Positions 1 through 64,000 of a stretch of 64,000 nt of DNA are shown piece after piece. This stretch comes from Pseudomonadota bacterium (lineage in GTDB: Bacteria > Myxococcota > JACRCW01 > JAFGSX01). The stretch's first letter is position 1, and every line of letters begins with the position of its first letter. The notes beneath the pieces were generated by a model. That model did not search any database, was not told where the DNA came from, and worked only from the letters and a program-made list of their open reading frames with translations. The stretch covers positions 1-64,000 of the forward strand of contig JBDRCO010000068.1 in NCBI GenBank assembly GCA_043821645.1, read 5' to 3'. A program made the translations under genes and the position numbers.

Positions 1-2
1 GG

Positions 3-1352
3 CTAGGTGGCGTCTCGACGTTTACCTACGATGTCGCGGGCCGGCGCACGACCATGACCCCGCCCAAAGGGATCACCGCGACGTACACCTGGGACGATGA
101 CAGCAGACTGGTCGGTATCGACGAGGGAGGTGTCTCTTCGATCGCCCTGACCCGGGACGCGATAGGCCAGGTCACCAGCGCCGATCGCAACATGCCACAG
201 GTCGGGGATCCCGAGCTGGCCACCGCGGTCACCCAGAGCTTTGATGCAGCCTCGCAGGTGGTCACCTCGACCTATGACGCCCTGGGGCGGCTGCTCGACG
301 ACGGTGCGCGGACCTACGTGTGGGATCTGGCATCACGGATGCTCTCCTACACCGAGGGCGGCAACACGGTCAGCTTCACCTACGACGGAGCGGGCATGCG
401 CACCTCGCGCACCGAGGGCGGCGTGACCCGGGATTACGTCTGGAACCACGCCCTGGGCCTGTCCTCGGTGGCCATCGAGCGGGAGCACGCCGCGGATCTG
501 CGCTACTACGTGCACACGCCTAGCGGATCCCTGCTCTACAGCGTCGAGGCCGATGGTAGCCGGCGCTTTTTCCACTTCGATGAGATGGGTAACACGAGCT
601 ATCTGACCGACGACGGTGGCGCCACCATCGCCAGCTACGACTACAGCCCCTTCGGCGAGCTGATCGGCAGCAGCGGGGTGGTCGACAACGACTTCACCTG
701 GCAAGGGGAGCACGGTGTCGCCCAGGAGGGGATCGCCGGGCTCTACTATCACCGCGCGCGTTACTACCACGCGGGGAGCGCCAGGTTCATTTCACGCGAC
801 GCCCTCTCCCCGTTGGAGCCGGCGACGGAAAATCGCTATCAGTATGCCGCCGCCAATCCCATGGGCTCATCGGATCCAACAGGGCTGTCGATCATTGACT
901 GGCTGTCTGACGCCATGGGCGGAACTGACAACAGCTACGCAGACCAAAGGCACCATCGTCGAATCGCAGAGAAATACCGGGCGAAGAACAAGAAGTACGA
1001 GGTTCGGGACCCAGGAATGGGGGAGGGTAGGCCGAGATCGCCAGGAGCGAGGGGTTACAGATGGGTTTTGCATTGTTCCAACCCGAACGATGATGCGATA
1101 GAGGTTGAGCCACGGCGCAAGGTTTCCGATGTTTTTTTGAGCGTATTTAACTCTAACGAATATGAGCGTTGTTTGGAGCTACACGAGGCCATGTATCTTG
1201 GGATTCGCGAGGCTGGGCGCGATCGAGAACATAACCCGAAACCTCCTACGCCACCTGAGCCGCCAACCATTCCGGGCGCCGGTGACGAAGGCGGGGTGGA
1301 CCCCATCGACTCAGTTGTCCCGGAGCTGACCGGCATCGTCGTCATCGCCTAG
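3..1352 (+). CDS. RHS/YD-repeat protein, C-terminal part (5'-truncated by the window edge), with RHS core and 154-aa variable C-terminal domain
   Basis: Frame is open from position 3 (LGGVSTFTYDVAGRRTT). YD repeats; core motifs YDYSPFG, GLYYHRARYY, RFISRD, NRYQYAAANPMGSSDPTGL. Confidence 0.92.
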   Translation, partial: LGGVSTFTYDVAGRRTTMTPPKGITATYTWDDDSRLVGIDEGGVSSIALTRDAIGQVTSADRNMPQVGDPELATAVTQSFDAASQVVTSTYDALGRLLDDGARTYVWDLASRMLSYTEGGNTVSFTYDGAGMRTSRTEGGVTRDYVWNHALGLSSVAIEREHAADLRYYVHTPSGSLLYSVEADGSRRFFHFDEMGNTSYLTDDGGATIASYDYSPFGELIGSSGVVDNDFTWQGEHGVAQEGIAGLYYHRARYYHAGSARFISRDALSPLEPATENRYQYAAANPMGSSDPTGLSIIDWLSDAMGGTDNSYADQRHHRRIAEKYRAKNKKYEVRDPGMGEGRPRSPGARGYRWVLHCSNPNDDAIEVEPRRKVSDVFLSVFNSNEYERCLELHEAMYLGIREAGRDREHNPKPPTPPEPPTIPGAGDEGGVDPIDSVVPELTGIVVIA

Positions 1353-1404
1353 ACATCACCGGCGTCAGATGTTGAGACGCGACTCCAGCTTCTCGATGAT
1401 CCCC

Positions 1405-1645
1405 TCAAAGGTCCGGCAAGAAGATCGTACCCAGGCTGCAGGCCAACGCGCCGGCAACGGCCCAGGCGATGAGCAGGGAGATGAAGACGTGGTTGAACAC
1501 CAGTAACCGGTGCTTTCGCCGTGGCTCGGTGCTGTCGTGGTACAGCGCCGAGGTGCTGAACAGGACGACCAAGAGTCAGGTCGTAGAGTGCCGCGCTGGC
1601 GACGTCGACGACGCGCCGAGCCAGCTTGTACTGGCCCGGGATGTC
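1405..1645 (-). pseudogene. Degenerate hemolysin III (PAQR/TrhA family) fragment
   Basis: Minus strand reads RRVVDVASAALYDLTL, then after a frameshift VVLFSTSALYHDSTEPRRKHRLLVFNHVFISLLIA-WAVAGALACSLGTIF*. This resembles the HlyIII SxLYH...DHxxIxLLIA and GGxxYxxGxxF motifs, with an internal deletion. Confidence 0.55.
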
Positions 1646-1726
1646 AGGGGATAGTGGTGTGGACAGACCTCGAGATTCTGCATGGCCGACGAGGATCTCG
1701 ACAGGACCAACCGGGGAGCAGAGGTC

Positions 1727-2320
1727 ATGCGAAGACTCGTTTTCCTGGCGCTTGCTGCCATTTTTCTGCTCGGAGCATCGTCGATGAGAAGGTCATCATC
1801 ACAGGAACCTCCTCCCCAGCTGGAGCTCAAGATCGCGCTCAAGAGCAAGAGCTTCAAGCTGGGAGACAGGGTCACCGTCGAGGTGGTGGCGACGAATGTC
1901 GAGAAGGAGGAGCTTCTGCTGGTGTTGCCCTGTGGACGGCCCTATTTCAACGTTGTGCTTTCTGATTGGACGGGACACCCGATAGATCTCGCCGGGAAGC
2001 AGCAACCCGTTGAGAGCAAGAGAGCGTGCAAGCAGGAGACAAAGTATCTCGAGTCCGGTGATCGTCTGGTCGAGGAGATCACCTTGTACCTGTATCCAGG
2101 AGCGGACTACACGACCCCCGAAAAAGACAGGGACAAGGTACCCGACGACAAGCACAAGACCTTCTTGCTGCAGGCGAGTACGAGGAGCCTGACCGTCGAC
2201 CAGCTCGGGCAATTGAAGGCTGCCGACGCCCAGGTCGTGACGAAAAAGCTGGAGAAACCGGCGTTCATGCTGCGCGAGGTGCGGCGGTCGGGCTTCGTCG
2301 AGATCGAGATCGACAGGTAG
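1727..2320 (+). CDS. Secreted hypothetical protein (Ig-like beta-sandwich likely); candidate immunity protein
   Basis: GAGG before ATG; signal peptide MRRLVFLALAAIFLLGASS; pattern LELKIALKSKSFKLGDRVTVEVVATN. Confidence 0.7.
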   Translation: MRRLVFLALAAIFLLGASSMRRSSSQEPPPQLELKIALKSKSFKLGDRVTVEVVATNVEKEELLLVLPCGRPYFNVVLSDWTGHPIDLAGKQQPVESKRACKQETKYLESGDRLVEEITLYLYPGADYTTPEKDRDKVPDDKHKTFLLQASTRSLTVDQLGQLKAADAQVVTKKLEKPAFMLREVRRSGFVEIEIDR

Positions 2321-2576
2321 CGGAACTTTCTGCTCACCGATGTGCTGGTGTCGGTTCAATCTGCTCGGGGAATCCGCAGCAGTTCCTGCCGCTGCACCGA
2401 CCTCGCGCTGCCGCTCGCTGCCACGGCAGCCCCTGCGAAGCGACGTCGCCACCAGGACCTGCCTCCTGCGACGTGTTGTCCCAGGTGAGGAGTCGAAGTT
2501 TCGTGCGGAGTGGAGGGTCAAGCAGACCGGCTCGGATCCGGGTTACCATGCCAGTACAAAGAGCACCGGAGGGGCC

Positions 2577-5500
2577 ATGTCGCGGCCAGGCCAGGCACGA
2601 GTTCTTGTTCTCTGCGCTTGCGGGTTGATCCTCACGAGCTGCGATCCATCAGACGGGGGCATCAAGCCCCCCACCGATGCTGCCGCCCAGCCCGCCGACA
2701 GCGGGGGTGTCGCGGACGCAGCCGCCTCCGACGCTGCGCAGGCCATCGACAGGTCCGGTGCACCCGATGCAGCAACCCCGGATGTCCACCTCGAGGATGT
2801 CGCCCTCAGCGACACCCAGTCCGGCGATACGGCACAGGACGTGGACGCGATGGTGGAAGACGCCTGGGTGAACCCCGACTTCGACGGGGATGGCGTGCTC
2901 GACGTCGACGATGCCTGTGCCCTGGGCGCCTCCGAATGGACCTCAGCGAGCAGCACCGACCACGATGGGGATGGATGCCGCGACGTGGATGAGGACCTCG
3001 ATGACGATGGGGATGGCATCTCCGACACGGCCGACGCCTGTCCCCTGGGCACGGACCAGTGGGTATCGGACCAAGCCTCGGACCACGACGGGGACGGCTG
3101 TCGTGATGTGGACGAGGACGCGGACGATGACGACGATGGGGTGGCGGACGCCAACGACAGCTGCCCCCGTGGCGCGCTGGGCTGGACCTCCGATGGCGCC
3201 ACCGACCGCGACGGGGACGGCTGCCGTGATGTGGATGAGGATTCGGACGATGATGACGATGGGGTGGCGGACGCAGACGACAGCTGCCCCCGTGGCGCGC
3301 TGGGCTGGACCTCCGATGGCGCCACCGACCACGACGGAGACGGCTGTCGGGACCTGGGTGAGGACGCGGACGACGACGACGATGGGGTGGCGGATGCCAA
3401 CGACAGCTGCGCCACTGGCGCGCTGGGCTGGACCGCCGATGGCACCACGGACCACGACGGAGATGGTTGTCGCGATGCCGACGAGGACCTGGATGACGAT
3501 GGCGACGGTGTGGCAGACAACCACGATGCCTGCGCGCTGGGTGCCACAGGCTGGGGCTCGGTTGGAAACACCGACCACGACGGGGACGGTTGTCAGGACA
3601 GTGGCGAGGACCTGGACGACGATGATGACGGTGTGGCGGATGGAGCGGACCTATGTGCCCGGGGCGCGACCGGCTGGACTTCGGGGCCCAGCACGGACAA
3701 CGACGGTGACGGTTGTCAGGACTCGGGCGAGGACGCGGACGATGACAACGACAGCGCACCGGATGGTGTGGACTGCGCACCACTGGACCCAACGAGGCAG
3801 GTACTGGTGGATGGCACCTGTGTGGCGGACGCCGACGACGACAGTGACGGGACCCTGAATGCGGTGGACTGCGCACCGGCAGACCCGAACCTGCAGATCT
3901 GGCTGGATGATGGCACGACCTGCGTGGCAGATGACACCGATGACGACGATGACAGCGTGCTTGACGTGGATGACGTCTGCGCACGAGGTGCCACGGGCTG
4001 GGTCGCGGACAGCGGGACCGACCATGATGGCGACGGCTGCCGCGATGCCGATGAGGACGGCGACGACGATGGGGACGGCACGGCGGACGGGGACGATCGG
4101 TGTCCGCGCGGCGAGGTTGGGTGGCTTGCCGATCCCGTGACCGATCGCGACGACGACGGCTGCCGGGATGCCGGTGAGGACCTGGACGACGACGGCGACG
4201 GGGTAGCAGATGCGAGCGATGGTTGCCCCGCCGGCGTGCTGGGGTGGACTTCTGGCAGTGGCACGGACCACGACGGGGACGGCTGCCGCGACCTGGATGA
4301 GGACGAGGATGACGACGGCGACGGGGTGACCGACCAGCACGATGCCTGCGCGCTCGGTGCGACGGAGTGGAGTGCGGAGCCTGGCACGGACCACGATGGC
4401 GACGGTTGCCAGGACAGTGGCGAGGACCTGGATGACGACGACGACGGGGTGGCGGACCTGGTGGACGCCTGTGCCACCGGTGCGGTGCTGTGGGGATCCA
4501 GCCCGGTGACGGACCATGACGGCGACGGCTGCCAGGACAGCGGCGAGGACCTGGACGACGACGATGACGGGGTGCCGGACGCAGGAGATGCGTGTGCCCT
4601 GGGGGCGCTTGGATGGACCTCGAGTGCCGGCACAGATCACGACGCTGACGGCTGCCGTGACAGCGACGAGGACGGCGACGATGACGGCGACGGTGTGCTG
4701 GACGGGGCGGACGCCTGCGCGGTCGGCGACCTGGGCTGGACCTCGGACCCGGGCACGGACTTCGACGGGGATGGTTGCCAGGACAGTGGTGAGGATCCCG
4801 ACGACGACAATGACGGCGTGCTCGACGGCGACGACTGCGCACCCCGGCAAGCGCAGCTGCGGGTGTTGCTTGACGACGGCATCACCTGCTTCGACCCGGA
4901 CGCTGTTCCACAGGACATCGATCTGGGCATGGCCTGGGACGAGCAGCGGGGAGGTGCAGGTCTGCTGGCGGGCCAGGCCAGAATCATCAATGGGAACATG
5001 GTGTTGAGGCGGATGGATCTATCCTTCCCATCACCACACAGGACGGGCCTCGGGCTTCGCGTCAGCTACAACAGTCGCGCCACCACCGCGGGCTCCCTGG
5101 GCCACGGCTGGCGTCACAGTTACGAGGTGACCCTGGAGTCGCAGCTGGTTCCGGGTGACCTGACGGTGCTGCGCATCACCGACGAGAGTGGTCGCGCGCT
5201 GTATTTCGTCGAGGACGTAGGTGGCGGCACCTATCATGGCGTGTTCTTCGAGCGCAGCCGGGTGGTGGACGAGGATGGGGGCTGGACCTGGCAGCGCCTG
5301 GATGGCAACACCTACCACTTCGAGGTGACGGGCCAGCTGTCCTGGATAGACGACGTGGCAGACAACCGGCAGTGGGTCACCTATGACGCCGGACACATCG
5401 ACACCGTTCGCGACAACGCGAGCGGACGCTTCCTGGCGTTCTTCTACGGCACCGACGGTCTGCTCGACCTTGTGCAGGGCCCCGGCACGGCAGCGGTCAG

Positions 5501-8500
5501 TGACAACGTGTGGGTGCACTACGACCACGACACGGCGGGCAACCTGATACAGGTGACCTACGCCGATGGCAGTGGTGAGGACTACAGCTACGCGGATGCG
5601 GATCCCTGCAATCTGACCGAGGTGAGCAGCCGTGCCGGGCACGTCGTGGAGAGCTTCAGCTACGACAGCAGCGACAGGCTTCTCGGCATCGACCGTCCCT
5701 CCAATGATCACGACCTGGGTATCGTTTACCAGAGCCCGGATGTCGTGCAGGTAACGGACGCCTACGCCGTGGCGCGGAGCTACGCGCTGGCCTCCATCGG
5801 GCTGCGCCGGCGTGTGGTGGCCATGACAGGAGCCTCCCGGCCTCCCTACGGCGGTGGGCACGTCCGCTGGGTGTACGACGCGGCCATGAACCTGACCGAG
5901 CTCGAGGACTTCTCGGGGCGGGTCGACCAGTACAGCGGGCACGACAGCCGCGGCCTGCCAGGCAGCATGGTCCTGGGCGCGGGCAGCGGCCTTGTCCGCA
6001 ACGTCGACCTGACCTGGCATCCGCACCAGGCGCAGCTCCTGCAACAGCGCGAGGCCAGCGTGCTGGGGGGCGGTGACAAGGTCACCACCTGGGACTACGA
6101 CCTCGATGCCGGTGGCACACCCAACGAGGCGCCGACGGGGTTGCTCCGCGCGCGGATCGAGCAGGGTCTGACGCAGGACCTCTCGGGCCAGACCCAGGCC
6201 TTCACGTACACGACGAGCTACATCTACAACACCGCGGGCCAGTTGGCGTCAGTGGACGGCCCCCTCGCGGGCACGGCCGATACCGTGAGCTACAGCTACA
6301 GCGCCGCCGGTGACCTGGAAACCATCACCTATCCGATCGTGGGCAGCGTCAGCTTCGCAGGCCAAGACGGCGCAGGAGACCCGGCTCAGGCGATCGATCT
6401 CAACGGGAAGGTGACGAGTTTCACCTACGACGGGCGGCGCCGGGTCACCCAGGTGAGCTTCGGTGCGGACGGCAGCAGCCAGACGTTCAGCTACGACAGC
6501 GCCGGACGTCTCAGCGGCGTCACCGACGAGGACGGCGTCAGCCTGAGTCGCGAGTACGATCCGGTCAGCGGCCTGTTGACGCGAGTCCTCAACGGCGCGG
6601 GCGAATACCGTCGCCTGATGCGCGACGGTCATGGCCGGATCATCGAGGTCGGGCTGTTTGATGCTGGAGACGTCCAGACCTACCGCATGCGCTACGGCTA
6701 CACCCATGGCAGTTTTCCAGGTCAGCTACACCACCTCATCCATCCCGACGACACCTACGTGGCGTACGACTACGACACGGCGGGGCGGCCCAGCAGCGTC
6801 ACGGACGCGCGGGGCCACACCACGAACACGGCCTACGATGTTCTGGGCCAGGTCTCGAGTGTGACCCGGCCCGGCGGACTGGTGACCAGCTATGGCCACG
6901 ACAGGCACGGCAACCTGGCCTCGGTCACGGACGCCAACGGGCTGCGCACGGACTACACCTACGACGACCTGGGACGTTTGCTGGCCGTGGTGTCACCCGA
7001 CACCGGGACCAGTCGACGCACCTATGACGCGGCGAACAACCTGGTCCTCGAGCAGGACGCCACCGGCGCACAGATCGCCCACACCTACGATGCGCTGTCG
7101 CGAAAGCTGACCGTCGAGCCGGACGACAGCAGCCAGGATGTCAGCTTCGTCTACGACAGCGGCACAAATGGCGCGGGCAAGGTGGCGAGTCTGAGCGATG
7201 CTTCAGGCAGCACCACCTTTGGTTACGACAGCAGGGGTCGCACCACCGAGCTGGTTTCGGTGGTGTCCGGTGTGACCACGACCGTGTCGAGCAGCTTCAC
7301 CCCAGGGGGACGGCTGCAGGGCCTGGTGTACCCGAGCGGTCGAACGCTGACCTATGGCTACGACACCGAGGGCCGTCTGCAGAGCGCGGTGAGCAACTAC
7401 AACAGCGTGGACACAACGCTGCTGTCGAGCCAGGTGTATCTGCCCTTTGGACCCGCCGTCACGGTCATCGACGGCCAGGGCAACACCTCGAACAGCGTGT
7501 TTGACCAGGCCTACCGCCTGCAGAGCATGAACGCTGGCCAGCCTGCCGAGCGCCAGTACGGCTACGACGCGGACGGCAACCTGACGACGATCACCGCGCC
7601 CAGCGAGCCGTGGTGGAACCAGATCTACAGCTACGACGGGCTGGATCGGCTCACCCAGGAGACAGGCGCGCAGGGCCTGACCAGCTACATCTACGACGCG
7701 TTGGGGAGGCGCCAGAGCGTGGACCGCCAAGGCGCCGTCGAGACCTACACCTATCAGGCCGGCAGCAATCACCTGAGCGAGCTGAGCGGGAGCACGGTGA
7801 CGTCGCTGAGCTACGACGCTGCGGGCAGGGTGACGAAGCTGGGAGCGCGCACGCTGGACTACAACGCCTGGGGGCAAGTGGCGCTGGTGACCGGCGGGGC
7901 GGAGCCGGATGTGAGCTACGTTCACAATGCACTGCGGCAGCAGGTGCAGCGGCAGGAGTTTGGCGTCAGTCCGACCAGCGCACACTTCGACGCTGGTGGC
8001 CTGCTGGCGGCCGAGCGCGAGAACGGCGTGCTGGTGCGGGAGTACTTGTACGTCAACGGCGGTCTCACCGCGATCCACGACGTCGCCAGTGGCGAGTTGC
8101 TGTTCGTCACGGGTGATTCGCGCGGTGCGCCACAGCTCGTGACCAACGCCGCGAACGAGGTGGAATGGGAGGCCGCGGTGGATGGCTACGGTCAGGCAGA
8201 GGTCCACCCGTCGAGCACGCTGACACTCGAGGTCAGGCTTCCCGGGCAGCGCCAGGATCCGGTCACCGGCTTGCGCGACAACCACTTCCGGACCTACTGG
8301 CCCGAGGCGGGCATCTACCTGCAGCCGGATCCGGCGCGCATATACGACGTCAACCTGTACTCCTATGCCGGCGGCAACCCGGTGATGGGTATGGACCCCA
8401 TGGGCTTGCAGCCCCTCAGCAGTGCGATGGGTGCGATAGGCGGTGGCATCGCGAAGGCGGCCAGCGGAGGCTGGAACGCGGTTACCAGTAACCAGGAAAT

Positions 8501-9770
8501 GCATCGTGCAATTGGATTCGTAGCAGAGGCTGTCGGCCTGGTCACCGCGTATGTGGCCGAGCGCGTCGCCGTCGACGTCTGGAATGCGACAGGAAGCAAG
8601 ATGCTGGGTGTGCCTCCTGGATGGGAGTCCTGCGTCGACGACGCCGTCAGGGTGGTTCTCGAGGGTGACTATGAATCCACACCGGAGGGGCAAGAGCAGT
8701 TTGCCAAGAAGGCGGCGTACGACGCTGTCGCCGGTGCGTTGCAGCAGCTTATCGGGGACAAAAAGCTCGCGGGGATGGACACCAATGACATCGTCGAGCT
8801 GACGAAGCTCATCAAGAACAGAATGGAAAAATTCGACGACGTCGACATGATGGCAAGGGAGCAGGACTGGATCGAGGGGTACATGAAGAAGATCCTCGGC
8901 CCAAACCTCCAGCGCCTGTTCGACGATCTCCATCGCCTGCAAGAGGAGAAGGGAGTCGGACTCCCGCCCAAGCCGGATCCGGACTACCCGGAGTCCTGGG
9001 ATGTCACCTGGGACGCGAACAACCCGACTCAAGCAGACCCCGGATCTTCTGTGACACTCTCCATAAAAGCCGGACATCGACCGTTCACCTGGAGTGTGTC
9101 GGGCGTGACCGCCAGCTTCGCGCGCGCGTCGACGGGCGAGCGCTCCAACACCCTGGATATCGATGCCAGCGCAGAAGGAACAGCTCTGATCACCGTGACC
9201 GATGCTCATGGCACGGAAGCGAGCGGTGCGCTGAACGTGCTGCTATGCGACTGCGGTGAACCACCCGCCGCCTCGATAGGTGCGGCCACCACCGCGCTCG
9301 CCCTGGGCGGGCAGTATGAGTTCACCATCGAGGGCGCGAGCTGGTCCGACTGTTATTCCTGGGGCGTGGAAGGCGGGGGCGTCATCCTGTCCGTAAATGG
9401 GTCGGGGACCATGACTTATCTGACACCGGCATCCAACCCCAACTGCGAGCTCAAACCGGTGATCAGTCTGAGCTGTGCTGGCGCTGTCGTGGACACCGAG
9501 CCTGTCTTTCCCACGAACTACCTCAGCCCCAGCACAACAGCCTATGGCTATGTCGACGCCACAGGATGCTACTGGGCCTGGCCAGGTCAGGACAGGTGCT
9601 GCTGGTACCCCTACACGTGTGGCGGTGCTTACTTCGGATGGACGAGATGCGAGTGGTACAGCAGTTCTGCGTGCGATGACGTCATCGGCTGTGGTGAACC
9701 AGGTGCACTGGTGGACCATCGAGATCAGGCGATGAAGGACGCCGGTTGTTGCCCGCCCGCCCTGCAGTGA
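2577..9770 (+). CDS. Lipoprotein with TSP3-like Ca-binding repeats, DUF6531-like region, RHS/YD shell, RHS core and 453-aa C-terminal domain
   Basis: GGAGG RBS; lipobox LILTSC; DHDGDGCxD repeats; GNMVLRRMDL...YNS...GHGWRHSY; YD repeats; RLPGQ...NHFRTY...YAGGNPVMGMDPMGL. Confidence 0.9.
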   Translation: MSRPGQARVLVLCACGLILTSCDPSDGGIKPPTDAAAQPADSGGVADAAASDAAQAIDRSGAPDAATPDVHLEDVALSDTQSGDTAQDVDAMVEDAWVNPDFDGDGVLDVDDACALGASEWTSASSTDHDGDGCRDVDEDLDDDGDGISDTADACPLGTDQWVSDQASDHDGDGCRDVDEDADDDDDGVADANDSCPRGALGWTSDGATDRDGDGCRDVDEDSDDDDDGVADADDSCPRGALGWTSDGATDHDGDGCRDLGEDADDDDDGVADANDSCATGALGWTADGTTDHDGDGCRDADEDLDDDGDGVADNHDACALGATGWGSVGNTDHDGDGCQDSGEDLDDDDDGVADGADLCARGATGWTSGPSTDNDGDGCQDSGEDADDDNDSAPDGVDCAPLDPTRQVLVDGTCVADADDDSDGTLNAVDCAPADPNLQIWLDDGTTCVADDTDDDDDSVLDVDDVCARGATGWVADSGTDHDGDGCRDADEDGDDDGDGTADGDDRCPRGEVGWLADPVTDRDDDGCRDAGEDLDDDGDGVADASDGCPAGVLGWTSGSGTDHDGDGCRDLDEDEDDDGDGVTDQHDACALGATEWSAEPGTDHDGDGCQDSGEDLDDDDDGVADLVDACATGAVLWGSSPVTDHDGDGCQDSGEDLDDDDDGVPDAGDACALGALGWTSSAGTDHDADGCRDSDEDGDDDGDGVLDGADACAVGDLGWTSDPGTDFDGDGCQDSGEDPDDDNDGVLDGDDCAPRQAQLRVLLDDGITCFDPDAVPQDIDLGMAWDEQRGGAGLLAGQARIINGNMVLRRMDLSFPSPHRTGLGLRVSYNSRATTAGSLGHGWRHSYEVTLESQLVPGDLTVLRITDESGRALYFVEDVGGGTYHGVFFERSRVVDEDGGWTWQRLDGNTYHFEVTGQLSWIDDVADNRQWVTYDAGHIDTVRDNASGRFLAFFYGTDGLLDLVQGPGTAAVSDNVWVHYDHDTAGNLIQVTYADGSGEDYSYADADPCNLTEVSSRAGHVVESFSYDSSDRLLGIDRPSNDHDLGIVYQSPDVVQVTDAYAVARSYALASIGLRRRVVAMTGASRPPYGGGHVRWVYDAAMNLTELEDFSGRVDQYSGHDSRGLPGSMVLGAGSGLVRNVDLTWHPHQAQLLQQREASVLGGGDKVTTWDYDLDAGGTPNEAPTGLLRARIEQGLTQDLSGQTQAFTYTTSYIYNTAGQLASVDGPLAGTADTVSYSYSAAGDLETITYPIVGSVSFAGQDGAGDPAQAIDLNGKVTSFTYDGRRRVTQVSFGADGSSQTFSYDSAGRLSGVTDEDGVSLSREYDPVSGLLTRVLNGAGEYRRLMRDGHGRIIEVGLFDAGDVQTYRMRYGYTHGSFPGQLHHLIHPDDTYVAYDYDTAGRPSSVTDARGHTTNTAYDVLGQVSSVTRPGGLVTSYGHDRHGNLASVTDANGLRTDYTYDDLGRLLAVVSPDTGTSRRTYDAANNLVLEQDATGAQIAHTYDALSRKLTVEPDDSSQDVSFVYDSGTNGAGKVASLSDASGSTTFGYDSRGRTTELVSVVSGVTTTVSSSFTPGGRLQGLVYPSGRTLTYGYDTEGRLQSAVSNYNSVDTTLLSSQVYLPFGPAVTVIDGQGNTSNSVFDQAYRLQSMNAGQPAERQYGYDADGNLTTITAPSEPWWNQIYSYDGLDRLTQETGAQGLTSYIYDALGRRQSVDRQGAVETYTYQAGSNHLSELSGSTVTSLSYDAAGRVTKLGARTLDYNAWGQVALVTGGAEPDVSYVHNALRQQVQRQEFGVSPTSAHFDAGGLLAAERENGVLVREYLYVNGGLTAIHDVASGELLFVTGDSRGAPQLVTNAANEVEWEAAVDGYGQAEVHPSSTLTLEVRLPGQRQDPVTGLRDNHFRTYWPEAGIYLQPDPARIYDVNLYSYAGGNPVMGMDPMGLQPLSSAMGAIGGGIAKAASGGWNAVTSNQEMHRAIGFVAEAVGLVTAYVAERVAVDVWNATGSKMLGVPPGWESCVDDAVRVVLEGDYESTPEGQEQFAKKAAYDAVAGALQQLIGDKKLAGMDTNDIVELTKLIKNRMEKFDDVDMMAREQDWIEGYMKKILGPNLQRLFDDLHRLQEEKGVGLPPKPDPDYPESWDVTWDANNPTQADPGSSVTLSIKAGHRPFTWSVSGVTASFARASTGERSNTLDIDASAEGTALITVTDAHGTEASGALNVLLCDCGEPPAASIGAATTALALGGQYEFTIEGASWSDCYSWGVEGGGVILSVNGSGTMTYLTPASNPNCELKPVISLSCAGAVVDTEPVFPTNYLSPSTTAYGYVDATGCYWAWPGQDRCCWYPYTCGGAYFGWTRCEWYSSSACDDVIGCGEPGALVDHRDQAMKDAGCCPPALQ
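2877..4836 (+). repeat. Coding tandem repeat, ~14 units of 123 bp (41 aa)
   Basis: Consensus DHDGDGCxDxxEDxDDDxDGVxDxxDxCxxGxxGWxSxxxT; some adjacent units are near-identical at DNA level (~3140-3385). Confidence 0.9.
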
Positions 9771-9896
9771 GCTGATTCGAAGGCTGCCACCGGTCCACCG
9801 AACCGTGTGCTTGTGACCATCCATCCATGTCAAGGTTGAATTTCCAGAACACCGCGCCGTCCCTGCTGCACCCCTGGCATGCTGTGGGATGTCATC

Positions 9897-11189
9897 ATGT
9901 CCTCGCCTCGTCTGCCCATCCTCTCTGTTCTGTGGCTGTTCGGGCTGGCGGCCTGCGACCCGGCGCTGTGGGCGCTGCCCGAGCCAGAGCTGGTCTATGA
10001 AGAATGCGAGCCCATGCGAGGGCCCGCGCCGGACTGCGACACCGCCCCCGAGCTGTGTGCGCCGCTGACCGAGCACGCCGTGGTGGTGTCGACGCACACC
10101 GCCGAGGTCCTGGACCTGGTGTTCGTGCCCGAGGGCTTCACCGACGACGAGATCCCGGTCTACCGCGAGCACGTGGCTCAGCTCATCGCGGACCTGCAGG
10201 CGGACCGCGCGGGCATCGTCGGCCGCGCCCCCAACCTGTTCAACCTGCACGTCGTCATCGAGGCGTCGGCGTCGTCGGAGCTGGCCAACGCGGAGCGCTC
10301 GGACACTTTGCTCGGCGGCTGCTACCGGTCGGATTCGCTGGGAGGCACCGAACCCTTCATCACGGTCTCGCCACCACGCCTGGACCTTCTGGCCCGGCAA
10401 ACCAAGGTGGACGTGGACGTGGCCGTGGTGGTCGCCAACACCAGTCGCGGCCGCGCCAATGCCTGGCTTCCGGATACGGGCTACTCGCAAGTGTTTGAGC
10501 CCGGGGTCGCTCCGCAGCGCGAGGCCCACGCGACCCTGCCCGCGGCCATGCTGAATCTCGGCAGCGACGCGGCCGTGCTCGACCACGAGCTGGGTCACGC
10601 CCTCATTGGCCTCGGTGACGAGTACAGCGACGTCGGCGGCTGCTACGGCCACGACGAGCAGCCGATGTTCACCACCGCGGCCGACGACCTGGTCGAGGTG
10701 CCCAACCTGACCCGCGATGCAGAGGGAGCCAAGTGGCATGCTCTGGTGCAGGGCGCGCTGCCGGGCGGTCGGCGCCACGCCAGCTGCGTTTACCACCCGA
10801 CGGACAGCTGCCGCATGCTGGCGTCACACAGCGAGCGCTACTGTCCAGTCTGCGAGCGCGCCATCGAGCAGACCCTGGGCTCCTGGCGTGGCGTCAATGA
10901 CGGTCCTCCCCGGTGCGTGCTCGAGGCCAGCAGCGCGCCCTTGGCCATGACCTTCGGCGACTGGATCGCCCTGAGGACGCTGGACCGTGACCTGCCTGCG
11001 CGCTCCCGGCTTTGGGTGGATGGCGAGCTGGTGCTCGAGACAAGCAGCGAGCACGCGCAGGATTTCTCGGGGAGCGTGACACCGGACACCTCCACCTGGT
11101 CCGACCGCAGCATCCACGTCCGGGGCGAGTGCGTGGATGCCCAGGGCCTGCGCAGCGAGGTGGTGCAGGACTTTCAGGCAATACCCTGA
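9897..11189 (+). CDS. M64 (IgA peptidase) family metallopeptidase, lipoprotein
   Basis: Lipobox GLAAC; DLVFVPEGFT; HELGHALIGLGDEY; YHPTDSCRM...YCPVC. Confidence 0.85.
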   Translation: MSSPRLPILSVLWLFGLAACDPALWALPEPELVYEECEPMRGPAPDCDTAPELCAPLTEHAVVVSTHTAEVLDLVFVPEGFTDDEIPVYREHVAQLIADLQADRAGIVGRAPNLFNLHVVIEASASSELANAERSDTLLGGCYRSDSLGGTEPFITVSPPRLDLLARQTKVDVDVAVVVANTSRGRANAWLPDTGYSQVFEPGVAPQREAHATLPAAMLNLGSDAAVLDHELGHALIGLGDEYSDVGGCYGHDEQPMFTTAADDLVEVPNLTRDAEGAKWHALVQGALPGGRRHASCVYHPTDSCRMLASHSERYCPVCERAIEQTLGSWRGVNDGPPRCVLEASSAPLAMTFGDWIALRTLDRDLPARSRLWVDGELVLETSSEHAQDFSGSVTPDTSTWSDRSIHVRGECVDAQGLRSEVVQDFQAIP

Positions 11190-11293
11190 TCCGGGGTCCG
11201 CGTTGGAGCCGCACCGCTACCAACAGCAGTTCGCATCACGCGCCTGATGTGCTTGTCTGTGCAAGGGAGTTCCCAGACATGAGAGGCCAGACC

Positions 11294-12880
11294 ATGCACC
11301 ATCGCGCCTGCACCCGTCTTGCATCCCTGCCCTGGGGTGTCCTCATGCTGTCGATTGGCACAAGTTCGCTCGGCCTGTTCGGATGCGGTGAAGACCCTGG
11401 GCAGCCCGATGCCGCAAAGCCTGGTGACGCTGCGCGGGCAGACCGCCAACTTGTGCTGGACAGCCAGGTCGCGACGGACGCCCAGGTGGCGGCGGACAGC
11501 CAGGTCGCGACGGACACCCAGGTGGCGGCGGACAGCCAGGTAGCGACGGACGCCCAGGTGGCGACGGACAGCCAGGTCGCGACGGACAGCCAGGTCGCGA
11601 CGGACACCCAGGTGGCGCCAGACAGCCAGGTGGCGACGGATAGCCAGGTGGCGACGGACAGCCAGGTGGCGACGGACAGCCAGGTGGCGACGGATAGCCA
11701 GGTGGCGACGGACAGCCAGGTGGCGACGGACAGCCAGGTGGCGACGGACGCCCAGGTCGCGACAGACGCAGGTGGTCCGCCAGTGCTCGACGAGCTTCTT
11801 GCGGCCCTGCGCGCCAACGTGCCAGCAGCCATGCAAGCCCAGTCCGATGGTGCGGGATGGCCTGCGCCGGTGCAGGGCGGTTGGCTCTTTGTCTCCACCA
11901 AGCCCTCGCTGTGCCGTGTGGCGGGCGATCATGACGCCTGGCAGTCCTCGTCCATGACGGCGGAGAACGGGTTCTGCTGGAGCGTGATCGACGTGCCTGT
12001 GGGTGACCGCTACAAGTTCACCAACCTCAGCGCCTGGGAGGCAGATCCCTGGTCCAGGGCATACGAGTGGGACTCCAATGGCCTGATGAGCCGCGTGCCA
12101 CCCACCGAAGCCCACCTCGAGCGCTTCTTCAACGTCGGAGGGCAGGGCATGGGGCCGCGCACGGTGCGCGTCTGGGTACCCTCCACCGCGGCCACCCACG
12201 TGCTCTACGTGCAGGACGGGCAGAACCTGTTTGACCCCAACGCCATGTGGGGTGGGTGGCACCTCAACGAGAATGTTCCCGCGGGCATGATGCTGGTCGG
12301 CATCGACAACACCTCGGCACGCATGGACGAGTACACCCATGTGTCCGACAACATCGGCAGCGTCGTCGGTGGGCAGGGAGATGCCTACGCCGACTTCCTG
12401 CAGACCACGGTGCGTTCACTCGTCGCCACGCACTACGTCGAGGCACCTGTGGTGGGCGTCATGGGCTCGTCCCTGGGCGGGCTCATCTCCTTCCATGTTG
12501 CGTACCGGCACCCCGGCGAATTCGACTTCGCGGCGAGCCTGTCAGGTACCATGGGGTGGGGATCCATAGGCGACAACGTTCACAACGAGACGATCATCGA
12601 ACGCTATGCCGCGGCCGGGCATGGAAATACAGCCCTCTTCCTGGACTCCGGTGGTAGCGGCTCGGGTTGCCCGGACAGCGACGGTGACGGCATCCATGAC
12701 GACGATCCGAGTGCCTCGGACAACTACTGCGAGAACATCCAGCTCCGCGACGTGCTGTCGGGGCTCGGCTACACCTTCAACGTGGACCTGTGGCACTGGC
12801 ACGAGCCAGACGCCCAGCACAACGAGGCGGCCTGGGCCGCCCGGGTGTGGCGTCCACTGGGATACTTCGCCGGCATGTAA
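11294..12880 (+). CDS. Alpha/beta-hydrolase (putative esterase) lipoprotein with repeat linker
   Basis: Lipobox LFGC; VLYVQDGQNLF; nucleophile GSSLGG; HNEAAW. Confidence 0.85.
   Translation: MHHRACTRLASLPWGVLMLSIGTSSLGLFGCGEDPGQPDAAKPGDAARADRQLVLDSQVATDAQVAADSQVATDTQVAADSQVATDAQVATDSQVATDSQVATDTQVAPDSQVATDSQVATDSQVATDSQVATDSQVATDSQVATDSQVATDAQVATDAGGPPVLDELLAALRANVPAAMQAQSDGAGWPAPVQGGWLFVSTKPSLCRVAGDHDAWQSSSMTAENGFCWSVIDVPVGDRYKFTNLSAWEADPWSRAYEWDSNGLMSRVPPTEAHLERFFNVGGQGMGPRTVRVWVPSTAATHVLYVQDGQNLFDPNAMWGGWHLNENVPAGMMLVGIDNTSARMDEYTHVSDNIGSVVGGQGDAYADFLQTTVRSLVATHYVEAPVVGVMGSSLGGLISFHVAYRHPGEFDFAASLSGTMGWGSIGDNVHNETIIERYAAAGHGNTALFLDSGGSGSGCPDSDGDGIHDDDPSASDNYCENIQLRDVLSGLGYTFNVDLWHWHEPDAQHNEAAWAARVWRPLGYFAGM
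11459..11764 (+). repeat. 18-bp coding tandem repeat x17 (D[SAT]QVA[TAP])
   Basis: GACAGCCAGGTGGCGACG consensus, counted directly. Confidence 0.95.
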
Positions 12881-12932
12881 GCTTCCTCGTGGTCCTGAGA
12901 GGTCCCGTTCGAGGTGCTCGCTGCAGGGGCCG

Positions 12933-12955
12933 GGAGTCGGGAGTTCGCCGACTCC
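12933..12955. terminator. Hairpin between convergent genes, possible terminator
   Basis: GGAGTCGG-gagttcg-CCGACTCC; no U-tract. Confidence 0.35.
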
Positions 12956-12973
12956 TGCGCCCCACGTGTGGCG

Positions 12974-15562
12974 TCAATCGAAGGCAGGCAGGTTGGTGTA
13001 GCTGGTGCGCGGCGCCAGGTTGCTGCCGCCGGGCATGGCGTAGCTGACGAAGTCGTCGTAGCCGTAGCTCATCACCGAGAACAGCGGACCGGGGTCGAGC
13101 ACGTCGAGTTCGCCGGTACCCGGGGCACTGGCCGGGCGAGACCAGATGCGGTGCGAGCCGCTGGACAGGCGCAGGGTCAAGACGAAGTAGCCAGTGGTGC
13201 CGACGGCGCGCTGGGTTTCGACCAGCTCGCTGCTGCCCACGGCTCCGGCGGTCTGCGGCGCGATCGCCACGCCGTCGAGGTAGAGCAGCGTGTTGCCGCC
13301 ATAGATCACGGTCAGCAGCTTGTCGTAGTAGTGCTCGGGCGCCAGCACCGTGTACCAGGCGCGCCATTGCTCGGTGGGAATCAGCACGCTCAGGGCGGGA
13401 TCGCCGCCGTGGGTGCCGTACTCCGTGAGTCCGGTGGCAACCTGGCCCACGAACAGGGCACTGACTCCGATGGGGCGCTGGGCCTGGATGCGGAAGCTGC
13501 TGCGCGACCCCAGCTCGCAGAACTGGCCGTCGTTGAGCACCACACCGCCGTTCACGTCGAACGCGCAGGAGGTGGCGCTGGCAGCCTGTGCACCCCGCAG
13601 ATCCGCGGGCAGCGGGTCCACGGACACCCTGTTGCCGTCGCTGGCGGAGATCAGCCGGTAGTACATGCGTTCCTGGTTGGCGGAGCTGCCCAGGTTGGTA
13701 TTTCGCATGCGAGGCATGACCGCCAGGTAGGTGGTGCCCCAGGTCTCGATGGGCGGCAGCATCTCCTCGAGGTGATCGCAGGCCTCGGATTGCTCGGGCA
13801 CGTAGGCACACTGATGAGCGCCGAACACGCCGATGGGCTTGCTGGCGGCGACCAGCAGCCCGGTCGGATCCGGTCCCGCCGTGTTGAAGGCGGTCTCGAG
13901 CTGCAGCACCTGACCAGCCTGCAGGGTGATGCGCAGCTGATCCGGATACCGTGTATCGGTGCCAAAGGCGGGCAACCCACCTGCGATGGCGAAGTCCGAG
14001 GCAGCCTGACCGGACCGCAACCGGATCGCTACCTGGGTGCTGTTCTCCGCCGCCACCACGGCGATTCCAGCCGGGGACGCCAGGGACTGATTCTGTTCCA
14101 TGCCCAGCAAGCCAGCGGACCAGGTGCGATGTGCGGTGCTCAGGACATAGTAGGACTGACGCCAGGCCGTGGTGGGCAGCAGCAAGGAGGCGTCGTTGGT
14201 GTAGGCGAAGTTGCAGCAGATGGGATTGAAGAGCTGTGCGGCCACCGGCTGCGTGCTGCTCAGGTGAAAGCTCGCGGGTGAAACGCCCGAACCAAGGATG
14301 GCATCCGCCGGGAGCAGGATGGTGGCCACGTCGCCGGGGTCGAGCAGCAGCTGGTCCACGGCCAGGCCATCCAGGACGCTGGTGGCACCGCTGCCCACCT
14401 GGGTCGAGCTGATGTCGATGGCCGGTATGCTCGACGAGAAGTTGCGGTCTAGCAAGTGCAGGGGGCCGCTGGCCACCACCAGGGCGCCGGCGGCATTGCG
14501 CAGGGTGATGCGCGCGCCGGCCTCGCTCACGCTGGTCACCACCACCGCCGCAGGGAAGGCATCGCTGCCCGCGGCCAGGTCGTCGCTCAGGCTGTTGTCG
14601 GTGATGGCGAAGCGAAAGTCGCAGCCGTAGCTCGACGGAGTGCCCGCCACCGCCTGGCAGGCCGACAGGCACTGACCGGTGCTCGGGATGCACATCTGGC
14701 CCGCGACAGAGTCGCAGTTCTGGGTGCTGGATGGGCCCGTGCCCTGGGCGTTGCAGGTGCCGCGGGTGTAGGTGCTGACGCAGTAGGGTTGCGAGGGTGT
14801 GCACAGCAGAGCCGTGTCTGGTGTCGCACCGTCGACGACGCTGCTGTCCGGTGCGCCCGCATCGGCGTGGCCTGTGTCGTGGAGTTGCGAATCGACCTGA
14901 TGGGCGTCGGCGACGACGAGATCGCGGGGACCCAGGTCTCTCGCGCTGCTGTCCGGGCCGGTGTGATCCAGCATCGCCAGGTCGCTGGCTCCCGCGTCGG
15001 CCGCCACGCAGCCGCTGCGGTCCAGGGCCAGGCAGTCCGCCGCGCACCGCAGCTCGCCTGACGCGAAGCCCAGGCGTGTGCAGCTCAGGCCGCCCAGGTC
15101 GGTGCCGTCGCAGATCTCGGCGCTGCCATTGATGTCGTCGTCGCCGCAGTCCGGCGGTGGGCCGCAACCCGAGGTGTCGAAGTCGCCGCAGTTGGGCAGA
15201 CAGCCCAGGGTGCCGGGTCCCCGGCCAAGGTCCTCGCAGATGCGGCCACCGAGCTCCGCGCCGTCGCAGATCTCGACGCGCTCGACCTGGCCATTGCCGC
15301 AGGTCGAGGGTGCGACACAGCCTGCACGGTCGAAGTCCTTGCAGTTGGGTTTGCACCCCAGGGTGCCAGGGCCAAAGCCGAGCTGGCCGCAGGTCATGTT
15401 GTCGAGGTCCGTGCCATCGCAGACTTCACGGCCTTGCTGCCTGTCGTTGCCGCAGACAGAGGTGGGCGTGGTCGGCGGGGGCTCCACCTGGGTTGGCGGG
15501 CAACCCCACAGAACAGGCAGCGTCGCCAGGCAGGCACAGAAGGTTGCAGGTCTCTGGCGCAT
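12974..15562 (-). CDS. IgGFc-binding-domain lipoprotein with Cys-rich CGNG..E.CD repeats
   Basis: AGGAG RBS; lipobox LWGC; three CGxxxxxxxExCDG repeats; YTNDASLLLP, ACDHLEEMLPP, GDPALSVLIP, YGYDDFVSYAMPGG. Confidence 0.85.
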   Translation of the reverse strand: MRQRPATFCACLATLPVLWGCPPTQVEPPPTTPTSVCGNDRQQGREVCDGTDLDNMTCGQLGFGPGTLGCKPNCKDFDRAGCVAPSTCGNGQVERVEICDGAELGGRICEDLGRGPGTLGCLPNCGDFDTSGCGPPPDCGDDDINGSAEICDGTDLGGLSCTRLGFASGELRCAADCLALDRSGCVAADAGASDLAMLDHTGPDSSARDLGPRDLVVADAHQVDSQLHDTGHADAGAPDSSVVDGATPDTALLCTPSQPYCVSTYTRGTCNAQGTGPSSTQNCDSVAGQMCIPSTGQCLSACQAVAGTPSSYGCDFRFAITDNSLSDDLAAGSDAFPAAVVVTSVSEAGARITLRNAAGALVVASGPLHLLDRNFSSSIPAIDISSTQVGSGATSVLDGLAVDQLLLDPGDVATILLPADAILGSGVSPASFHLSSTQPVAAQLFNPICCNFAYTNDASLLLPTTAWRQSYYVLSTAHRTWSAGLLGMEQNQSLASPAGIAVVAAENSTQVAIRLRSGQAASDFAIAGGLPAFGTDTRYPDQLRITLQAGQVLQLETAFNTAGPDPTGLLVAASKPIGVFGAHQCAYVPEQSEACDHLEEMLPPIETWGTTYLAVMPRMRNTNLGSSANQERMYYRLISASDGNRVSVDPLPADLRGAQAASATSCAFDVNGGVVLNDGQFCELGSRSSFRIQAQRPIGVSALFVGQVATGLTEYGTHGGDPALSVLIPTEQWRAWYTVLAPEHYYDKLLTVIYGGNTLLYLDGVAIAPQTAGAVGSSELVETQRAVGTTGYFVLTLRLSSGSHRIWSRPASAPGTGELDVLDPGPLFSVMSYGYDDFVSYAMPGGSNLAPRTSYTNLPAFD

Positions 15563-15833
15563 GGAAGTCTCCTGCCTGAAGTGCTGGTCATCGTTCCCTG
15601 GCGCGCGCATGCAACCGAACCAGGGGTCATCTCGATGTTCCGGGATCCGATCTTTGCATCAAGTCAGAGGGGAAAGATACGACCCCAGCGCGCCACGGCG
15701 CTGTCTGGCGGCAGGCCCAGTGTTCGCCCTCACCGCCAGGGCTCACCGCGACACGTCGAGTCTTCAGCAACTGGATCGTCCCGCTGCACGGGACAGGATC
15801 GCGATGACCAGGGTTCCACGCATCGTGGGGCAG

Positions 15834-18623
15834 CTACTGCATGGAAGCAGGTGGCACCGAGGTCTGTCCCGGAACACTTCTGTGCAGCACCGCGGCGTCG
15901 TGGTCGCTCCACAGCACCTGCCAGGCCGGATCGCGCAGCAGCTCACGGGCGGCGACGTGGAGCTGGCCGCGAGTCAGCAGGGCCAGCCGCACATCGTGCA
16001 GGTCAAGGTAGCGCTGCAGCTGGCCGCCACCGCTGGTGGTGGCCTCGAAGAATTCGTTGGCGAGCTGCGGGCCATAGACGTCGATCCGAGCGTCGATGAC
16101 CGGGCGCAGCACGCCCGGTGCGGCGTATAGCACGTAGGAGCCATCGCGATAGGCGCACAGCAGGTTGCCCCGAAATCCACGATCGAGCAGGGCGCTGACC
16201 GCGGTGCGGGCGGGCGCCGGGTGGACGCCGAGTCCCAGGGGGACCGTGTACAGCTGCTGGTGGTGCACGCCGAGCCCGAGCGTCGCGAGAAGCAGGGTGC
16301 CCACCACGCCGAGCCCGACCCAGGGCCTGGACCCGCGCGGAGCCGATGCAGACGAGTCTTCGCACCACAGCCGTGCGATCGTCGGCAGCCCCAACACAAA
16401 GGCATAGGCTGCAAAACGGTAGGCCGGGATGAGCAGGGAGAGGGCGAAGATCAGGCTGACCAGATCACGCAGAGGCCTCCGCTTCCAGTGCAGGGCCACG
16501 CTGCTGGCCCACAACGCGAGCCAGCCCACGGTGATCAGGTACTCGGCGCGTTGCCTGTGAATGCTCGCGAAGAGTGGCTGCCACTCGACGATCCAGCGCT
16601 TGATGTAGTCGTTGCCCGAGAACATCTGCCAGGAGTGGGTGAGCAGATCGACCCCGTAGGGGTTCACCAGGCTCGCCAGCAGGCACAGGGGCACCAGCGC
16701 AAGGGGCACCACGAAGCCGGGGGTGGTCTGCCCCTCGTGGCGGGCCTGGCCCGTCAGCCAGGCGCTCGCGCTCGTCGCCAGTAGGAAGGCGGGGAGCAGC
16801 AGGAAACTGCCGTGCAGGTTGGCCCACAGGGTCGACAGCGGAAGCAGCGCCAGCAACGGTGTCCAGGCTCCCGTCCTCCACCAGCGCTCGATGATCAGGC
16901 CCATGGTGGCGGCCCCGAGCACGCCGAACAGGTAGGGACGCAACTCCAGATGTGCGGTCAGCCCCTCGACGGTGAGCAAGGCGATCCAGAAGCCCAACCT
17001 GTGCGCTCGCAGGTGCACCCCCGACGTGGCCCACAGGACCGCGAGGATGAGCGCGACCAGGGCAGCCCGCACCACCGGCAGCAGGAGCTGGTCCGAAGCC
17101 TGTCCCACCCAGGCCAGCAGGACCTCGGCGAGCCAGGAGTGGGCGACAAACGATCGTCCTGCGGCCGTCGCGGAGTAGACGTCGACGCCCGGGATCTGAC
17201 CACTCGACAGGATGTCGAAGCCCACCCGCAGGTGAAACCAGATGTCGTCGTCGAGCACCGGGTAGAGGCTGCTGATGATCGCGTAGCAGCCCAGGCACAA
17301 CCAGGCGAGGAGTTCAGCGTGGGCTAACACGGAGCTGAACCGGGGCCTGGCGCGCCACCTGTCCAGCAGGCCATCGAGGAGACCTGAGCCGAGCAAGAGT
17401 GCCACCAGCACGCACAGGCTTCGGGCGGTGAGCAGCGCCAGGGCTTCAGCATCACGCCGCTGCACGACGTCGTAGTAAGTCGGGAAGATCAGCCAGGTCA
17501 GGCCGGTGGCAGCCAGCAAGGCCCAGATCACGGCGCGATCGCGCACTCGATTCGAGGTGACAGCCAGCACAATGGCGAGAGGGAGAGGCCACAGCAGGAA
17601 CTGGGCGCTGAGCACCTTGCTCCCCAGCACCAGCGCCGTCAGCATCATCACAATGCCGCGCAGCAGGTGGCTGTCATTGTCCTCGCTGGTCTTCTGCCGC
17701 AGCTGCAGCAGGGCCAGTCCGGCCAGGATGCCGGAGAGCAGGAGCAGGAGCAGGGGTGTGGCGATGGCTGACAGTCCATCGGCGATGCCGCCCGCCAGGT
17801 GAAACGCACCGTGGTCCCAGGCGGTGGACAGTGCGCCGAGGCCCAGCTTTTCAGCCAGCATGGCGACCCCGGCCCAGCTGCTCTCGAGGTCCAGGCCGCG
17901 CTCGAGCTGGTAGCGGGCGAAGCCCAGCAAATCTTTGATGCCGACCAGGAACACGACGGGTAGCCACAGCACCGCGCTGGCCGCAGCGAAGCGCAGCGCG
18001 GACAGCATCATGGTGCGCGCGGCGCGTCGCCGGCCTGTGGATGCGTGCAGCCAGAGCAGCGGAAGAAGCAGCGCGGGCACGACGTTGACCCAGACGGCAA
18101 GGGCGAGCAGCACATCGGCGCGGGCGTGACGCCGCTTCAGCCAGGCGTCGACGGCTGCGACCACCAGCGCCACCATCAGAAGGTCAAACCGATGCCAGGC
18201 GACACTGCCGAGCATCACGGGTGCCACGACCCACCACGCCAGTGCCACGTACTCGCCGTGCGACGACGGGGTCGGGGAGATCCGGCGGGTCAGGGACATC
18301 AGGGAGAGCGCGATCCAGAGGTCGATCAGCACCATCTGCAGCGCGAACAGCGCGCTGTAACTGTTCTCACCGAGCCCGAACAACCCGGGCAGCAGCATGG
18401 GGAGGAGGGCACCGGGGGGGTACTCGAACACGAGATCGCGATAGGGCAGGTGGCCCGCCAGCACGTGCCCTGCGACGACAAAGAAGGGCTGGCCACCGGG
18501 CTCCGCTGCGGGAAGCAGCATCAGCAGCCTGGTCAACGCGAATCCGAGCCACAAGATCAGGGCAGCTCGAGATGGGGTACCTTTCGCGGCGTGGACTGGG
18601 ATGGTGGTGGCTTCCACGCTCAC
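15834..18623 (-). CDS. Polytopic membrane protein, apparent fusion of two GT-C type glycosyltransferase domains (GT87-like N-half)
   Basis: N-half PYRDLVFEYPP, RFDL, SKVLSAQFLLW; C-half DDDIWFHLRVG, HSWL, LWANLHGSF, NPYG, IVEWQP, IDARIDVYG; many TM segments. Confidence 0.75.
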   Translation of the reverse strand: MSVEATTIPVHAAKGTPSRAALILWLGFALTRLLMLLPAAEPGGQPFFVVAGHVLAGHLPYRDLVFEYPPGALLPMLLPGLFGLGENSYSALFALQMVLIDLWIALSLMSLTRRISPTPSSHGEYVALAWWVVAPVMLGSVAWHRFDLLMVALVVAAVDAWLKRRHARADVLLALAVWVNVVPALLLPLLWLHASTGRRRAARTMMLSALRFAAASAVLWLPVVFLVGIKDLLGFARYQLERGLDLESSWAGVAMLAEKLGLGALSTAWDHGAFHLAGGIADGLSAIATPLLLLLLSGILAGLALLQLRQKTSEDNDSHLLRGIVMMLTALVLGSKVLSAQFLLWPLPLAIVLAVTSNRVRDRAVIWALLAATGLTWLIFPTYYDVVQRRDAEALALLTARSLCVLVALLLGSGLLDGLLDRWRARPRFSSVLAHAELLAWLCLGCYAIISSLYPVLDDDIWFHLRVGFDILSSGQIPGVDVYSATAAGRSFVAHSWLAEVLLAWVGQASDQLLLPVVRAALVALILAVLWATSGVHLRAHRLGFWIALLTVEGLTAHLELRPYLFGVLGAATMGLIIERWWRTGAWTPLLALLPLSTLWANLHGSFLLLPAFLLATSASAWLTGQARHEGQTTPGFVVPLALVPLCLLASLVNPYGVDLLTHSWQMFSGNDYIKRWIVEWQPLFASIHRQRAEYLITVGWLALWASSVALHWKRRPLRDLVSLIFALSLLIPAYRFAAYAFVLGLPTIARLWCEDSSASAPRGSRPWVGLGVVGTLLLATLGLGVHHQQLYTVPLGLGVHPAPARTAVSALLDRGFRGNLLCAYRDGSYVLYAAPGVLRPVIDARIDVYGPQLANEFFEATTSGGGQLQRYLDLHDVRLALLTRGQLHVAARELLRDPAWQVLWSDHDAAVLHRSVPGQTSVPPASMQ

Positions 18624-18892
18624 AGGTGTTCACCGCTTCCTTCGTGCCTGGCTCTTGGGGGGGGGGCTCGGCCACATCGGTGGGGTCCTCTATGCCAGAA
18701 CGAGAGACCATCGCCAAATGCTGGCGCGGCGAGGCGCACAGAACATCTACCGAGGACCCTCACGACGTCGACAGGAATGGAGGATCGCCACCCTGCCAGG
18801 CCACTGTCCAATCGCCTTCTGGCCAGGACGCGCGGCAGGGGCGGGGGGAGCCCGGCATTTCGTCTCCGCGCAGGCTGCGCTAAGCTCGCCAC

Positions 18893-19369
18893 ATGCGTCG
18901 CGTCCTCACACGGAGCTGGATCGTGTGGCTTGCCCTGGACCTGCTGGCCTGTCGCAGCACCGCGCCGTCGACGTCCCCGGGAACCAGCACCGACGTGGCC
19001 ACCGCGCCCTCGTCACAGGAGTCGCCCATGCCCGGACCCAAGCTCGATCTGCAGGGCCCCGCAGCCGTTCCCGCCCAGGCAGACAGCGCATACTTTTCGT
19101 TCTCGCAGATGCGCGTTGTCGTGGGAGCCACACCGCCGGCCGGCATGTATGTCGCCGGCACAGTGGAACAGGGGACCTTCGTTCCCACAGGCAAGGTCGA
19201 GGGAGAGCACCCGACGGTGATGGGCCAGGGCCAGCCGGGCTGGGTCGAGCTCGGCGACGGCAGCTTTCACGGCGCCATGGAGGGCAGGCCTCCGTTCAAG
19301 CCCTACCTCGAGGGCACGCTGTACAATGAGGTGGGTTTCGTGCCGACGGACCCGAACATCCGGCGCTGA
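18893..19369 (+). CDS. Hypothetical lipoprotein
   Basis: LLAC lipobox, Pro/Ser/Thr linker, GC-rich codon pattern. Confidence 0.65.
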   Translation: MRRVLTRSWIVWLALDLLACRSTAPSTSPGTSTDVATAPSSQESPMPGPKLDLQGPAAVPAQADSAYFSFSQMRVVVGATPPAGMYVAGTVEQGTFVPTGKVEGEHPTVMGQGQPGWVELGDGSFHGAMEGRPPFKPYLEGTLYNEVGFVPTDPNIRR

Positions 19370-19376
19370 AGGTACG

Positions 19377-20372
19377 CTACTTCTTGCCCTTGCGGCGCAT
19401 GAAGTACGAGGCCATGCCGCCAGCCTCGCCGTCCTCGAGTTCGATCTTCAGGTAGCGGCGTACGGTGCCTGCATCGAGCTTGAGCCCCAGGCGGGCCAGA
19501 CACAGGCACATGTGAAAGCGCGTCGAGCCGGACAGGGCCAGTGTGTCGTCGGCAAACTGGGCCTTGATCAGCCCTCCCAGCTCCTTGCCCAGGTCCGGGA
19601 TCGCCGGTACCACGTCCCGATGCAGGTCCAGGATCATGGCCAGGGCGCGGTAGCCGGCATCGCGCTGATCCGGCAGACCCTCGAGGAGAATGGGGGTGAT
19701 GCGCGGGATGCTGGTGAGGTCGCCGATCTTTCCCAGGGCGATCACGCAGTCCACGATGCGGAAGGCATTGCCCAGGCTGAACTCGAGCACGGGCAGGGCC
19801 TCGCGCCGGCCCATCTCACCCAGGGCCCAGATCACATAGCGCGACTCGTACACGCGCTCGGGCGACACCAGCTCCGTGAGCACCGGCAGGGCCGGGGTAA
19901 ACCGTCCCAGACCCAGCAGTCGCGCTGCCGTGGCGACGACGCCCGGATCGGGATCCGCCAGCAGACGCACCTGCTTCAGTAAAAAGGCCTGGTCGCGGCC
20001 AATGGCCAGGCACTTGGTGACCAGGGCGAGGCGTTCCGGCGTCTGATCCAGCTCGAGCTGGTGGCGCAAGCGCGGCAACAGGCTGGCCGGCATGGGCTCG
20101 TTGAGCAGGATGTGGGCCATGGCATCCATGGCGTCGAGCTGCTCGCGATCCGTACCGGCCTCGACGAGGTCCAGCAGGCGGGGCAGGGCAGCCTGGCCCT
20201 GGGCGATGAGGTGCCCCAGCGGGTGTGCAGCCGCCGGTGGAAGCAGGCCGCGGTCGATCTTTTGCAGGGCGCTCACCACCTGGTCTGCGAACAGGAGGTC
20301 CTTGTCGTCGCGCAGGCCCAGCAGGTCGTGATAGGTGGCCTCGGGGAACTGGTGCTCGGTGTGCTCGCTCAT
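19377..20372 (-). CDS. HEAT-repeat (PBS-lyase-like) protein
   Basis: GGAGG RBS; LLADPDPGVVATAARLLG, VIWALGEMG, VIALGKIGD. Confidence 0.8.
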   Translation of the reverse strand: MSEHTEHQFPEATYHDLLGLRDDKDLLFADQVVSALQKIDRGLLPPAAAHPLGHLIAQGQAALPRLLDLVEAGTDREQLDAMDAMAHILLNEPMPASLLPRLRHQLELDQTPERLALVTKCLAIGRDQAFLLKQVRLLADPDPGVVATAARLLGLGRFTPALPVLTELVSPERVYESRYVIWALGEMGRREALPVLEFSLGNAFRIVDCVIALGKIGDLTSIPRITPILLEGLPDQRDAGYRALAMILDLHRDVVPAIPDLGKELGGLIKAQFADDTLALSGSTRFHMCLCLARLGLKLDAGTVRRYLKIELEDGEAGGMASYFMRRKGKK

Positions 20373-20439
20373 GCTTGATCCTCCGCCCAGGGCCGTCCGG
20401 GCCCTGGCGCGCGGTGGTCGGGTTGGGGCAACCGGGGCT

Positions 20440-23196
20440 TCACTCGGTGTCGATGTTGAGTCCCCAGCTGGCCAGGGCGCCCACGTCACGGCCCGCGCTG
20501 TCGACGATGCTCAGCTTCCAGTCGCCCTTGATGGGCTTGCCCTTGAAGGCGTCCAGGGCCTCGGCCGAGGTCAGACTGTCACCGTAGGTGCCGCGGATGT
20601 CGTCGCTGCCACCACCGGACTTGCTGTGCAGCGCCACGGCCGTGCCGTCCGGCGCCGTCAGGGTCAGGGTCAGGTCGCCGACGTAGGTGTGGGCCAGGTC
20701 GATGTCGACCTTCAGGCTCTTCAGCGCTCCGTCCGCGTCGACCTTGATCACGTCGCTGACTCCCGCCGGATCGTTGTCCGGGATGGCCAGGGCCGGGGTG
20801 CTCTTGACCTGGACGCCGCTGCCCGGGGTGGGCGGCGCCGGGATGTCCTCACCCTTGAGCTTCTTGACGTCCGCTTCCCAGGCCGCCTTGTCGTCGTACA
20901 TGAGGCGTTTGCCCTCGTGCACGATGGTGAACAGCTTCTGGTTGTCCTTGGCCTTGAGGCCCAGGTAGATGAGGTCGTTGAGGTCCGTCATGGCGCCCAT
21001 GCTGGTCCACAACCGGTCGCCGTCCAGGGCGATGACGCCGCGATTGGCCATGCCGGCGTTGATGTACCAGTTGCCGCGTTCGCTGACGAGCGGGGCCACG
21101 CGGGGCCTGTCCTTCCAGAAGAAGTCGACCACGGGCTTGAGCTCGAAGCTCTCGATGATCTTGCCCTCGTCGTCGAGCTTGTGCAGGATGCTGCCGACCT
21201 TGCCGGAGCCGAACGTGGCGTCGACATTGACGCCCACGCGCTCCCACTTGCCGTCGTCGCTGCGCCACTCGGTCTTCATCTCGATGCGGTGGATCTCGCC
21301 GTTCCACACCTGCTCGCGCAGGGAGCTGTCGGTGGCCATCTTGTCGCCGGTGCGAGCGGCTTCCTCGAGCAGCTTGAGCTTGCCCTCGATGTCGTCGTTG
21401 CCTTCCATCTCGCGGCCGAGCTCGATGCCCTTGAGCGTGCCCACCACCTGGGCGGTGCCCTCCTTGGCGGTGAAGGTGCCGTTGGTCTCCTCGAAGCTGG
21501 TCGGAACCTTGCTCACCTGCTTGCTGGCCGGATCGTAGTAGTAGCGGTCCAGCTTGTGACCGGTGACGTCGACGAGTTCGCTGGCGATGAGCACCTTGTC
21601 GCCGCTGTCCGCGGTGGGGTCCAGCACGAAGCTCGACTTGTGCTCGATGGGCCAGCCGCGCTCGTTGAAGGTGTAGCCGTCGGTGGTGCCCTCGATCTTG
21701 CGCTTGCTGGCATCAATGTAGTTCACGTCGAGCTCGTCGACGCGCAGGATGTCGGGGTTGTCGGTGAAGCTCTCGTTGCGATCGTCGACCTTCTTGGTGG
21801 CAAAGGCCCGGTCCAGGCTGATGTTCTTGCTGGTGTCGCCATTCTCGCTGAGCCTGTTCAGGCGCACGTCGAGGTTGAGCGTGGCTCCCGAGGTCTTGAG
21901 GTTGAACTTGGTGGCTCGATCGTCGAAGCGGCCACCCGCGAAGTCGGTGCCTCCCAGGCGCGCTTGACCACTGCGGCCTGACAGGGCGTAGGCATCATCG
22001 AAGTTGAGCAAGGAGGCCAGGGCTTCCAGCTGGTCGGCCCGGCTGAAGTCCACGGTCTCACCGGTGGTGGAGTTGAACTCGCTGACCCCGGCCGAGCCCT
22101 TCATGTCCGCCAGCAGGGTCTCCATGGCGGCCTTGATATCACAGTGCCCCCACCAGCCCGTGTCGTGGCTCTTGGTGTCAAGCATGCGGTTGCTGTTCCA
22201 GTCGAAGCGGAAGCCCTCGCGCTGCGATTCCCCGCTCTTGGTGCGGCGGAACACCACCTCGTCGACCGTGGCGCTGACCAGCTTTCCCACCAGGTCGGTC
22301 GGGACTTCGTCGCGCGTGCCCTCGAAGTACAGCTTGCCGGCGTCGCGAAAAGCCCACTTGCCGGCGTGGTCGCCACCCACGCTCTCAGAAAGCTGCAGGG
22401 TCTCGTACTGCACGCGGTTGCTCTTGGCCGTGGACTCCACCATCGAGACGACGTGGCGGCTCTTCTTGGCGATGGCAGTCAGGCCCAGGCTCTTCTCGCA
22501 GCTGTTCTCGTCGACACTGCCCGAATTGACGTACTTGTGGGTGAAGATGAAGTCGAGCTGGTTCTGGATGAACTCACGCTTCGGGTCGTCCGCGGGCAGG
22601 GCCTTGAGCATCTTCTCGAAGACATGGGCAAAGGGCGCGTCGTGGCCGTACGACCAGTACGAACCTGTGTCCGCCTTGTCGTAGTCCAGGGAGCGGCCGC
22701 GGAAGGCATCGCGGTGGGCGAAGTTGAGCGCTTGCCGGGCCCCGGTGGCCTCGGCACCGCTGAGTCCGCTGCGGTCGAGCAGCCGGGTTGCCTCGTCAAA
22801 GAACTGCTCGGTGCGCCTGCCCGTGATGTTGAGATAGGCGTAGTTGCTGCGGGTACCCTCGGGCAGGCTGTCGAGCAGGGCCTGGCGACCGGGCGCCAGA
22901 AAGTCCTTGTTGGCCGCCAGAAGTTCGCCGAGCTTGGTCTTGAACTCCGCGGCCGTGTGCAGGCTCGCCGGATCCAGGGCCGCGTCGTCGATGATCTTGG
23001 CGCGCGCGCCGGGGTCCTCGATGGTGCGCCGGGTCAGCTTGAAGTCCGGCAGCTTGAAGTTGCCGTAGTCGGACTCGAGCTGGATGTCATGGGAGGCCGT
23101 GGACACGACCTTCTTCTCGCCCTCGGGGATGGCGGTGCCCTTGAGCTCGGTCAACGGAATGCTGGTGCGTGGAGTGCTGGTACCGATGCGCGTCAT
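20440..23196 (-). CDS. Divergent transglutaminase-elicitor (GP42-like) domain with C-terminal proprotein convertase P-domain
   Basis: WWGHC, FAGGRF, QVWN, LDDEGKII...DFFW motifs in GP42 order; P-domain HTYVGDL...GDWKLSIVD...GALASWGL. Confidence 0.75.
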   Translation of the reverse strand: MTRIGTSTPRTSIPLTELKGTAIPEGEKKVVSTASHDIQLESDYGNFKLPDFKLTRRTIEDPGARAKIIDDAALDPASLHTAAEFKTKLGELLAANKDFLAPGRQALLDSLPEGTRSNYAYLNITGRRTEQFFDEATRLLDRSGLSGAEATGARQALNFAHRDAFRGRSLDYDKADTGSYWSYGHDAPFAHVFEKMLKALPADDPKREFIQNQLDFIFTHKYVNSGSVDENSCEKSLGLTAIAKKSRHVVSMVESTAKSNRVQYETLQLSESVGGDHAGKWAFRDAGKLYFEGTRDEVPTDLVGKLVSATVDEVVFRRTKSGESQREGFRFDWNSNRMLDTKSHDTGWWGHCDIKAAMETLLADMKGSAGVSEFNSTTGETVDFSRADQLEALASLLNFDDAYALSGRSGQARLGGTDFAGGRFDDRATKFNLKTSGATLNLDVRLNRLSENGDTSKNISLDRAFATKKVDDRNESFTDNPDILRVDELDVNYIDASKRKIEGTTDGYTFNERGWPIEHKSSFVLDPTADSGDKVLIASELVDVTGHKLDRYYYDPASKQVSKVPTSFEETNGTFTAKEGTAQVVGTLKGIELGREMEGNDDIEGKLKLLEEAARTGDKMATDSSLREQVWNGEIHRIEMKTEWRSDDGKWERVGVNVDATFGSGKVGSILHKLDDEGKIIESFELKPVVDFFWKDRPRVAPLVSERGNWYINAGMANRGVIALDGDRLWTSMGAMTDLNDLIYLGLKAKDNQKLFTIVHEGKRLMYDDKAAWEADVKKLKGEDIPAPPTPGSGVQVKSTPALAIPDNDPAGVSDVIKVDADGALKSLKVDIDLAHTYVGDLTLTLTAPDGTAVALHSKSGGGSDDIRGTYGDSLTSAEALDAFKGKPIKGDWKLSIVDSAGRDVGALASWGLNIDTE

Positions 23197-23429
23197 GGCG
23201 GTGCTCCCTCGTGCCCGTTCGCCTGATGGCGAGATGTGGATGACGTTTTGTGCCCGTACCGGTCCTCCCCGGGACCGCAGGGCCACCCATTGGTAATGCA
23301 TTAGCCGGAAACTGTCCACTTTGGCCAGGACGGTACGCGGGGTCCTCTGCGGAGGAGGTCTGCGACGTAATCGACCACTCGCCGACGGGCGGAGTTCGAA
23401 CTAGGATGGGCCCTGGAGCGGACACCATC

Positions 23430-25730
23430 ATGTCTGAGGCTTCTATCAACGGCACCGGCAGACTTCGCATCGGGCCCTACACCGTCGAACGCACCATCGG
23501 CCGCGGGGCCATGGGCACGGTGTACGCCGCGCGCCGCGATGGCGACCCGACGCTGGTGGCCCTCAAGACGCTCCATTTTGACAACCTCGACGAGTCCGTG
23601 GAGGCCGCTACCGAGCGTTTCGACCACGAGGTCAAGGCCACCAACTCGCTGCACCATCCCAGCATCATTCGCGTGTTCGAGTCTGGCAGCGCCGTGCTCG
23701 AGGGCGGCAGCAGCGTGCTGTACTATTCGATGGAGGTGGTGCCGGGTGAGACCCTGCACACGGCCCTCAAGCGCGGACCGTTCTTTGCGTCCGAGGCCGC
23801 CGCCATCATCGCCAGGGTCGCGGACGCGCTCAATTTCACCCACGCCCACGGCATCGTTCACCGTGACGTCAAGCCCGGAAACGTCTTCCTGACGCCCGAG
23901 GGCAGGGTGGTGCTGGTCGACTTCGGAATCTGCAAATTCAGTGGCCAGGCCCCGCTGACCAGTGCGGGTGGTGTCATGGGCACCTTGCCCTTCATGGCGC
24001 CCGAGCAGCTCTACGACCAGGCCGTGGATCATCGGACCGACATCTTTGCACTGGGCTCGTTGCTCTTCACGCTGCTCACGCGCCGCTACCTGCGTCCCTC
24101 GAACTCGGTGGTCGCGGTGGTCCGCGCGGTGCAGGAAGGACAGGATCTGATCAAGGTCCGTTCGGTCGAAGGTGTCGACCCGGCGCTCATCGAGGTGATG
24201 GCGACGGCACTGCAGCCCGATCCTGCCCTGCGCTACCAGCGGGTCCGGGATCTGATCAATGCGCTGAGCCCCATGGCGGGCGAGCTCCCCCCCATCGGTG
24301 CTGCCCGCGAGATTCCGTCCACGTTCACGGGGAAACGCTACGAGGTCGACAGCGACGCGGGCATTGACGAGGCCGCGGGTGCTGACTTCATGGGCAATGA
24401 CGAAGCCGCGGCCGAGGACGGACTGCGTGACGGAGATCCACCGTCGTCAGGCAAGCACCGCACCAAGGATTTCCGCACCAAGTGGTTCTCCAAGAAGCGC
24501 AGCGGCGATTTGGCGAGCTACATGGAACGCCTCAGTCAGCAGCGAGTGGTGCGCGAGGTGGCAGAGCCCATCCTGGTCAAGGCCCCCACGGTGGGCGAGA
24601 CCGAGTGGTCTGCCGACGTCGACATCACGTCGCGCCAGGAGGTCACCGGGGCCGCGCATTGGCTCCGCTCGCCGCTTGTCCTGAGCCTGATCGCGCTGAT
24701 GGTGATCGGAGCACTGGCGGGGGGAATCTGGACGACCCTGCGCCGGGGAGCGCTCGAGCTGGCGGTGGCGTCACGGCCCGCGGGTGCCGAGGTCCTCCTC
24801 GACGGGGTGCTCGCAGGACGCACGCCCCTGCAGCTCGTGGTGCGGGGTCGCGGTCAGGTTCATCAGCTCGAGATTCGCGCCGAATTGCGGCGGCCGTGGC
24901 TGCAGGAACTCGAGGTCCCCCTGCTGGGGACCCTGCCCGAGATCCATGTCGATCTGGGCTGGCATCCCGCAGCCATCCACATCGCCAGCCAGCCCTCCGG
25001 GGCGCTCGTTGTGGTCGACGGTAGTGCTGCGTGCAAGACACCCTGCGCGTATTCCGAGATCCAGCCGCGCCGCCCGCACCTGGTCAGCGTTCTTGGCGAC
25101 GGCTGCCGGCCGGAGCAGTTTGCCGTCGAACTCGAACCTGCCGCGGCCTTCTCCCGGGAGCTGGCCTTGCAGCCCCTGTCGCCGCGGGACATCGCCCTGG
25201 TGCAGGTCATCGTGGATCGCGATCCGGTGCGCATCGACGGGCTGGAGATGGACGCACCGAGCGGCAGCGTGGACGTGCTGCTGTACCCGGGTCTGCACCA
25301 CGTCGAGCTGCCCAGGGTCAGCGACCAGCGTCAGGCGATCGAGCTCAAACCAGGGCAGGTGCTGAGGCTGGACCAGCGGGCGCATCGATCCCTGCCCAGA
25401 CCTGGTACTCGACTCGTCAAACCGAGGCCTCATGCGCCGCCTCCTCAGATCAAGAGCGAGGACCTGCGCAAGGCTGTCGACCACGCCCTGTACCTGCTGG
25501 CTTCGGGCCGCAGGAAGCCAGGGCTCGAGGAACTGTCAATGGTACTGGCGAACGCTCCCCTCGACCCCGGGGCCCGGCGCCTGGCCATCGTCGAGGCTGC
25601 AGCGCAAGAGGATGCCGTCGAGCTGCGCCAGAATCTCGACAGCTACCTCTCGCTTTCGAACCCTCCTGTCGACGTGGGTGTGGCCCAGGCCGTGCGCACA
25701 GCCCTCGAGCCCGGGCCGCGCTGCCGCTAG
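23430..25730 (+). CDS. Hanks-type Ser/Thr protein kinase with TM helix and PEGA domains
   Basis: GRGAMG, VALK, HRDVKPGN, DFG, MAPE; TM segment; SRPAGAEVLLDG and SQPSGALVVVDG. Confidence 0.92.
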   Translation: MSEASINGTGRLRIGPYTVERTIGRGAMGTVYAARRDGDPTLVALKTLHFDNLDESVEAATERFDHEVKATNSLHHPSIIRVFESGSAVLEGGSSVLYYSMEVVPGETLHTALKRGPFFASEAAAIIARVADALNFTHAHGIVHRDVKPGNVFLTPEGRVVLVDFGICKFSGQAPLTSAGGVMGTLPFMAPEQLYDQAVDHRTDIFALGSLLFTLLTRRYLRPSNSVVAVVRAVQEGQDLIKVRSVEGVDPALIEVMATALQPDPALRYQRVRDLINALSPMAGELPPIGAAREIPSTFTGKRYEVDSDAGIDEAAGADFMGNDEAAAEDGLRDGDPPSSGKHRTKDFRTKWFSKKRSGDLASYMERLSQQRVVREVAEPILVKAPTVGETEWSADVDITSRQEVTGAAHWLRSPLVLSLIALMVIGALAGGIWTTLRRGALELAVASRPAGAEVLLDGVLAGRTPLQLVVRGRGQVHQLEIRAELRRPWLQELEVPLLGTLPEIHVDLGWHPAAIHIASQPSGALVVVDGSAACKTPCAYSEIQPRRPHLVSVLGDGCRPEQFAVELEPAAAFSRELALQPLSPRDIALVQVIVDRDPVRIDGLEMDAPSGSVDVLLYPGLHHVELPRVSDQRQAIELKPGQVLRLDQRAHRSLPRPGTRLVKPRPHAPPPQIKSEDLRKAVDHALYLLASGRRKPGLEELSMVLANAPLDPGARRLAIVEAAAQEDAVELRQNLDSYLSLSNPPVDVGVAQAVRTALEPGPRCR

Positions 25731-25805
25731 CTCGCCTCGGGCCAGGCAGTGGCTGTACGGATCAGGGCCCTCGTGGTCGGCGCACGTGTGGTGTGCTCTC
25801 GCACC

Positions 25806-27494
25806 TCACCGCTCCGTGCCGAAGTTCTCGATCTCCCAGCGCAGGCGCCCCAGGATGATGGCGTCGAGGTTGTTGCCGCTGAACTGCCCCCCGACGCCGT
25901 GCGCGGCAGCGGAATCCGCCAGGCTGCCGTACTGGATGAAGATGAACTGGCCGCGCGTGAACTGCGCGATCTGTCTGAACACCAGGCTGCCGAAGTCGTC
26001 GAGGCCACTGGCGGCCACGCTGTGGATGCGCAGGCCGTGGGCCACCGCTTCCTTGAGACTATCGCCGTAGGGCGTGTCGTCGTCGTAGTCCATGTGCGGA
26101 GGGGCGTCGGCGACCAGGAACACCACCCGGGCTGCATCGTCGCGCCATTGCATCTCGTGCACGGTCTCGGCGAGAGCCTGGTTGAGCGACTCGGGCATGT
26201 CGCCACCGCCATCGCTGATCACCTGCCGCAGTTCCTCATCGAACTGCTCAAGCTGTGCGGTCAGCGGCAGGTGGGAGGTGATGTAGTCATCCAGACGATC
26301 CCGGTACAGCACCGCGCCATAGCGCAGGTCCACGTCCCGGGCCTCCTGGCGCAGCTGGCGCGTCACCTTAAGCAGGGTCTGCTTGATGCGGCGGATCTCG
26401 TCGGACATCGACGAAGTGGTATCGAGCAGGAACACCACATCCAGGGCCACGGCCTGGCGTGGTGGCTGGCGCCGGTCGAGGTAGACCTGCACGGGATCCG
26501 TGGAGCCAGGTTCGAGCGCTGCCTCACCACGGGCATCGCCAGCGTGGACATGTACGCGCAGGCTGGACGCCCGCTGGGCCTGGCTAGCGAAGACCCGCGG
26601 ATAGAAGGGCAGGCTGCCGTCGCCGTAGGTGGTGCCCGTGAACAGGGTCTGGCCCGAGACCGGATCCGAGATCTCGACTCGAGCGTTGGGCACGGGATTC
26701 TCGTCGAGGTCGCGGACGCGGATCCGACGCTGCTCGCGTACGTCGAGGCGGCAGTGCTGGGTCGCCGTGCTCGGCAGATCCGACCAGGCCGTGACGAACT
26801 TCACGAAGCCCGCAAAATCCTCGTTGTCGTCGGTGGCGCCGGCACGCAGGGGTGGCAGGTTCTGGGGCACGGGCTTGCGAGCGCGATCCTCGCCGCGCCC
26901 AGCCAGCCCCGACACCCGGTAGGCTGTCGCCACACGATGAGCCCCGCGGGTCGAGAGCGTGGCACGGCCCCCCAGGTCGATGTCGCCGTGACCGCCGGTG
27001 CCACGGCCCGTGCCTGAGCCGAGCCCTCCTATGCCCACGGCGGAGCCGCCGCCACCGGGACCCGTTCCCCGCAGGCCCAGTCCTGAAGTTCCAAAGACGG
27101 ACGAACCCTCTCCTTCACCAGAGGACCCGGTGTGCGGGGCCGAAGTGTGAGCTGCGAGCGCCCCCGAGGTGGCCGTGCTCGTCGCACTGCTCCTGGTGCT
27201 GCGCAGCGCCGCCAGGACACCTTTGCGACCCGCGGTGTCGCTCCGGTCCGCGGTGACACCGGGTCGGGACATGCGACCCTCCTTGGTGGCGTGGCGGCCA
27301 GGAGCCACGGCCGTCGTCTCGGCGCCGGACGCCTCCTCCTCGACCCCTGGAGCGGGCGCCGCGGTCGACGCCCCGGGCTCCAATTCGAGGGCGGCGAACC
27401 TCTCCGCGGGCTCGACGGCACGGTCCCCGGGGGGGGGTGCCTTGCTGCAGGCCAGGGCGAGACACACGAACCCGGCCAGGGATGCTGTGCGCAT
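25806..27494 (-). CDS. VWA-domain lipoprotein
   Basis: AAGGAGG RBS; lipobox ALAC; Gly-rich GLGLRGTGPGGGG segment; MIDAS DTTSSMS; GGGDMPES; DAPPH. Confidence 0.88.
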   Translation of the reverse strand: MRTASLAGFVCLALACSKAPPPGDRAVEPAERFAALELEPGASTAAPAPGVEEEASGAETTAVAPGRHATKEGRMSRPGVTADRSDTAGRKGVLAALRSTRSSATSTATSGALAAHTSAPHTGSSGEGEGSSVFGTSGLGLRGTGPGGGGSAVGIGGLGSGTGRGTGGHGDIDLGGRATLSTRGAHRVATAYRVSGLAGRGEDRARKPVPQNLPPLRAGATDDNEDFAGFVKFVTAWSDLPSTATQHCRLDVREQRRIRVRDLDENPVPNARVEISDPVSGQTLFTGTTYGDGSLPFYPRVFASQAQRASSLRVHVHAGDARGEAALEPGSTDPVQVYLDRRQPPRQAVALDVVFLLDTTSSMSDEIRRIKQTLLKVTRQLRQEARDVDLRYGAVLYRDRLDDYITSHLPLTAQLEQFDEELRQVISDGGGDMPESLNQALAETVHEMQWRDDAARVVFLVADAPPHMDYDDDTPYGDSLKEAVAHGLRIHSVAASGLDDFGSLVFRQIAQFTRGQFIFIQYGSLADSAAAHGVGGQFSGNNLDAIILGRLRWEIENFGTER

Positions 27495-27737
27495 GATCCC
27501 TCCTTGCTCGCTCGACGAGCTTCTTGTTCTCTGAGTGTCGGACCCGGGCGGGACGCCTTACAGCAGCCCAGGGGGCGCCACTGCGATCCGCGTCACATCC
27601 TTGTTTCTTCGGACAGTGCTCCCGGCCTCCGGGTTCCCTACCCATCCACGCGCATCCACAAAAGCTCGGGTTCGCGGTAGAACCTGGGCTGCCCCGGCAC
27701 GTTGAAAGCCCCAGAAGCCCGCTTTTCGGAGGTTCCC

Positions 27738-30047
27738 ATGTCGCGCTCCGTCGTCACAGCAGCCCTGTCTCGCAGCCTGCTCGCCGTCGCGGCAGCACTG
27801 CTTCTCGTGCCAGGCTCCGCGCAGGCCATCGGCATCCTGGTGCCCACCCAGCCAGGCCTCCCGGCCCTGCGGCTCGTGCACCACCGGGTCGAAGTCAACA
27901 TCACCGAGCGCGGTGCCACCACCAAGGTGACCCAGGAATTCGACAACCCCACGGGCCAGCAGCTCGAGGCCACCTACCTGTTTCCGTTGCCCAAGGGCGC
28001 CACTGTCGATGAGTTCGCGCTGTGGATGAACGGCAAGCGCGAGACCGGCAAGGTCATGGAGCGCGGCCAGGCTCGCGCCATCTATGAATCCATCGTGCGG
28101 CGCGCACGCGACCCCGGTCTGATCGAGTACGTCGACGCCGAGCTGTTCCAGGCCCGGGTGTTCCCCATCCCGCCCAACGGGCGGCAGAAGATCGAGCTCA
28201 TCTACAGCCACCTCGTCGAGTACGAGGGCGGCGTGCACCGGTACGTGTACCCGCTCAAGACAGACGCCCAGGCCTCTTCGACCCTCGAGGACTTCACCCT
28301 GACGGTGCACATCAAGAACAAGCTGCCCATCAAGAACCTGACCTCACCCACCCACCAGGTGGCAACGCGTGTGCGGGGTAACCAGGGTGACGTGGGCTTC
28401 GAGCGCAACGCCTTCTCCCTGTCCGAGAACTTTGCCCTGTACTGGACCGTCGACGACAAGGACGTGGGCCTCACGGTGCTGACCTACAAGGATGCCGACG
28501 AGCCCGGCTACTTCATGTTCCTGGCCTCGCCCAAGGATGATTTCCGGGACAAGGAGATCATCGGCAAGCGCGTCAGCTTCGTGGTCGACACCTCCGGCTC
28601 GATGGCCGGTGAGAAGATGGATGCGGTGCGCGACGCCCTCGACTACTGCCTGCAGAACCTGGGCGAAGACGACATGTTCAACATCGTGCCCTTTGGCTCC
28701 TACGTCGAGACCTTCTCCGACAAGATGGTGGCGGCGAGCAGCGCCAACGTGGCCAGGGCGCGCACCTTCGTCAAGCAGATGGAGGCCATGGGTGGCACCA
28801 ACATCAGCGAAGCCCTGAACACGGCGCTCAAGGCGGCCAGCGGGTCCAAGAAGGCTCCGCACATGGTGGTGTTCCTCACCGATGGCCGGCCCACGGTGGG
28901 CGATACCGAGGTCGCGAGCATCCTGGGCGGGGTCAACAAGAACAACGCGGACAGCGCCCACATCTTCGTGTTCGGGGTCGGTGGCGACGTCAATACAACG
29001 CTGCTCGACAAGCTGGCTGAGGGCAACAGCGGCCGGGCGACCTATCTCAAGGGCGACGCATCGCTGCGTGCCGAGGTGACCGCCTTCTTTGACCAGGTCA
29101 GCCATCCGGTGATGTCCAACCTCAAGCTCAACATCGACGGTGTGCGCACCTTTGGCCTGCACCCGCAGCGCGTTCCGGATCTGTTCAAGGGCGGCCAGCT
29201 GGTGGTGCTCGGGCGCTACCGCGACGGCGGCCGGGCCAAGGTCACGCTCACCGGCACCACGCCGCGCGGCCAGTCCAGCTTCTCGTACTCGGCGGACTTC
29301 GCCGGCGGTGGCACCGAGCACGGCTTCATCCCCAGGCTGTGGGCCCAGCGGCAGGTCGGCATGCTGCTCGCCGAGATCCGCGAGAAGGGCGAGTCTCGTG
29401 GTCTGGTCGACGAGGTCACCCAGCTCGCCACCCGCTTCGGCATCGTGACTCCCTACACCAGCTACCTGGTGGTGGAGCCGGGCTTTGACCAGGGCATGGT
29501 GCGGGACGCCCGTCCCCGGCCCGAGCCGCGACCGGACATGGCCAGTCGTCGTGGCGACGATGAGAGCTTCTCGGTCTTCGCGCCCTCGGCAGCCCCGGCC
29601 GAGATGGAAGAGGCGGGCCCGACCGGCGGCAGCGGCGTGCGTGTGGCGCGCCCCAAGGCCTCGGCGCCCGCCCGCGAGGCCATGAAGAAGGAGAGCGGCG
29701 ACAGCGCGGTGGCCGCATCCAAGGCCATCGGCCGACTGCGCGACGGCAGCGTGGCCAGCGACCGCAAGGTGGCCACCTCCGTGGCGCGTGCCCTGGGCCG
29801 TAGCTTCCGCTTCGACGGCGGCTTCTATGTCGACGAGAAGAGCGCGGCCAAGGACCAGCAGCTCAGCATCAAGCCCTACTCCGATGCCTACTTCGCGGCG
29901 CTCAAGCTGCGCCCCGACCTCAAGCAGGCCTTCATGCTGGGCGAGCGGGTCAAGATCTCGGTGGGCAAGGGCCGCACCCTGGTCATCGCCCCCGACGGCA
30001 AGGACAAGGTCGGCGCCGACGAGCTCAAGAAGTTCCTGGCCAAGTAG
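27738..30047 (+). CDS. Secreted VIT + VWA domain protein
   Basis: GGAGG RBS; signal peptide; QEFDNP...EATYLFPLP; DTSGSM; LTDG; FGVG; IVTPYTSYLVVE. Confidence 0.93.
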   Translation: MSRSVVTAALSRSLLAVAAALLLVPGSAQAIGILVPTQPGLPALRLVHHRVEVNITERGATTKVTQEFDNPTGQQLEATYLFPLPKGATVDEFALWMNGKRETGKVMERGQARAIYESIVRRARDPGLIEYVDAELFQARVFPIPPNGRQKIELIYSHLVEYEGGVHRYVYPLKTDAQASSTLEDFTLTVHIKNKLPIKNLTSPTHQVATRVRGNQGDVGFERNAFSLSENFALYWTVDDKDVGLTVLTYKDADEPGYFMFLASPKDDFRDKEIIGKRVSFVVDTSGSMAGEKMDAVRDALDYCLQNLGEDDMFNIVPFGSYVETFSDKMVAASSANVARARTFVKQMEAMGGTNISEALNTALKAASGSKKAPHMVVFLTDGRPTVGDTEVASILGGVNKNNADSAHIFVFGVGGDVNTTLLDKLAEGNSGRATYLKGDASLRAEVTAFFDQVSHPVMSNLKLNIDGVRTFGLHPQRVPDLFKGGQLVVLGRYRDGGRAKVTLTGTTPRGQSSFSYSADFAGGGTEHGFIPRLWAQRQVGMLLAEIREKGESRGLVDEVTQLATRFGIVTPYTSYLVVEPGFDQGMVRDARPRPEPRPDMASRRGDDESFSVFAPSAAPAEMEEAGPTGGSGVRVARPKASAPAREAMKKESGDSAVAASKAIGRLRDGSVASDRKVATSVARALGRSFRFDGGFYVDEKSAAKDQQLSIKPYSDAYFAALKLRPDLKQAFMLGERVKISVGKGRTLVIAPDGKDKVGADELKKFLAK

Positions 30048-30182
30048 CAGGCCTCCCCTCCACGTCTCGAGTCCTCCCCTCCCTGACGCCCTCGCCGGGA
30101 GTGACGCAGCGCTGCCCCCTTTCGATGCTCTTGGTTTGTTTTCACAGATCCGTTAAGGTCAGCGGTCACCGTGGAGGTGCGG

Positions 30183-30572
30183 ATGGCGGGGAAAGATCGA
30201 CGCCCGCAGGATGCGTGGTCCGACGACACGACCTCCGAGGCCAAGCTCGACCTCGTGCTCCCGTCGCGCGCCGAGCGCAGGCCTGTGCTCCGCCAGATCA
30301 ACGGTCCAGGGGCGCCCCGGGATCATCGCATCCAGGAAGACAGAGTCGTGGTGGGCCGCAGCCGGGGCGCCGAGCTGGTCATCGACTCCCCGGAGCTGTC
30401 GCGTCAGCACATCCGCATCGAGCGCAACGGTGAGGAGTACCGCTGCACGGACCTCGACAGCTGCAACGGACTCTACCTCAACGGCATCAAGGTGCATTCC
30501 TGCACGCTGAGAGTGGGCGACACCGTGCAGATTGGCAACGTGACCTTCGTCTACGAAGAGGTCGAGTCGTGA
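30183..30572 (+). CDS. FHA domain protein
   Basis: VVGR, LSRQH, DLDSCNG, LRVGDTVQIG. Confidence 0.9.
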   Translation: MAGKDRRPQDAWSDDTTSEAKLDLVLPSRAERRPVLRQINGPGAPRDHRIQEDRVVVGRSRGAELVIDSPELSRQHIRIERNGEEYRCTDLDSCNGLYLNGIKVHSCTLRVGDTVQIGNVTFVYEEVES

Positions 30573-31510
30573 AGGGCTTCTTCGTCAAGTTCTGGGGTAC
30601 GCGTGGTTCCATCCCCACACCGGGCTGGCAGACGCGCAAGTTTGGCGGCAACACCCCGTGCATCGAGGTTCGTGTCGACGACGCGGTCTACATCTGTGAC
30701 GGCGGCAGTGGGCTGCGTGAGCTGGGTGTGGAGCTGGTCCAGCGCAGCAACTCACCCATCGTGGCGCACCTGTTCTTCAGTCACTCGCATTGGGATCATA
30801 TCCAGGGTTTTCCCTTCTTCATCCCGGTGTACCGACCGGACAGCAGCCTGTTCGTGTACGGCACCGTCGAGGGGGACACCCGCATCTATCAGCTGCTGTC
30901 CGGGCAGATGCACTCGGACTACTTTCCGGTCGAGTTCAAGGACCTGGGCGCCAAGATCGTCCCCGAGTTCCTGAGCGAGCAGGGCCGCGTCATCGACGGC
31001 GTCAAGGTGAGCTGGTTTGGCCAGGTGCACCCGGGCTCCAGTCTCGCCTACCGTTTCGAGCACGACGGCTGTCGCGTGGTCTATGCGACGGACAACGAGA
31101 TCGACATGACCATCGAGAACCAGCAGGAAAGTGAGGCCGACCCGAGCGTGCCGCGCCGGGTCTCCGCCGGGTACCTCGACTTCATCCGCCACGCCGACCT
31201 GCTCATCGCGGATGGCCAGTACAGTGACGAGGAGTACCGGACCAAGCGTGGCTGGGGCCATCCCCGGGCCACCACCGTGGTCGATGCGGCGATACAGGCC
31301 GGGGTCAAGCGCCTGGCCGTGTTCCACCACGATCCCATGATGGGCGACAAGTCGGTGGACGAGCTGATCGAGGTGTGCTGCAAGCGCGCCGAGGCCCAGC
31401 GCTCGGACATCGTCATCTTCGGAGCCCGCGAGCAGGTCGAGATGCGCCTCGACGAACCCGCGCGGACGCATACGCCCGAGACCACACGCATCCCCAACTT
31501 CAAGGGCTGA
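30569..31510 (+). CDS. MBL-fold metallo-hydrolase
   Basis: FWGTRGSIPTPG, GGNTPC, SHSHWDHIQG, WGH, FHHDP; GTGA overlap with the FHA gene. Confidence 0.92.
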   Translation: MKGFFVKFWGTRGSIPTPGWQTRKFGGNTPCIEVRVDDAVYICDGGSGLRELGVELVQRSNSPIVAHLFFSHSHWDHIQGFPFFIPVYRPDSSLFVYGTVEGDTRIYQLLSGQMHSDYFPVEFKDLGAKIVPEFLSEQGRVIDGVKVSWFGQVHPGSSLAYRFEHDGCRVVYATDNEIDMTIENQQESEADPSVPRRVSAGYLDFIRHADLLIADGQYSDEEYRTKRGWGHPRATTVVDAAIQAGVKRLAVFHHDPMMGDKSVDELIEVCCKRAEAQRSDIVIFGAREQVEMRLDEPARTHTPETTRIPNFKG

Positions 31511-31544
31511 CACCCGCCGGCCTGTGTTCGCGGCCACTGCAGCG

Positions 31545-33296
31545 TTACCAGCCAAGCCGTCCAAGATCCTGCATGTCGTGGATGGTGCGCTTGCTCGGCA
31601 GCGCTGCCCCAGTCGAGGGATCGGTTGCGATCTGGGCTGCGCGGGGGTCGAGGTACAGGTCCTCGAAGGGGAAGCCGTAGCTCGTGTCGCCATCCAGTTC
31701 GGGGTCGTTGATGAGTCCATGGTTCTCGCCGCGGCTGGTGCGTGCACAGTCGACCCGCTGCAGGCTCCAGTCGATGCCCCAGAACAGGAGCTCGACCTTG
31801 CGGATCGTCACCTGGTCCCGGCTGGCCTGAACCTCGGCCCAGCTGAAGCGTCGGCCCTGGAGGTAGTGCTCGACAAAGGCACGCATCACAGGGTGCAGGC
31901 GACCCTCGGCATAGTGGCGAAAAAGGTTGAGGGGAATCTCGATCGTGCCCTGGCGTGGCCGGGGGCTCGACAGCAGACCTCGACCGGGCTGCTCCAGGAC
32001 CTCGCTGGTGCGCAGGGTCTCGGTCGTGTGCAGCACCAGGTCGTAGTAGCGGTCGGGGGCCACGTGCACCCGGAGCAGGGCGGGCGAGCAATAGGGATGC
32101 AGGTCGATCAACTCCAGCGCCCAGTCCTCGTCGACGATGGTGTTCTGGATGCGCCCGGGCAGCAGGGACCGCGCGTCCAGATTGTGGGCAAAGCACGCGT
32201 CCTCGACCACGCCCAGGGTGCGCTCGGTACTGTCCTGGGCCAGGTTGTCGAGTTCTGTCCCACCGATCTCGTGGTCGGTGCGGACAAAGCGCCAGGGCGT
32301 GGTGGCGTCGGGATCCTCGACCACGTCGTGCATGTCCTTCTCGTAGTAGCCGCGATGTCCGTCGGCATCCCAGCCCTCGACGCGCATGGCGGCGTGAAGG
32401 CTGCCCGTGCCCAGCTTGTGCAGGCTGATGCGGTCGGTGATGCGGCCCGGGACCTTGGGTTGCTGGAACCAGGGCCAGGAGGGGAGCTGGAACCGGCGCA
32501 GCGTGTCGTCGAGGAGACCGCTCTGATCGCCGTAGGTGTAGTCGAAATAGTCCTCGAAGGGATTGTTGGCGCCGGAGACATCGTAGTCGAAGACCCGGGT
32601 GTAGATATCACCGCGGTGATTGATGAGCATGTGCCGGGACCCGCTGGATGCCAGGTTGACCGCCACGAAACGGCCGCGGCGGGGGCCGCACATCTCGTAG
32701 TTCCAGTCCGCGGGGAGCCAGCCGTCATTGAAGCCTATCCACTGTCCACCCGCCTTGAGCAGGAACACGTGGGTGCAGCTGGCCCATCCCACCTTGCGCA
32801 GCCAGCCCGAGGCATCCGTGTAGTGCTGATCCAGCTCGGCACTGGTCGAGGACAGCGCCCAGCGAATGTGTCCAGACTCCAGGATGTTGGGGGAACCAAT
32901 GGACATCGGAAAGCCGCGACGCGGGCTCCAGGAGAAATGCTCGAGGGTGTCGAGAGCGTAGTAGTTCATCCACAGCTCGCCGCGAGCGTCGGCCGCGTGC
33001 ATGAAGCGGTCGTCGATGTCGAGCCCGCTGACCTGGTCGGCGAGCTCCGGGGGCAGCCAGAGTTTCTGCCAGGCTTGGGGATCGCGCGAGAAGTCGGTGA
33101 TGGGCTTGATGTAAATGCCGCCCTTGCACAGCCAGATCTGGTAGCGCTGATTGAAACTCGCCAGGTTGTCGCGCAGGTGGATACGGGCTGGAGCGTGCAG
33201 CAGGCATTCCGGATCTGGAGGAACTGTGGCGCTGGCGCAGCCCAGGAACAGGCCTGCCAGACAACACGCCCCCTTCACTCCCCTCGTCGTCGACAT
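31545..33296 (-). CDS. Hypothetical lipoprotein, Trp/Tyr-rich, possibly beta-propeller
   Basis: GGAG RBS; lipobox FLGC; long ORF with coding-like composition. Confidence 0.7.
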   Translation of the reverse strand: MSTTRGVKGACCLAGLFLGCASATVPPDPECLLHAPARIHLRDNLASFNQRYQIWLCKGGIYIKPITDFSRDPQAWQKLWLPPELADQVSGLDIDDRFMHAADARGELWMNYYALDTLEHFSWSPRRGFPMSIGSPNILESGHIRWALSSTSAELDQHYTDASGWLRKVGWASCTHVFLLKAGGQWIGFNDGWLPADWNYEMCGPRRGRFVAVNLASSGSRHMLINHRGDIYTRVFDYDVSGANNPFEDYFDYTYGDQSGLLDDTLRRFQLPSWPWFQQPKVPGRITDRISLHKLGTGSLHAAMRVEGWDADGHRGYYEKDMHDVVEDPDATTPWRFVRTDHEIGGTELDNLAQDSTERTLGVVEDACFAHNLDARSLLPGRIQNTIVDEDWALELIDLHPYCSPALLRVHVAPDRYYDLVLHTTETLRTSEVLEQPGRGLLSSPRPRQGTIEIPLNLFRHYAEGRLHPVMRAFVEHYLQGRRFSWAEVQASRDQVTIRKVELLFWGIDWSLQRVDCARTSRGENHGLINDPELDGDTSYGFPFEDLYLDPRAAQIATDPSTGAALPSKRTIHDMQDLGRLGW

Positions 33297-33504
33297 ATCG
33301 CTGCTCCCAAGATGTTGCCTCGAGGGTGCAACACCAGCGCTGCCTGCTGTTGTCCACTCTGTCAGCGCCGTCACACTTTCGAAGCTGCGGGATGTGTGAA
33401 AGGTGAAGGTGAAGCCCCGGCGGCTCGCCTGACACCATGTGGCGCGGCCATGCGGAGGCGGACGCCCGGGCTCCATCGCCACCGTGTCGCCACCACGGCG
33501 CTAG

Positions 33505-33565
33505 AAAAAAAACGAAGGGCGTGGAACATCCGGTGGGGGGAGCACCGGGATGAACCACGCCCTTC
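33505..33565 (-). terminator. Intrinsic terminator (3' hairpin of the candidate sRNA)
   Basis: 11-bp perfect basal stem GAAGGGCGTGG/CCACGCCCTTC followed by G and U8. Confidence 0.8.
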
Positions 33566-33637
33566 AAAGGGAAGAAAAAGCAGGGCCTGGATCGTCGGAC
33601 CGGGGGGGGAATCCTAGGAACCGTCACCCTGCTGAGT
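33505..33637 (-). ncRNA. Candidate sigma54-dependent small RNA with two C-rich-loop hairpins (Pxr-like architecture)
   Basis: Stem AGCAGGG...CCCUGCU enclosing a C8 loop; stem GAAGGGCGUGG..CAUCC.CGGUG-CUCCCCC-CACCG.GAUG..CCACGCCCUUC followed by GUUUUUUUU; upstream sigma54 box. Confidence 0.65.
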
Positions 33638-33646
33638 TCTTGTATT

Positions 33647-33663
33647 AGCGAGTACCGTGCCAG
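33647..33663 (-). promoter_or_regulatory. Sigma54 (-24/-12) promoter
   Basis: CTGGCACGGTACTCGCT with exact GG-N10-GC spacing. Confidence 0.75.
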
Positions 33664-33965
33664 CGTGCGGAGGCCACTCCCTGGTCCGGGTTCATTGGTT
33701 TTTTTTGCTTGGTCCGTGGAGAGCCGAAAGCGGCAAGCGGCAAGCGCTCTACAAGAACCGACGACGCGAAAAATACGTTAATTATAATAATATGTTAGAT
33801 GATGGCGAAAGAACCACATCGAGTACCATCAATAGCCGCACACGGAGGGTGGCTCTATCTATCGCGTCCTGGGCGCTGGGAGTTGGCGTCGGCGGCCTGC
33901 ACTCGCTATGAATGCACCACAGCACGTTGACTGGGCACACATGAACCCGGGGGCGAGCGAGGCCC

Positions 33966-35753
33966 ATGACGGTCGAGATTGCGGCGATCACTGGCATCCT
34001 TTTGGCCACCGTGGTGCTGCTCGCCAGCGAGCGGATCCCCGTGGACGTCACCGCTCTCGGCATCATGGTTGTGCTCATGGCAAGCGGGCTGCTCTCTCCA
34101 GGTGAGGCGCTCGCAGGGCTTGCCAACCCCGCGCCGGTGACCGTTGCCGCGCTGTTCGTGGTGAGCCGGGGGCTGGTCGAGACCGGTGCCCTGCAGGTCC
34201 TGAGCGACAGGCTGGTGATCTGGAGTGGCGGGCGCCAGGGGCGATTGCTGGTTCTGGTCCTGGTCACCACAGGCACGTTGTCGGCCTTCGTCAACAACAC
34301 TCCGGTGGTGGTGCTGCTGATCCCCTTGCTGCTCACGGTGAGCCACCGCAACGGGCTCAGTCCGTCGAAGCTGCTCATGCCCGCCTCGTTCATGTCCATC
34401 CTGGCTGGCACCACGACCCTCATCGGTACCTCGACCAACATCGTGGTCAGCGACACGGCCATGCAACTCGGCATCGCCCCGCTGGGGATGTTCGAGCTGA
34501 CGGCGCTGGGCCTGCCCCTCGCTGTCGTGGGAGGGCTCTACCTGTATCTGGCGTCACCAAGGCTGCTGCCCGCCCACCGGGAACCCGTGGTGGACCTCGA
34601 TGACCCCGAGCGGCAGCGCTATATCTCCGAGCTGAAGATCCCGCGAGACAGCCCCCTCATCGGTGCCAGCCCCATCGACGCCCTGTGTCAGCGCTGTCCT
34701 GACATGACGGTCTACGAGGTCCTGCGCGACACGCAGGTCATCGAACCTGCCCGGGAAGGTGTGCGCTTGCAGGCGGGTGACGTGGTCCTGGTCACGGCCT
34801 CCGCTGGCGATCTGGTGCAGATCCTCGACGGCAGACTGGCCGCCCTGCCCAAGGGCGAGAACGGAACCTTCGCTGCTCCCTTTGAAGAAAGTGCGGGCAT
34901 CGTCGAGCTCATCGTGCCGCCGAACTCGGATCTGGTGGGGCGGCGCCTTGCCAACGTGGCGCTGGGAGTGGACAGCCATGTGCACGTGATCGGCGTCAAG
35001 CGGCGTCGCACGCACTATGCGGAGCAGCGAGCCAGCGACTTGCGGCTGTCGGTCGGTGACATCCTGCTGGTTCAGGCCCCGCTCGATCACATCGATCAGA
35101 TCCGCAAGGGGGCGGACGTGATCGTGGTCGAGGATGTCCGTCAGAAGATCCACAATCGCCGCAAGGCGCCGCTGGCACTGAGTCTGTTCGGGCTGATGAT
35201 CGCGGCAGCCAGCCTGGGTCTGGTCGACATCCTGGTGGCTTCGCTAGCCGCGGCCCTGCTCATGCTGCTCACGGGCTGCCTCAGCCGCCGCGCGGCCTAC
35301 CAGTCTGTGGATACCCGGACCTTGCTGCTCATCGTGGGCACTCTCGCCCTGGGCCTTGCGCTCTCCCGCACCGGCGCTGCCGCCTTCTACGCGGATCTCC
35401 TGCTCACCTTCACCCGCGACCTCGGGCCGAGGGCGGTGCTGGGTTCGGTCGTCGTTGGCACCAGTGTGCTCAGCCTCTTCCTGAGCAACACCGCGACGGC
35501 CGTGCTCATCGTCCCGGTGGCCGTGGCCCTGGCGCAGGGCATGAACCTGGACCCGCGACCTTTCGTGGTGGCCGTGGTGTTTGGCGCATCGGCATGTTTC
35601 GCCTCGCCCCTGGGCTATCAGACCAACCTGCTGGTGTACGGTCCCGGGGGCTACAGCTTCCGCGACTACGTGCGCCTGGGTGTACCGCTGCATGGCATGG
35701 TCTGGGTGGTCGCCACGGTGGCCATCCCCTGGCTGTGGCCGTTCTCGGGTTGA
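33966..35753 (+). CDS. SLC13/CitMHS-type permease with two TrkA-C domains
   Basis: SAFVNNTPVV, SPSKLLMP, TLIGTSTN, LSNTATA, PLGYQTNLLVYGPGGY. Confidence 0.93.
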   Translation: MTVEIAAITGILLATVVLLASERIPVDVTALGIMVVLMASGLLSPGEALAGLANPAPVTVAALFVVSRGLVETGALQVLSDRLVIWSGGRQGRLLVLVLVTTGTLSAFVNNTPVVVLLIPLLLTVSHRNGLSPSKLLMPASFMSILAGTTTLIGTSTNIVVSDTAMQLGIAPLGMFELTALGLPLAVVGGLYLYLASPRLLPAHREPVVDLDDPERQRYISELKIPRDSPLIGASPIDALCQRCPDMTVYEVLRDTQVIEPAREGVRLQAGDVVLVTASAGDLVQILDGRLAALPKGENGTFAAPFEESAGIVELIVPPNSDLVGRRLANVALGVDSHVHVIGVKRRRTHYAEQRASDLRLSVGDILLVQAPLDHIDQIRKGADVIVVEDVRQKIHNRRKAPLALSLFGLMIAAASLGLVDILVASLAAALLMLLTGCLSRRAAYQSVDTRTLLLIVGTLALGLALSRTGAAAFYADLLLTFTRDLGPRAVLGSVVVGTSVLSLFLSNTATAVLIVPVAVALAQGMNLDPRPFVVAVVFGASACFASPLGYQTNLLVYGPGGYSFRDYVRLGVPLHGMVWVVATVAIPWLWPFSG

Positions 35754-35791
35754 AGCCCCCAGGGGACAGAAACCGAACGGAGAAGACGCTC

Positions 35792-36115
35792 GTGACGACG
35801 ACAAAGCCCCCGGAGCCTGCGGAGCGTTCCCGGACCTTGCGTCAGAGCATCCTCGATGAACTGCTCCGCGGACCGGTGACGGCACGGGAGCTGTCCTCGC
35901 TGGTCGGGCTGCGCGAGCGGGACATCATCCCGCACCTCGAGCACCTGGAGCGTTCCCTGCGGCGAGGTCCGCGCCAGCTCGTGATCGAGCCTGCCGAGTG
36001 CAAGGCCTGTGGCTATCTCTTCGAGGACAGGCGGCGCCTGGGCAAGCCCAGTGCCTGCCCACGCTGTCGCGAGCAGCGCATCGATCCCGCCAGCTTTCAC
36101 GTCGTGGGACCGTGA
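35792..36115 (+). CDS. HTH + Zn-ribbon transcriptional regulator (COG3357-like)
   Basis: TARELSSLVG...HLEHL; PAECKACGYLF...PSACPRC; GGAG before GTG. Confidence 0.82.
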   Translation: MTTTKPPEPAERSRTLRQSILDELLRGPVTARELSSLVGLRERDIIPHLEHLERSLRRGPRQLVIEPAECKACGYLFEDRRRLGKPSACPRCREQRIDPASFHVVGP

Positions 36116-39100
36116 TCAGGTGCGGCGCGGTCGGCGGCGAAGGGCATACAGCATGCCGAGTGCCAGCAGCAGGGCAGAGCTGGCACGAACACCGGAGGAC
36201 CCACAGGAACACCCTCCACCCGTGATGGTCACGTCCGAGTACGGCTCATCGTCACAGGCATCACCCATACCGTCACCGTCGCTGTCCAGTTGATCCCGGT
36301 TGGCGACCCCCGGGCAGTTGTCGAGGCTGCTGTACACACCGTCTCCATCGGGGTCCACCACGGCTAGCTCGACGCAGTCCGAGGGCTCGTCCGTGCAGAC
36401 GAATCCTGGCTCGATCTGGCAGGTGGCATCGCAGCCGTCGCCGGCCGAACGATCGCCATCGTCGCACTGCTCCCCGGCATCGATGGCCAGGTTGCCGCAC
36501 AGGGGCGTGCAGACCGAAGGCTCGCCCGCACAGGAATAGCTCGTCTCGACCTGGCAGGTGGCATTGCAGCCGTCACCGACGACCAGGTTGCCGTCATCGC
36601 AAGTCTCACCCGCGTCGAGGCTGCCGTCACCGCAGGTGAGAGCACAGACCGAGGGTTCACCCGAACAAGCGTAGCCGCTCTCGACCTGGCAGGTGGCATT
36701 GCAGCCGTCACCGACGACCAGGTTGCCGTCGTCGCAAGTCTCACCCGCGTCGAGGCTGCCGTCGCTGCAGGTCAGGGCGCACACCGAGGGCTCGCCGATG
36801 CAGGCGTAGCCCGGCTCCACCTGGCACAGGTTGTTGCAGCCGTCGCCGACAATGAGGCCGCCATCATCGCAGGCCTCGCCCGCATCGAGCGCTGCATTGC
36901 CACACAGCAGGCTGCAGGTCGAGGGCGTGCCGCTGCACACCCAGCCCGGCTCCACCTCGCAGCGATCGCTGCACCCGTCGCCGTCCCGGGCATTGCCATC
37001 GTCGCAGGCTTCGCCATCCACCACGTCGCTGTCGCCGCACACCGGGGCGCAGGTCGACGGCGTCCCGGCGCAGACGAAGCCGGGCTCGATCTGGCAGATC
37101 ACCGAGCATCCATCGTCGGCGGTCTGGTTTCCGTCGTCGCAGGCCTCACCAGCGTCCAGAGTGCCATCGCCGCAGGTCGTGGCGCAGGTGCTGGGCTGGC
37201 CCGTGCAGACCGAGCCAGGCTCGACCTGGCACAAGTCGCTGCAGCCGTCCCCGGCGACAGTGCCACCGTCGTCACAGCCTTCACTGGCCGTGATCACGCC
37301 ATCGCCACACTGCTGGGTGCAGGCGCTGGGCGAACCGGCGCAGTTCCACCCCGGTTCCACCTGGCAGGTGCTACTGCAGCCGTCTCCGGCCCGGGTGTCC
37401 CCGTCGTCACAGACCTCGCCAGCGTCGATCGCGCCGTTGCCGCAGCTCGGCGCGCAGGCGCTCGGTGAGCCGCTGCAGGCCCAGCCCGGCTCGACCTGAC
37501 AGGTGGCATCACAGCCGTCCCCGGTTGCCAGGCCGGCGTCGTCACAGGCCTCGCCAGCGTCGAGCGCGCCATTGCCGCAGCTGGCCACGCACAGCGAGGG
37601 CTCACCGCTGCACTGGTATCCAGGTTCGACCGCGCAGGCGGCGTTGCAGCCGTCGTTGCCCGCGAGGTTGCCATCGTCGCAGCCCTCGCCAGCCTGCAAC
37701 AGGCCATCCCCGCACGAGCGCAGACAGGTGCTGGGAGTCCCCGAGCAGGTCCAGCCTGGCTCGACCTGGCAGGTCTCCGAGCAGCCGTCTCCCGAGGTGC
37801 TGCCGCCGTCGTCGCAGGCCTCGCCACTGTCCAGGGTGCTGTCGCCGCAGGTCTGGGAGCAGACGCTGGGTGCGCCCAGGCACACATATCCAGGTTCGAC
37901 CTGGCACAGGTCATCGCAGCCGTCGCCCGCATCGAGGTCGCCGTCATCGCAGGCCTCGCCCAGGTTCAGGACACCATTGCCGCAGGCCGGTTCGCACAGG
38001 CTCGGGGAACCGTGGCAGGAGTAGCCGGTCTCGACCTGGCAGGATGCGTCGCAGCCGTCGCCGGTCAGGGTGTTGGCATCGTCACAGGTCTCGGCCCCCG
38101 TCCTCAGGCCATCGCCGCAGCTGGCGGCGGTGCATACGGAGGGCGTACCTGTGCATTGCCATCCTGGGTCCACCTGGCAGGCACTACAGCCATCGTCCGG
38201 CAGTCCGTTGCCATCGTCACAGGCCTCGACACCGGCCACGATGCTGTCGCCGCAGCTGGTGCCACAGCGCGAGGGCTCGGCCGAGCAAACCCAGCCGGAC
38301 TCGACCTGACACAGGGCGGAGCAACCGTCTCCGTCCGCGACTGCGCCGTCGTCGCAGCCCTCGCTGGAGGCCACCAGACCATCACCACAGCTTGAGCTGC
38401 AGGCCGAGGGCGTTCCCGTACAGACGAAGCCGTGCTCCACCAGGCAGGCCGCGTCGCAGCCGTCACCTGCCGCCGAGTTGCCATCGTCACAGGCCTCGCT
38501 CATGGTCAGGATCGCGTCGCCGCAGACCGGGACGCAGGTCGACGGGGCGCCCACGCAGAAATAGCCAGGTTCCCGCTGGCAGACAGCGCTGCAGCCGTCA
38601 CTGCTCGCCGCGTTGCCGTCGTCGCATTGCTCGCCGGCATCGAGAGCCCCGTTGCCGCAGGTGGCCACGCACACGCTGGGCGACACGCTGTTGTCACACA
38701 CGTAGCCCGGCATGACCTGGCACAGGTCGCTGCAGCCGTCGCTGACCCCTGTCACGCCGTCGTCGCAGGCCTCGTCAAAACCGACCACGCCGTCCCCGCA
38801 GGTCGTAACGCAGAAGCTGGGCTCCCCGCTGCACGACGCACCGGTTTCCTCCTGGCAGGTCGGTGAGCAGCCATCGCCGGCCTGCAGGTTCTGATCGTCA
38901 CAAGCCTCACCCGCGTCGAGCTGGCCATTGCCGCAGCTCGCGGTACAGGTACTGGGCAGGGAAGAGCTGTCGCACACGTAGCCAGGCTCGACCTGGCAGC
39001 TCGCATCGCAACCGTCCCCTGGGGCAAAGTTCCCGTCGTCACAGCCTTCTCCCGCATCGAGGCTGCTGTTGCCGCAGGTCTGGGCGCACAGCGAGGGCTG

Positions 39101-42100
39101 GCCGCTGCAGACCCAGCCCGGCTCGACCTGGCACAGGGCACTGCAACCGTCCAGGTGGGCGCGGTTGCCGTCATCACAACCTTCTCCAGGATCGATGGCG
39201 GCGTCACCACAATGCTGCGGCGTACAGGACGGGCCGCTGTTGCCTGGGACGCACTGGTCGCAGTACGGACCGTAGAATCCGGGCTGGCAGGAGCAGGTGC
39301 TGGGCGTCCCGGCCGGCAGCGTGCAGGTCCATCCGGGCTCAACCTGGCACGTGGACGAGCACCCATCTCCGCTGATCGCGGCGCCGTCGTCACAGGCCTC
39401 ACCGGGGTCCAGGCCGCCGTTGCCACACACCAGCAGGCACACGCTGGGCACACCGCTGCAGCTGTAACCTGGTTCGACACGGCAGGTGTCGGAGCATCCA
39501 TCCAAGTTATCCAGGTCGCCGTCGTCGCAGGCCTCACCGGGGTTGAAGACCCCGTTGCCACAGACCGGGAAGCACGCGCTAGGCTCGCCGCTGCAGCTGT
39601 AGCCCGGCTCCACCCGGCACAGGTCAGAACAACCGTCGCCAGCACTGGTTCCGGCGTCGTCGCAGGTCTCGCTCCCTGCCAGCACGCCGTCGCCGCAGGT
39701 CGTGGTGCAGGTGCTGGTCGGCGTGCCACTGCACGTGAAGCCTCGCTCGACACTGCAACGCGAGTCGCAGCCATCCCGGTTGGCGACGTTGCCGTCGTCG
39801 CAGGCCTCGCCGTCCGCGACGATGGCGTCCCCGCACAGGGGCTGGCAGTCCGAGGGCGCCCCAAGGCACACGAAGCCGGGTTCCACAGTGCACGTATTCG
39901 TGCACCCATCCCCCATGGTCAGGTTGCCGTCGTCACACGCTTCGCCCGCATCGAGGGCGCCATTGCTGCACGTCGCCGCGCAGGACCCGGGTCCGGTGCC
40001 CACGCAGACGTACCCAGGTTCGACCTGGCAGCTCGCCGAGCAGCCATCGCTGGCCACGGCGTTTCCGTCGTCGCAGGTCTCCCCGTTTGCCTTCAAGCTG
40101 TCTCCACACACAGCGGCACAGATAGAGGGCGGGCTGCTGCTGTCGCAGGTGGAGCCCGACTCGACCTGGCAAGACGCCGAGCAGCCGTCGAGGGGGTCGA
40201 TGTTGCCGTCGTCACAGATCTCGCCGCTGTCCAGGATTCCGTCGCCGCAGGTCTGGGTACAGGCGCTGGGGGTCACGGAGGTGTTGCACACCCAGCCTGG
40301 TTCCACCGCGCAGGTCGCGGAGCAGCCGTCGCCAGCGACCAGGTTCTGATCGTCGCAGGCCTCACCGGTGTCCAGGGTCCCGTCTCCGCAGGTCGCCGCG
40401 CAGACGCTGGGCTGCACCACGGTATCGCACACGTAGCCGGGCTCGACCTGGCACAGAGCGGAGCAGCCGTCGCCGGAGCTCAGGTTGCCGTCGTCACAGG
40501 TCTCGCCACTGTCCGTGGTGCCGTCGCCGCAGCTCTCGAGCGCGCAGCTGGGGCCGTCGTATCCAGTGGCACACTGGTCGCACAGGGCCCCGGTGAAGGG
40601 CGGTAAGCAGGTGCATGTGCCAGGGCCTGCACCGACGCAGACCCAGCGGTCCTCGACCTGGCAACTCGGACTGCATCCGTCACCTGCCAGGAGGTTCTGG
40701 TCGTCGCAGGCCTCACCAGGGTCCAGAGCGCCATCGCCGCAGGTCAGGGAACAGTCCGAGGGCGTGCCAGTGCAGCCATATCCAGGCTCGACACGGCAGA
40801 TGTCGCTGCAGCCGTCGCCATTGACGCCATTCTGGTCGTCACACTGCTCCCCTGGATTGAGCACGCCGTTGCCACAGACCGGGTCGCAGACCGAGGGCTG
40901 ACCCGTGCATGCGTACCCAGGTTCGATGGCACAGGTAGCCGAGCAACCGTCGCCGGCTGCGGTCGCTCCATCGTCGCACTGCTCCGCACCGCTCACGGAA
41001 CCGTCCCCGCAAACCGTGACACAGACCGAGGGGTCTCCCGAACAGCTCCAGCCCGACTCCAGGGTGCAGGCTGGGCTGCAGCCGTCGCCCAGGCTGGCGT
41101 TGCCGTCGTCGCAGGCTTCGCCGAGGTCGACGGTGCCGTTGCCGCAGGTGAAGACGCAGGTGCTGGTCGGCAAACCCGTGCACACCCAGCCTGGCTCAAC
41201 GGTGCAGGCGACCGAGCAGCCATCACCCGAGGTATCGTTGCCGTCGTCACAGGCCTCGGCGCCGGCGACGATGCCGTCGCCACAGTGCTCTGCCACGCAG
41301 ACCGAAGGCGATCCCGTGCATAGCCAGCCCGGCTCCTCCGCGCACAGCGCACTGCAACCGTCGCCGTCCGTATTTGCCCCGTCGTCACAGGTCTCGTTGC
41401 TCTGGACCACGCTGTCGCCACAGGAGCCGGTCACCGCGCTGCAGTCGCCCGCACAGTAGTCACCATCCACGGTGTTGCTGTCGTCGCAGGCCTCGGTCTC
41501 GGCGCAGGTCGCACCGTCACCGCAGGACGAGCCCGCGCCTGCGCCGGAGCAGGTGGCGTTGCAGGAGCCACACGCGTCGGCAAAGCCGTCGTCGCAGCTC
41601 TCGATCTCGGGGCACACCACGGAGTCACCGCAGGTCGAGCCGGAGCCCGCACCTGTGCAGGTGGCGTTGCAGGTGCCGCAGGCGTCGGCGAAACCATCGT
41701 CACAACTTTCGGTCTCGGGGCACAGGACGCTGTCCCCGCAAGTGGAACCCGTCCCTGCGCCGGAGCAGGTGGCGTTGCAGGTGCCACAGGCGTCCGCGTA
41801 GCCGTCGTCGCAGGTCTCGGTCTCGAGGCAGGTGGCGCCATCACCACAAACCGAACCCGAACCCGAGCCCGAGCACGTCGCGTTGCAGCTACCGCAGGCA
41901 TCCGTGAAGCCGTCGTCACAGGACTCGGTCTGGGGACAGGTCGCGCCGTCTCCGCAGGTCGAGCCCGTGCCGGCGCCGGTGCAGGTCGCGTTGCAGGTCC
42001 CGCACGCATCCGTGTAGCCATCGTCGCAGAACTCGGAGCCCTCGGTGACGCCATCACCGCAGACGGGCAGGGTCACGGTCCAGGTGTAGGTTGCCGGGGT

Positions 42101-44497
42101 GACCTCGGTATTGCCCGCGCAGTCGATGGCGCGCACCCGGAAGGTATAGCTCCCGTCGATGAGCCCGCTGTAAGGCCAGGGACTTGTACAGAAAGTCCAG
42201 GCACCAGGGACGGCGCCGACGTCGAGGCGACACTGGAACACCACCGAGGTCTCGGCGTTGGTGAACGCGAAGCTCGCGGTGGGGAGCAGCGAGGGGTTGC
42301 TCGGCCGGGCTGTGATGCTGGTGCCAGAGGGCGCCGTGGTGTCGGCCGCACCGCTGCTGATCGAGAAGTTGACCGTGCGCACGGTGCTGAGGTTGCCCGC
42401 GCGGTCGATCGCCACGCTCTCCATCACGTAGGCTGAGGTCCCCAGAGCCTGGGCGGGCAGCGTCTCGTAGGACCAGAAGCCACTGGCGTCCGCCGTGACC
42501 GTGGCCAGGCGCGCGTCCATGAGGCCGCCCCCGTTGAGGTCGATGGTCACCCGGGCAAAAGGCTCGGTGGTGCCCCGGAAGTTCGGCGTCGTGTCGTTGA
42601 CCGTGCTGCTGTTGACCGGGCACTGCACGACGGGGGGCGCCGGATCGGTGCGATCCACAATCCAGTCCCAGCGTGCTGGGCTCGCGTCGACGTTGCCGGC
42701 CGCATCCACGGCACGGACTTCGAAACGGTGGGCGCCTTGGCCGAGCCCGATCTCCACACGCGGGCTGGTGCACGCGCTGAAGGCTGCGCCGTCCAGGCTG
42801 CACTCGAAGGCGCTGCCAGCCTGGCTGGCAGTGAAGCCGAAGGTCGCGTCCACCGACAGCGTGAACAGCGGCGGCGTCTGGGTGAAGGTCGTGTCCGGGG
42901 CCGTGGTGTCGACCGTCCAGGTGTAGGAGGCCGGCGTCGGGTCCGTGTTACCGGCAGCGTCGGTGGCGCGCACGGAAAAACTGTGCGGGCCGTCGCCCAG
43001 GGCGCCGGTCGCCTGCGGCGAGGTGCAAGGAGCGTAGGCCGCACCGTCGAGGCTGCACGCGAAGCTGCTACCACTCTCGCTCGAGGTGAAGGTGAAGCTG
43101 GGGCTCGCCGTGCCGCTCGGGTCGCTCGGCGTTCCTGTCAACGTGGTCTCGGGCGGGGTGGTGTCACCCGCATTGGGGTCGACGGTGAAGGTGATGGGGC
43201 TGCTCACTGGCCCGAGGTTGCCTGCTGCATCCGTGGTGCGCGCCGTGACGGTGTGGGTGCCGTTGCCCAGGACCTGGCCTGACGTCAGGGTGTAGCTGAA
43301 GTTGCCCGCCGCGTCGGTGATGGCGAACCCGACCGAGCTCCCGTCGACGAAGATCTCCGCCATCGCTCCAGCCTCGCTCTCGCCGGTGTTGCCCGTGATG
43401 GTCGGTGTGGTCTCGCTGGTGCTGCTGCCGTTGGCGGGCGACAGGATGGTGGGCGCCGGGGGCGGCGTGGTGTCGACGCGCCAGGTGTAGCTGGCTGGCG
43501 TCGGGTCGACCTTTCCCGAGCTGTCCTTGGCGCGCACCAAAAAGGTGTGGCTGCCCTGGCTCAGACCGCTCAGCGCGCGAGGGCTCGTACACACGGCATA
43601 GGCCGCCGCGTCGAGCTTGCACTCGAAGGTCGCGCTGGCGTCGTTGGAATTGAACTGGAAGCTCGCGCTGGTCTGGTTCGTCAAAGTGGCCGGCTTGGCC
43701 GTGATGAAGGTATCAGGCTCGCCGCCTGTGCAGCCCGATGGATCCGTGCAAAAAACCGGATCGCCCGCGCCTCCGCTGACCGTCACGCCCGTGGTGTCAC
43801 CCGAGAGCAGCCGGCCGTTCTGCGACGAGCCGAAGAACAGGCGCAGGGGCAGGGAGGTGTTGTAGCCCATGGCGACGAGGTCGGCGATGGGGATGGCCCA
43901 GCTCAAGAAGTAGTCGGGGTTGCCGCTAAAACAGCCCGTGGAGCAGGCCTGGGTCGAGCGAAAGAACGCGGGGTAGGGGCTGACAGGGTAGATGCCGACG
44001 AACACGTCCGCATCGTCGGTGGGACTCGAGGTTCCCGAGCCCTGGGTGTTCTGCTGCAACGTCACGCGCTCGGGGTTGCCCATGCCGCCGTCGACCATGG
44101 ACAACGCATCGTAGTTGCTCAGGTCGCCGTCCCAGTCGAGCAACGCACCCCAGCCCCACTGCCCGAGCAGGCCGTTGCCGCTGGGCGCGCACACTCCAGC
44201 GGTCCGGTTGGTGCAGGGATCTCCGTCGAGGCGAATGCGCAGGAACAGGTAGGTGGCGTCGCGCGCCACGTAGGCCGCCGGCCTGGTGGCATCGCCCACC
44301 AGCTCCTGGGCGCTGTTGCCGCCCTCGACGGGGTCTGACAGCGCCACGTTGCTGGCCTCGATGGGCAGCCAGGCTGAGTCTGCCGGCCAGCTTGCCGGAG
44401 GAGGGGTCTGGGCACTGGCGGTGGAGACCAGGAGGACACCCAGCAGACCGATCGAAACGGTCAAGAACCGCACCCAGGTCTTCGCCATGCCTGTCAT
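36116..44497 (-). CDS. Giant (~2790 aa) surface protein: signal peptide, Ig-like domains, dozens of DUF4215/Myxococcus Cys-rich repeats, EGF-like and TSP3 motifs, MYXO-CTERM
   Basis: CGDGxxxxxExCDDGNxxxGDGCxxxCxxExG repeats; FEVRAVDAAGNVD; DNCPGVANRDQLDSDGDGMGDAC; C-terminus GGGCSC-hydrophobic-RRRPRR. Confidence 0.93.
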   Translation of the reverse strand: MTGMAKTWVRFLTVSIGLLGVLLVSTASAQTPPPASWPADSAWLPIEASNVALSDPVEGGNSAQELVGDATRPAAYVARDATYLFLRIRLDGDPCTNRTAGVCAPSGNGLLGQWGWGALLDWDGDLSNYDALSMVDGGMGNPERVTLQQNTQGSGTSSPTDDADVFVGIYPVSPYPAFFRSTQACSTGCFSGNPDYFLSWAIPIADLVAMGYNTSLPLRLFFGSSQNGRLLSGDTTGVTVSGGAGDPVFCTDPSGCTGGEPDTFITAKPATLTNQTSASFQFNSNDASATFECKLDAAAYAVCTSPRALSGLSQGSHTFLVRAKDSSGKVDPTPASYTWRVDTTPPPAPTILSPANGSSTSETTPTITGNTGESEAGAMAEIFVDGSSVGFAITDAAGNFSYTLTSGQVLGNGTHTVTARTTDAAGNLGPVSSPITFTVDPNAGDTTPPETTLTGTPSDPSGTASPSFTFTSSESGSSFACSLDGAAYAPCTSPQATGALGDGPHSFSVRATDAAGNTDPTPASYTWTVDTTAPDTTFTQTPPLFTLSVDATFGFTASQAGSAFECSLDGAAFSACTSPRVEIGLGQGAHRFEVRAVDAAGNVDASPARWDWIVDRTDPAPPVVQCPVNSSTVNDTTPNFRGTTEPFARVTIDLNGGGLMDARLATVTADASGFWSYETLPAQALGTSAYVMESVAIDRAGNLSTVRTVNFSISSGAADTTAPSGTSITARPSNPSLLPTASFAFTNAETSVVFQCRLDVGAVPGAWTFCTSPWPYSGLIDGSYTFRVRAIDCAGNTEVTPATYTWTVTLPVCGDGVTEGSEFCDDGYTDACGTCNATCTGAGTGSTCGDGATCPQTESCDDGFTDACGSCNATCSGSGSGSVCGDGATCLETETCDDGYADACGTCNATCSGAGTGSTCGDSVLCPETESCDDGFADACGTCNATCTGAGSGSTCGDSVVCPEIESCDDGFADACGSCNATCSGAGAGSSCGDGATCAETEACDDSNTVDGDYCAGDCSAVTGSCGDSVVQSNETCDDGANTDGDGCSALCAEEPGWLCTGSPSVCVAEHCGDGIVAGAEACDDGNDTSGDGCSVACTVEPGWVCTGLPTSTCVFTCGNGTVDLGEACDDGNASLGDGCSPACTLESGWSCSGDPSVCVTVCGDGSVSGAEQCDDGATAAGDGCSATCAIEPGYACTGQPSVCDPVCGNGVLNPGEQCDDQNGVNGDGCSDICRVEPGYGCTGTPSDCSLTCGDGALDPGEACDDQNLLAGDGCSPSCQVEDRWVCVGAGPGTCTCLPPFTGALCDQCATGYDGPSCALESCGDGTTDSGETCDDGNLSSGDGCSALCQVEPGYVCDTVVQPSVCAATCGDGTLDTGEACDDQNLVAGDGCSATCAVEPGWVCNTSVTPSACTQTCGDGILDSGEICDDGNIDPLDGCSASCQVESGSTCDSSSPPSICAAVCGDSLKANGETCDDGNAVASDGCSASCQVEPGYVCVGTGPGSCAATCSNGALDAGEACDDGNLTMGDGCTNTCTVEPGFVCLGAPSDCQPLCGDAIVADGEACDDGNVANRDGCDSRCSVERGFTCSGTPTSTCTTTCGDGVLAGSETCDDAGTSAGDGCSDLCRVEPGYSCSGEPSACFPVCGNGVFNPGEACDDGDLDNLDGCSDTCRVEPGYSCSGVPSVCLLVCGNGGLDPGEACDDGAAISGDGCSSTCQVEPGWTCTLPAGTPSTCSCQPGFYGPYCDQCVPGNSGPSCTPQHCGDAAIDPGEGCDDGNRAHLDGCSALCQVEPGWVCSGQPSLCAQTCGNSSLDAGEGCDDGNFAPGDGCDASCQVEPGYVCDSSSLPSTCTASCGNGQLDAGEACDDQNLQAGDGCSPTCQEETGASCSGEPSFCVTTCGDGVVGFDEACDDGVTGVSDGCSDLCQVMPGYVCDNSVSPSVCVATCGNGALDAGEQCDDGNAASSDGCSAVCQREPGYFCVGAPSTCVPVCGDAILTMSEACDDGNSAAGDGCDAACLVEHGFVCTGTPSACSSSCGDGLVASSEGCDDGAVADGDGCSALCQVESGWVCSAEPSRCGTSCGDSIVAGVEACDDGNGLPDDGCSACQVDPGWQCTGTPSVCTAASCGDGLRTGAETCDDANTLTGDGCDASCQVETGYSCHGSPSLCEPACGNGVLNLGEACDDGDLDAGDGCDDLCQVEPGYVCLGAPSVCSQTCGDSTLDSGEACDDGGSTSGDGCSETCQVEPGWTCSGTPSTCLRSCGDGLLQAGEGCDDGNLAGNDGCNAACAVEPGYQCSGEPSLCVASCGNGALDAGEACDDAGLATGDGCDATCQVEPGWACSGSPSACAPSCGNGAIDAGEVCDDGDTRAGDGCSSTCQVEPGWNCAGSPSACTQQCGDGVITASEGCDDGGTVAGDGCSDLCQVEPGSVCTGQPSTCATTCGDGTLDAGEACDDGNQTADDGCSVICQIEPGFVCAGTPSTCAPVCGDSDVVDGEACDDGNARDGDGCSDRCEVEPGWVCSGTPSTCSLLCGNAALDAGEACDDGGLIVGDGCNNLCQVEPGYACIGEPSVCALTCSDGSLDAGETCDDGNLVVGDGCNATCQVESGYACSGEPSVCALTCGDGSLDAGETCDDGNLVVGDGCNATCQVETSYSCAGEPSVCTPLCGNLAIDAGEQCDDGDRSAGDGCDATCQIEPGFVCTDEPSDCVELAVVDPDGDGVYSSLDNCPGVANRDQLDSDGDGMGDACDDEPYSDVTITGGGCSCGSSGVRASSALLLALGMLYALRRRPRRT
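36400..42065 (-). repeat. Coding Cys-rich tandem repeat array (mostly ~47-50 aa units)
   Basis: Recurrent CDDGN...GDGC...CQVEPG; five shorter ~36-aa CDDG[YF]xDACG[TS]CNATC units near 41540-42030. Confidence 0.9.
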
Positions 44498-44683
44498 TTC
44501 TTCCTCGAGTCGACGAGCCCCCGCCCGCGTGTTCAAGTCTGGCTGGCGGGGATGATATCACCTTGGTCGCTTCGGTCGATTGTCGTCCGCGAGGCCAGTG
44601 CTGGCGCGTCCTTGAGGGTCGGCCGAGCCCTGGCAGGCGTTGCCTGGCTTGACGGCCGCGCGAGCAACCGTCAAGGTGGATGC

Positions 44684-45919
44684 ATGCCCTGCATGTCCGG
44701 GAGCCTCGCCGCGGGAGCCGCGCTGGTGGTGCTGAGCGCGACGCTGTGTCGGGCCGCGAACGGTGCTGACGCCATTCCCCGTACCGCCTCACAGGTCCTG
44801 CAGAATACCCGAGGCAAGAGCGAGGCCCAGCGCAAGCGAGCGCTCGCCCGCTTCGCCCAGGACCCGAGACCCGCTCTGGAGCAGAGGCTGCGGGCCGTGG
44901 ACGGCGCCCTGCGCCTGGCCAAAAAAGGCACGCGGGACCGCATCGAATACCTGCAGCTCAAGGCCCAGCTGCTGGCGGTGGGCGCGCGCTGGTCCGCCCG
45001 CGCCAGGGTCCTGCGGCAGCTGGCCGCCGACGAGAAGAGGGCAGGGCGCGTCCGTCAGGCCGAACTGCACGCCCAGCTGGCCAGGGAGGAGTCCGTCCTG
45101 GGGCGGGTGTCCCGGCTCGTCTCTCGCATCGTGTCTGGGTCGAACATCAAACTGGCGACCCGGGATCAGACTAGCGTCGACGGAGCGAGGAACCTTGCAG
45201 CGCTGTACGACGAGCTCGGGGACAGGGTCCAGGGCGCACAGGCCCTGTGCTGGGTCGCCATCGTGCAGGACGCGACGAATGCGGCGGACGATGTGGTCGA
45301 GCCACAGCTCGGGAGCTGTGCCGAGGCCACTCGCGAGCTGCGCGATCTGGCCCAGCTGCAGCGCGAGGCCCTGCGCCGGTTATCGCAACGCGCCGTTCAG
45401 CGCGACGATTGGCATGCTGCCCTCGACCACGCCATGCGCGCCGACCGGGTGGTGGTCGTGCCCGCCACCAAGGCGGCCTTCGATGCCGTCGAGAGCTCGC
45501 CCTACCGGCGGAGCGAGACCACAGCACGGCTGTGCCACCTGGCCCGAGCCCGGGGCCTGTCCTGTGTCGAGCTCGAACGCGCTCTCGATGGGCAGCTCAC
45601 CATGCACGATTACAGCCAGCGACCTGTGATGGGCGAGCTGGAGGCGGAGGTCGCGGCCGAGGTGCTGTCCAACTACGACGCCTTGCTGCAGGACTGCGTG
45701 CAACAGGGTGCACGCTCCGGCGAGCTGCTCAAGACCCGCGTCGAGCTCGAGTGGTCGGTCGGCCTCGACGGCAGATGTCGTCTCAACGACCTGCGACCCC
45801 AGCGCCTTCGGGACACCGCCTTTGCCGCGTGCGTCAACCAGGCCCTGGGGCAGTTCCGCTACCCTCGCTATCGGGGTGAAATGCAGCATGTGTCCTTGAG
45901 CTACGAAGTGGGCGAATGA
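44684..45919 (+). CDS. Secreted helical protein with AgmX/PglI-like (TonB-C-like) C-terminal domain; start uncertain
   Basis: LLQDC...VELEWSVGLDGR...FAACVNQALGQFRYP...VSLSY. Confidence 0.65.
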   Translation: MPCMSGSLAAGAALVVLSATLCRAANGADAIPRTASQVLQNTRGKSEAQRKRALARFAQDPRPALEQRLRAVDGALRLAKKGTRDRIEYLQLKAQLLAVGARWSARARVLRQLAADEKRAGRVRQAELHAQLAREESVLGRVSRLVSRIVSGSNIKLATRDQTSVDGARNLAALYDELGDRVQGAQALCWVAIVQDATNAADDVVEPQLGSCAEATRELRDLAQLQREALRRLSQRAVQRDDWHAALDHAMRADRVVVVPATKAAFDAVESSPYRRSETTARLCHLARARGLSCVELERALDGQLTMHDYSQRPVMGELEAEVAAEVLSNYDALLQDCVQQGARSGELLKTRVELEWSVGLDGRCRLNDLRPQRLRDTAFAACVNQALGQFRYPRYRGEMQHVSLSYEVGE

Positions 45920-46731
45920 CCGTGCGCATCGCGGGAGGCCATTCGCCCAGGGCCAGGACACGGGCCGGGATCGCGGCCCTGCTGTGGTGGCTGCTGCCAA
46001 GCCCTGCGGCCGCCGAGCCGCTGTTGCCGGCACCCGCCGGATCCCCAGCGATGGCTGCCAGGGCGCGCGCCAAACCAGGTGCCCGGCGCACCAAGCAGCG
46101 CCGGCGACGCCCTGCCGAGGTGACCGTGCCCATCGACGTCGGGGTGGGCCCCAACGCCATCGTGCCCAGCCCACCCGCCATGTTCGATCAGCCCGTGCAC
46201 ACCGGCATGGTGCTCTCGCTGGCGGCCGTCGTGGACCAGGCCACCATCCGCCGTTTCAAGGACCAGATCCCACCTGAACTCCGCCAGCAGGCCATGACCA
46301 TGGACGAGGTGCGCATCCGCCCCTGGTATCTGGCGCTCATCCCGGATGTTCTGATCCTGTCTCCACCGTTTTTCAATACCGGCATGTACGGGGCTGTGTG
46401 GCACCCGATAGGAATAGGACTGCCCCTGCTCAAGGACCCCGTGCGCTTCACCCTGGGCGCCGATCTGGCTCTTTGTTACCTGTTCATGCATTCGCGGACC
46501 CTGCCCCAGCCAACGCACTTCTTGCGGCCCGGACTGGGCCTGCGCGCCGTGCTGCAGATTCCGCTCAGCGACACCTTCCTGGTCAGCACCGGCTGGGCCT
46601 CCGATCTCTACCTGCCACAACCCCTGGGCCAGCCGCCCTGGGTCTTCTGGCCCCTCGATGCCTCGCTGTGGCACCTCGGCGGCCCCTTCCTCAAATTTCA
46701 TGTGCGCATCCCCTTCACGACGACGATGTGA
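45916..46731 (+). CDS. Hypothetical secreted protein, possibly outer-membrane
   Basis: ATGA overlap with upstream gene; signal-like N-terminus; C-terminal FLKFHVRIPF. Confidence 0.7.
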   Translation: MTVRIAGGHSPRARTRAGIAALLWWLLPSPAAAEPLLPAPAGSPAMAARARAKPGARRTKQRRRRPAEVTVPIDVGVGPNAIVPSPPAMFDQPVHTGMVLSLAAVVDQATIRRFKDQIPPELRQQAMTMDEVRIRPWYLALIPDVLILSPPFFNTGMYGAVWHPIGIGLPLLKDPVRFTLGADLALCYLFMHSRTLPQPTHFLRPGLGLRAVLQIPLSDTFLVSTGWASDLYLPQPLGQPPWVFWPLDASLWHLGGPFLKFHVRIPFTTTM

Positions 46732-46813
46732 GCAGGCGCGAAATGCGCCTGACGCTGGCCCCGCTCTGACATAGAATTGGTAGCCGGATGGCCGAGCGGC
46801 TGGTGGGGCGATC

Positions 46814-47701
46814 GTGAAAGAATTCGGCATCTACCGCGTGGTCAAGCACCTGGGTGATGGGGCCATGGGCACGGTTCTCCTGGTCGAGAGCCCCGAGCGG
46901 CAGCGCTATGCCCTCAAGCTCATGCATGCCAAGGCAGAGCGCAGCGCCGAGGCTGTGGACAGGTTTTCTCGAGAAGTGCGCATCGCCCTGACGCTCAAGC
47001 ATCAAAATATCGTGGAGACCTTTCACGGCGGCCGTGCACCCACTGGGATGCTGTACCTGCTCACCGAGTACTGTCCGCTGGGGGGCCTCGACCGCTGGCT
47101 TGCAGCACAGGGGCCCATCGCTCTCCGCCACGCCCTGCGCTGGATGGGCGGAGTTGCCGAAGCCCTGGAGTATGCGGGACTGGTGCACCAGGTCGTGCAC
47201 CGCGACATCAAACCCGCCAACCTGCTGCTGGACGAGGTGCGGCAGGTCAAGCTGGCGGACATGGGACTGGCCAAGCGCACGTCCGCCGGTGCCACCAACC
47301 TGACCACGCACGGCTCCATCATCGGCGCCTTGCTGTACATGTCCCCGGAGCAGGCTGACGCCTCCCACGACCTCGACGCTCGGAGCGACCTCTATGCCCT
47401 GGGTGCGACCTTCTACCACCTGCTCTCGGGGCAGCCACCATTCATGGCCAAGCAACCCGCCCAGATCCTGTACGACATCCGTGAAAAGGAGCCCCGGCCA
47501 CTGCTCACGTTGAGGCCCGAGCTTCCCCACGCCCTTGGCGATCTGGTGCAGACCTTGCTCGCCAAGAAACGCGAGGACAGACCTGCCTCCGCCAGCGCCG
47601 TTCTCGAGACCCTGGCGGCCATCGCCGAGGAGGAGGGCGTGGCGATCGAGGTGAGCCGCGTGACCTTGCGTCCCCGAACCGCGCCCCTTCCGTTTCCCTA
47701 G
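46814..47701 (+). CDS. Stand-alone Ser/Thr protein kinase
   Basis: GDGAMG, YALK, HRDIKPAN, DMGLAK, YMSPE, SDLYALG. Confidence 0.92.
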   Translation: MKEFGIYRVVKHLGDGAMGTVLLVESPERQRYALKLMHAKAERSAEAVDRFSREVRIALTLKHQNIVETFHGGRAPTGMLYLLTEYCPLGGLDRWLAAQGPIALRHALRWMGGVAEALEYAGLVHQVVHRDIKPANLLLDEVRQVKLADMGLAKRTSAGATNLTTHGSIIGALLYMSPEQADASHDLDARSDLYALGATFYHLLSGQPPFMAKQPAQILYDIREKEPRPLLTLRPELPHALGDLVQTLLAKKREDRPASASAVLETLAAIAEEEGVAIEVSRVTLRPRTAPLPFP

Positions 47702-47937
47702 ACAGTCGCCTGGCCTTCCACCGACCACCGTGCACACCGGGGGCGGGGACCGACCGCGATCTGGATGCGATCGATAGATGAAGGATAACAATTATTAACT
47801 GATGTGAAATACGATAACATTATATTTTTAACGATATATGTAATTAAACTATACATGAAAAACAATAAGTCATCTGCATCGTCCGTGTCGTTGCAGCAGG
47901 TGATTTTCCTCCAGACACGTCGTCACGGTCGTGTCTA

Positions 47938-49257
47938 TCAGTTCTCCAGAAGCTCGAAGAAAGCCTTGAGACGATTGCTCGCCGGCTCGTCGGCAAAGGC
48001 GCGGCTGTCGTTATGATCGGCTTCCAGCAGGAGCACTGGCACGCCGCACTGCTCGCGCAGCTTTTCTCGCTGGTCTATCTGCCCGACCGAGTAGGGCTTG
48101 CAGGACCGGTCCGAGTGCAGCACCACGCCGTCGACGGAGTAGTCGCGAACCATGGTGCTCAGGGTCTTCAGCTTGTGACCGGTGCCTCGGTTGAGGATGG
48201 GGTGCAGGTAGACCTGCGCCGCGCTCTCCAGGGGCCGTGCCGGGTCCATCATGGGTGCCAGCTCGGCCCAGGCATTGGTGTAGGTCGAGGCCACCAGGGC
48301 CATGCCGTTCTCGGCGAACAGCTCGGACAGCCAGCGCACGCGATACCACACGGGGAGGTTGTCCCACAGCAGACGATGCTTCTCGTCGCGAACCGCGCCG
48401 ATGCCCGCGGCCATGCGCTGCTTCAGCTCGGTCAGCAGGCCCCGGTAGTAGTCCACGGTGTGCTGGTCACCGCGCATCTCGACCACCGGCGCCAGGTGGA
48501 TGAACTGGTCGAAGGCCGTCATGGGCGCGGGCCTGTGCTTGCCGCAGGCCAGGATCTCCATCCACAGCAGGCAGGCGTCACGGCTCAGGCGGGACACCTT
48601 GTCCAGGGACGCGGGGCGCAGGCTCTGGCCCGCCACCCTCTCGGCCACCGCGATGGCCTCCTCGATCTGTCGCTTCACATGTTCGACCGCGTGCTCGGGA
48701 GCATCGCGATACAGGAAGGGCGTGTCGATGAGCACCAGTGGGACCTTGAAGTGGTGGGCGAGCACCCGGTACCAGCCCAGCACGGTCTGGCAGATGTTGG
48801 TGCAGCAGACCAGAAGATCGGGCCGGGGCAGCCTGCCCACCGGCGTCATGCCCGAGAGCAAGGAGCCGAAGTCGGTGCGCACGTAGGAGCACAGGTCCAT
48901 GGAGTAGCCGGCCTGCTCGGCGTGGCTCGACAGGTCGACAGCCACGCGGCGGATGCCGCACACCGCACCGTGGTTCTCCGGGTAGAGCAAGAAGTATCCC
49001 AGAGCCTTGAGAAACTCGACCGGCGCTCCCGACGTCACCCAGGCCACCTTGCGGTGAGGCTTGGCGTTCTGACCGATCAGGTAGTGGCGACTGATGAGCT
49101 CTCGCAGCCGGGCCGAACTGTGCAACGGTGGTCCCACGTGTTCGTGGTTCCAGGGTTTGTTCAGCTTCTGCTGGTCGCGCCAGCGCTGGGTGCGCAGGAC
49201 CCCTTTACCCAGCAGGTCGACCTTGGCGTGAAAGCGCAGGGCGTCAAGCATGGTCAT
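47938..49257 (-). CDS. 2-hydroxyacyl-CoA dehydratase family subunit (HgdA/FldB/BcrB-like)
   Basis: AWVTSGAPVE, YPENH, GYSMDLCSY, TNICQ, HSDRSCKP, LEADHND. Confidence 0.9.
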   Translation of the reverse strand: MTMLDALRFHAKVDLLGKGVLRTQRWRDQQKLNKPWNHEHVGPPLHSSARLRELISRHYLIGQNAKPHRKVAWVTSGAPVEFLKALGYFLLYPENHGAVCGIRRVAVDLSSHAEQAGYSMDLCSYVRTDFGSLLSGMTPVGRLPRPDLLVCCTNICQTVLGWYRVLAHHFKVPLVLIDTPFLYRDAPEHAVEHVKRQIEEAIAVAERVAGQSLRPASLDKVSRLSRDACLLWMEILACGKHRPAPMTAFDQFIHLAPVVEMRGDQHTVDYYRGLLTELKQRMAAGIGAVRDEKHRLLWDNLPVWYRVRWLSELFAENGMALVASTYTNAWAELAPMMDPARPLESAAQVYLHPILNRGTGHKLKTLSTMVRDYSVDGVVLHSDRSCKPYSVGQIDQREKLREQCGVPVLLLEADHNDSRAFADEPASNRLKAFFELLEN

Positions 49258-50342
49258 GACAGCATCTCGACGAAGGCCTCGATGCGGGTGGCCACCTGCA
49301 TGGGCAGTGAGTCGTTGAGGTCGTGCTCGATGGAGAGCGTGGCCAGACCTCCGGCCTCGAGCAGGGTCTTGAGTTGTGGTTGATCGAACAGCTCGGGCTC
49401 GCAGAACTTGATGCTGTGGAAAATCACACCGCGCGCCTGGCCGCGCCGTGCCATGGCCTGCAGGGCCTCGCCGCGCTCGGCGATGGAAGCTCCCAGCATG
49501 GGATCCGGAGGTCCCCCAAGCAGGCTCTCGGCCATGCGTCGCAGGGGACGCTCCGAGCGGCCGGCCGGGTAGAGTCGTCGACCGGTGCAGGCCAGATCGT
49601 CGCCCACCACCCGCGCACCGGCCTGGCGCAGCGTCTCGAGGAGTTCGGGTGGCTCGGGCAGAATGCCAGACAGGATCACGCCCAGCCCGGGTTTTTCGCG
49701 AAGCTCTCGCAGCTCCAGGGCCCGCCGCGCGATCGGGGAAAACTGCTCCGCGGGCAGGTACTCGCGGCTCCGCACCAGCCTGTAGAACAAGGCGTCGTCG
49801 AGGCTGAGGTGCAGGCGCTCGGCGTGAAGTCGGATCAACAGCGCATCGGCCTCTTCCTCGCGTTCCTGGGCTTCTCGCAGCGACCTGTCGTCGGGCTGCT
49901 GTCCCGTGATCTCGCGCAGGCGCAGCGCCATGGCCGCGAGTTCGTTCTCGAAGAAATCCAGATCCAGCGGGCGCCGGCCCCGCGGCAAGTACAGGGGGAG
50001 CACGGGCTGGCGCGGCGCCACGAAGTCCATGAGCAGTGAACCAAGACCCTGCAAGCTGTCGCAGCAGTGCGGCACCACGATGAGTTCTGTGCCGTCGAGC
50101 TTGCCGTCGAGCACGAAGGATAAACCATTGCGGACCACGGAGCACACATAGGCCTGCAGGTGCGCGTTGCCCTTGTCGGGATCGACTTGCGGTGGTCCCC
50201 AGACCTCCACCGGCGAAAAGCCAAAGGCCCGCAACAAAGCGCGGGGATAGTGGATGGGATAGACCGCAGCCAGGCGCTGACCCTGGCCGGTCAACTCGCG
50301 CATCACCTGGGAGCGGGAGGGAATCTCGAGGGGAGGCGTCAT
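49254..50342 (-). CDS. 2-hydroxyacyl-CoA dehydratase family subunit (HgdB/FldC/BcrC-like)
   Basis: AGGAG RBS; HLQAYVCS, PHCCDS, DDLAC, KFCEPE, TRIEAFVEML; overlaps the partner gene. Confidence 0.9.
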   Translation of the reverse strand: MTPPLEIPSRSQVMRELTGQGQRLAAVYPIHYPRALLRAFGFSPVEVWGPPQVDPDKGNAHLQAYVCSVVRNGLSFVLDGKLDGTELIVVPHCCDSLQGLGSLLMDFVAPRQPVLPLYLPRGRRPLDLDFFENELAAMALRLREITGQQPDDRSLREAQEREEEADALLIRLHAERLHLSLDDALFYRLVRSREYLPAEQFSPIARRALELRELREKPGLGVILSGILPEPPELLETLRQAGARVVGDDLACTGRRLYPAGRSERPLRRMAESLLGGPPDPMLGASIAERGEALQAMARRGQARGVIFHSIKFCEPELFDQPQLKTLLEAGGLATLSIEHDLNDSLPMQVATRIEAFVEMLS

Positions 50343-50473
50343 CGCACTCCTTGCCGAGCGCGGGTGCCCGCGCTGCGAGGGTGATCGGATCCGCTGGCTC
50401 ATCCTACGCGAATCGGCGTGCTGTGATCACGTGTCGTCGGGGCTGATGTCGGAGCGCGCGCGATGTATCCGCC

Positions 50474-50881
50474 TCACCACACACTGACAGAGAGGATGCG
50501 CACGTCGTAGGCCGGTGGGTCGTGGGCGTCCTCGGCGCACAGGTAGATCTCGAAGGTCAGGTCGCGCTGCTCGGCGTCCGGAGTCACGTGCAGCACCTGC
50601 GTGTCCTCGTCGTAGCTCCAGCCCCGGGGGATGGGACCCACCGCCAGGGTCAAGGCTTCGCCCTCGGGCTCGGTGGCGACGATCTCGAGATCGAGTGTCT
50701 CGCCCGGGGACAGGGCGAGGTCGCCACGGGTGAGCAGGGTGTTGCCCTTGGCATCCGTGAACCGGACTTCTCCAGCGCTCTCGATGAAGGGCGCGTCGTT
50801 CAGGGGCGAGGGGCCGCCGAAGATGTCGCAGCCCGTGCAGCACACCGTGATGAGCCACGCGCACAGGTGATCGCGCCGCAT
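50474..50881 (-). CDS. Small lipoprotein with Ig/cadherin-like domain
   Basis: CTGC lipobox; NDAP...ATEPEGEALTL...PRG. Confidence 0.7.
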   Translation of the reverse strand: MRRDHLCAWLITVCCTGCDIFGGPSPLNDAPFIESAGEVRFTDAKGNTLLTRGDLALSPGETLDLEIVATEPEGEALTLAVGPIPRGWSYDEDTQVLHVTPDAEQRDLTFEIYLCAEDAHDPPAYDVRILSVSVW

Positions 50882-51816
50882 CACTTCACCTCCACGTCGA
50901 GGCGCACGAAGGGCAGGGGACCAAAGTCGCCTCCCACCACGGCGTAGAGCTGGTGACGCCCGCTGCTCCTTGGCAGGGTCCAGGTGTTGTCGACACCGAG
51001 CACGGGTACCGGGCCCAGGTTCGTGTCCCGCATCCCGCGATCCTGGTACAGCGTCAGGCCTCGGCGCGAGAGCTCGCCGCCACTGACGAACCACTGCACG
51101 GGTCTGTTCTCCTCGATGTCCACCACCGAGAAGCGGATGGTCAGCCTGTCGCCAGGGGAGGCACGCAGGGGTGCGTCGTCATCGAGGCCACGCGCGTGAT
51201 CGCTGACGCGGAGTCCGTCGATGAAGGGCCGCCGCAGCGCGCGCATGGGATCCGGGGTGAACAGGGCAAAGAAGAACTTGCGCGCGTAGCGAACCTGGTC
51301 GCCCTGGGTGGCGCGCAGGTACACGATGGCGTCGTCGTAGGGCACGGGGTCAGGTCTTTCCTCGGGACCAGGGCCCGCCTCGGGAACGATGGGCACGCCC
51401 GCCTCGTCGACCTCCCAACCTCCATCGCGCTCCCAGGGCTGCGGTGGCAGGTCCGGGATCGTGTAGGTGTAGGTCGTGTGTTCGCCGCGACCCAGGCGGA
51501 GCTCGCGCGGGGTACCCAGACAGTCCACGGTCCCGGAGACCGAATCGGCCGAGCCATAGGCATACGAGGGACAGTCCAGCCACTCCAGCTCCACGGGCTG
51601 GTCCGTGACCGACAGCACCAGGGCGCGCAGCTGTATCGGTTGCCCGGGGGACAGGGGCAGCGTGGCGCTGGAGTCCACCGGGCGCGCGTCGATGCCGGCG
51701 ATACGGAAGTCGCTCACCGCGTAGCGCATGAGCGCGGTGTAGCCAGGGTCCCCGTCCTTGGTGCAGGTGGTCGCCGCGAGCAGGAGAGTGAGCAGCACGA
51801 CGGTGCGCATGGTCAA
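50881..51816 (-). CDS. Hypothetical lipoprotein, TonB receptor-associated
   Basis: Signal peptide ending ATTC; coupled to neighbours by stop/start overlap. Confidence 0.75.
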   Translation of the reverse strand: MTMRTVVLLTLLLAATTCTKDGDPGYTALMRYAVSDFRIAGIDARPVDSSATLPLSPGQPIQLRALVLSVTDQPVELEWLDCPSYAYGSADSVSGTVDCLGTPRELRLGRGEHTTYTYTIPDLPPQPWERDGGWEVDEAGVPIVPEAGPGPEERPDPVPYDDAIVYLRATQGDQVRYARKFFFALFTPDPMRALRRPFIDGLRVSDHARGLDDDAPLRASPGDRLTIRFSVVDIEENRPVQWFVSGGELSRRGLTLYQDRGMRDTNLGPVPVLGVDNTWTLPRSSGRHQLYAVVGGDFGPLPFVRLDVEVK

Positions 51817-54491
51817 AACTCCGCGCTCAGGCCAAAAAAAGGAATGATCGGAAACGAGCCGATGCTGGTGACGTCGAAAGTGTCGTAGCTGTACAGGTGC
51901 GTCTCTGCCAGGGGCAGAGGATTGGGCGCCACGTAGGCATTGTAGATGTCGAGGTACAGACCGACCTTGAACAGGTCGAAGGTGAAGGTCTTGTCGACCC
52001 GCACGTCGAGCTGGTGGTAGAGCGCATCCCGTGCCGCGTTGTGGGTGCCTCGCACCTGCTGGTATTCCCGCGTGTCGACGTCGAAGGCGCCGATGAAGGG
52101 CGTGTAGGGATTTCCCGACGCAAGCCTAAAGCGCGCGGACACCTCGAAACCCCAGCCGAGCTTGTAGGCGGCCACGGCGACGAGGTGGTGCGGCTGATCG
52201 TAGTCGCCCACGAAGGACGGCAGATCCCGGGTGCTGCGCAGCGACCGGCTCACGCTGTAGCTGATCCAGCCGAAGAAACGACCCTTGGGGCGTCGTCGTA
52301 GCGACAGTTCCATGCCATAGGCGTGGCCCCGGGACGGGATGTAGCGGATCAGGGGCTCGATGCTGGCCTCGCCGGTCTGCTCGTTGATCCGCGTCTCCCA
52401 GCCTGGTTCCTGCAAGGCCAGGCCCTCCATGCGCGACACGTAGAGCGAGACACCTGCCTCCAGCTCCCAGGGTAGCTGCACCTGCACGCCGCCCATGGCC
52501 TGATCCGACACGGTCAGGGGCAGCGACTCGGCGCCCAGCGCGGCGCTGGTCTTGACGTAGTCCGGGAGCTGGGTCTGGTGGCTGTAAGCAGCTCGCGCCG
52601 TGACGCCGAGGGCCGCGTCTTGCTCGACGATGATACGAGGATCCGCCCGCACGAAGTCCTGGCGGTGCTGGCGGTCGGCCTGCAACCTGGCGCCCGTCGT
52701 GATGCGTCCACCTGGCCACGGTTTTCCCTCGGCGGCGACGTAGAAACCAAGGCCGTAGGGTACATCGTGATCGCTGGGCAGCAGCTCATCGAGAAAGACG
52801 AGCTCGTCGGTGGGGCCGATGCTCTCGTCGCGAACCTCGCTGTCCAGGCCCACCCGCAGGGCCAGCCACCGGGCGGCAGGGATCCGGGCCTCCAGGCGTA
52901 GCGCGCCGACCTGGGTGTCCTGGCGCATGAGCGCCGCCACATCACCGGCGCCGCCAAGGCCGAGGATGTTGAGGTTGGTGCGGGTCCCCAGCAGCAGGGC
53001 GAGCTCGAGCTCGAGACCGCGGTCCAGGCGCGCCGTGGCGCCAGTGACGAGGTGATGAAAGGTCTGATCATAAATCGTCAAGTGTGAAGGGAGCTCTTCA
53101 TTCTGCCGGCCTTGCGCACGCATCAGCTGTTCGAGAATGTCCCGCACCAGCACGATGTCGATGGTCACGCCATCGTGGGCTCCAAAGACATTGGCGTAGG
53201 CGCGCAGCGACGGAGGTCCGCCGCTGACCCGCACGTTGTAGTCCCAGAAGGCCGGCAGGACGCTCAGCACGACCTCTCCTTGCGAACCCAGGAACGAGGC
53301 CGGGGCCAGCAGGGCCGGCAGGGTCAAGCCCAGGTAGCTGTAGCGGCCCCCGAGGTCCAGGCGCAGCTTGTCGTCGAACAGTGGGACGGTGGCGGCGCCC
53401 GCACTGTGGGTGATCCCGACGTCCGCGGACGCAGAAAACCGCTCGGCCTTGCCCTCACCCGAGCGCACATCGACCACGCCCTGGGCCGCGTTGCCATAGC
53501 GCAGGGGCACCGCGCCCGGAAAGAAGTCGATGCGGTCGATGAAGGCCGGGTCGATGACACTTTCGAGCACCCCGAAGTGAAACAGGAAGGGCACGGGGAA
53601 ACCGCCGAGGTACAGCGGCGTGTTGCCTGGCTCGCTGCCACGCACCACCACATCGCCCTCGAGAGCGCGCGGGCGTGCCACGCCGGGCAGGGTCTGCAGC
53701 ACGCGCACGGGGTCACCAAAGGTGCCGGGGATCCTGCGGACCTCCTGCTGGCTGAGGCGGATCACGGGTTCCTCGGCGCGGTCGTCGCGGCGCTCGCGCA
53801 CCACCGTGCGGTAGCGCTCGTCGACGTTCGACGGCAGGTACACCTCGACATTCGTGAGGTGGGTCCCGGTCACCGCCACGTCGAGCTCCGCGCTCTGGTG
53901 GCCGTCGGCCGCGACGATCAGGTGGTGGCGTCCCGCGGGCACGCGGCAGGTGAAGCGCCCCTTGGTGTCGGTCTCGAGGTCGAGCTCGGGTCCGATCACG
54001 CGGATCTGTGCACTGGCCAAAGGCTGCCGGGTCCCCTTCTCCAGCACCAGGCCGGTCAGGGTGTGCAGGGGCAGATCGGCATCCGGCGCCAGGTCCTCAA
54101 CGCCTGGTTCCTGTTGCAGCACGAAGTGGTAGGTGTACTCGATCTGCACGGCCACGGGTTTGCCGTCGAGGATCGCGGGCGCGAAGCGAAAGTGGCGCAG
54201 GGCTTCGGTCGCGGCCTCATCGAAGCCATGCCCGACCGGCTCGAGCACCTGGACCTCGCCAACCCGGCCCTCGGCATCCACGGTGACGGCCATGCGCACG
54301 GTGGCGGTGAGACCCTGGGCCAGCGCGTTCTGCGGATAGACCGCCTCGATCTGCTCCACCACCGTGGGCGGCTGGAGCTCCGCGGTGATGGTACCGGCAG
54401 GGGGTTCGGCTGCGACGGGCTGCTGTGCCAGGGAAAGGCTGCCGAGGAGCCCTGTGAAGCCAGCGATCAGCGCCTGTCTGCGCAGCGACAC
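51813..54491 (-). CDS. TonB-dependent receptor with N-terminal TonB-C domain and carboxypeptidase-regulatory-like domain
   Basis: AVYP...GHGFDEAA...FRFAPA; IPGTFGDPVRVLQTLPGV; YHQLDVRVDK; C-terminal GLSAEF. Confidence 0.92.
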   Translation of the reverse strand: MSLRRQALIAGFTGLLGSLSLAQQPVAAEPPAGTITAELQPPTVVEQIEAVYPQNALAQGLTATVRMAVTVDAEGRVGEVQVLEPVGHGFDEAATEALRHFRFAPAILDGKPVAVQIEYTYHFVLQQEPGVEDLAPDADLPLHTLTGLVLEKGTRQPLASAQIRVIGPELDLETDTKGRFTCRVPAGRHHLIVAADGHQSAELDVAVTGTHLTNVEVYLPSNVDERYRTVVRERRDDRAEEPVIRLSQQEVRRIPGTFGDPVRVLQTLPGVARPRALEGDVVVRGSEPGNTPLYLGGFPVPFLFHFGVLESVIDPAFIDRIDFFPGAVPLRYGNAAQGVVDVRSGEGKAERFSASADVGITHSAGAATVPLFDDKLRLDLGGRYSYLGLTLPALLAPASFLGSQGEVVLSVLPAFWDYNVRVSGGPPSLRAYANVFGAHDGVTIDIVLVRDILEQLMRAQGRQNEELPSHLTIYDQTFHHLVTGATARLDRGLELELALLLGTRTNLNILGLGGAGDVAALMRQDTQVGALRLEARIPAARWLALRVGLDSEVRDESIGPTDELVFLDELLPSDHDVPYGLGFYVAAEGKPWPGGRITTGARLQADRQHRQDFVRADPRIIVEQDAALGVTARAAYSHQTQLPDYVKTSAALGAESLPLTVSDQAMGGVQVQLPWELEAGVSLYVSRMEGLALQEPGWETRINEQTGEASIEPLIRYIPSRGHAYGMELSLRRRPKGRFFGWISYSVSRSLRSTRDLPSFVGDYDQPHHLVAVAAYKLGWGFEVSARFRLASGNPYTPFIGAFDVDTREYQQVRGTHNAARDALYHQLDVRVDKTFTFDLFKVGLYLDIYNAYVAPNPLPLAETHLYSYDTFDVTSIGSFPIIPFFGLSAEF

Positions 54492-54709
54492 GGGGTTTAT
54501 CCATGGTTATGGCTGGACTTCCAGCCCAGGGTTTTCTAGTTAGCGCGTGGATAGCATGGTTCAGGTACCGTGCGTTAGCACTCGTGTCCGGACTTAGGTA
54601 ACGCACAAGTGCGTGACGGATGGTTGGGGAGTGGTTGGCACCTGTCCCAGGTGTCGGAGGGGAGGCCAGGCGCTCTGTGCCTGACCTGGTCCAGACAATG
54701 GAGGGCGTG

Positions 54710-56731
54710 ATGCGCTCATTGATTTGCATGGCATGTGTGCTGCTCGCCTTCGACACCGCGAGCGCGCGAGTGCAGCCATTGGCGGGGGAGGGCACCGGCC
54801 GAGAGCTGGTCGTGGCCAAGAAGGCCAAGGCCAAGAAGCCGGCAGCCAAGAAGAAGCGCGCCCAGCCCAAGGATCCCAAGGGCGCAGCGACCACCGCCGC
54901 GCTCGAGGGCGACAAGCTGCTGCAAGGTGGCGACGCAGGGGCTGCCCTGGCCAAGTACGAGGAGGCCCTGGAGTACGACGCTGGCAATGTGCTGGCGCTG
55001 CGGGGCATGGGCGAGATCGAGTTCGGGAACGGCCGTTTCGACGAGGCTGCGGCCTATTTCGAGAAGGCCATCGCCGCGGATCCGACCTATGCCCAGGGCT
55101 ACTACAATCTGGGTTATGCCCTGCGCAAGGGAGGCAAGTATCCCGAGGCGGCCAAGGCCTACGGCGAGTTCATCCAGCGCAGTCCTGCCGAGGCGGATGG
55201 ATACTACGGCTACGCCGAGTCCCTGAGGCTCTCCGGCGACAAGCTCAAGGCTGCCGACTTCTTTGACAAGTACGCCGAGGTTGAAAAGCGTCCCTCGGAG
55301 CGCGAGTGGGTCGACAAGGCCAAGGTCACGGCCAAGCAGCTGCGCACCGAGGCGTCGGCCGACAAGATTGCCGCCGAAAAGGCTGCGGCCGAGAAGCTGG
55401 CGGCGGAGCGCGCGGCTGCGGCGAAGGCAGCCGCGGAACAAGCCGCAGCCGAAAAAGCGGCCGCCGAGAAGGCCGCGGCCGAGCGGGCAGCGGTCGAGAA
55501 GGCAGCCGCCGAGAAGCTGGCTGCCGACAGAGCGGCTGCCGAGAAGCTGGCAGCGGAGCGTGCAGCGGCGGACAAAGCAGCGGCGGACAGGGCTGCCGCC
55601 GAACGTGCTGCTGCCGACAAGGCTGCTGCCGACAAGGCCGCCGCGGAACGTGCTGCGGCGCAGGCCGCCCTGGCTGAAAAAGCAGCAGCCGAACGTGCGG
55701 CGGCGGAGAAGGCAGCGGCCGCTGCAGCAGCGGCAGCCGCGGCGCAGGCAGCCGCCGACAGGGCCGCCACGGACAAGGCTGCGGCAGATAGAGCGGCAGC
55801 GGCAAAGGCAGCAGCAGATGCCGCGGCGATCGCGGCGGCCAAGGCAGCAGCAGATCGCTCGGCGGCGGATAGAGCCGCAGCGGATCGAGCGGCGGCGGAC
55901 CGGGCAGCGGCAGAGCGAGCAGCCGCTGACAAGGTGGCCGCAGATCGAGCAGCGGCGGATCGAGCAGCAGCAGATCGTGCAGCCGCTGACAGAGCGGCAG
56001 CGGACAGGGCCGCCGCGGCCAGGTCACCATCGACGGCACAACCTTCCACGGGTGATCAGCAACTGGCCCTGCGCCTGATGGCTCAGGGCGATGCGGACCT
56101 CAAGGCCAAGCGCCTTGGAAGCGCCAAGCAGTCCTACCTGTCAGCGCTGCAGAAGATGCCCGCCAGCGTCGAGGCCAACTACAAGCTGGGTCTGGTCTAC
56201 GCCATGAGTGACGAGTATGACGCGGCAGCACAGCAGTTTCAGCAAGTGCTGCGCATCGACCCCAACAACGCCGGTGCCAAGGCCAACCTGGAGCGGGCGC
56301 GCAAGAAGGCGGCGCTGGATAGACAGAAGAAGGGCGGCGACAGCCTCGGCCTGCCCCCGGAGGTGCAGTCCCAGGGTCTGTATCGCGAGGCCGTGCAGCT
56401 GATCACCCAGCGCCAGTACCGCGACGCCATCGTCAAGCTCGACGAGTCGCTGCGCATCAAGCATGACTTCGCCCTGGCCTACGTGGCCCGGGGCAGTGCC
56501 TACGTCGGCATCGCGGACTACCGCCGGGCCATCGCCGAATACCAGAAGGCGTTGACCTTCGACGGTGCCCTTGCCTCACCCTATTATGGCCTGGCCGAGG
56601 CCTACCGTGGCCTCGGAGACAGCGTTCAAGCGCGCGCGAACTACAAGCGGTACGTGGACAGCAAGGGACGTGATCGCGACCCCAACATGGCCAAGGCTGC
56701 CGATGCCTGGATCCAGAAGCTCGGGGGTTAG
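54710..56731 (+). CDS. Secreted TPR protein with long Ala-rich (AAA[DE][RK])n spacer
   Basis: GGAGG RBS; signal peptide; TPR motifs (YYNLGYAL, NYKLGLVY, YYGLAEAY). Confidence 0.88.
   Translation: MRSLICMACVLLAFDTASARVQPLAGEGTGRELVVAKKAKAKKPAAKKKRAQPKDPKGAATTAALEGDKLLQGGDAGAALAKYEEALEYDAGNVLALRGMGEIEFGNGRFDEAAAYFEKAIAADPTYAQGYYNLGYALRKGGKYPEAAKAYGEFIQRSPAEADGYYGYAESLRLSGDKLKAADFFDKYAEVEKRPSEREWVDKAKVTAKQLRTEASADKIAAEKAAAEKLAAERAAAAKAAAEQAAAEKAAAEKAAAERAAVEKAAAEKLAADRAAAEKLAAERAAADKAAADRAAAERAAADKAAADKAAAERAAAQAALAEKAAAERAAAEKAAAAAAAAAAAQAAADRAATDKAAADRAAAAKAAADAAAIAAAKAAADRSAADRAAADRAAADRAAAERAAADKVAADRAAADRAAADRAAADRAAADRAAAARSPSTAQPSTGDQQLALRLMAQGDADLKAKRLGSAKQSYLSALQKMPASVEANYKLGLVYAMSDEYDAAAQQFQQVLRIDPNNAGAKANLERARKKAALDRQKKGGDSLGLPPEVQSQGLYREAVQLITQRQYRDAIVKLDESLRIKHDFALAYVARGSAYVGIADYRRAIAEYQKALTFDGALASPYYGLAEAYRGLGDSVQARANYKRYVDSKGRDRDPNMAKAADAWIQKLGG
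55361..56020 (+). repeat. 15-bp-period coding repeat (AAA[DE][RK])
   Basis: About 220 aa of pentapeptide repeats such as AAADR and AAAEK. Confidence 0.85.
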
Positions 56732-56750
56732 GGTCGGGGTGCGCAGCGAC

Positions 56751-58283
56751 ATGAAATCAAGCACCGAACGCCTGCGGGACGAGCTCGAGCGCGTCCACCA
56801 GGGCGGCGCCAAGAAGTATCACGACAAGAATGCCAGCGAGGGCAAGCTGTTTGCCCGGGAGCGCGTGCGTCTGCTGCTCGACGCCGACAGCTTTGTCGAG
56901 GACGGAGCCCTGGCCAACAACCAGGCCCCGGAGCTGCCCGCGGATGGCCTGGTGTGCGGCTTGGGCAAGATCCACGGACGTCCTGTGGCGGTCATCGCCA
57001 ACGACCAGACGGTCAAGGCCGGAAGCTGGGGCGAGCTCACCGTCGAGAAGATCGTCCGCACCCAGGAACTCGCGGGACGCTTCGGCATCCCGCTGTTCTA
57101 CCTGGTCGACTCGGCGGGTGCGCGCATCACGGATCAGATCCGCATGTTTCCGGGCCGCCGCCACGCCGGGCGCATCTTTCACAACGAGGTGCAGCTGTCG
57201 GGCTACGTGCCGCAGATCTGCCTGCTGTTCGGCCCCAGTGCCGCCGGCGGCGCGTACATCCCGGCCTTTTGCGACATCGTCATCATGGTCCGTAACAACG
57301 CCGCCATGTACCTTGGCAGCCCGCGCATGGCCGAGATGGTCATCGGTGAGCGCGCCTCGCTCAACGACATGGGCGGCGCGCGCATGCACTGCGAGATCTC
57401 GGGCTGCGGCGACATCCTCGTCGACGATGACCAGGCTGCCATCGACACCGCCCGCCGTTACCTCGGCTACTTCCCCCAGAACTACGCCGAGCTCTTGCCG
57501 CCGGCAGTGAGCCGGGATCCTTCGCCCAAGGCACGCCCCATCGACGACATCGTGCCACAGCACCAGAATCAGATCTTCGACATGCGGCTGCTCATCGAGG
57601 CCCTGGTCGACGAGGACAGCTGGTTCGAGATCAAGAAGCTGTACGCCCGCGAGATCCTGACCGGCCTGGCACGCCTGGGAGGTCGGGTGGTGGGCATCGT
57701 CGCCAACCAGAGCAAGCACCTCGGCGGCGTGCTGTTCGTCAACTCCGCGGACAAGGCGGCGCGCTTCGTCAACCTGTGCGACGCCTTTGGCATCCCCCTG
57801 ATCTTTCTCGCCGACGTGCCCGGGTTCATGATCGGCAGCAAGGTCGAGAAAGAAGGCATCATCCGCCACGGCGCGAAGATGATCGCGGCCATCAGCGAGG
57901 CCACCGTGCCCAGGTTCTGCGTCGTCGTGCGCAAGGCCTACGGTGCAGGTCTCTACGCCATGAGCGGACCGGGCTTCGATCCCGACGCCACCCTGGCGTT
58001 GCCCCAGGCCATGATCGCGGTCATGGGACCCGAGGCCGCGGTCAATGCGGTTTACTTCAACAAGATCCAGGAGCAGCCCGAGGCCGAACGCGAGGCCTTC
58101 GTGGAGCGCCTGCGTCAGGAATACCGCGAGGACATCGACCTGATGCGGCTGGCTGGCAACCTCATCGTCGACGCAGTGGTACCGCCGGCCGCGCTGCGAC
58201 GGGAACTGCTGGCGCGCCTCGACCTGGCCAGGACCAAGCGCGTGCACAGCTACCCCAAGAAGAGAGCTGTGCTGCCGGTCTGA
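56751..58283 (+). CDS. Acyl-CoA carboxylase carboxyltransferase (beta) subunit, methylcrotonyl/propionyl-CoA type
   Basis: GKLFARER, TVKAGSWG, DSAGAR, AGGAYIPA, DVPGFMIG, RKAYGAG, AVMGPE. Confidence 0.93.
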   Translation: MKSSTERLRDELERVHQGGAKKYHDKNASEGKLFARERVRLLLDADSFVEDGALANNQAPELPADGLVCGLGKIHGRPVAVIANDQTVKAGSWGELTVEKIVRTQELAGRFGIPLFYLVDSAGARITDQIRMFPGRRHAGRIFHNEVQLSGYVPQICLLFGPSAAGGAYIPAFCDIVIMVRNNAAMYLGSPRMAEMVIGERASLNDMGGARMHCEISGCGDILVDDDQAAIDTARRYLGYFPQNYAELLPPAVSRDPSPKARPIDDIVPQHQNQIFDMRLLIEALVDEDSWFEIKKLYAREILTGLARLGGRVVGIVANQSKHLGGVLFVNSADKAARFVNLCDAFGIPLIFLADVPGFMIGSKVEKEGIIRHGAKMIAAISEATVPRFCVVVRKAYGAGLYAMSGPGFDPDATLALPQAMIAVMGPEAAVNAVYFNKIQEQPEAEREAFVERLRQEYREDIDLMRLAGNLIVDAVVPPAALRRELLARLDLARTKRVHSYPKKRAVLPV

Positions 58284-58309
58284 GCGGCATTCCGGGGACG
58301 GAGGGATCC

Positions 58310-58783
58310 ATGGCGACGAGATCCGGGATGGCAGTGCTGGTACTGGCCGCGGTGCTCGGTCTGTCCCTGGCCCAGGCCCAGCGCAAGCCCATGCCGCGCA
58401 AGGTGGCCATCGTGAAGGGCAGCGAGCGCCCCCTGCACCTGATCGCCGACGGCAAGGCAGGTGCCCGGGTGCTGCTCGACGCCGAGAGCAGCGGCCAGAC
58501 CGCGCTGTCGTTGACCACCTTGACCATGCTGCCAGGCTGCGTCATCGCCAGCCACAGTCACGCCGACGCCACCGAGGTGCTGTACCTGGAAAGCGGGCGC
58601 GGCCTGCTGACCTTCGGCTCGTCGGAGCGCGAAGTGGGCGCCGGCGATGCGCTGTACCTGCCGCCGGGGGTGCCGCACAGCTTCAAGGTGCAAAGCCAGG
58701 TCGAACCGGTGCGGGCGGTGCAGATCTACCTTCCTGGCGGATCCGAGCAGCGCTTCCTCAAGGGCGCCGTGGTGCCGGACTGA
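58310..58783 (+). CDS. Secreted cupin-domain protein
   Basis: GGAGG RBS; signal peptide; HSH...E.LY..SG and GD..Y.P.GVPH motifs. Confidence 0.85.
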   Translation: MATRSGMAVLVLAAVLGLSLAQAQRKPMPRKVAIVKGSERPLHLIADGKAGARVLLDAESSGQTALSLTTLTMLPGCVIASHSHADATEVLYLESGRGLLTFGSSEREVGAGDALYLPPGVPHSFKVQSQVEPVRAVQIYLPGGSEQRFLKGAVVPD

Positions 58784-59370
58784 TGCGACCTGCGCTCCCG
58801 ATCCCGCCCCTGACCCTGGCGCTGGCTGGCGTGATGCTGCTGGCCTCCACCGGTCGAGCCTCCGAAGATGTGAGGCAATGCCTTGACCGTCACCAGGCCC
58901 AGGATGTCGTGCTCGAGATGCAGCGCGAGGCCCAGTTCGTGCGCATCGAGCACATCTGTCCATTGTGGAGCCGGCCCCTGCAGCTCCAGGGCGTCAAGGT
59001 GCTGGCGACGGATCTCGACGAGGATGCCGGTGCCCCGGTGGCCGTGCTGCGGGTCGAGCTTGCCCATCAGTCGGCCTTCGAACGTCGGGTGCGCGTCGGC
59101 GACCGCGTGGGCGAGCGCTGGGTGGTGGTGGCGGCCGGCGACGGCATCGTCCTGTTTGACGACGAGGGAACGCTCCTGGCTGCCCTCGATGGCAGACCGG
59201 TCGTGCAGTGGCGCCTGACCTGGCACTCGCCGTTTTCGGTGGCTGGTCTGCCCGCAGCCACGGCCACCGCTCCCGCCGCGGCACCACCTGGCAAGTCGGC
59301 CAAGGCGGCCAAGGTCACCGCCCCCGCGGCCAAGCAGCCCAGCCGGCCGCTCTCCAAGAACCGCAAGTAG
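58783..59370 (+). CDS. Hypothetical secreted protein (weak PilP-like segment)
   Basis: TGATG overlap; signal peptide; RVRVGDRVG; Ala/Lys/Pro tail. Confidence 0.6.
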   Translation: MRPALPIPPLTLALAGVMLLASTGRASEDVRQCLDRHQAQDVVLEMQREAQFVRIEHICPLWSRPLQLQGVKVLATDLDEDAGAPVAVLRVELAHQSAFERRVRVGDRVGERWVVVAAGDGIVLFDDEGTLLAALDGRPVVQWRLTWHSPFSVAGLPAATATAPAAAPPGKSAKAAKVTAPAAKQPSRPLSKNRK

Positions 59371-59479
59371 CGTCAAAAAGCGCAGTGGCTGAGAGGGTCT
59401 GCCCACGACGCGATGCGTAACGGCGCTTGACGCTGTGCCTGGCGCCACGGATACTGCCCAGGTGACCAGTCCCGAACCC

Positions 59480-60028
59480 ATGCAGCAGCTGGACAGTGCC
59501 CGCGAGGTCGCTGTCGAGGTGCTCGGCCAGCTCGCCGAGTTCTGGGGCTTCACCCGCACCATGGGCCGGATCTTCGGGCTCATCTACCTGAGCCCAGAGC
59601 CCCTGACCCAGGCCGACCTCGCCGGACAGCTCGACATCAGCTCTGCCAGCGTGTCGCTGAGCATCAGCGGCCTGGTGCGCTGGGGGGCTGTGCGCAAGGC
59701 CTACGGCAAGGGCAGCCGCAAGCTGCGCTACGAGGCCGAGACCGATTTCCGGAAGATCGTGACCTCGGTGCTGGACAGCCGCGAGCGCCAGACCCTCGAG
59801 GACGCGGTCGACGCCGTGGCGCACGCCCTGGACAAGCTGGACGCTCGGCGCGAGATCGGCGGCGAGGTCGACGAGGCCACGCGCTTCGTGCTGGAGCGGC
59901 TGCAACACCTCGAGAGCGTGTACAGGCTGAGCTTCCAGCTGCTCAAGCTGCTGCTCGATACCGGACGCATCGACGTCGACGCGGTGGCAGGGATGCTCGG
60001 GCACACCGCCATGCGCAGACCCCGCTAG
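59480..60028 (+). CDS. GbsR/MarR family transcriptional regulator; start uncertain
   Basis: FWGFTRTMGRIFGLIYLSPEPLT...ISSASVSLSISGLVRWGAV...YEAETDF. Confidence 0.88.
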   Translation: MQQLDSAREVAVEVLGQLAEFWGFTRTMGRIFGLIYLSPEPLTQADLAGQLDISSASVSLSISGLVRWGAVRKAYGKGSRKLRYEAETDFRKIVTSVLDSRERQTLEDAVDAVAHALDKLDARREIGGEVDEATRFVLERLQHLESVYRLSFQLLKLLLDTGRIDVDAVAGMLGHTAMRRPR

Positions 60029-60311
60029 GGAGATCGCCACTTCGCATTCCGGGCATCTCGTTGCCGGCCTTGCAGTTGAGCGTCCCCTGCAGCTCTGCAT
60101 GCCAGTGCGGTCCAAGCACCTTTGAAGGTCTCTGTCCCCCCCCCATGAAGCCGTCGAGCCTGGGGGCGAGGGCTCAGAATCATCCCCTGCCTGGGGCCAG
60201 CGCCACACCGGCGACTCAGCCAATGGCGTGGAGTTACGCCAGCTTCCAGAAATCTCTCCACAGGATCTGGAATCTACTGTCTTTACGATGCGTTGCGTCA
60301 GTATTTTTTTC

Positions 60312-60329
60312 TTTTAATAATTTTTAAAA
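60312..60329. promoter_or_regulatory. Candidate operator palindrome upstream of mvaA
   Basis: TTTTAA-TAATTT-TTAAAA, a perfect 6-6-6 inverted repeat in an AT-rich patch 70 bp before the start codon. Confidence 0.45.
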
Positions 60330-60399
60330 ATGGTAAACGAACGCCGTCTAATCGGGTACATTGTGTGGGTCCATCCCCCCATGGAGCGTCGTCAGACTC

Positions 60400-61695
<1,296 letters not shown>

Positions 61696-61700
61696 GGGCG

Positions 61701-62633
61701 ATGCCTGAGCTGGGCAGCTACAGGGCCTGCGGCAAGGCCATCATCATGGGCGAGCATGCCGTGGTGTACGGCGTGCCAGCCCTGGCCATGCCCGTGCCTC
61801 TGGATTTGCAGGTCACGGTGAGCAACGGCCTGCGCAAGGGCCCCGTGCTCAGCGCGCCAGCCTGGAACGTGAAGGTTCGCCTTGGCGACCGACGGCCGGC
61901 CACCCGCCAGCTCGAGGCCGCTCTGGCGCGGGTCTACGAGCTCAACCCCGGGGCTCCGCGCGAGCTCATGCTCGAGATCGCGTCCCGTATCCCGCGCAGT
62001 GCTGGGTTGGGGTCCTCGGCCGCTCTGTCAGTGGCTCTCGTCCGGACTCTCGCCGGGGTCTCCAGAAAGCGCCTGACGCGTAACGAAGAGATCAGGCAGG
62101 CCATGGAGATAGAGCGGGTCTTTCATGGGAATCCTTCGGGTGTGGACCACAGTGTGGTGGCACTCGAGAAGGCCATCCTGTTCCGCAAGGGTGCCCGCGC
62201 CGTCACCCCCCTCAAGCTCGGGTGTAACTTTAAGTTTGTGGTCGCAACTGTCGGCCAGCACGGCGGAACCGTGCATCGTGTGCAGGCCCTGGCCGAGCGC
62301 CGGCAGCGCCTCCCCGAGGCCTATGCCGAGCTGTTTGCCTTCATTGCCAAGCTGGTGCGCCGGGCGACCCGGGCTCTGGCCGAGGGCGACGCGCAGGCTC
62401 TGGGAACGCTTCTGGATCTCAACCAAGGCGCGCTCAATGCATTGGGCGTGTCCTCTCCAGAACTTGAAAAAGCCATTGATATCGCACGTAAAGCTGGCGC
62501 ACTCGGCGCCAAGCTGAGCGGTGCAGGGGGCGGCGGCGCCATGATCGCCCTGTGCGACCGCAACGTGAACAAGGTTGTTCGAGCCCTTAGTAGCGCAGGT
62601 TGTCCTGCATTTATCTCGACGTTATATGCCTGA
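61701..62633 (+). CDS. mvk: Mevalonate kinase
   Basis: GKAIIMGEHAVVYG, PRSAGLGSSAA, HGNPSGVD, GAKLSGAGGGG. Confidence 0.95.
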   Translation: MPELGSYRACGKAIIMGEHAVVYGVPALAMPVPLDLQVTVSNGLRKGPVLSAPAWNVKVRLGDRRPATRQLEAALARVYELNPGAPRELMLEIASRIPRSAGLGSSAALSVALVRTLAGVSRKRLTRNEEIRQAMEIERVFHGNPSGVDHSVVALEKAILFRKGARAVTPLKLGCNFKFVVATVGQHGGTVHRVQALAERRQRLPEAYAELFAFIAKLVRRATRALAEGDAQALGTLLDLNQGALNALGVSSPELEKAIDIARKAGALGAKLSGAGGGGAMIALCDRNVNKVVRALSSAGCPAFISTLYA

Positions 62634-62661
62634 GCACCAGGGGACTGAAAGAGGTTTTGCC

Positions 62662-62976
62662 ATGCCACTGAACATGCTCAAGGGGATGACACCCATGCTT
62701 GGCGACAGCCCGCTTGTCAGCCTCGATATCAATGATCTCCCGTACTTGTGGACAGCACGCCTGGTTCGCCTGAGCCACAATCTGTATCGCTTCGCGGTGC
62801 GTGAGAGCGCCACGGTGCTCGAGCGCATCGCGGATTCGCCAGAGGTCAAGGTGCTCCTGCGCGATGACCTGCACGGTGTGGTCAAGGCACTGACCGCGCG
62901 CGTGCGCGTGCTCGCCGAGCAGGACCCGCTGAGCCCCGGCAAGGTCCTGATCGAGCTCGCCTTCGATCCGGCCTGA
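62662..62976 (+). CDS. Small hypothetical protein
   Basis: AGAGG before ATG; coding-like composition. Confidence 0.55.
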   Translation: MPLNMLKGMTPMLGDSPLVSLDINDLPYLWTARLVRLSHNLYRFAVRESATVLERIADSPEVKVLLRDDLHGVVKALTARVRVLAEQDPLSPGKVLIELAFDPA

Positions 62977-63135
62977 TCTGGGCTGCTCGCGACGGCACGA
63001 TCTCCGCCGCGCCTGACGCTTGGTTGCTCAGTCACCAGGCGGGGCCGCAGACCTGGGGCGTTCAGACTTCCCCACCACCAGGACATTCCCGGCCTGCATG
63101 CTGCCACGCAGGGGCACAGCGCGTCGGCGATCGCA

Positions 63136-63999
63136 TCACGATCGGGGTTTGCGGCCACGCGACCGAGCTGGCGGAGCGGCCCCGGAGCGCTGGGTCGGGG
63201 CGGGTGGTTGCTCGACCTGAGTCGGCGCCTCGAAGATGGAAGCCTTCGAATTTCTTGCGGGCTTTGGCGGTCCCTGGGCAGGGACGGAGGTCCGGGTTCT
63301 GGTGCCGCGCGGTACAGTGTTCTCCTCCGCCAGCACAGCGGCCAGGGCCGCTGGCCTGCGCGCGGCCTGGGTTACACCATCGCGTGGGGGCTGGGTGTCT
63401 GGCGGCGAACTGTCCGCGTCCACCTGGAGACGGTCCATGGGGACGGTGGGAGCGATCCAGTACGCGTCGCTGTCGTCGAGCTCGCCAGGTCTGTGCCCGG
63501 TGCCGTGCACGGCCTCGCTGACGCTGCGCTGTCGCACTGCGCTGTGTCCCTGTCGCCCTGGTCTGTGCACGCGCTCGGTGGTTTCGAGAACCGGGCTTTC
63601 GGGCATCACGGGCTCCAGCTCGGTGATCTCGTCGTGCGCGACCGGGGGATCCAGGACGACGCGCAGCGGGGGCCTGGCCGCCTCGCGTCGGGTGGCCTCG
63701 CGAACCAGCTCCGCCACGGGTCGGTTGGCCAGGGCGGTGGCGTTCAGTGCGTCGCGATCCATGCGCACCGAGATCTCCTCACCCGCAGGGTCCGCCGCCT
63801 CGGCAGCCCAGCTGAAGACCGGGGCTTTGCCTGGCGTGGTGGTCTCCTCGGCGAGCAAGGCGGCGACGAAGGAGGTCTGCTCGGCGTGGCGATTGGCGGT
63901 GAGTTCGTGCACCAGGCTGCTGAGCCGCGGCTGCAGGGTCTCGAGGCCGCCGTCCACGAAGTGTCTGAGCACGGCCGCCAGTTCCGCTGCGCTGCCAAA
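63136..63999 (-). CDS. C-terminal part of a protein truncated by the window edge, probably a Ser/Thr kinase tail
   Basis: Open to the window edge; begins FGSAAELAAVL, typical of the end of Hanks kinase subdomain XI, then a disordered tail. Confidence 0.5.
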   Translation of the reverse strand, partial: FGSAAELAAVLRHFVDGGLETLQPRLSSLVHELTANRHAEQTSFVAALLAEETTTPGKAPVFSWAAEAADPAGEEISVRMDRDALNATALANRPVAELVREATRREAARPPLRVVLDPPVAHDEITELEPVMPESPVLETTERVHRPGRQGHSAVRQRSVSEAVHGTGHRPGELDDSDAYWIAPTVPMDRLQVDADSSPPDTQPPRDGVTQAARRPAALAAVLAEENTVPRGTRTRTSVPAQGPPKPARNSKASIFEAPTQVEQPPAPTQRSGAAPPARSRGRKPRS

Positions 64000-64000
64000 T

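Follow-up and report, generated by a model that had tools for sequence, protein, structure and literature searches.

A predicted small RNA family with sigma-54-type promoters and C-rich loops, Pxr-like in design, in an uncultured class of Myxococcota

Pxr is the only well-studied small RNA of myxobacteria; it gates development in Myxococcus, preventing fruiting-body formation as long as nutrients are available. Among other small RNAs, Qrr, GlmY, CrcZ and NrsZ are sigma-54/activator-dependent gammaproteobacterial RNAs that depend on Hfq or bind proteins, and RsaE/RoxS and CcsR have C-rich loops that act by base pairing. Pxr is described as lying downstream of pxrR (nla19), a gene for an NtrC-type activator (PMC5568312, PMC5684412). 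Deletion of the loop of its first stem-loop, SL1, or a single C-to-A change in that loop, was reported to abolish function (PMC5684412). Its origin was traced to the root of a single suborder (PMC5684412, PMC11928866) and its direct targets were described as still unknown after 15 years (PMC11928866). The Qrr RNAs were described as sibling copies with a common seed (PMC3730234). The 6C RNA of Actinobacteria (B11/6C in M. tuberculosis) has two hairpins with at least six C per loop, and the M. tuberculosis RNA was reported to bind several mRNAs via these loops without RNA chaperones (PMC6486639).

The DNA analysed here, called the window, is a stretch of 64,000 nucleotides from an uncultured lineage of Myxococcota. 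On its minus strand, positions 33663-33505 carry a sigma-54-type box (GG-N10-GC), a hairpin with a C8 loop, a U-rich linker, a hairpin with a CUCCCCC loop and a U8 run (Table 1). A sequence-only reading of the same DNA had named these features, and all of them were present on that strand. The unit is non-coding, as had been proposed, and the codon-phase GC signal was lost over 33300-33950. Its flanks are a lipoprotein gene and a CitMHS/TrkA_C transporter gene. The reading was also right that no enhancer-binding-protein gene adjoins the RNA; the nearest such gene on the contig was about 96 kb away. Our search for the transporter neighbour found none in genomes G001-G003 and G076 or in JGI metagenomes.

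Table 1. Positions of the predicted small RNA elements, upstream DNA and flanking genes in the window.
Feature	Position	Strand	Remarks
Sigma-54-type box CTGGCACGGTACTCGCT, TGGCACG-N4-TCGCT	33663-33647	-	TGGCACG-N4-TCGCT spans 33662-33647; GG at 33661-33660, GC at 33649-33648; GG-N10-GC
Predicted transcription start	33635..33638	-	Expected about 12 nt past the -12 GC, the usual sigma-54 geometry
Hairpin 1, long imperfect stem, apex GGAUU-C8-GGUCC	33633-33579	-	Fold; R3 47.3 bits
Apical loop of hairpin 1, C8; putative seed	33609-33602	-	Unpaired in MFE and centroid structures
U-rich linker CUUUUUCUUCCCUUU; may act as an early, weak terminator	33580-33566	-	
Hairpin 2, 11-bp GC-rich basal stem, apex GGUG-CUCCCCC-CACC	33565-33514	-	z = -8.43 alone
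Loop of hairpin 2, CUCCCCC; second putative seed, complement of GGGAG-type Shine-Dalgarno sequences	33542-33536	-	
U8 tail of intrinsic terminator	33512-33505	-	
A8 tract, then CAATGA	33699..33706	-	About 40 nt upstream of the -24 element
AT-rich block; putative bend, IHF or activator region	33769..33800	-	Local GC 0.54-0.55
Flanking gene, downstream of the RNA	31545-33296	-	583-aa lipoprotein, no Pfam family
Flanking gene, other side	33966-35753	+	CitMHS/TrkA_C transporter

A 141-nt stretch of the locus folded into the expected hairpins with an MFE of -61.9 kcal/mol (z = -6.75), and none of 200 shuffles was as good. Hairpin 1 by itself was thermodynamically ordinary (z = -1.40; 14 of 200 shuffles matched it). 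U-tails were present only on the strand that has the C-rich loops. A simple scan for terminators missed hairpin 2, which we think was due to its short apical stem and a long basal stem that encloses more than 8 nt.

Copies of the unit were found in three genomes. The genome of the window (G000) held three, the window copy and paralogues on contigs C31 and C87. One copy was present in G001, which belongs to the same family, and five in G003 of the same class, where three copies form a tandem array. With R1, a covariance model built from the window copy alone, G001:C133 (37.8 bits, E 1.3e-9) and G003:C148 (26 bits, E 2.9e-6) aligned over the full length and kept the two-hairpin design. A blastn search of the window's own genome with the 191-nt region gave weak matches on C31 (E 7.6) and C87 (E 4.1), which are the paralogues, and a scan of C7+ loops in that genome returned the third paralogue, on C87. 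A promoter-independent pattern of the apex matched eight sites in G000, G001 and G003, compared with none for the reversed control. The genome-wide R1 search of the window's own genome returned the window copy only. Because only few first-look candidates were scored, R1 missed true homologues genome-wide, and such absences are weak. Several other matches were rejected. The sole blastn match among 40 relatives, G003:C346, was the coding sequence of a signal peptide. R1 matches in G051 and G031, among 150 relatives, were false and fell on lipoprotein signal-peptide and proline codons. An R3 match in G114 was without a C-rich loop and was dropped. Among the pattern matches, G150 was the leader of a pilin mRNA and G264:C238 that of a coding gene, and both were judged unrelated; Desulforadius L121 and the metagenome contigs L126 and L128 had no clean hairpin.

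The poly-C loops are conserved among the copies, and the stems covary. The C run of the hairpin-1-type loop was C7-C9 in every family copy. Four of the G003 copies consist of a single hairpin; their 15-nt apex UUCCCCCCCCGGUCC is identical to that of hairpin 1 in the window copy, and a GCUUUUU... tail straight after the hairpin, as in the window linker, is their sole terminator. The hairpin-2 apex GGUG(C/A)UC6-8ACC was kept in G000:C87, G001:C133 and G003:C148, and the three two-hairpin homologues terminate in U7. Hairpin 2, which was outside the training set of model R3, scored 26 bits with it (E 3e-4). The proposed family is defined by a hairpin-1 apex GGAYUYC7-9GGUCC after a sigma-54 box and an optional hairpin 2 with GGUGMUC6-8ACC and a U7-8 tail. 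Both modules are carried by the window copy.

Covariation was assessed in an alignment of 10 hairpins that was fitted to the model structure and mixes hairpin-1 and hairpin-2 modules from three genomes only. Both-sided changes were observed in 15 of the 20 pairs, and 89.4% of the cells were paired, compared with 33-44% when the partners were slid by 1-3 columns. The observed values were reached by none of 500 shuffles. The hairpin-2 basal stem (four sequences, 11 bp) had seven pairs with double changes, one changed on one side, three invariant and none broken. Since the MAFFT alignments A3, A4, A5 and A8 placed the stems out of register, pair counts were taken from the model-fitted alignment and a tail-anchored register. 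Contigs of the DNA runs X2-X4 represent near-identical strains and thus yielded no covariation. The sequence-only reading had made its proposal depend on conserved or covarying homologues, and these were present with G001:C133, G003:C148, the two paralogues and a box in all nine copies. To judge by these comparisons, this is a real new small RNA family, Pxr-like by design.

The 7.07-Mb genome carries one rpoN and about 39 strong enhancer-binding-protein genes, and TGGCACG-N4-TYGCW occurs in it seven times. In non-coding-like windows, TGGCAC-N5-TYGC was found 26 times at the correct spacing versus 12-17 times at seven wrong spacings; only these windows showed the enrichment. The -12 element in the window reads TCGC, not TTGC. 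For the TCGC variant alone, 17 occurrences at the correct spacing compared with 9-14 at wrong spacings, a weak enrichment, so the box alone is no more than suggestive. The CTCGCT form of the -12 element precedes genes with a Shine-Dalgarno sequence and ATG elsewhere in the same genome. The spacing, the location in non-coding DNA and the presence of rpoN and activator genes in the genome are all as expected for a sigma-54 promoter, which is predicted here on this basis. A TGGCAY-N7-GC box stood at the same distance in all nine family copies. The genome contained 46 C7+ hairpin loops with at least eight enclosing pairs, and a box within 90 nt was found only at the three family copies. Local GC around the AT-rich upstream block was 0.54-0.55 versus 0.67 for the window, and AT-rich upstream DNA was also present at both same-genome paralogues and at the G001 copy. 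By eye, ATTGA-/AATGA-like A/T-rich motifs occurred at a similar distance upstream in several copies. A word search of the nine upstream regions, using 8-mers with one mismatch, gave a best word in seven of nine, and the top-ranked words were mostly GC-rich. No 8-mer common to all nine regions was found as a candidate activator-binding motif.

A barely enriched TCGC box and an ordinary stability of hairpin 1 alone (z -1.40) would also be expected if there were no functional RNA gene, and a chance sigma-54-like box lay beside a GC-rich hairpin and a strong terminator that looks bidirectional. The comparative data already contradict this reading, which is highly improbable: across three genomes the family keeps its loops invariant while its stems covary, and the box is conserved in 9/9 copies. 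Furthermore, the U-tails are confined to the strand bearing the C-rich loops, and no gene converges on the RNA from the opposite side in the window sequence.

The end of the terminator lies 208 nt from the start of the same-strand lipoprotein gene, and the DNA from the terminator to the lipoprotein ATG yielded no sigma-70-like promoter. The C31 paralogue is likewise followed, about 75 nt downstream, by a same-strand gene for an extensin-like secreted protein. Such an arrangement would suit a cis-acting 5' leader or attenuator of the lipoprotein gene, in which the sigma-54 promoter serves that gene and hairpin 2 with U8 forms a conditional terminator governing read-through. We assign this a low probability, as no one gene is linked to the RNA. 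The genes downstream of the three G000 copies were unrelated by Pfam (no family, Extensin-like_C, and a response regulator-GGDEF gene 770 nt away), and neighbouring genes differed at each copy examined. At the G003 copies C20 and C497, the two checked, the next gene lies on the opposite strand and is convergent. G076 has a 57%-identical orthologue of the lipoprotein, and no such RNA was found upstream of it. Reading of the sequence gave no convincing antiterminator, the only competitor for the 5' arm of hairpin 2 being a linker helix of 4-5 bp. The differing neighbours and the convergent genes at C20 and C497 fit stand-alone RNA genes. We consider it probable that the locus is a stand-alone small RNA gene of about 125-132 nt, one of three paralogues in this genome and a member of a family conserved in a deep uncultured class of Myxococcota, and that it acts by loop-seeded control of mRNAs. 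Read-through into the lipoprotein gene or into the secreted-protein gene of C31 may occur.

The RNA had been called Pxr-like, and this was borne out for the design, with a sigma-54 promoter and a UUC7 SL1 loop in Pxr; as family membership it failed in the searches with Rfam and with R2, a Pxr model built from 25 distinct Pxr sequences. The scan against Rfam Pxr that the reading had suggested gave no match to RF01812. No Rfam family reached its gathering score in the window (80 bits for RF01812), and over 33300-33900 RF01812 had no match even at E<=10. As a positive control, the true Pxr loci L056 and L053 scored 82-123 bits. RF01812 matched none of nine further loci (L109, L139, L134, L142, L005, L120, L123, L081 and L150). 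The best R2 match in 32500-35000 had 11.5 bits (E 0.022), with hairpin 2 aligned to SL1, and nothing was found at E<=10 over the whole genome. R2 scores graded from 141.8 bits for Pxr through 34-78 for divergent copies in family f11 and 24.6 for G208 to about 11.5 for the window. In the reverse direction, R3 gave only 11-13 bits on the Pxr loci (E 0.4-1). A Pxr primer matched 71 of the 115 genomes of family f11.

In form, the two RNAs share several properties. Both have a predicted sigma-54 promoter (TGGCAYG-N4-CTGCTA in Pxr, TGGCACG-N4-TCGCT in the window), at 41 nt from the loop in Pxr and 35 nt in the window. The SL1 loop of Pxr, UUCCCCCCC, has an unpaired UUC7, and hairpin 1 of the window has UU followed by C8. 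Intrinsic terminators and paralogues in tandem arrays occur in Pxr and in the new family. Pxr has three stem-loops (SL1-SL3), against two hairpins in the window RNA, each with a C-rich loop. The SL3 stem of Pxr has an invariant 8-bp core, and the invariant sequence around CGCGGCCCG...CGGGCCGCC is missing from the window RNA. Unlike Pxr, the window RNA is not adjacent to pxrR/nla19 or pxrA. The hosts also differ, Pxr being found in Myxococcus and other Cystobacterineae and the window RNA in an uncultured lineage of another class.

A genuine Pxr orthologue that has diverged strongly, of the same descent and function, would account for the shared phylum with Pxr primer matches in 71/115 f11 genomes, the sigma-54 promoter with a spacing of 35 vs 41 nt, the UUC7-8 loop in the first hairpin, the tandem multi-copy arrays and the grading of R2 scores from 142 bits down to about 11.5. 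We regard orthology as unlikely. RF01812 was silent at E<=10 at the locus, and true Pxr scored 82-123 bits; R2 reached 11.5 bits in the window and returned none genome-wide, and R3 on Pxr stayed at 11-13 bits. In addition, the locus has no pxrR/nla19-type neighbour, the invariant SL3 stem is missing, and C-rich loops and sigma-54 promoters are each common enough in the phylum for repeated origin.

Single-hairpin units with a sigma-54 box and a poly-C loop were found in Sorangium sp. So ce1078, a Labilithrix MAG, G010, G014, G208 and two metagenome contigs. Like hairpin 1 of the window, they comprise a TGGCAY-N7-GC box and a long hairpin with an apical C7-C10 loop, directly followed by U6-U8. 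Their z values ranged from -2.9 to -9.0. Beyond the loop and the GC...GCUUUU base, their stems could not be aligned with the window copy. The Sorangium and Labilithrix units were part of the R3 training set, so that their R3 scores are not independent. Our literature search found no publication that describes these units. Pxr might belong, as a single branch, to an ancient superfamily of sigma-54 poly-C-loop hairpins spanning the phylum, with the window family and the single-hairpin units as further branches; we put this forward as a tentative idea that is less probable than not. In that case the poly-C loop would bind one type of partner across Myxococcota, including lineages not known to form fruiting bodies, and Pxr would not have arisen recently within Cystobacterineae. 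The statement of an origin in Cystobacterineae reportedly goes back to Chen et al. 2014.

The window RNA resembles two other groups of small RNAs in part. With its C8 loop and CUCCCCC plus closing C, it agrees in form with the 6C design, and the genome, in which no Hfq domain was found, parallels the chaperone-free binding reported for 6C. The 6C family, which we take to be among the families of Rfam, gave no match at the gathering score in the window or at E<=10 in the region. The 6C RNAs differ from the window RNA in phylum and promoter type; to our knowledge, Actinobacteria are without sigma-54. Qrr1-5 of Vibrio, GlmY, CrcZ and NrsZ are, like the window RNA, small RNAs from sigma-54 promoters. 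Their seeds and structures are other than those of the window RNA, and the Rfam scans gave no sequence or model similarity to them.

For the stand-alone small RNA, we infer that it is transcribed with the ends given below, acts in trans and pairs through its loops. RNA polymerase with sigma-54, aided by an enhancer-binding protein, would start near 33636 on the minus strand, and transcription would stop at the hairpin-2/U8 terminator. Some transcripts may stop at the U5CUU run past hairpin 1, which would give a short isoform of about 60 nt ending at the linker. The unpaired C8 and CUCCCCC loops would serve as seeds for G-rich stretches at or near the ribosome-binding sites of mRNAs encoded elsewhere. 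Pairing would lower the translation of those mRNAs, probably without Hfq; no Hfq domain was found in the genome, which is 94.7% complete. G-runs at ribosome-binding positions were not enriched in the genome (18 G6+ versus 14 C6+), and no target set stood out from the count of G-runs before start codons. One metatranscriptome (X6) had no contig over 33000-34200 and says nothing on expression.

The lack of enrichment of G-run ribosome-binding sites would also be in keeping with a protein-binding decoy, in which the poly-C loops titrate a C-rich-strand-binding protein without mRNA pairing, comparable to the GGA loops of CsrB/RsmZ. The loop motif is repeated within the RNA and over 3-5 copies per genome, including the triple array of G003, and the still missing direct targets of Pxr (PMC11928866) point in the same direction. 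A decoy is nevertheless rather improbable. The C-rich loops of characterised small RNAs base-pair, as described for 6C (PMC6486639), and the CUCC stretch in loop 2 is plainly complementary to Shine-Dalgarno sequences.

As a stand-alone small RNA, the new family would be the second one after Pxr in these bacteria, and it is conserved, covarying and multi-copy. It combines the promoter type of Pxr and the same kind of essential-looking loop, yet belongs to a distant uncultured class, with look-alike units in Polyangia. The family would offer a test of an ancient versus a convergent Pxr design, and the new sequences are an independent set with which targets of the poly-C loop could be predicted comparatively. 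No published description of a Myxococcota-wide family was found in the literature search, and at least nine unannotated RNA genes are marked here in three genomes. Compared with the window, the contig from DNA run X4 had a C8 run shortened by one C to C7 and a G>A change at 33707.

The RNA gene of the window lay in an intergenic gap of 669 bp between two genes, read on the minus strand; the flanking genes showed a codon-phase GC signal that was lost across this gap. All features listed in the sequence-only reading, namely a sigma-54 box, two hairpins, a linker, C-rich loops and U8, were present in every detail. The fold proposed there was reproduced for a 141-nt stretch with a minimum free energy of -61.9 kcal/mol (z = -6.75). 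Folded singly, hairpin 2 had z = -8.43 and hairpin 1 z = -1.40. Comparison with related genomes indicated that the window RNA is real and represents a new, conserved, multi-copy sRNA family. The family would be of a known kind, a predicted sigma-54-dependent sRNA with putative C-rich seed loops. It is Pxr-like by design and stands outside the Pxr family.

Features of the RNA gene locus and its flanking genes in the window
Feature	Position	Strand	Basis
CitMHS/TrkA_C transporter gene	33966-35753	+	flanking gene
AT-rich block	33800-33769	-	sequence
A8 tract	33706-33699	-	sequence
Sigma-54 box CTGGCACGGTACTCGCT, GG-N10-GC	33663-33647	-	sequence
Hairpin 1, long imperfect, apex GGAUU-C8-GGUCC	33633-33579; C8 33609-33602	-	sequence and fold
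U-rich linker	33580-33566	-	sequence
Hairpin 2, 11-bp GC-rich base, CUCCCCC loop	33565-33514; loop 33542-33536	-	sequence and fold
U8	33512-33505	-	sequence
Lipoprotein gene, without Pfam family	31545-33296	-	flanking gene

A descriptor combining the sigma-54 box with TTCCCCCC after a gap of 25-55 nt matched 73/301 Myxococcota genomes, a count that takes in the unpublished genome G195 as one of 69 matches in the Pxr-bearing family f11, versus one match for the reversed-pattern control. Outside f11, it matched the window, the same-class relative G003 (three times), G010 and G150. G150 was set aside, its match being the leader of a pilin mRNA. Each of these G003 copies formed a single long hairpin with the apex GGACUU-C8-GGUCC, followed directly by GCUUUUUUU. 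Single-hairpin copies of G003 shared the 15-nt apex UUCCCCCCCCGGUCC and the base GCA.../...UGCUUUUU with hairpin 1 of the window; three stood in tandem ~400 nt apart and a fourth elsewhere. Immediately before the tandem array (G003 contig C497, L109/L130, ~37760-38660), in which each copy had its own box, stood a gene for a GNAT-like acetyltransferase (Acetyltransf_6/FemAB-like). The neighbour of pxr in M. xanthus, pxrA, is also described as a GNAT acetyltransferase gene in PMC11928866, which may be a coincidence.

Two-hairpin homologues were detected with the hairpin model R3, which matched two adjacent modules each in the same-family relative G001 (contig C133) and in G003 (contig C148). Window hairpin 2, outside the training set of R3, scored 26 bits (E 3e-4). 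The model from the window RNA alone (R1) aligned the G001 (37.8 bits, E 1.3e-9) and G003 (26 bits, E 2.9e-6) homologues over their full length. Both loci had the order of the window, with box, hairpin 1, U-rich linker, hairpin 2 and U7, and the apices AGGACUC9GGUCC in hairpin 1 and GGUG(C/A)UC8ACC in hairpin 2. A promoter-independent apex pattern gave eight sites, two in the window's own genome G000, one in G001 and five in G003, and zero in G002 and for the reversed control. Two paralogues were present in G000 outside the window. The C31 copy (~56640-56830, minus strand), brought to light by the apex pattern, combined hairpin 1 with a plain UUCG terminator. The C87 copy (224611-224790, plus strand), which emerged when all 487 C7+ runs of G000 were scanned, carried two C8 loops, and its hairpin 2 was much like that of the window. 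A separate sigma-54 box preceded each paralogue, with AT-rich DNA upstream. G000 had 46 C7+ hairpin loops enclosed by 8 or more pairs; among these, a sigma-54 box within 90 nt was confined to the three family copies.

The homologues called for by the sequence-only reading were thus found in G001, G003 and as two G000 paralogues, and their stems covaried. In a model-fitted alignment of 10 hairpins, which favours the structure used for the fitting and mixes two hairpin types, two-sided changes occurred in 15/20 pairs, 89.4% of cells were paired versus 33-44% with partners slid by 1-3 columns, and 0/500 shuffles matched the observed values. A model-independent check was made on the hairpin 2 base of four two-hairpin RNAs anchored on the U-tail. 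Its 11 pairs showed seven two-sided changes, one one-sided change, three invariant pairs and no broken pair. The C-run was apical in the fold of every homologue. Constant loops beside compensating stems, together with conservation of the promoter box, are what a functional RNA gene is expected to show.

The genome held one rpoN gene and ~39 strong enhancer-binding-protein genes; sigma-54 is therefore heavily used. TGGCACG-N4-TYGCW occurred seven times in 7.07 Mb. The looser TGGCAC-N5-TYGC occurred 26 times at the correct spacing versus 12-17 times at other spacings in non-coding-like DNA, to which this enrichment was confined; the TCGC form alone gave 17 versus 9-14. Other boxes with the identical CTCGCT -12 element lay 40-130 nt before genes with Shine-Dalgarno and ATG in the same genome. 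On its own, the box of the window would be weak evidence. TGGCAY-N7-GC was found at equal distance from the hairpin in 9/9 copies of G000, G001 and G003, and this conservation lends the predicted box decisive support. No activator site common to the upstream regions was found.

Membership in Pxr, the sRNA gating development in Myxococcus, was assessed with true pxr genes located with a primer printed in PMC5568312. The primer matched 74/301 genomes of the phylum, which it thereby identified as Myxococcota, and 71/115 of f11. The 25 distinct Pxr sequences had the promoter TGGCAYG-N4-CTGCTA and the SL1 apical loop UUCCCCCCC, and the C-rich loop ascribed to Pxr in the sequence-only reading was correct for SL1. 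R2, the covariance model trained on these sequences, gave 141.8 bits for Pxr, 34-78 bits for divergent f11 copies and 11.5 bits for the window (E 0.022 over 2.5 kb), aligning SL1 with hairpin 2; a search of the whole genome G000 at E<=10 returned nothing. An Rfam scan of the window gave no family at gathering score, and one of the region at E<=10 no relevant match. The Rfam Pxr model RF01812 scored true Pxr loci with 82-123 bits and did not match the new-family loci tested. No activator gene adjoined the window RNA, in line with the sequence-only reading, and the RNA lacked the invariant core of SL3 found in Pxr. For these reasons the window RNA is not a Pxr member by any test run here. Of the proposed Pxr-related or new trans-acting sRNA, the design, a sigma-54 promoter with a C-rich hairpin loop in both RNAs, and the new family held, and Pxr membership did not. 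Some of the divergent Pxr-like f11 genes (L111, L113-L115, L117, L119) could lie below the RF01812 gathering score (80 bits) and thus be unannotated as Pxr.

Look-alike units were searched with a stricter descriptor (box, TTCCCCCC and GCTNTTTT) in one genome per species. Among 185,579 species, five stretches were retrieved, including a Labilithrix MAG and Sorangium sp. So ce1078. Two (L122 and L124), from one Myxococcota MAG, were sequence-identical to G003 copies and not independent; a Desulforadius stretch formed no clean hairpin and was rejected. JGI metagenomes yielded four stretches, two of them convincing. A further descriptor matched G208 and G014 with zero control matches (301 genomes). 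The units each adopted a single long-hairpin fold, with C7-C10 in the apical loop and a U-tail immediately after the stem (z -2.9 to -9.0). The G208 unit (L150, contig C153, 1501-1606), from a family other than f11, was a single hairpin with the apex GAAAGGUU-C7-GCCCUUUC behind a sigma-54 box. It resembled Pxr SL1 (R2 24.6 bits, E 2.7e-4) and is possibly an intermediate form. The G010 unit (L131, contig C4, 4267-4332, minus strand) was a single hairpin that followed ftsA-ftsZ, lying on the ftsZ strand 264 nt downstream of that gene. The design of sigma-54 box and poly-C-loop hairpin recurs in several Myxococcota lineages. The origin of pxr is placed in Cystobacterineae in PMC5684412 and PMC11928866, and no description of a wider family was found in the literature searched. 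R2 and R3 did not connect the new family, the look-alike units and Pxr, and the recurrence may reflect either descent or convergence.

Neighbours were unlike at every copy examined. The window copy lay between the lipoprotein and transporter genes, C31 before a gene for an extensin-like secreted protein and C87 between a ferredoxin gene and a response regulator-GGDEF gene 770 nt downstream. G003 C20 was flanked by plsX-type (FA_synthesis) and thioesterase genes, G003 C497 by the GNAT-like gene and an AI-2E transporter gene, and G010 by ftsZ. Same-strand genes follow the window and C31 copies, where read-through into them is conceivable. The next gene after the G003 C20 and C497 copies is on the opposite strand, and the G076 orthologue of the window lipoprotein (57% identity) stands in an operon without the RNA. 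Together with the differing neighbours, this favours an independent, probably trans-acting RNA.

Transcription of such an RNA would start near 33636 with sigma-54 and an activator and terminate at U8, giving 125-132 nt. A partial stop may occur at U5CUU after hairpin 1; a tail of this type was the sole terminator in four single-hairpin G003 copies. The two exposed C-rich loops would pair with G-rich sites, and CUCC of loop 2 complements GGAG. This putative mechanism is drawn by analogy. Deletion of the SL1 loop or one C-to-A change in it is reported to abolish Pxr function (PMC5684412), and 6C RNA is described as binding mRNA via C-rich loops chaperone-free (PMC6486639). No Hfq domain was found in genome G000 (94.7% complete). 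This mechanism may be too simple, as G-runs at ribosome-binding positions were not enriched in the genome (18 vs 14) and the upstream regions shared no activator site. A role of the repeated loops as a protein decoy is a less probable alternative.

Several minor features were observed in the window. A perfect 9-nt inverted repeat, TACAAGAAC / GTTCTTGTA, occurred either side of the promoter (33636-33644 and 33750-33758), one arm overlapping the predicted transcription start; a rough estimate gave ~0.3 by chance in the gap, so it may be meaningless. A sigma-70-like site, TCGCCA-16-TATAAT (33781-33808, minus strand), was located on the same strand as the sigma-54 box and ~130 nt upstream of it. 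On the plus strand, the AT-rich block could alternatively house the promoter of the transporter gene. The predicted lipoprotein comprised 583 aa with the lipobox LFLGC and had relatives in 32/301 Myxococcota genomes, G000 counted, the G076 orthologue being the closest. A very long ORF of 2806 aa was present at 36116-44536 on the minus strand.
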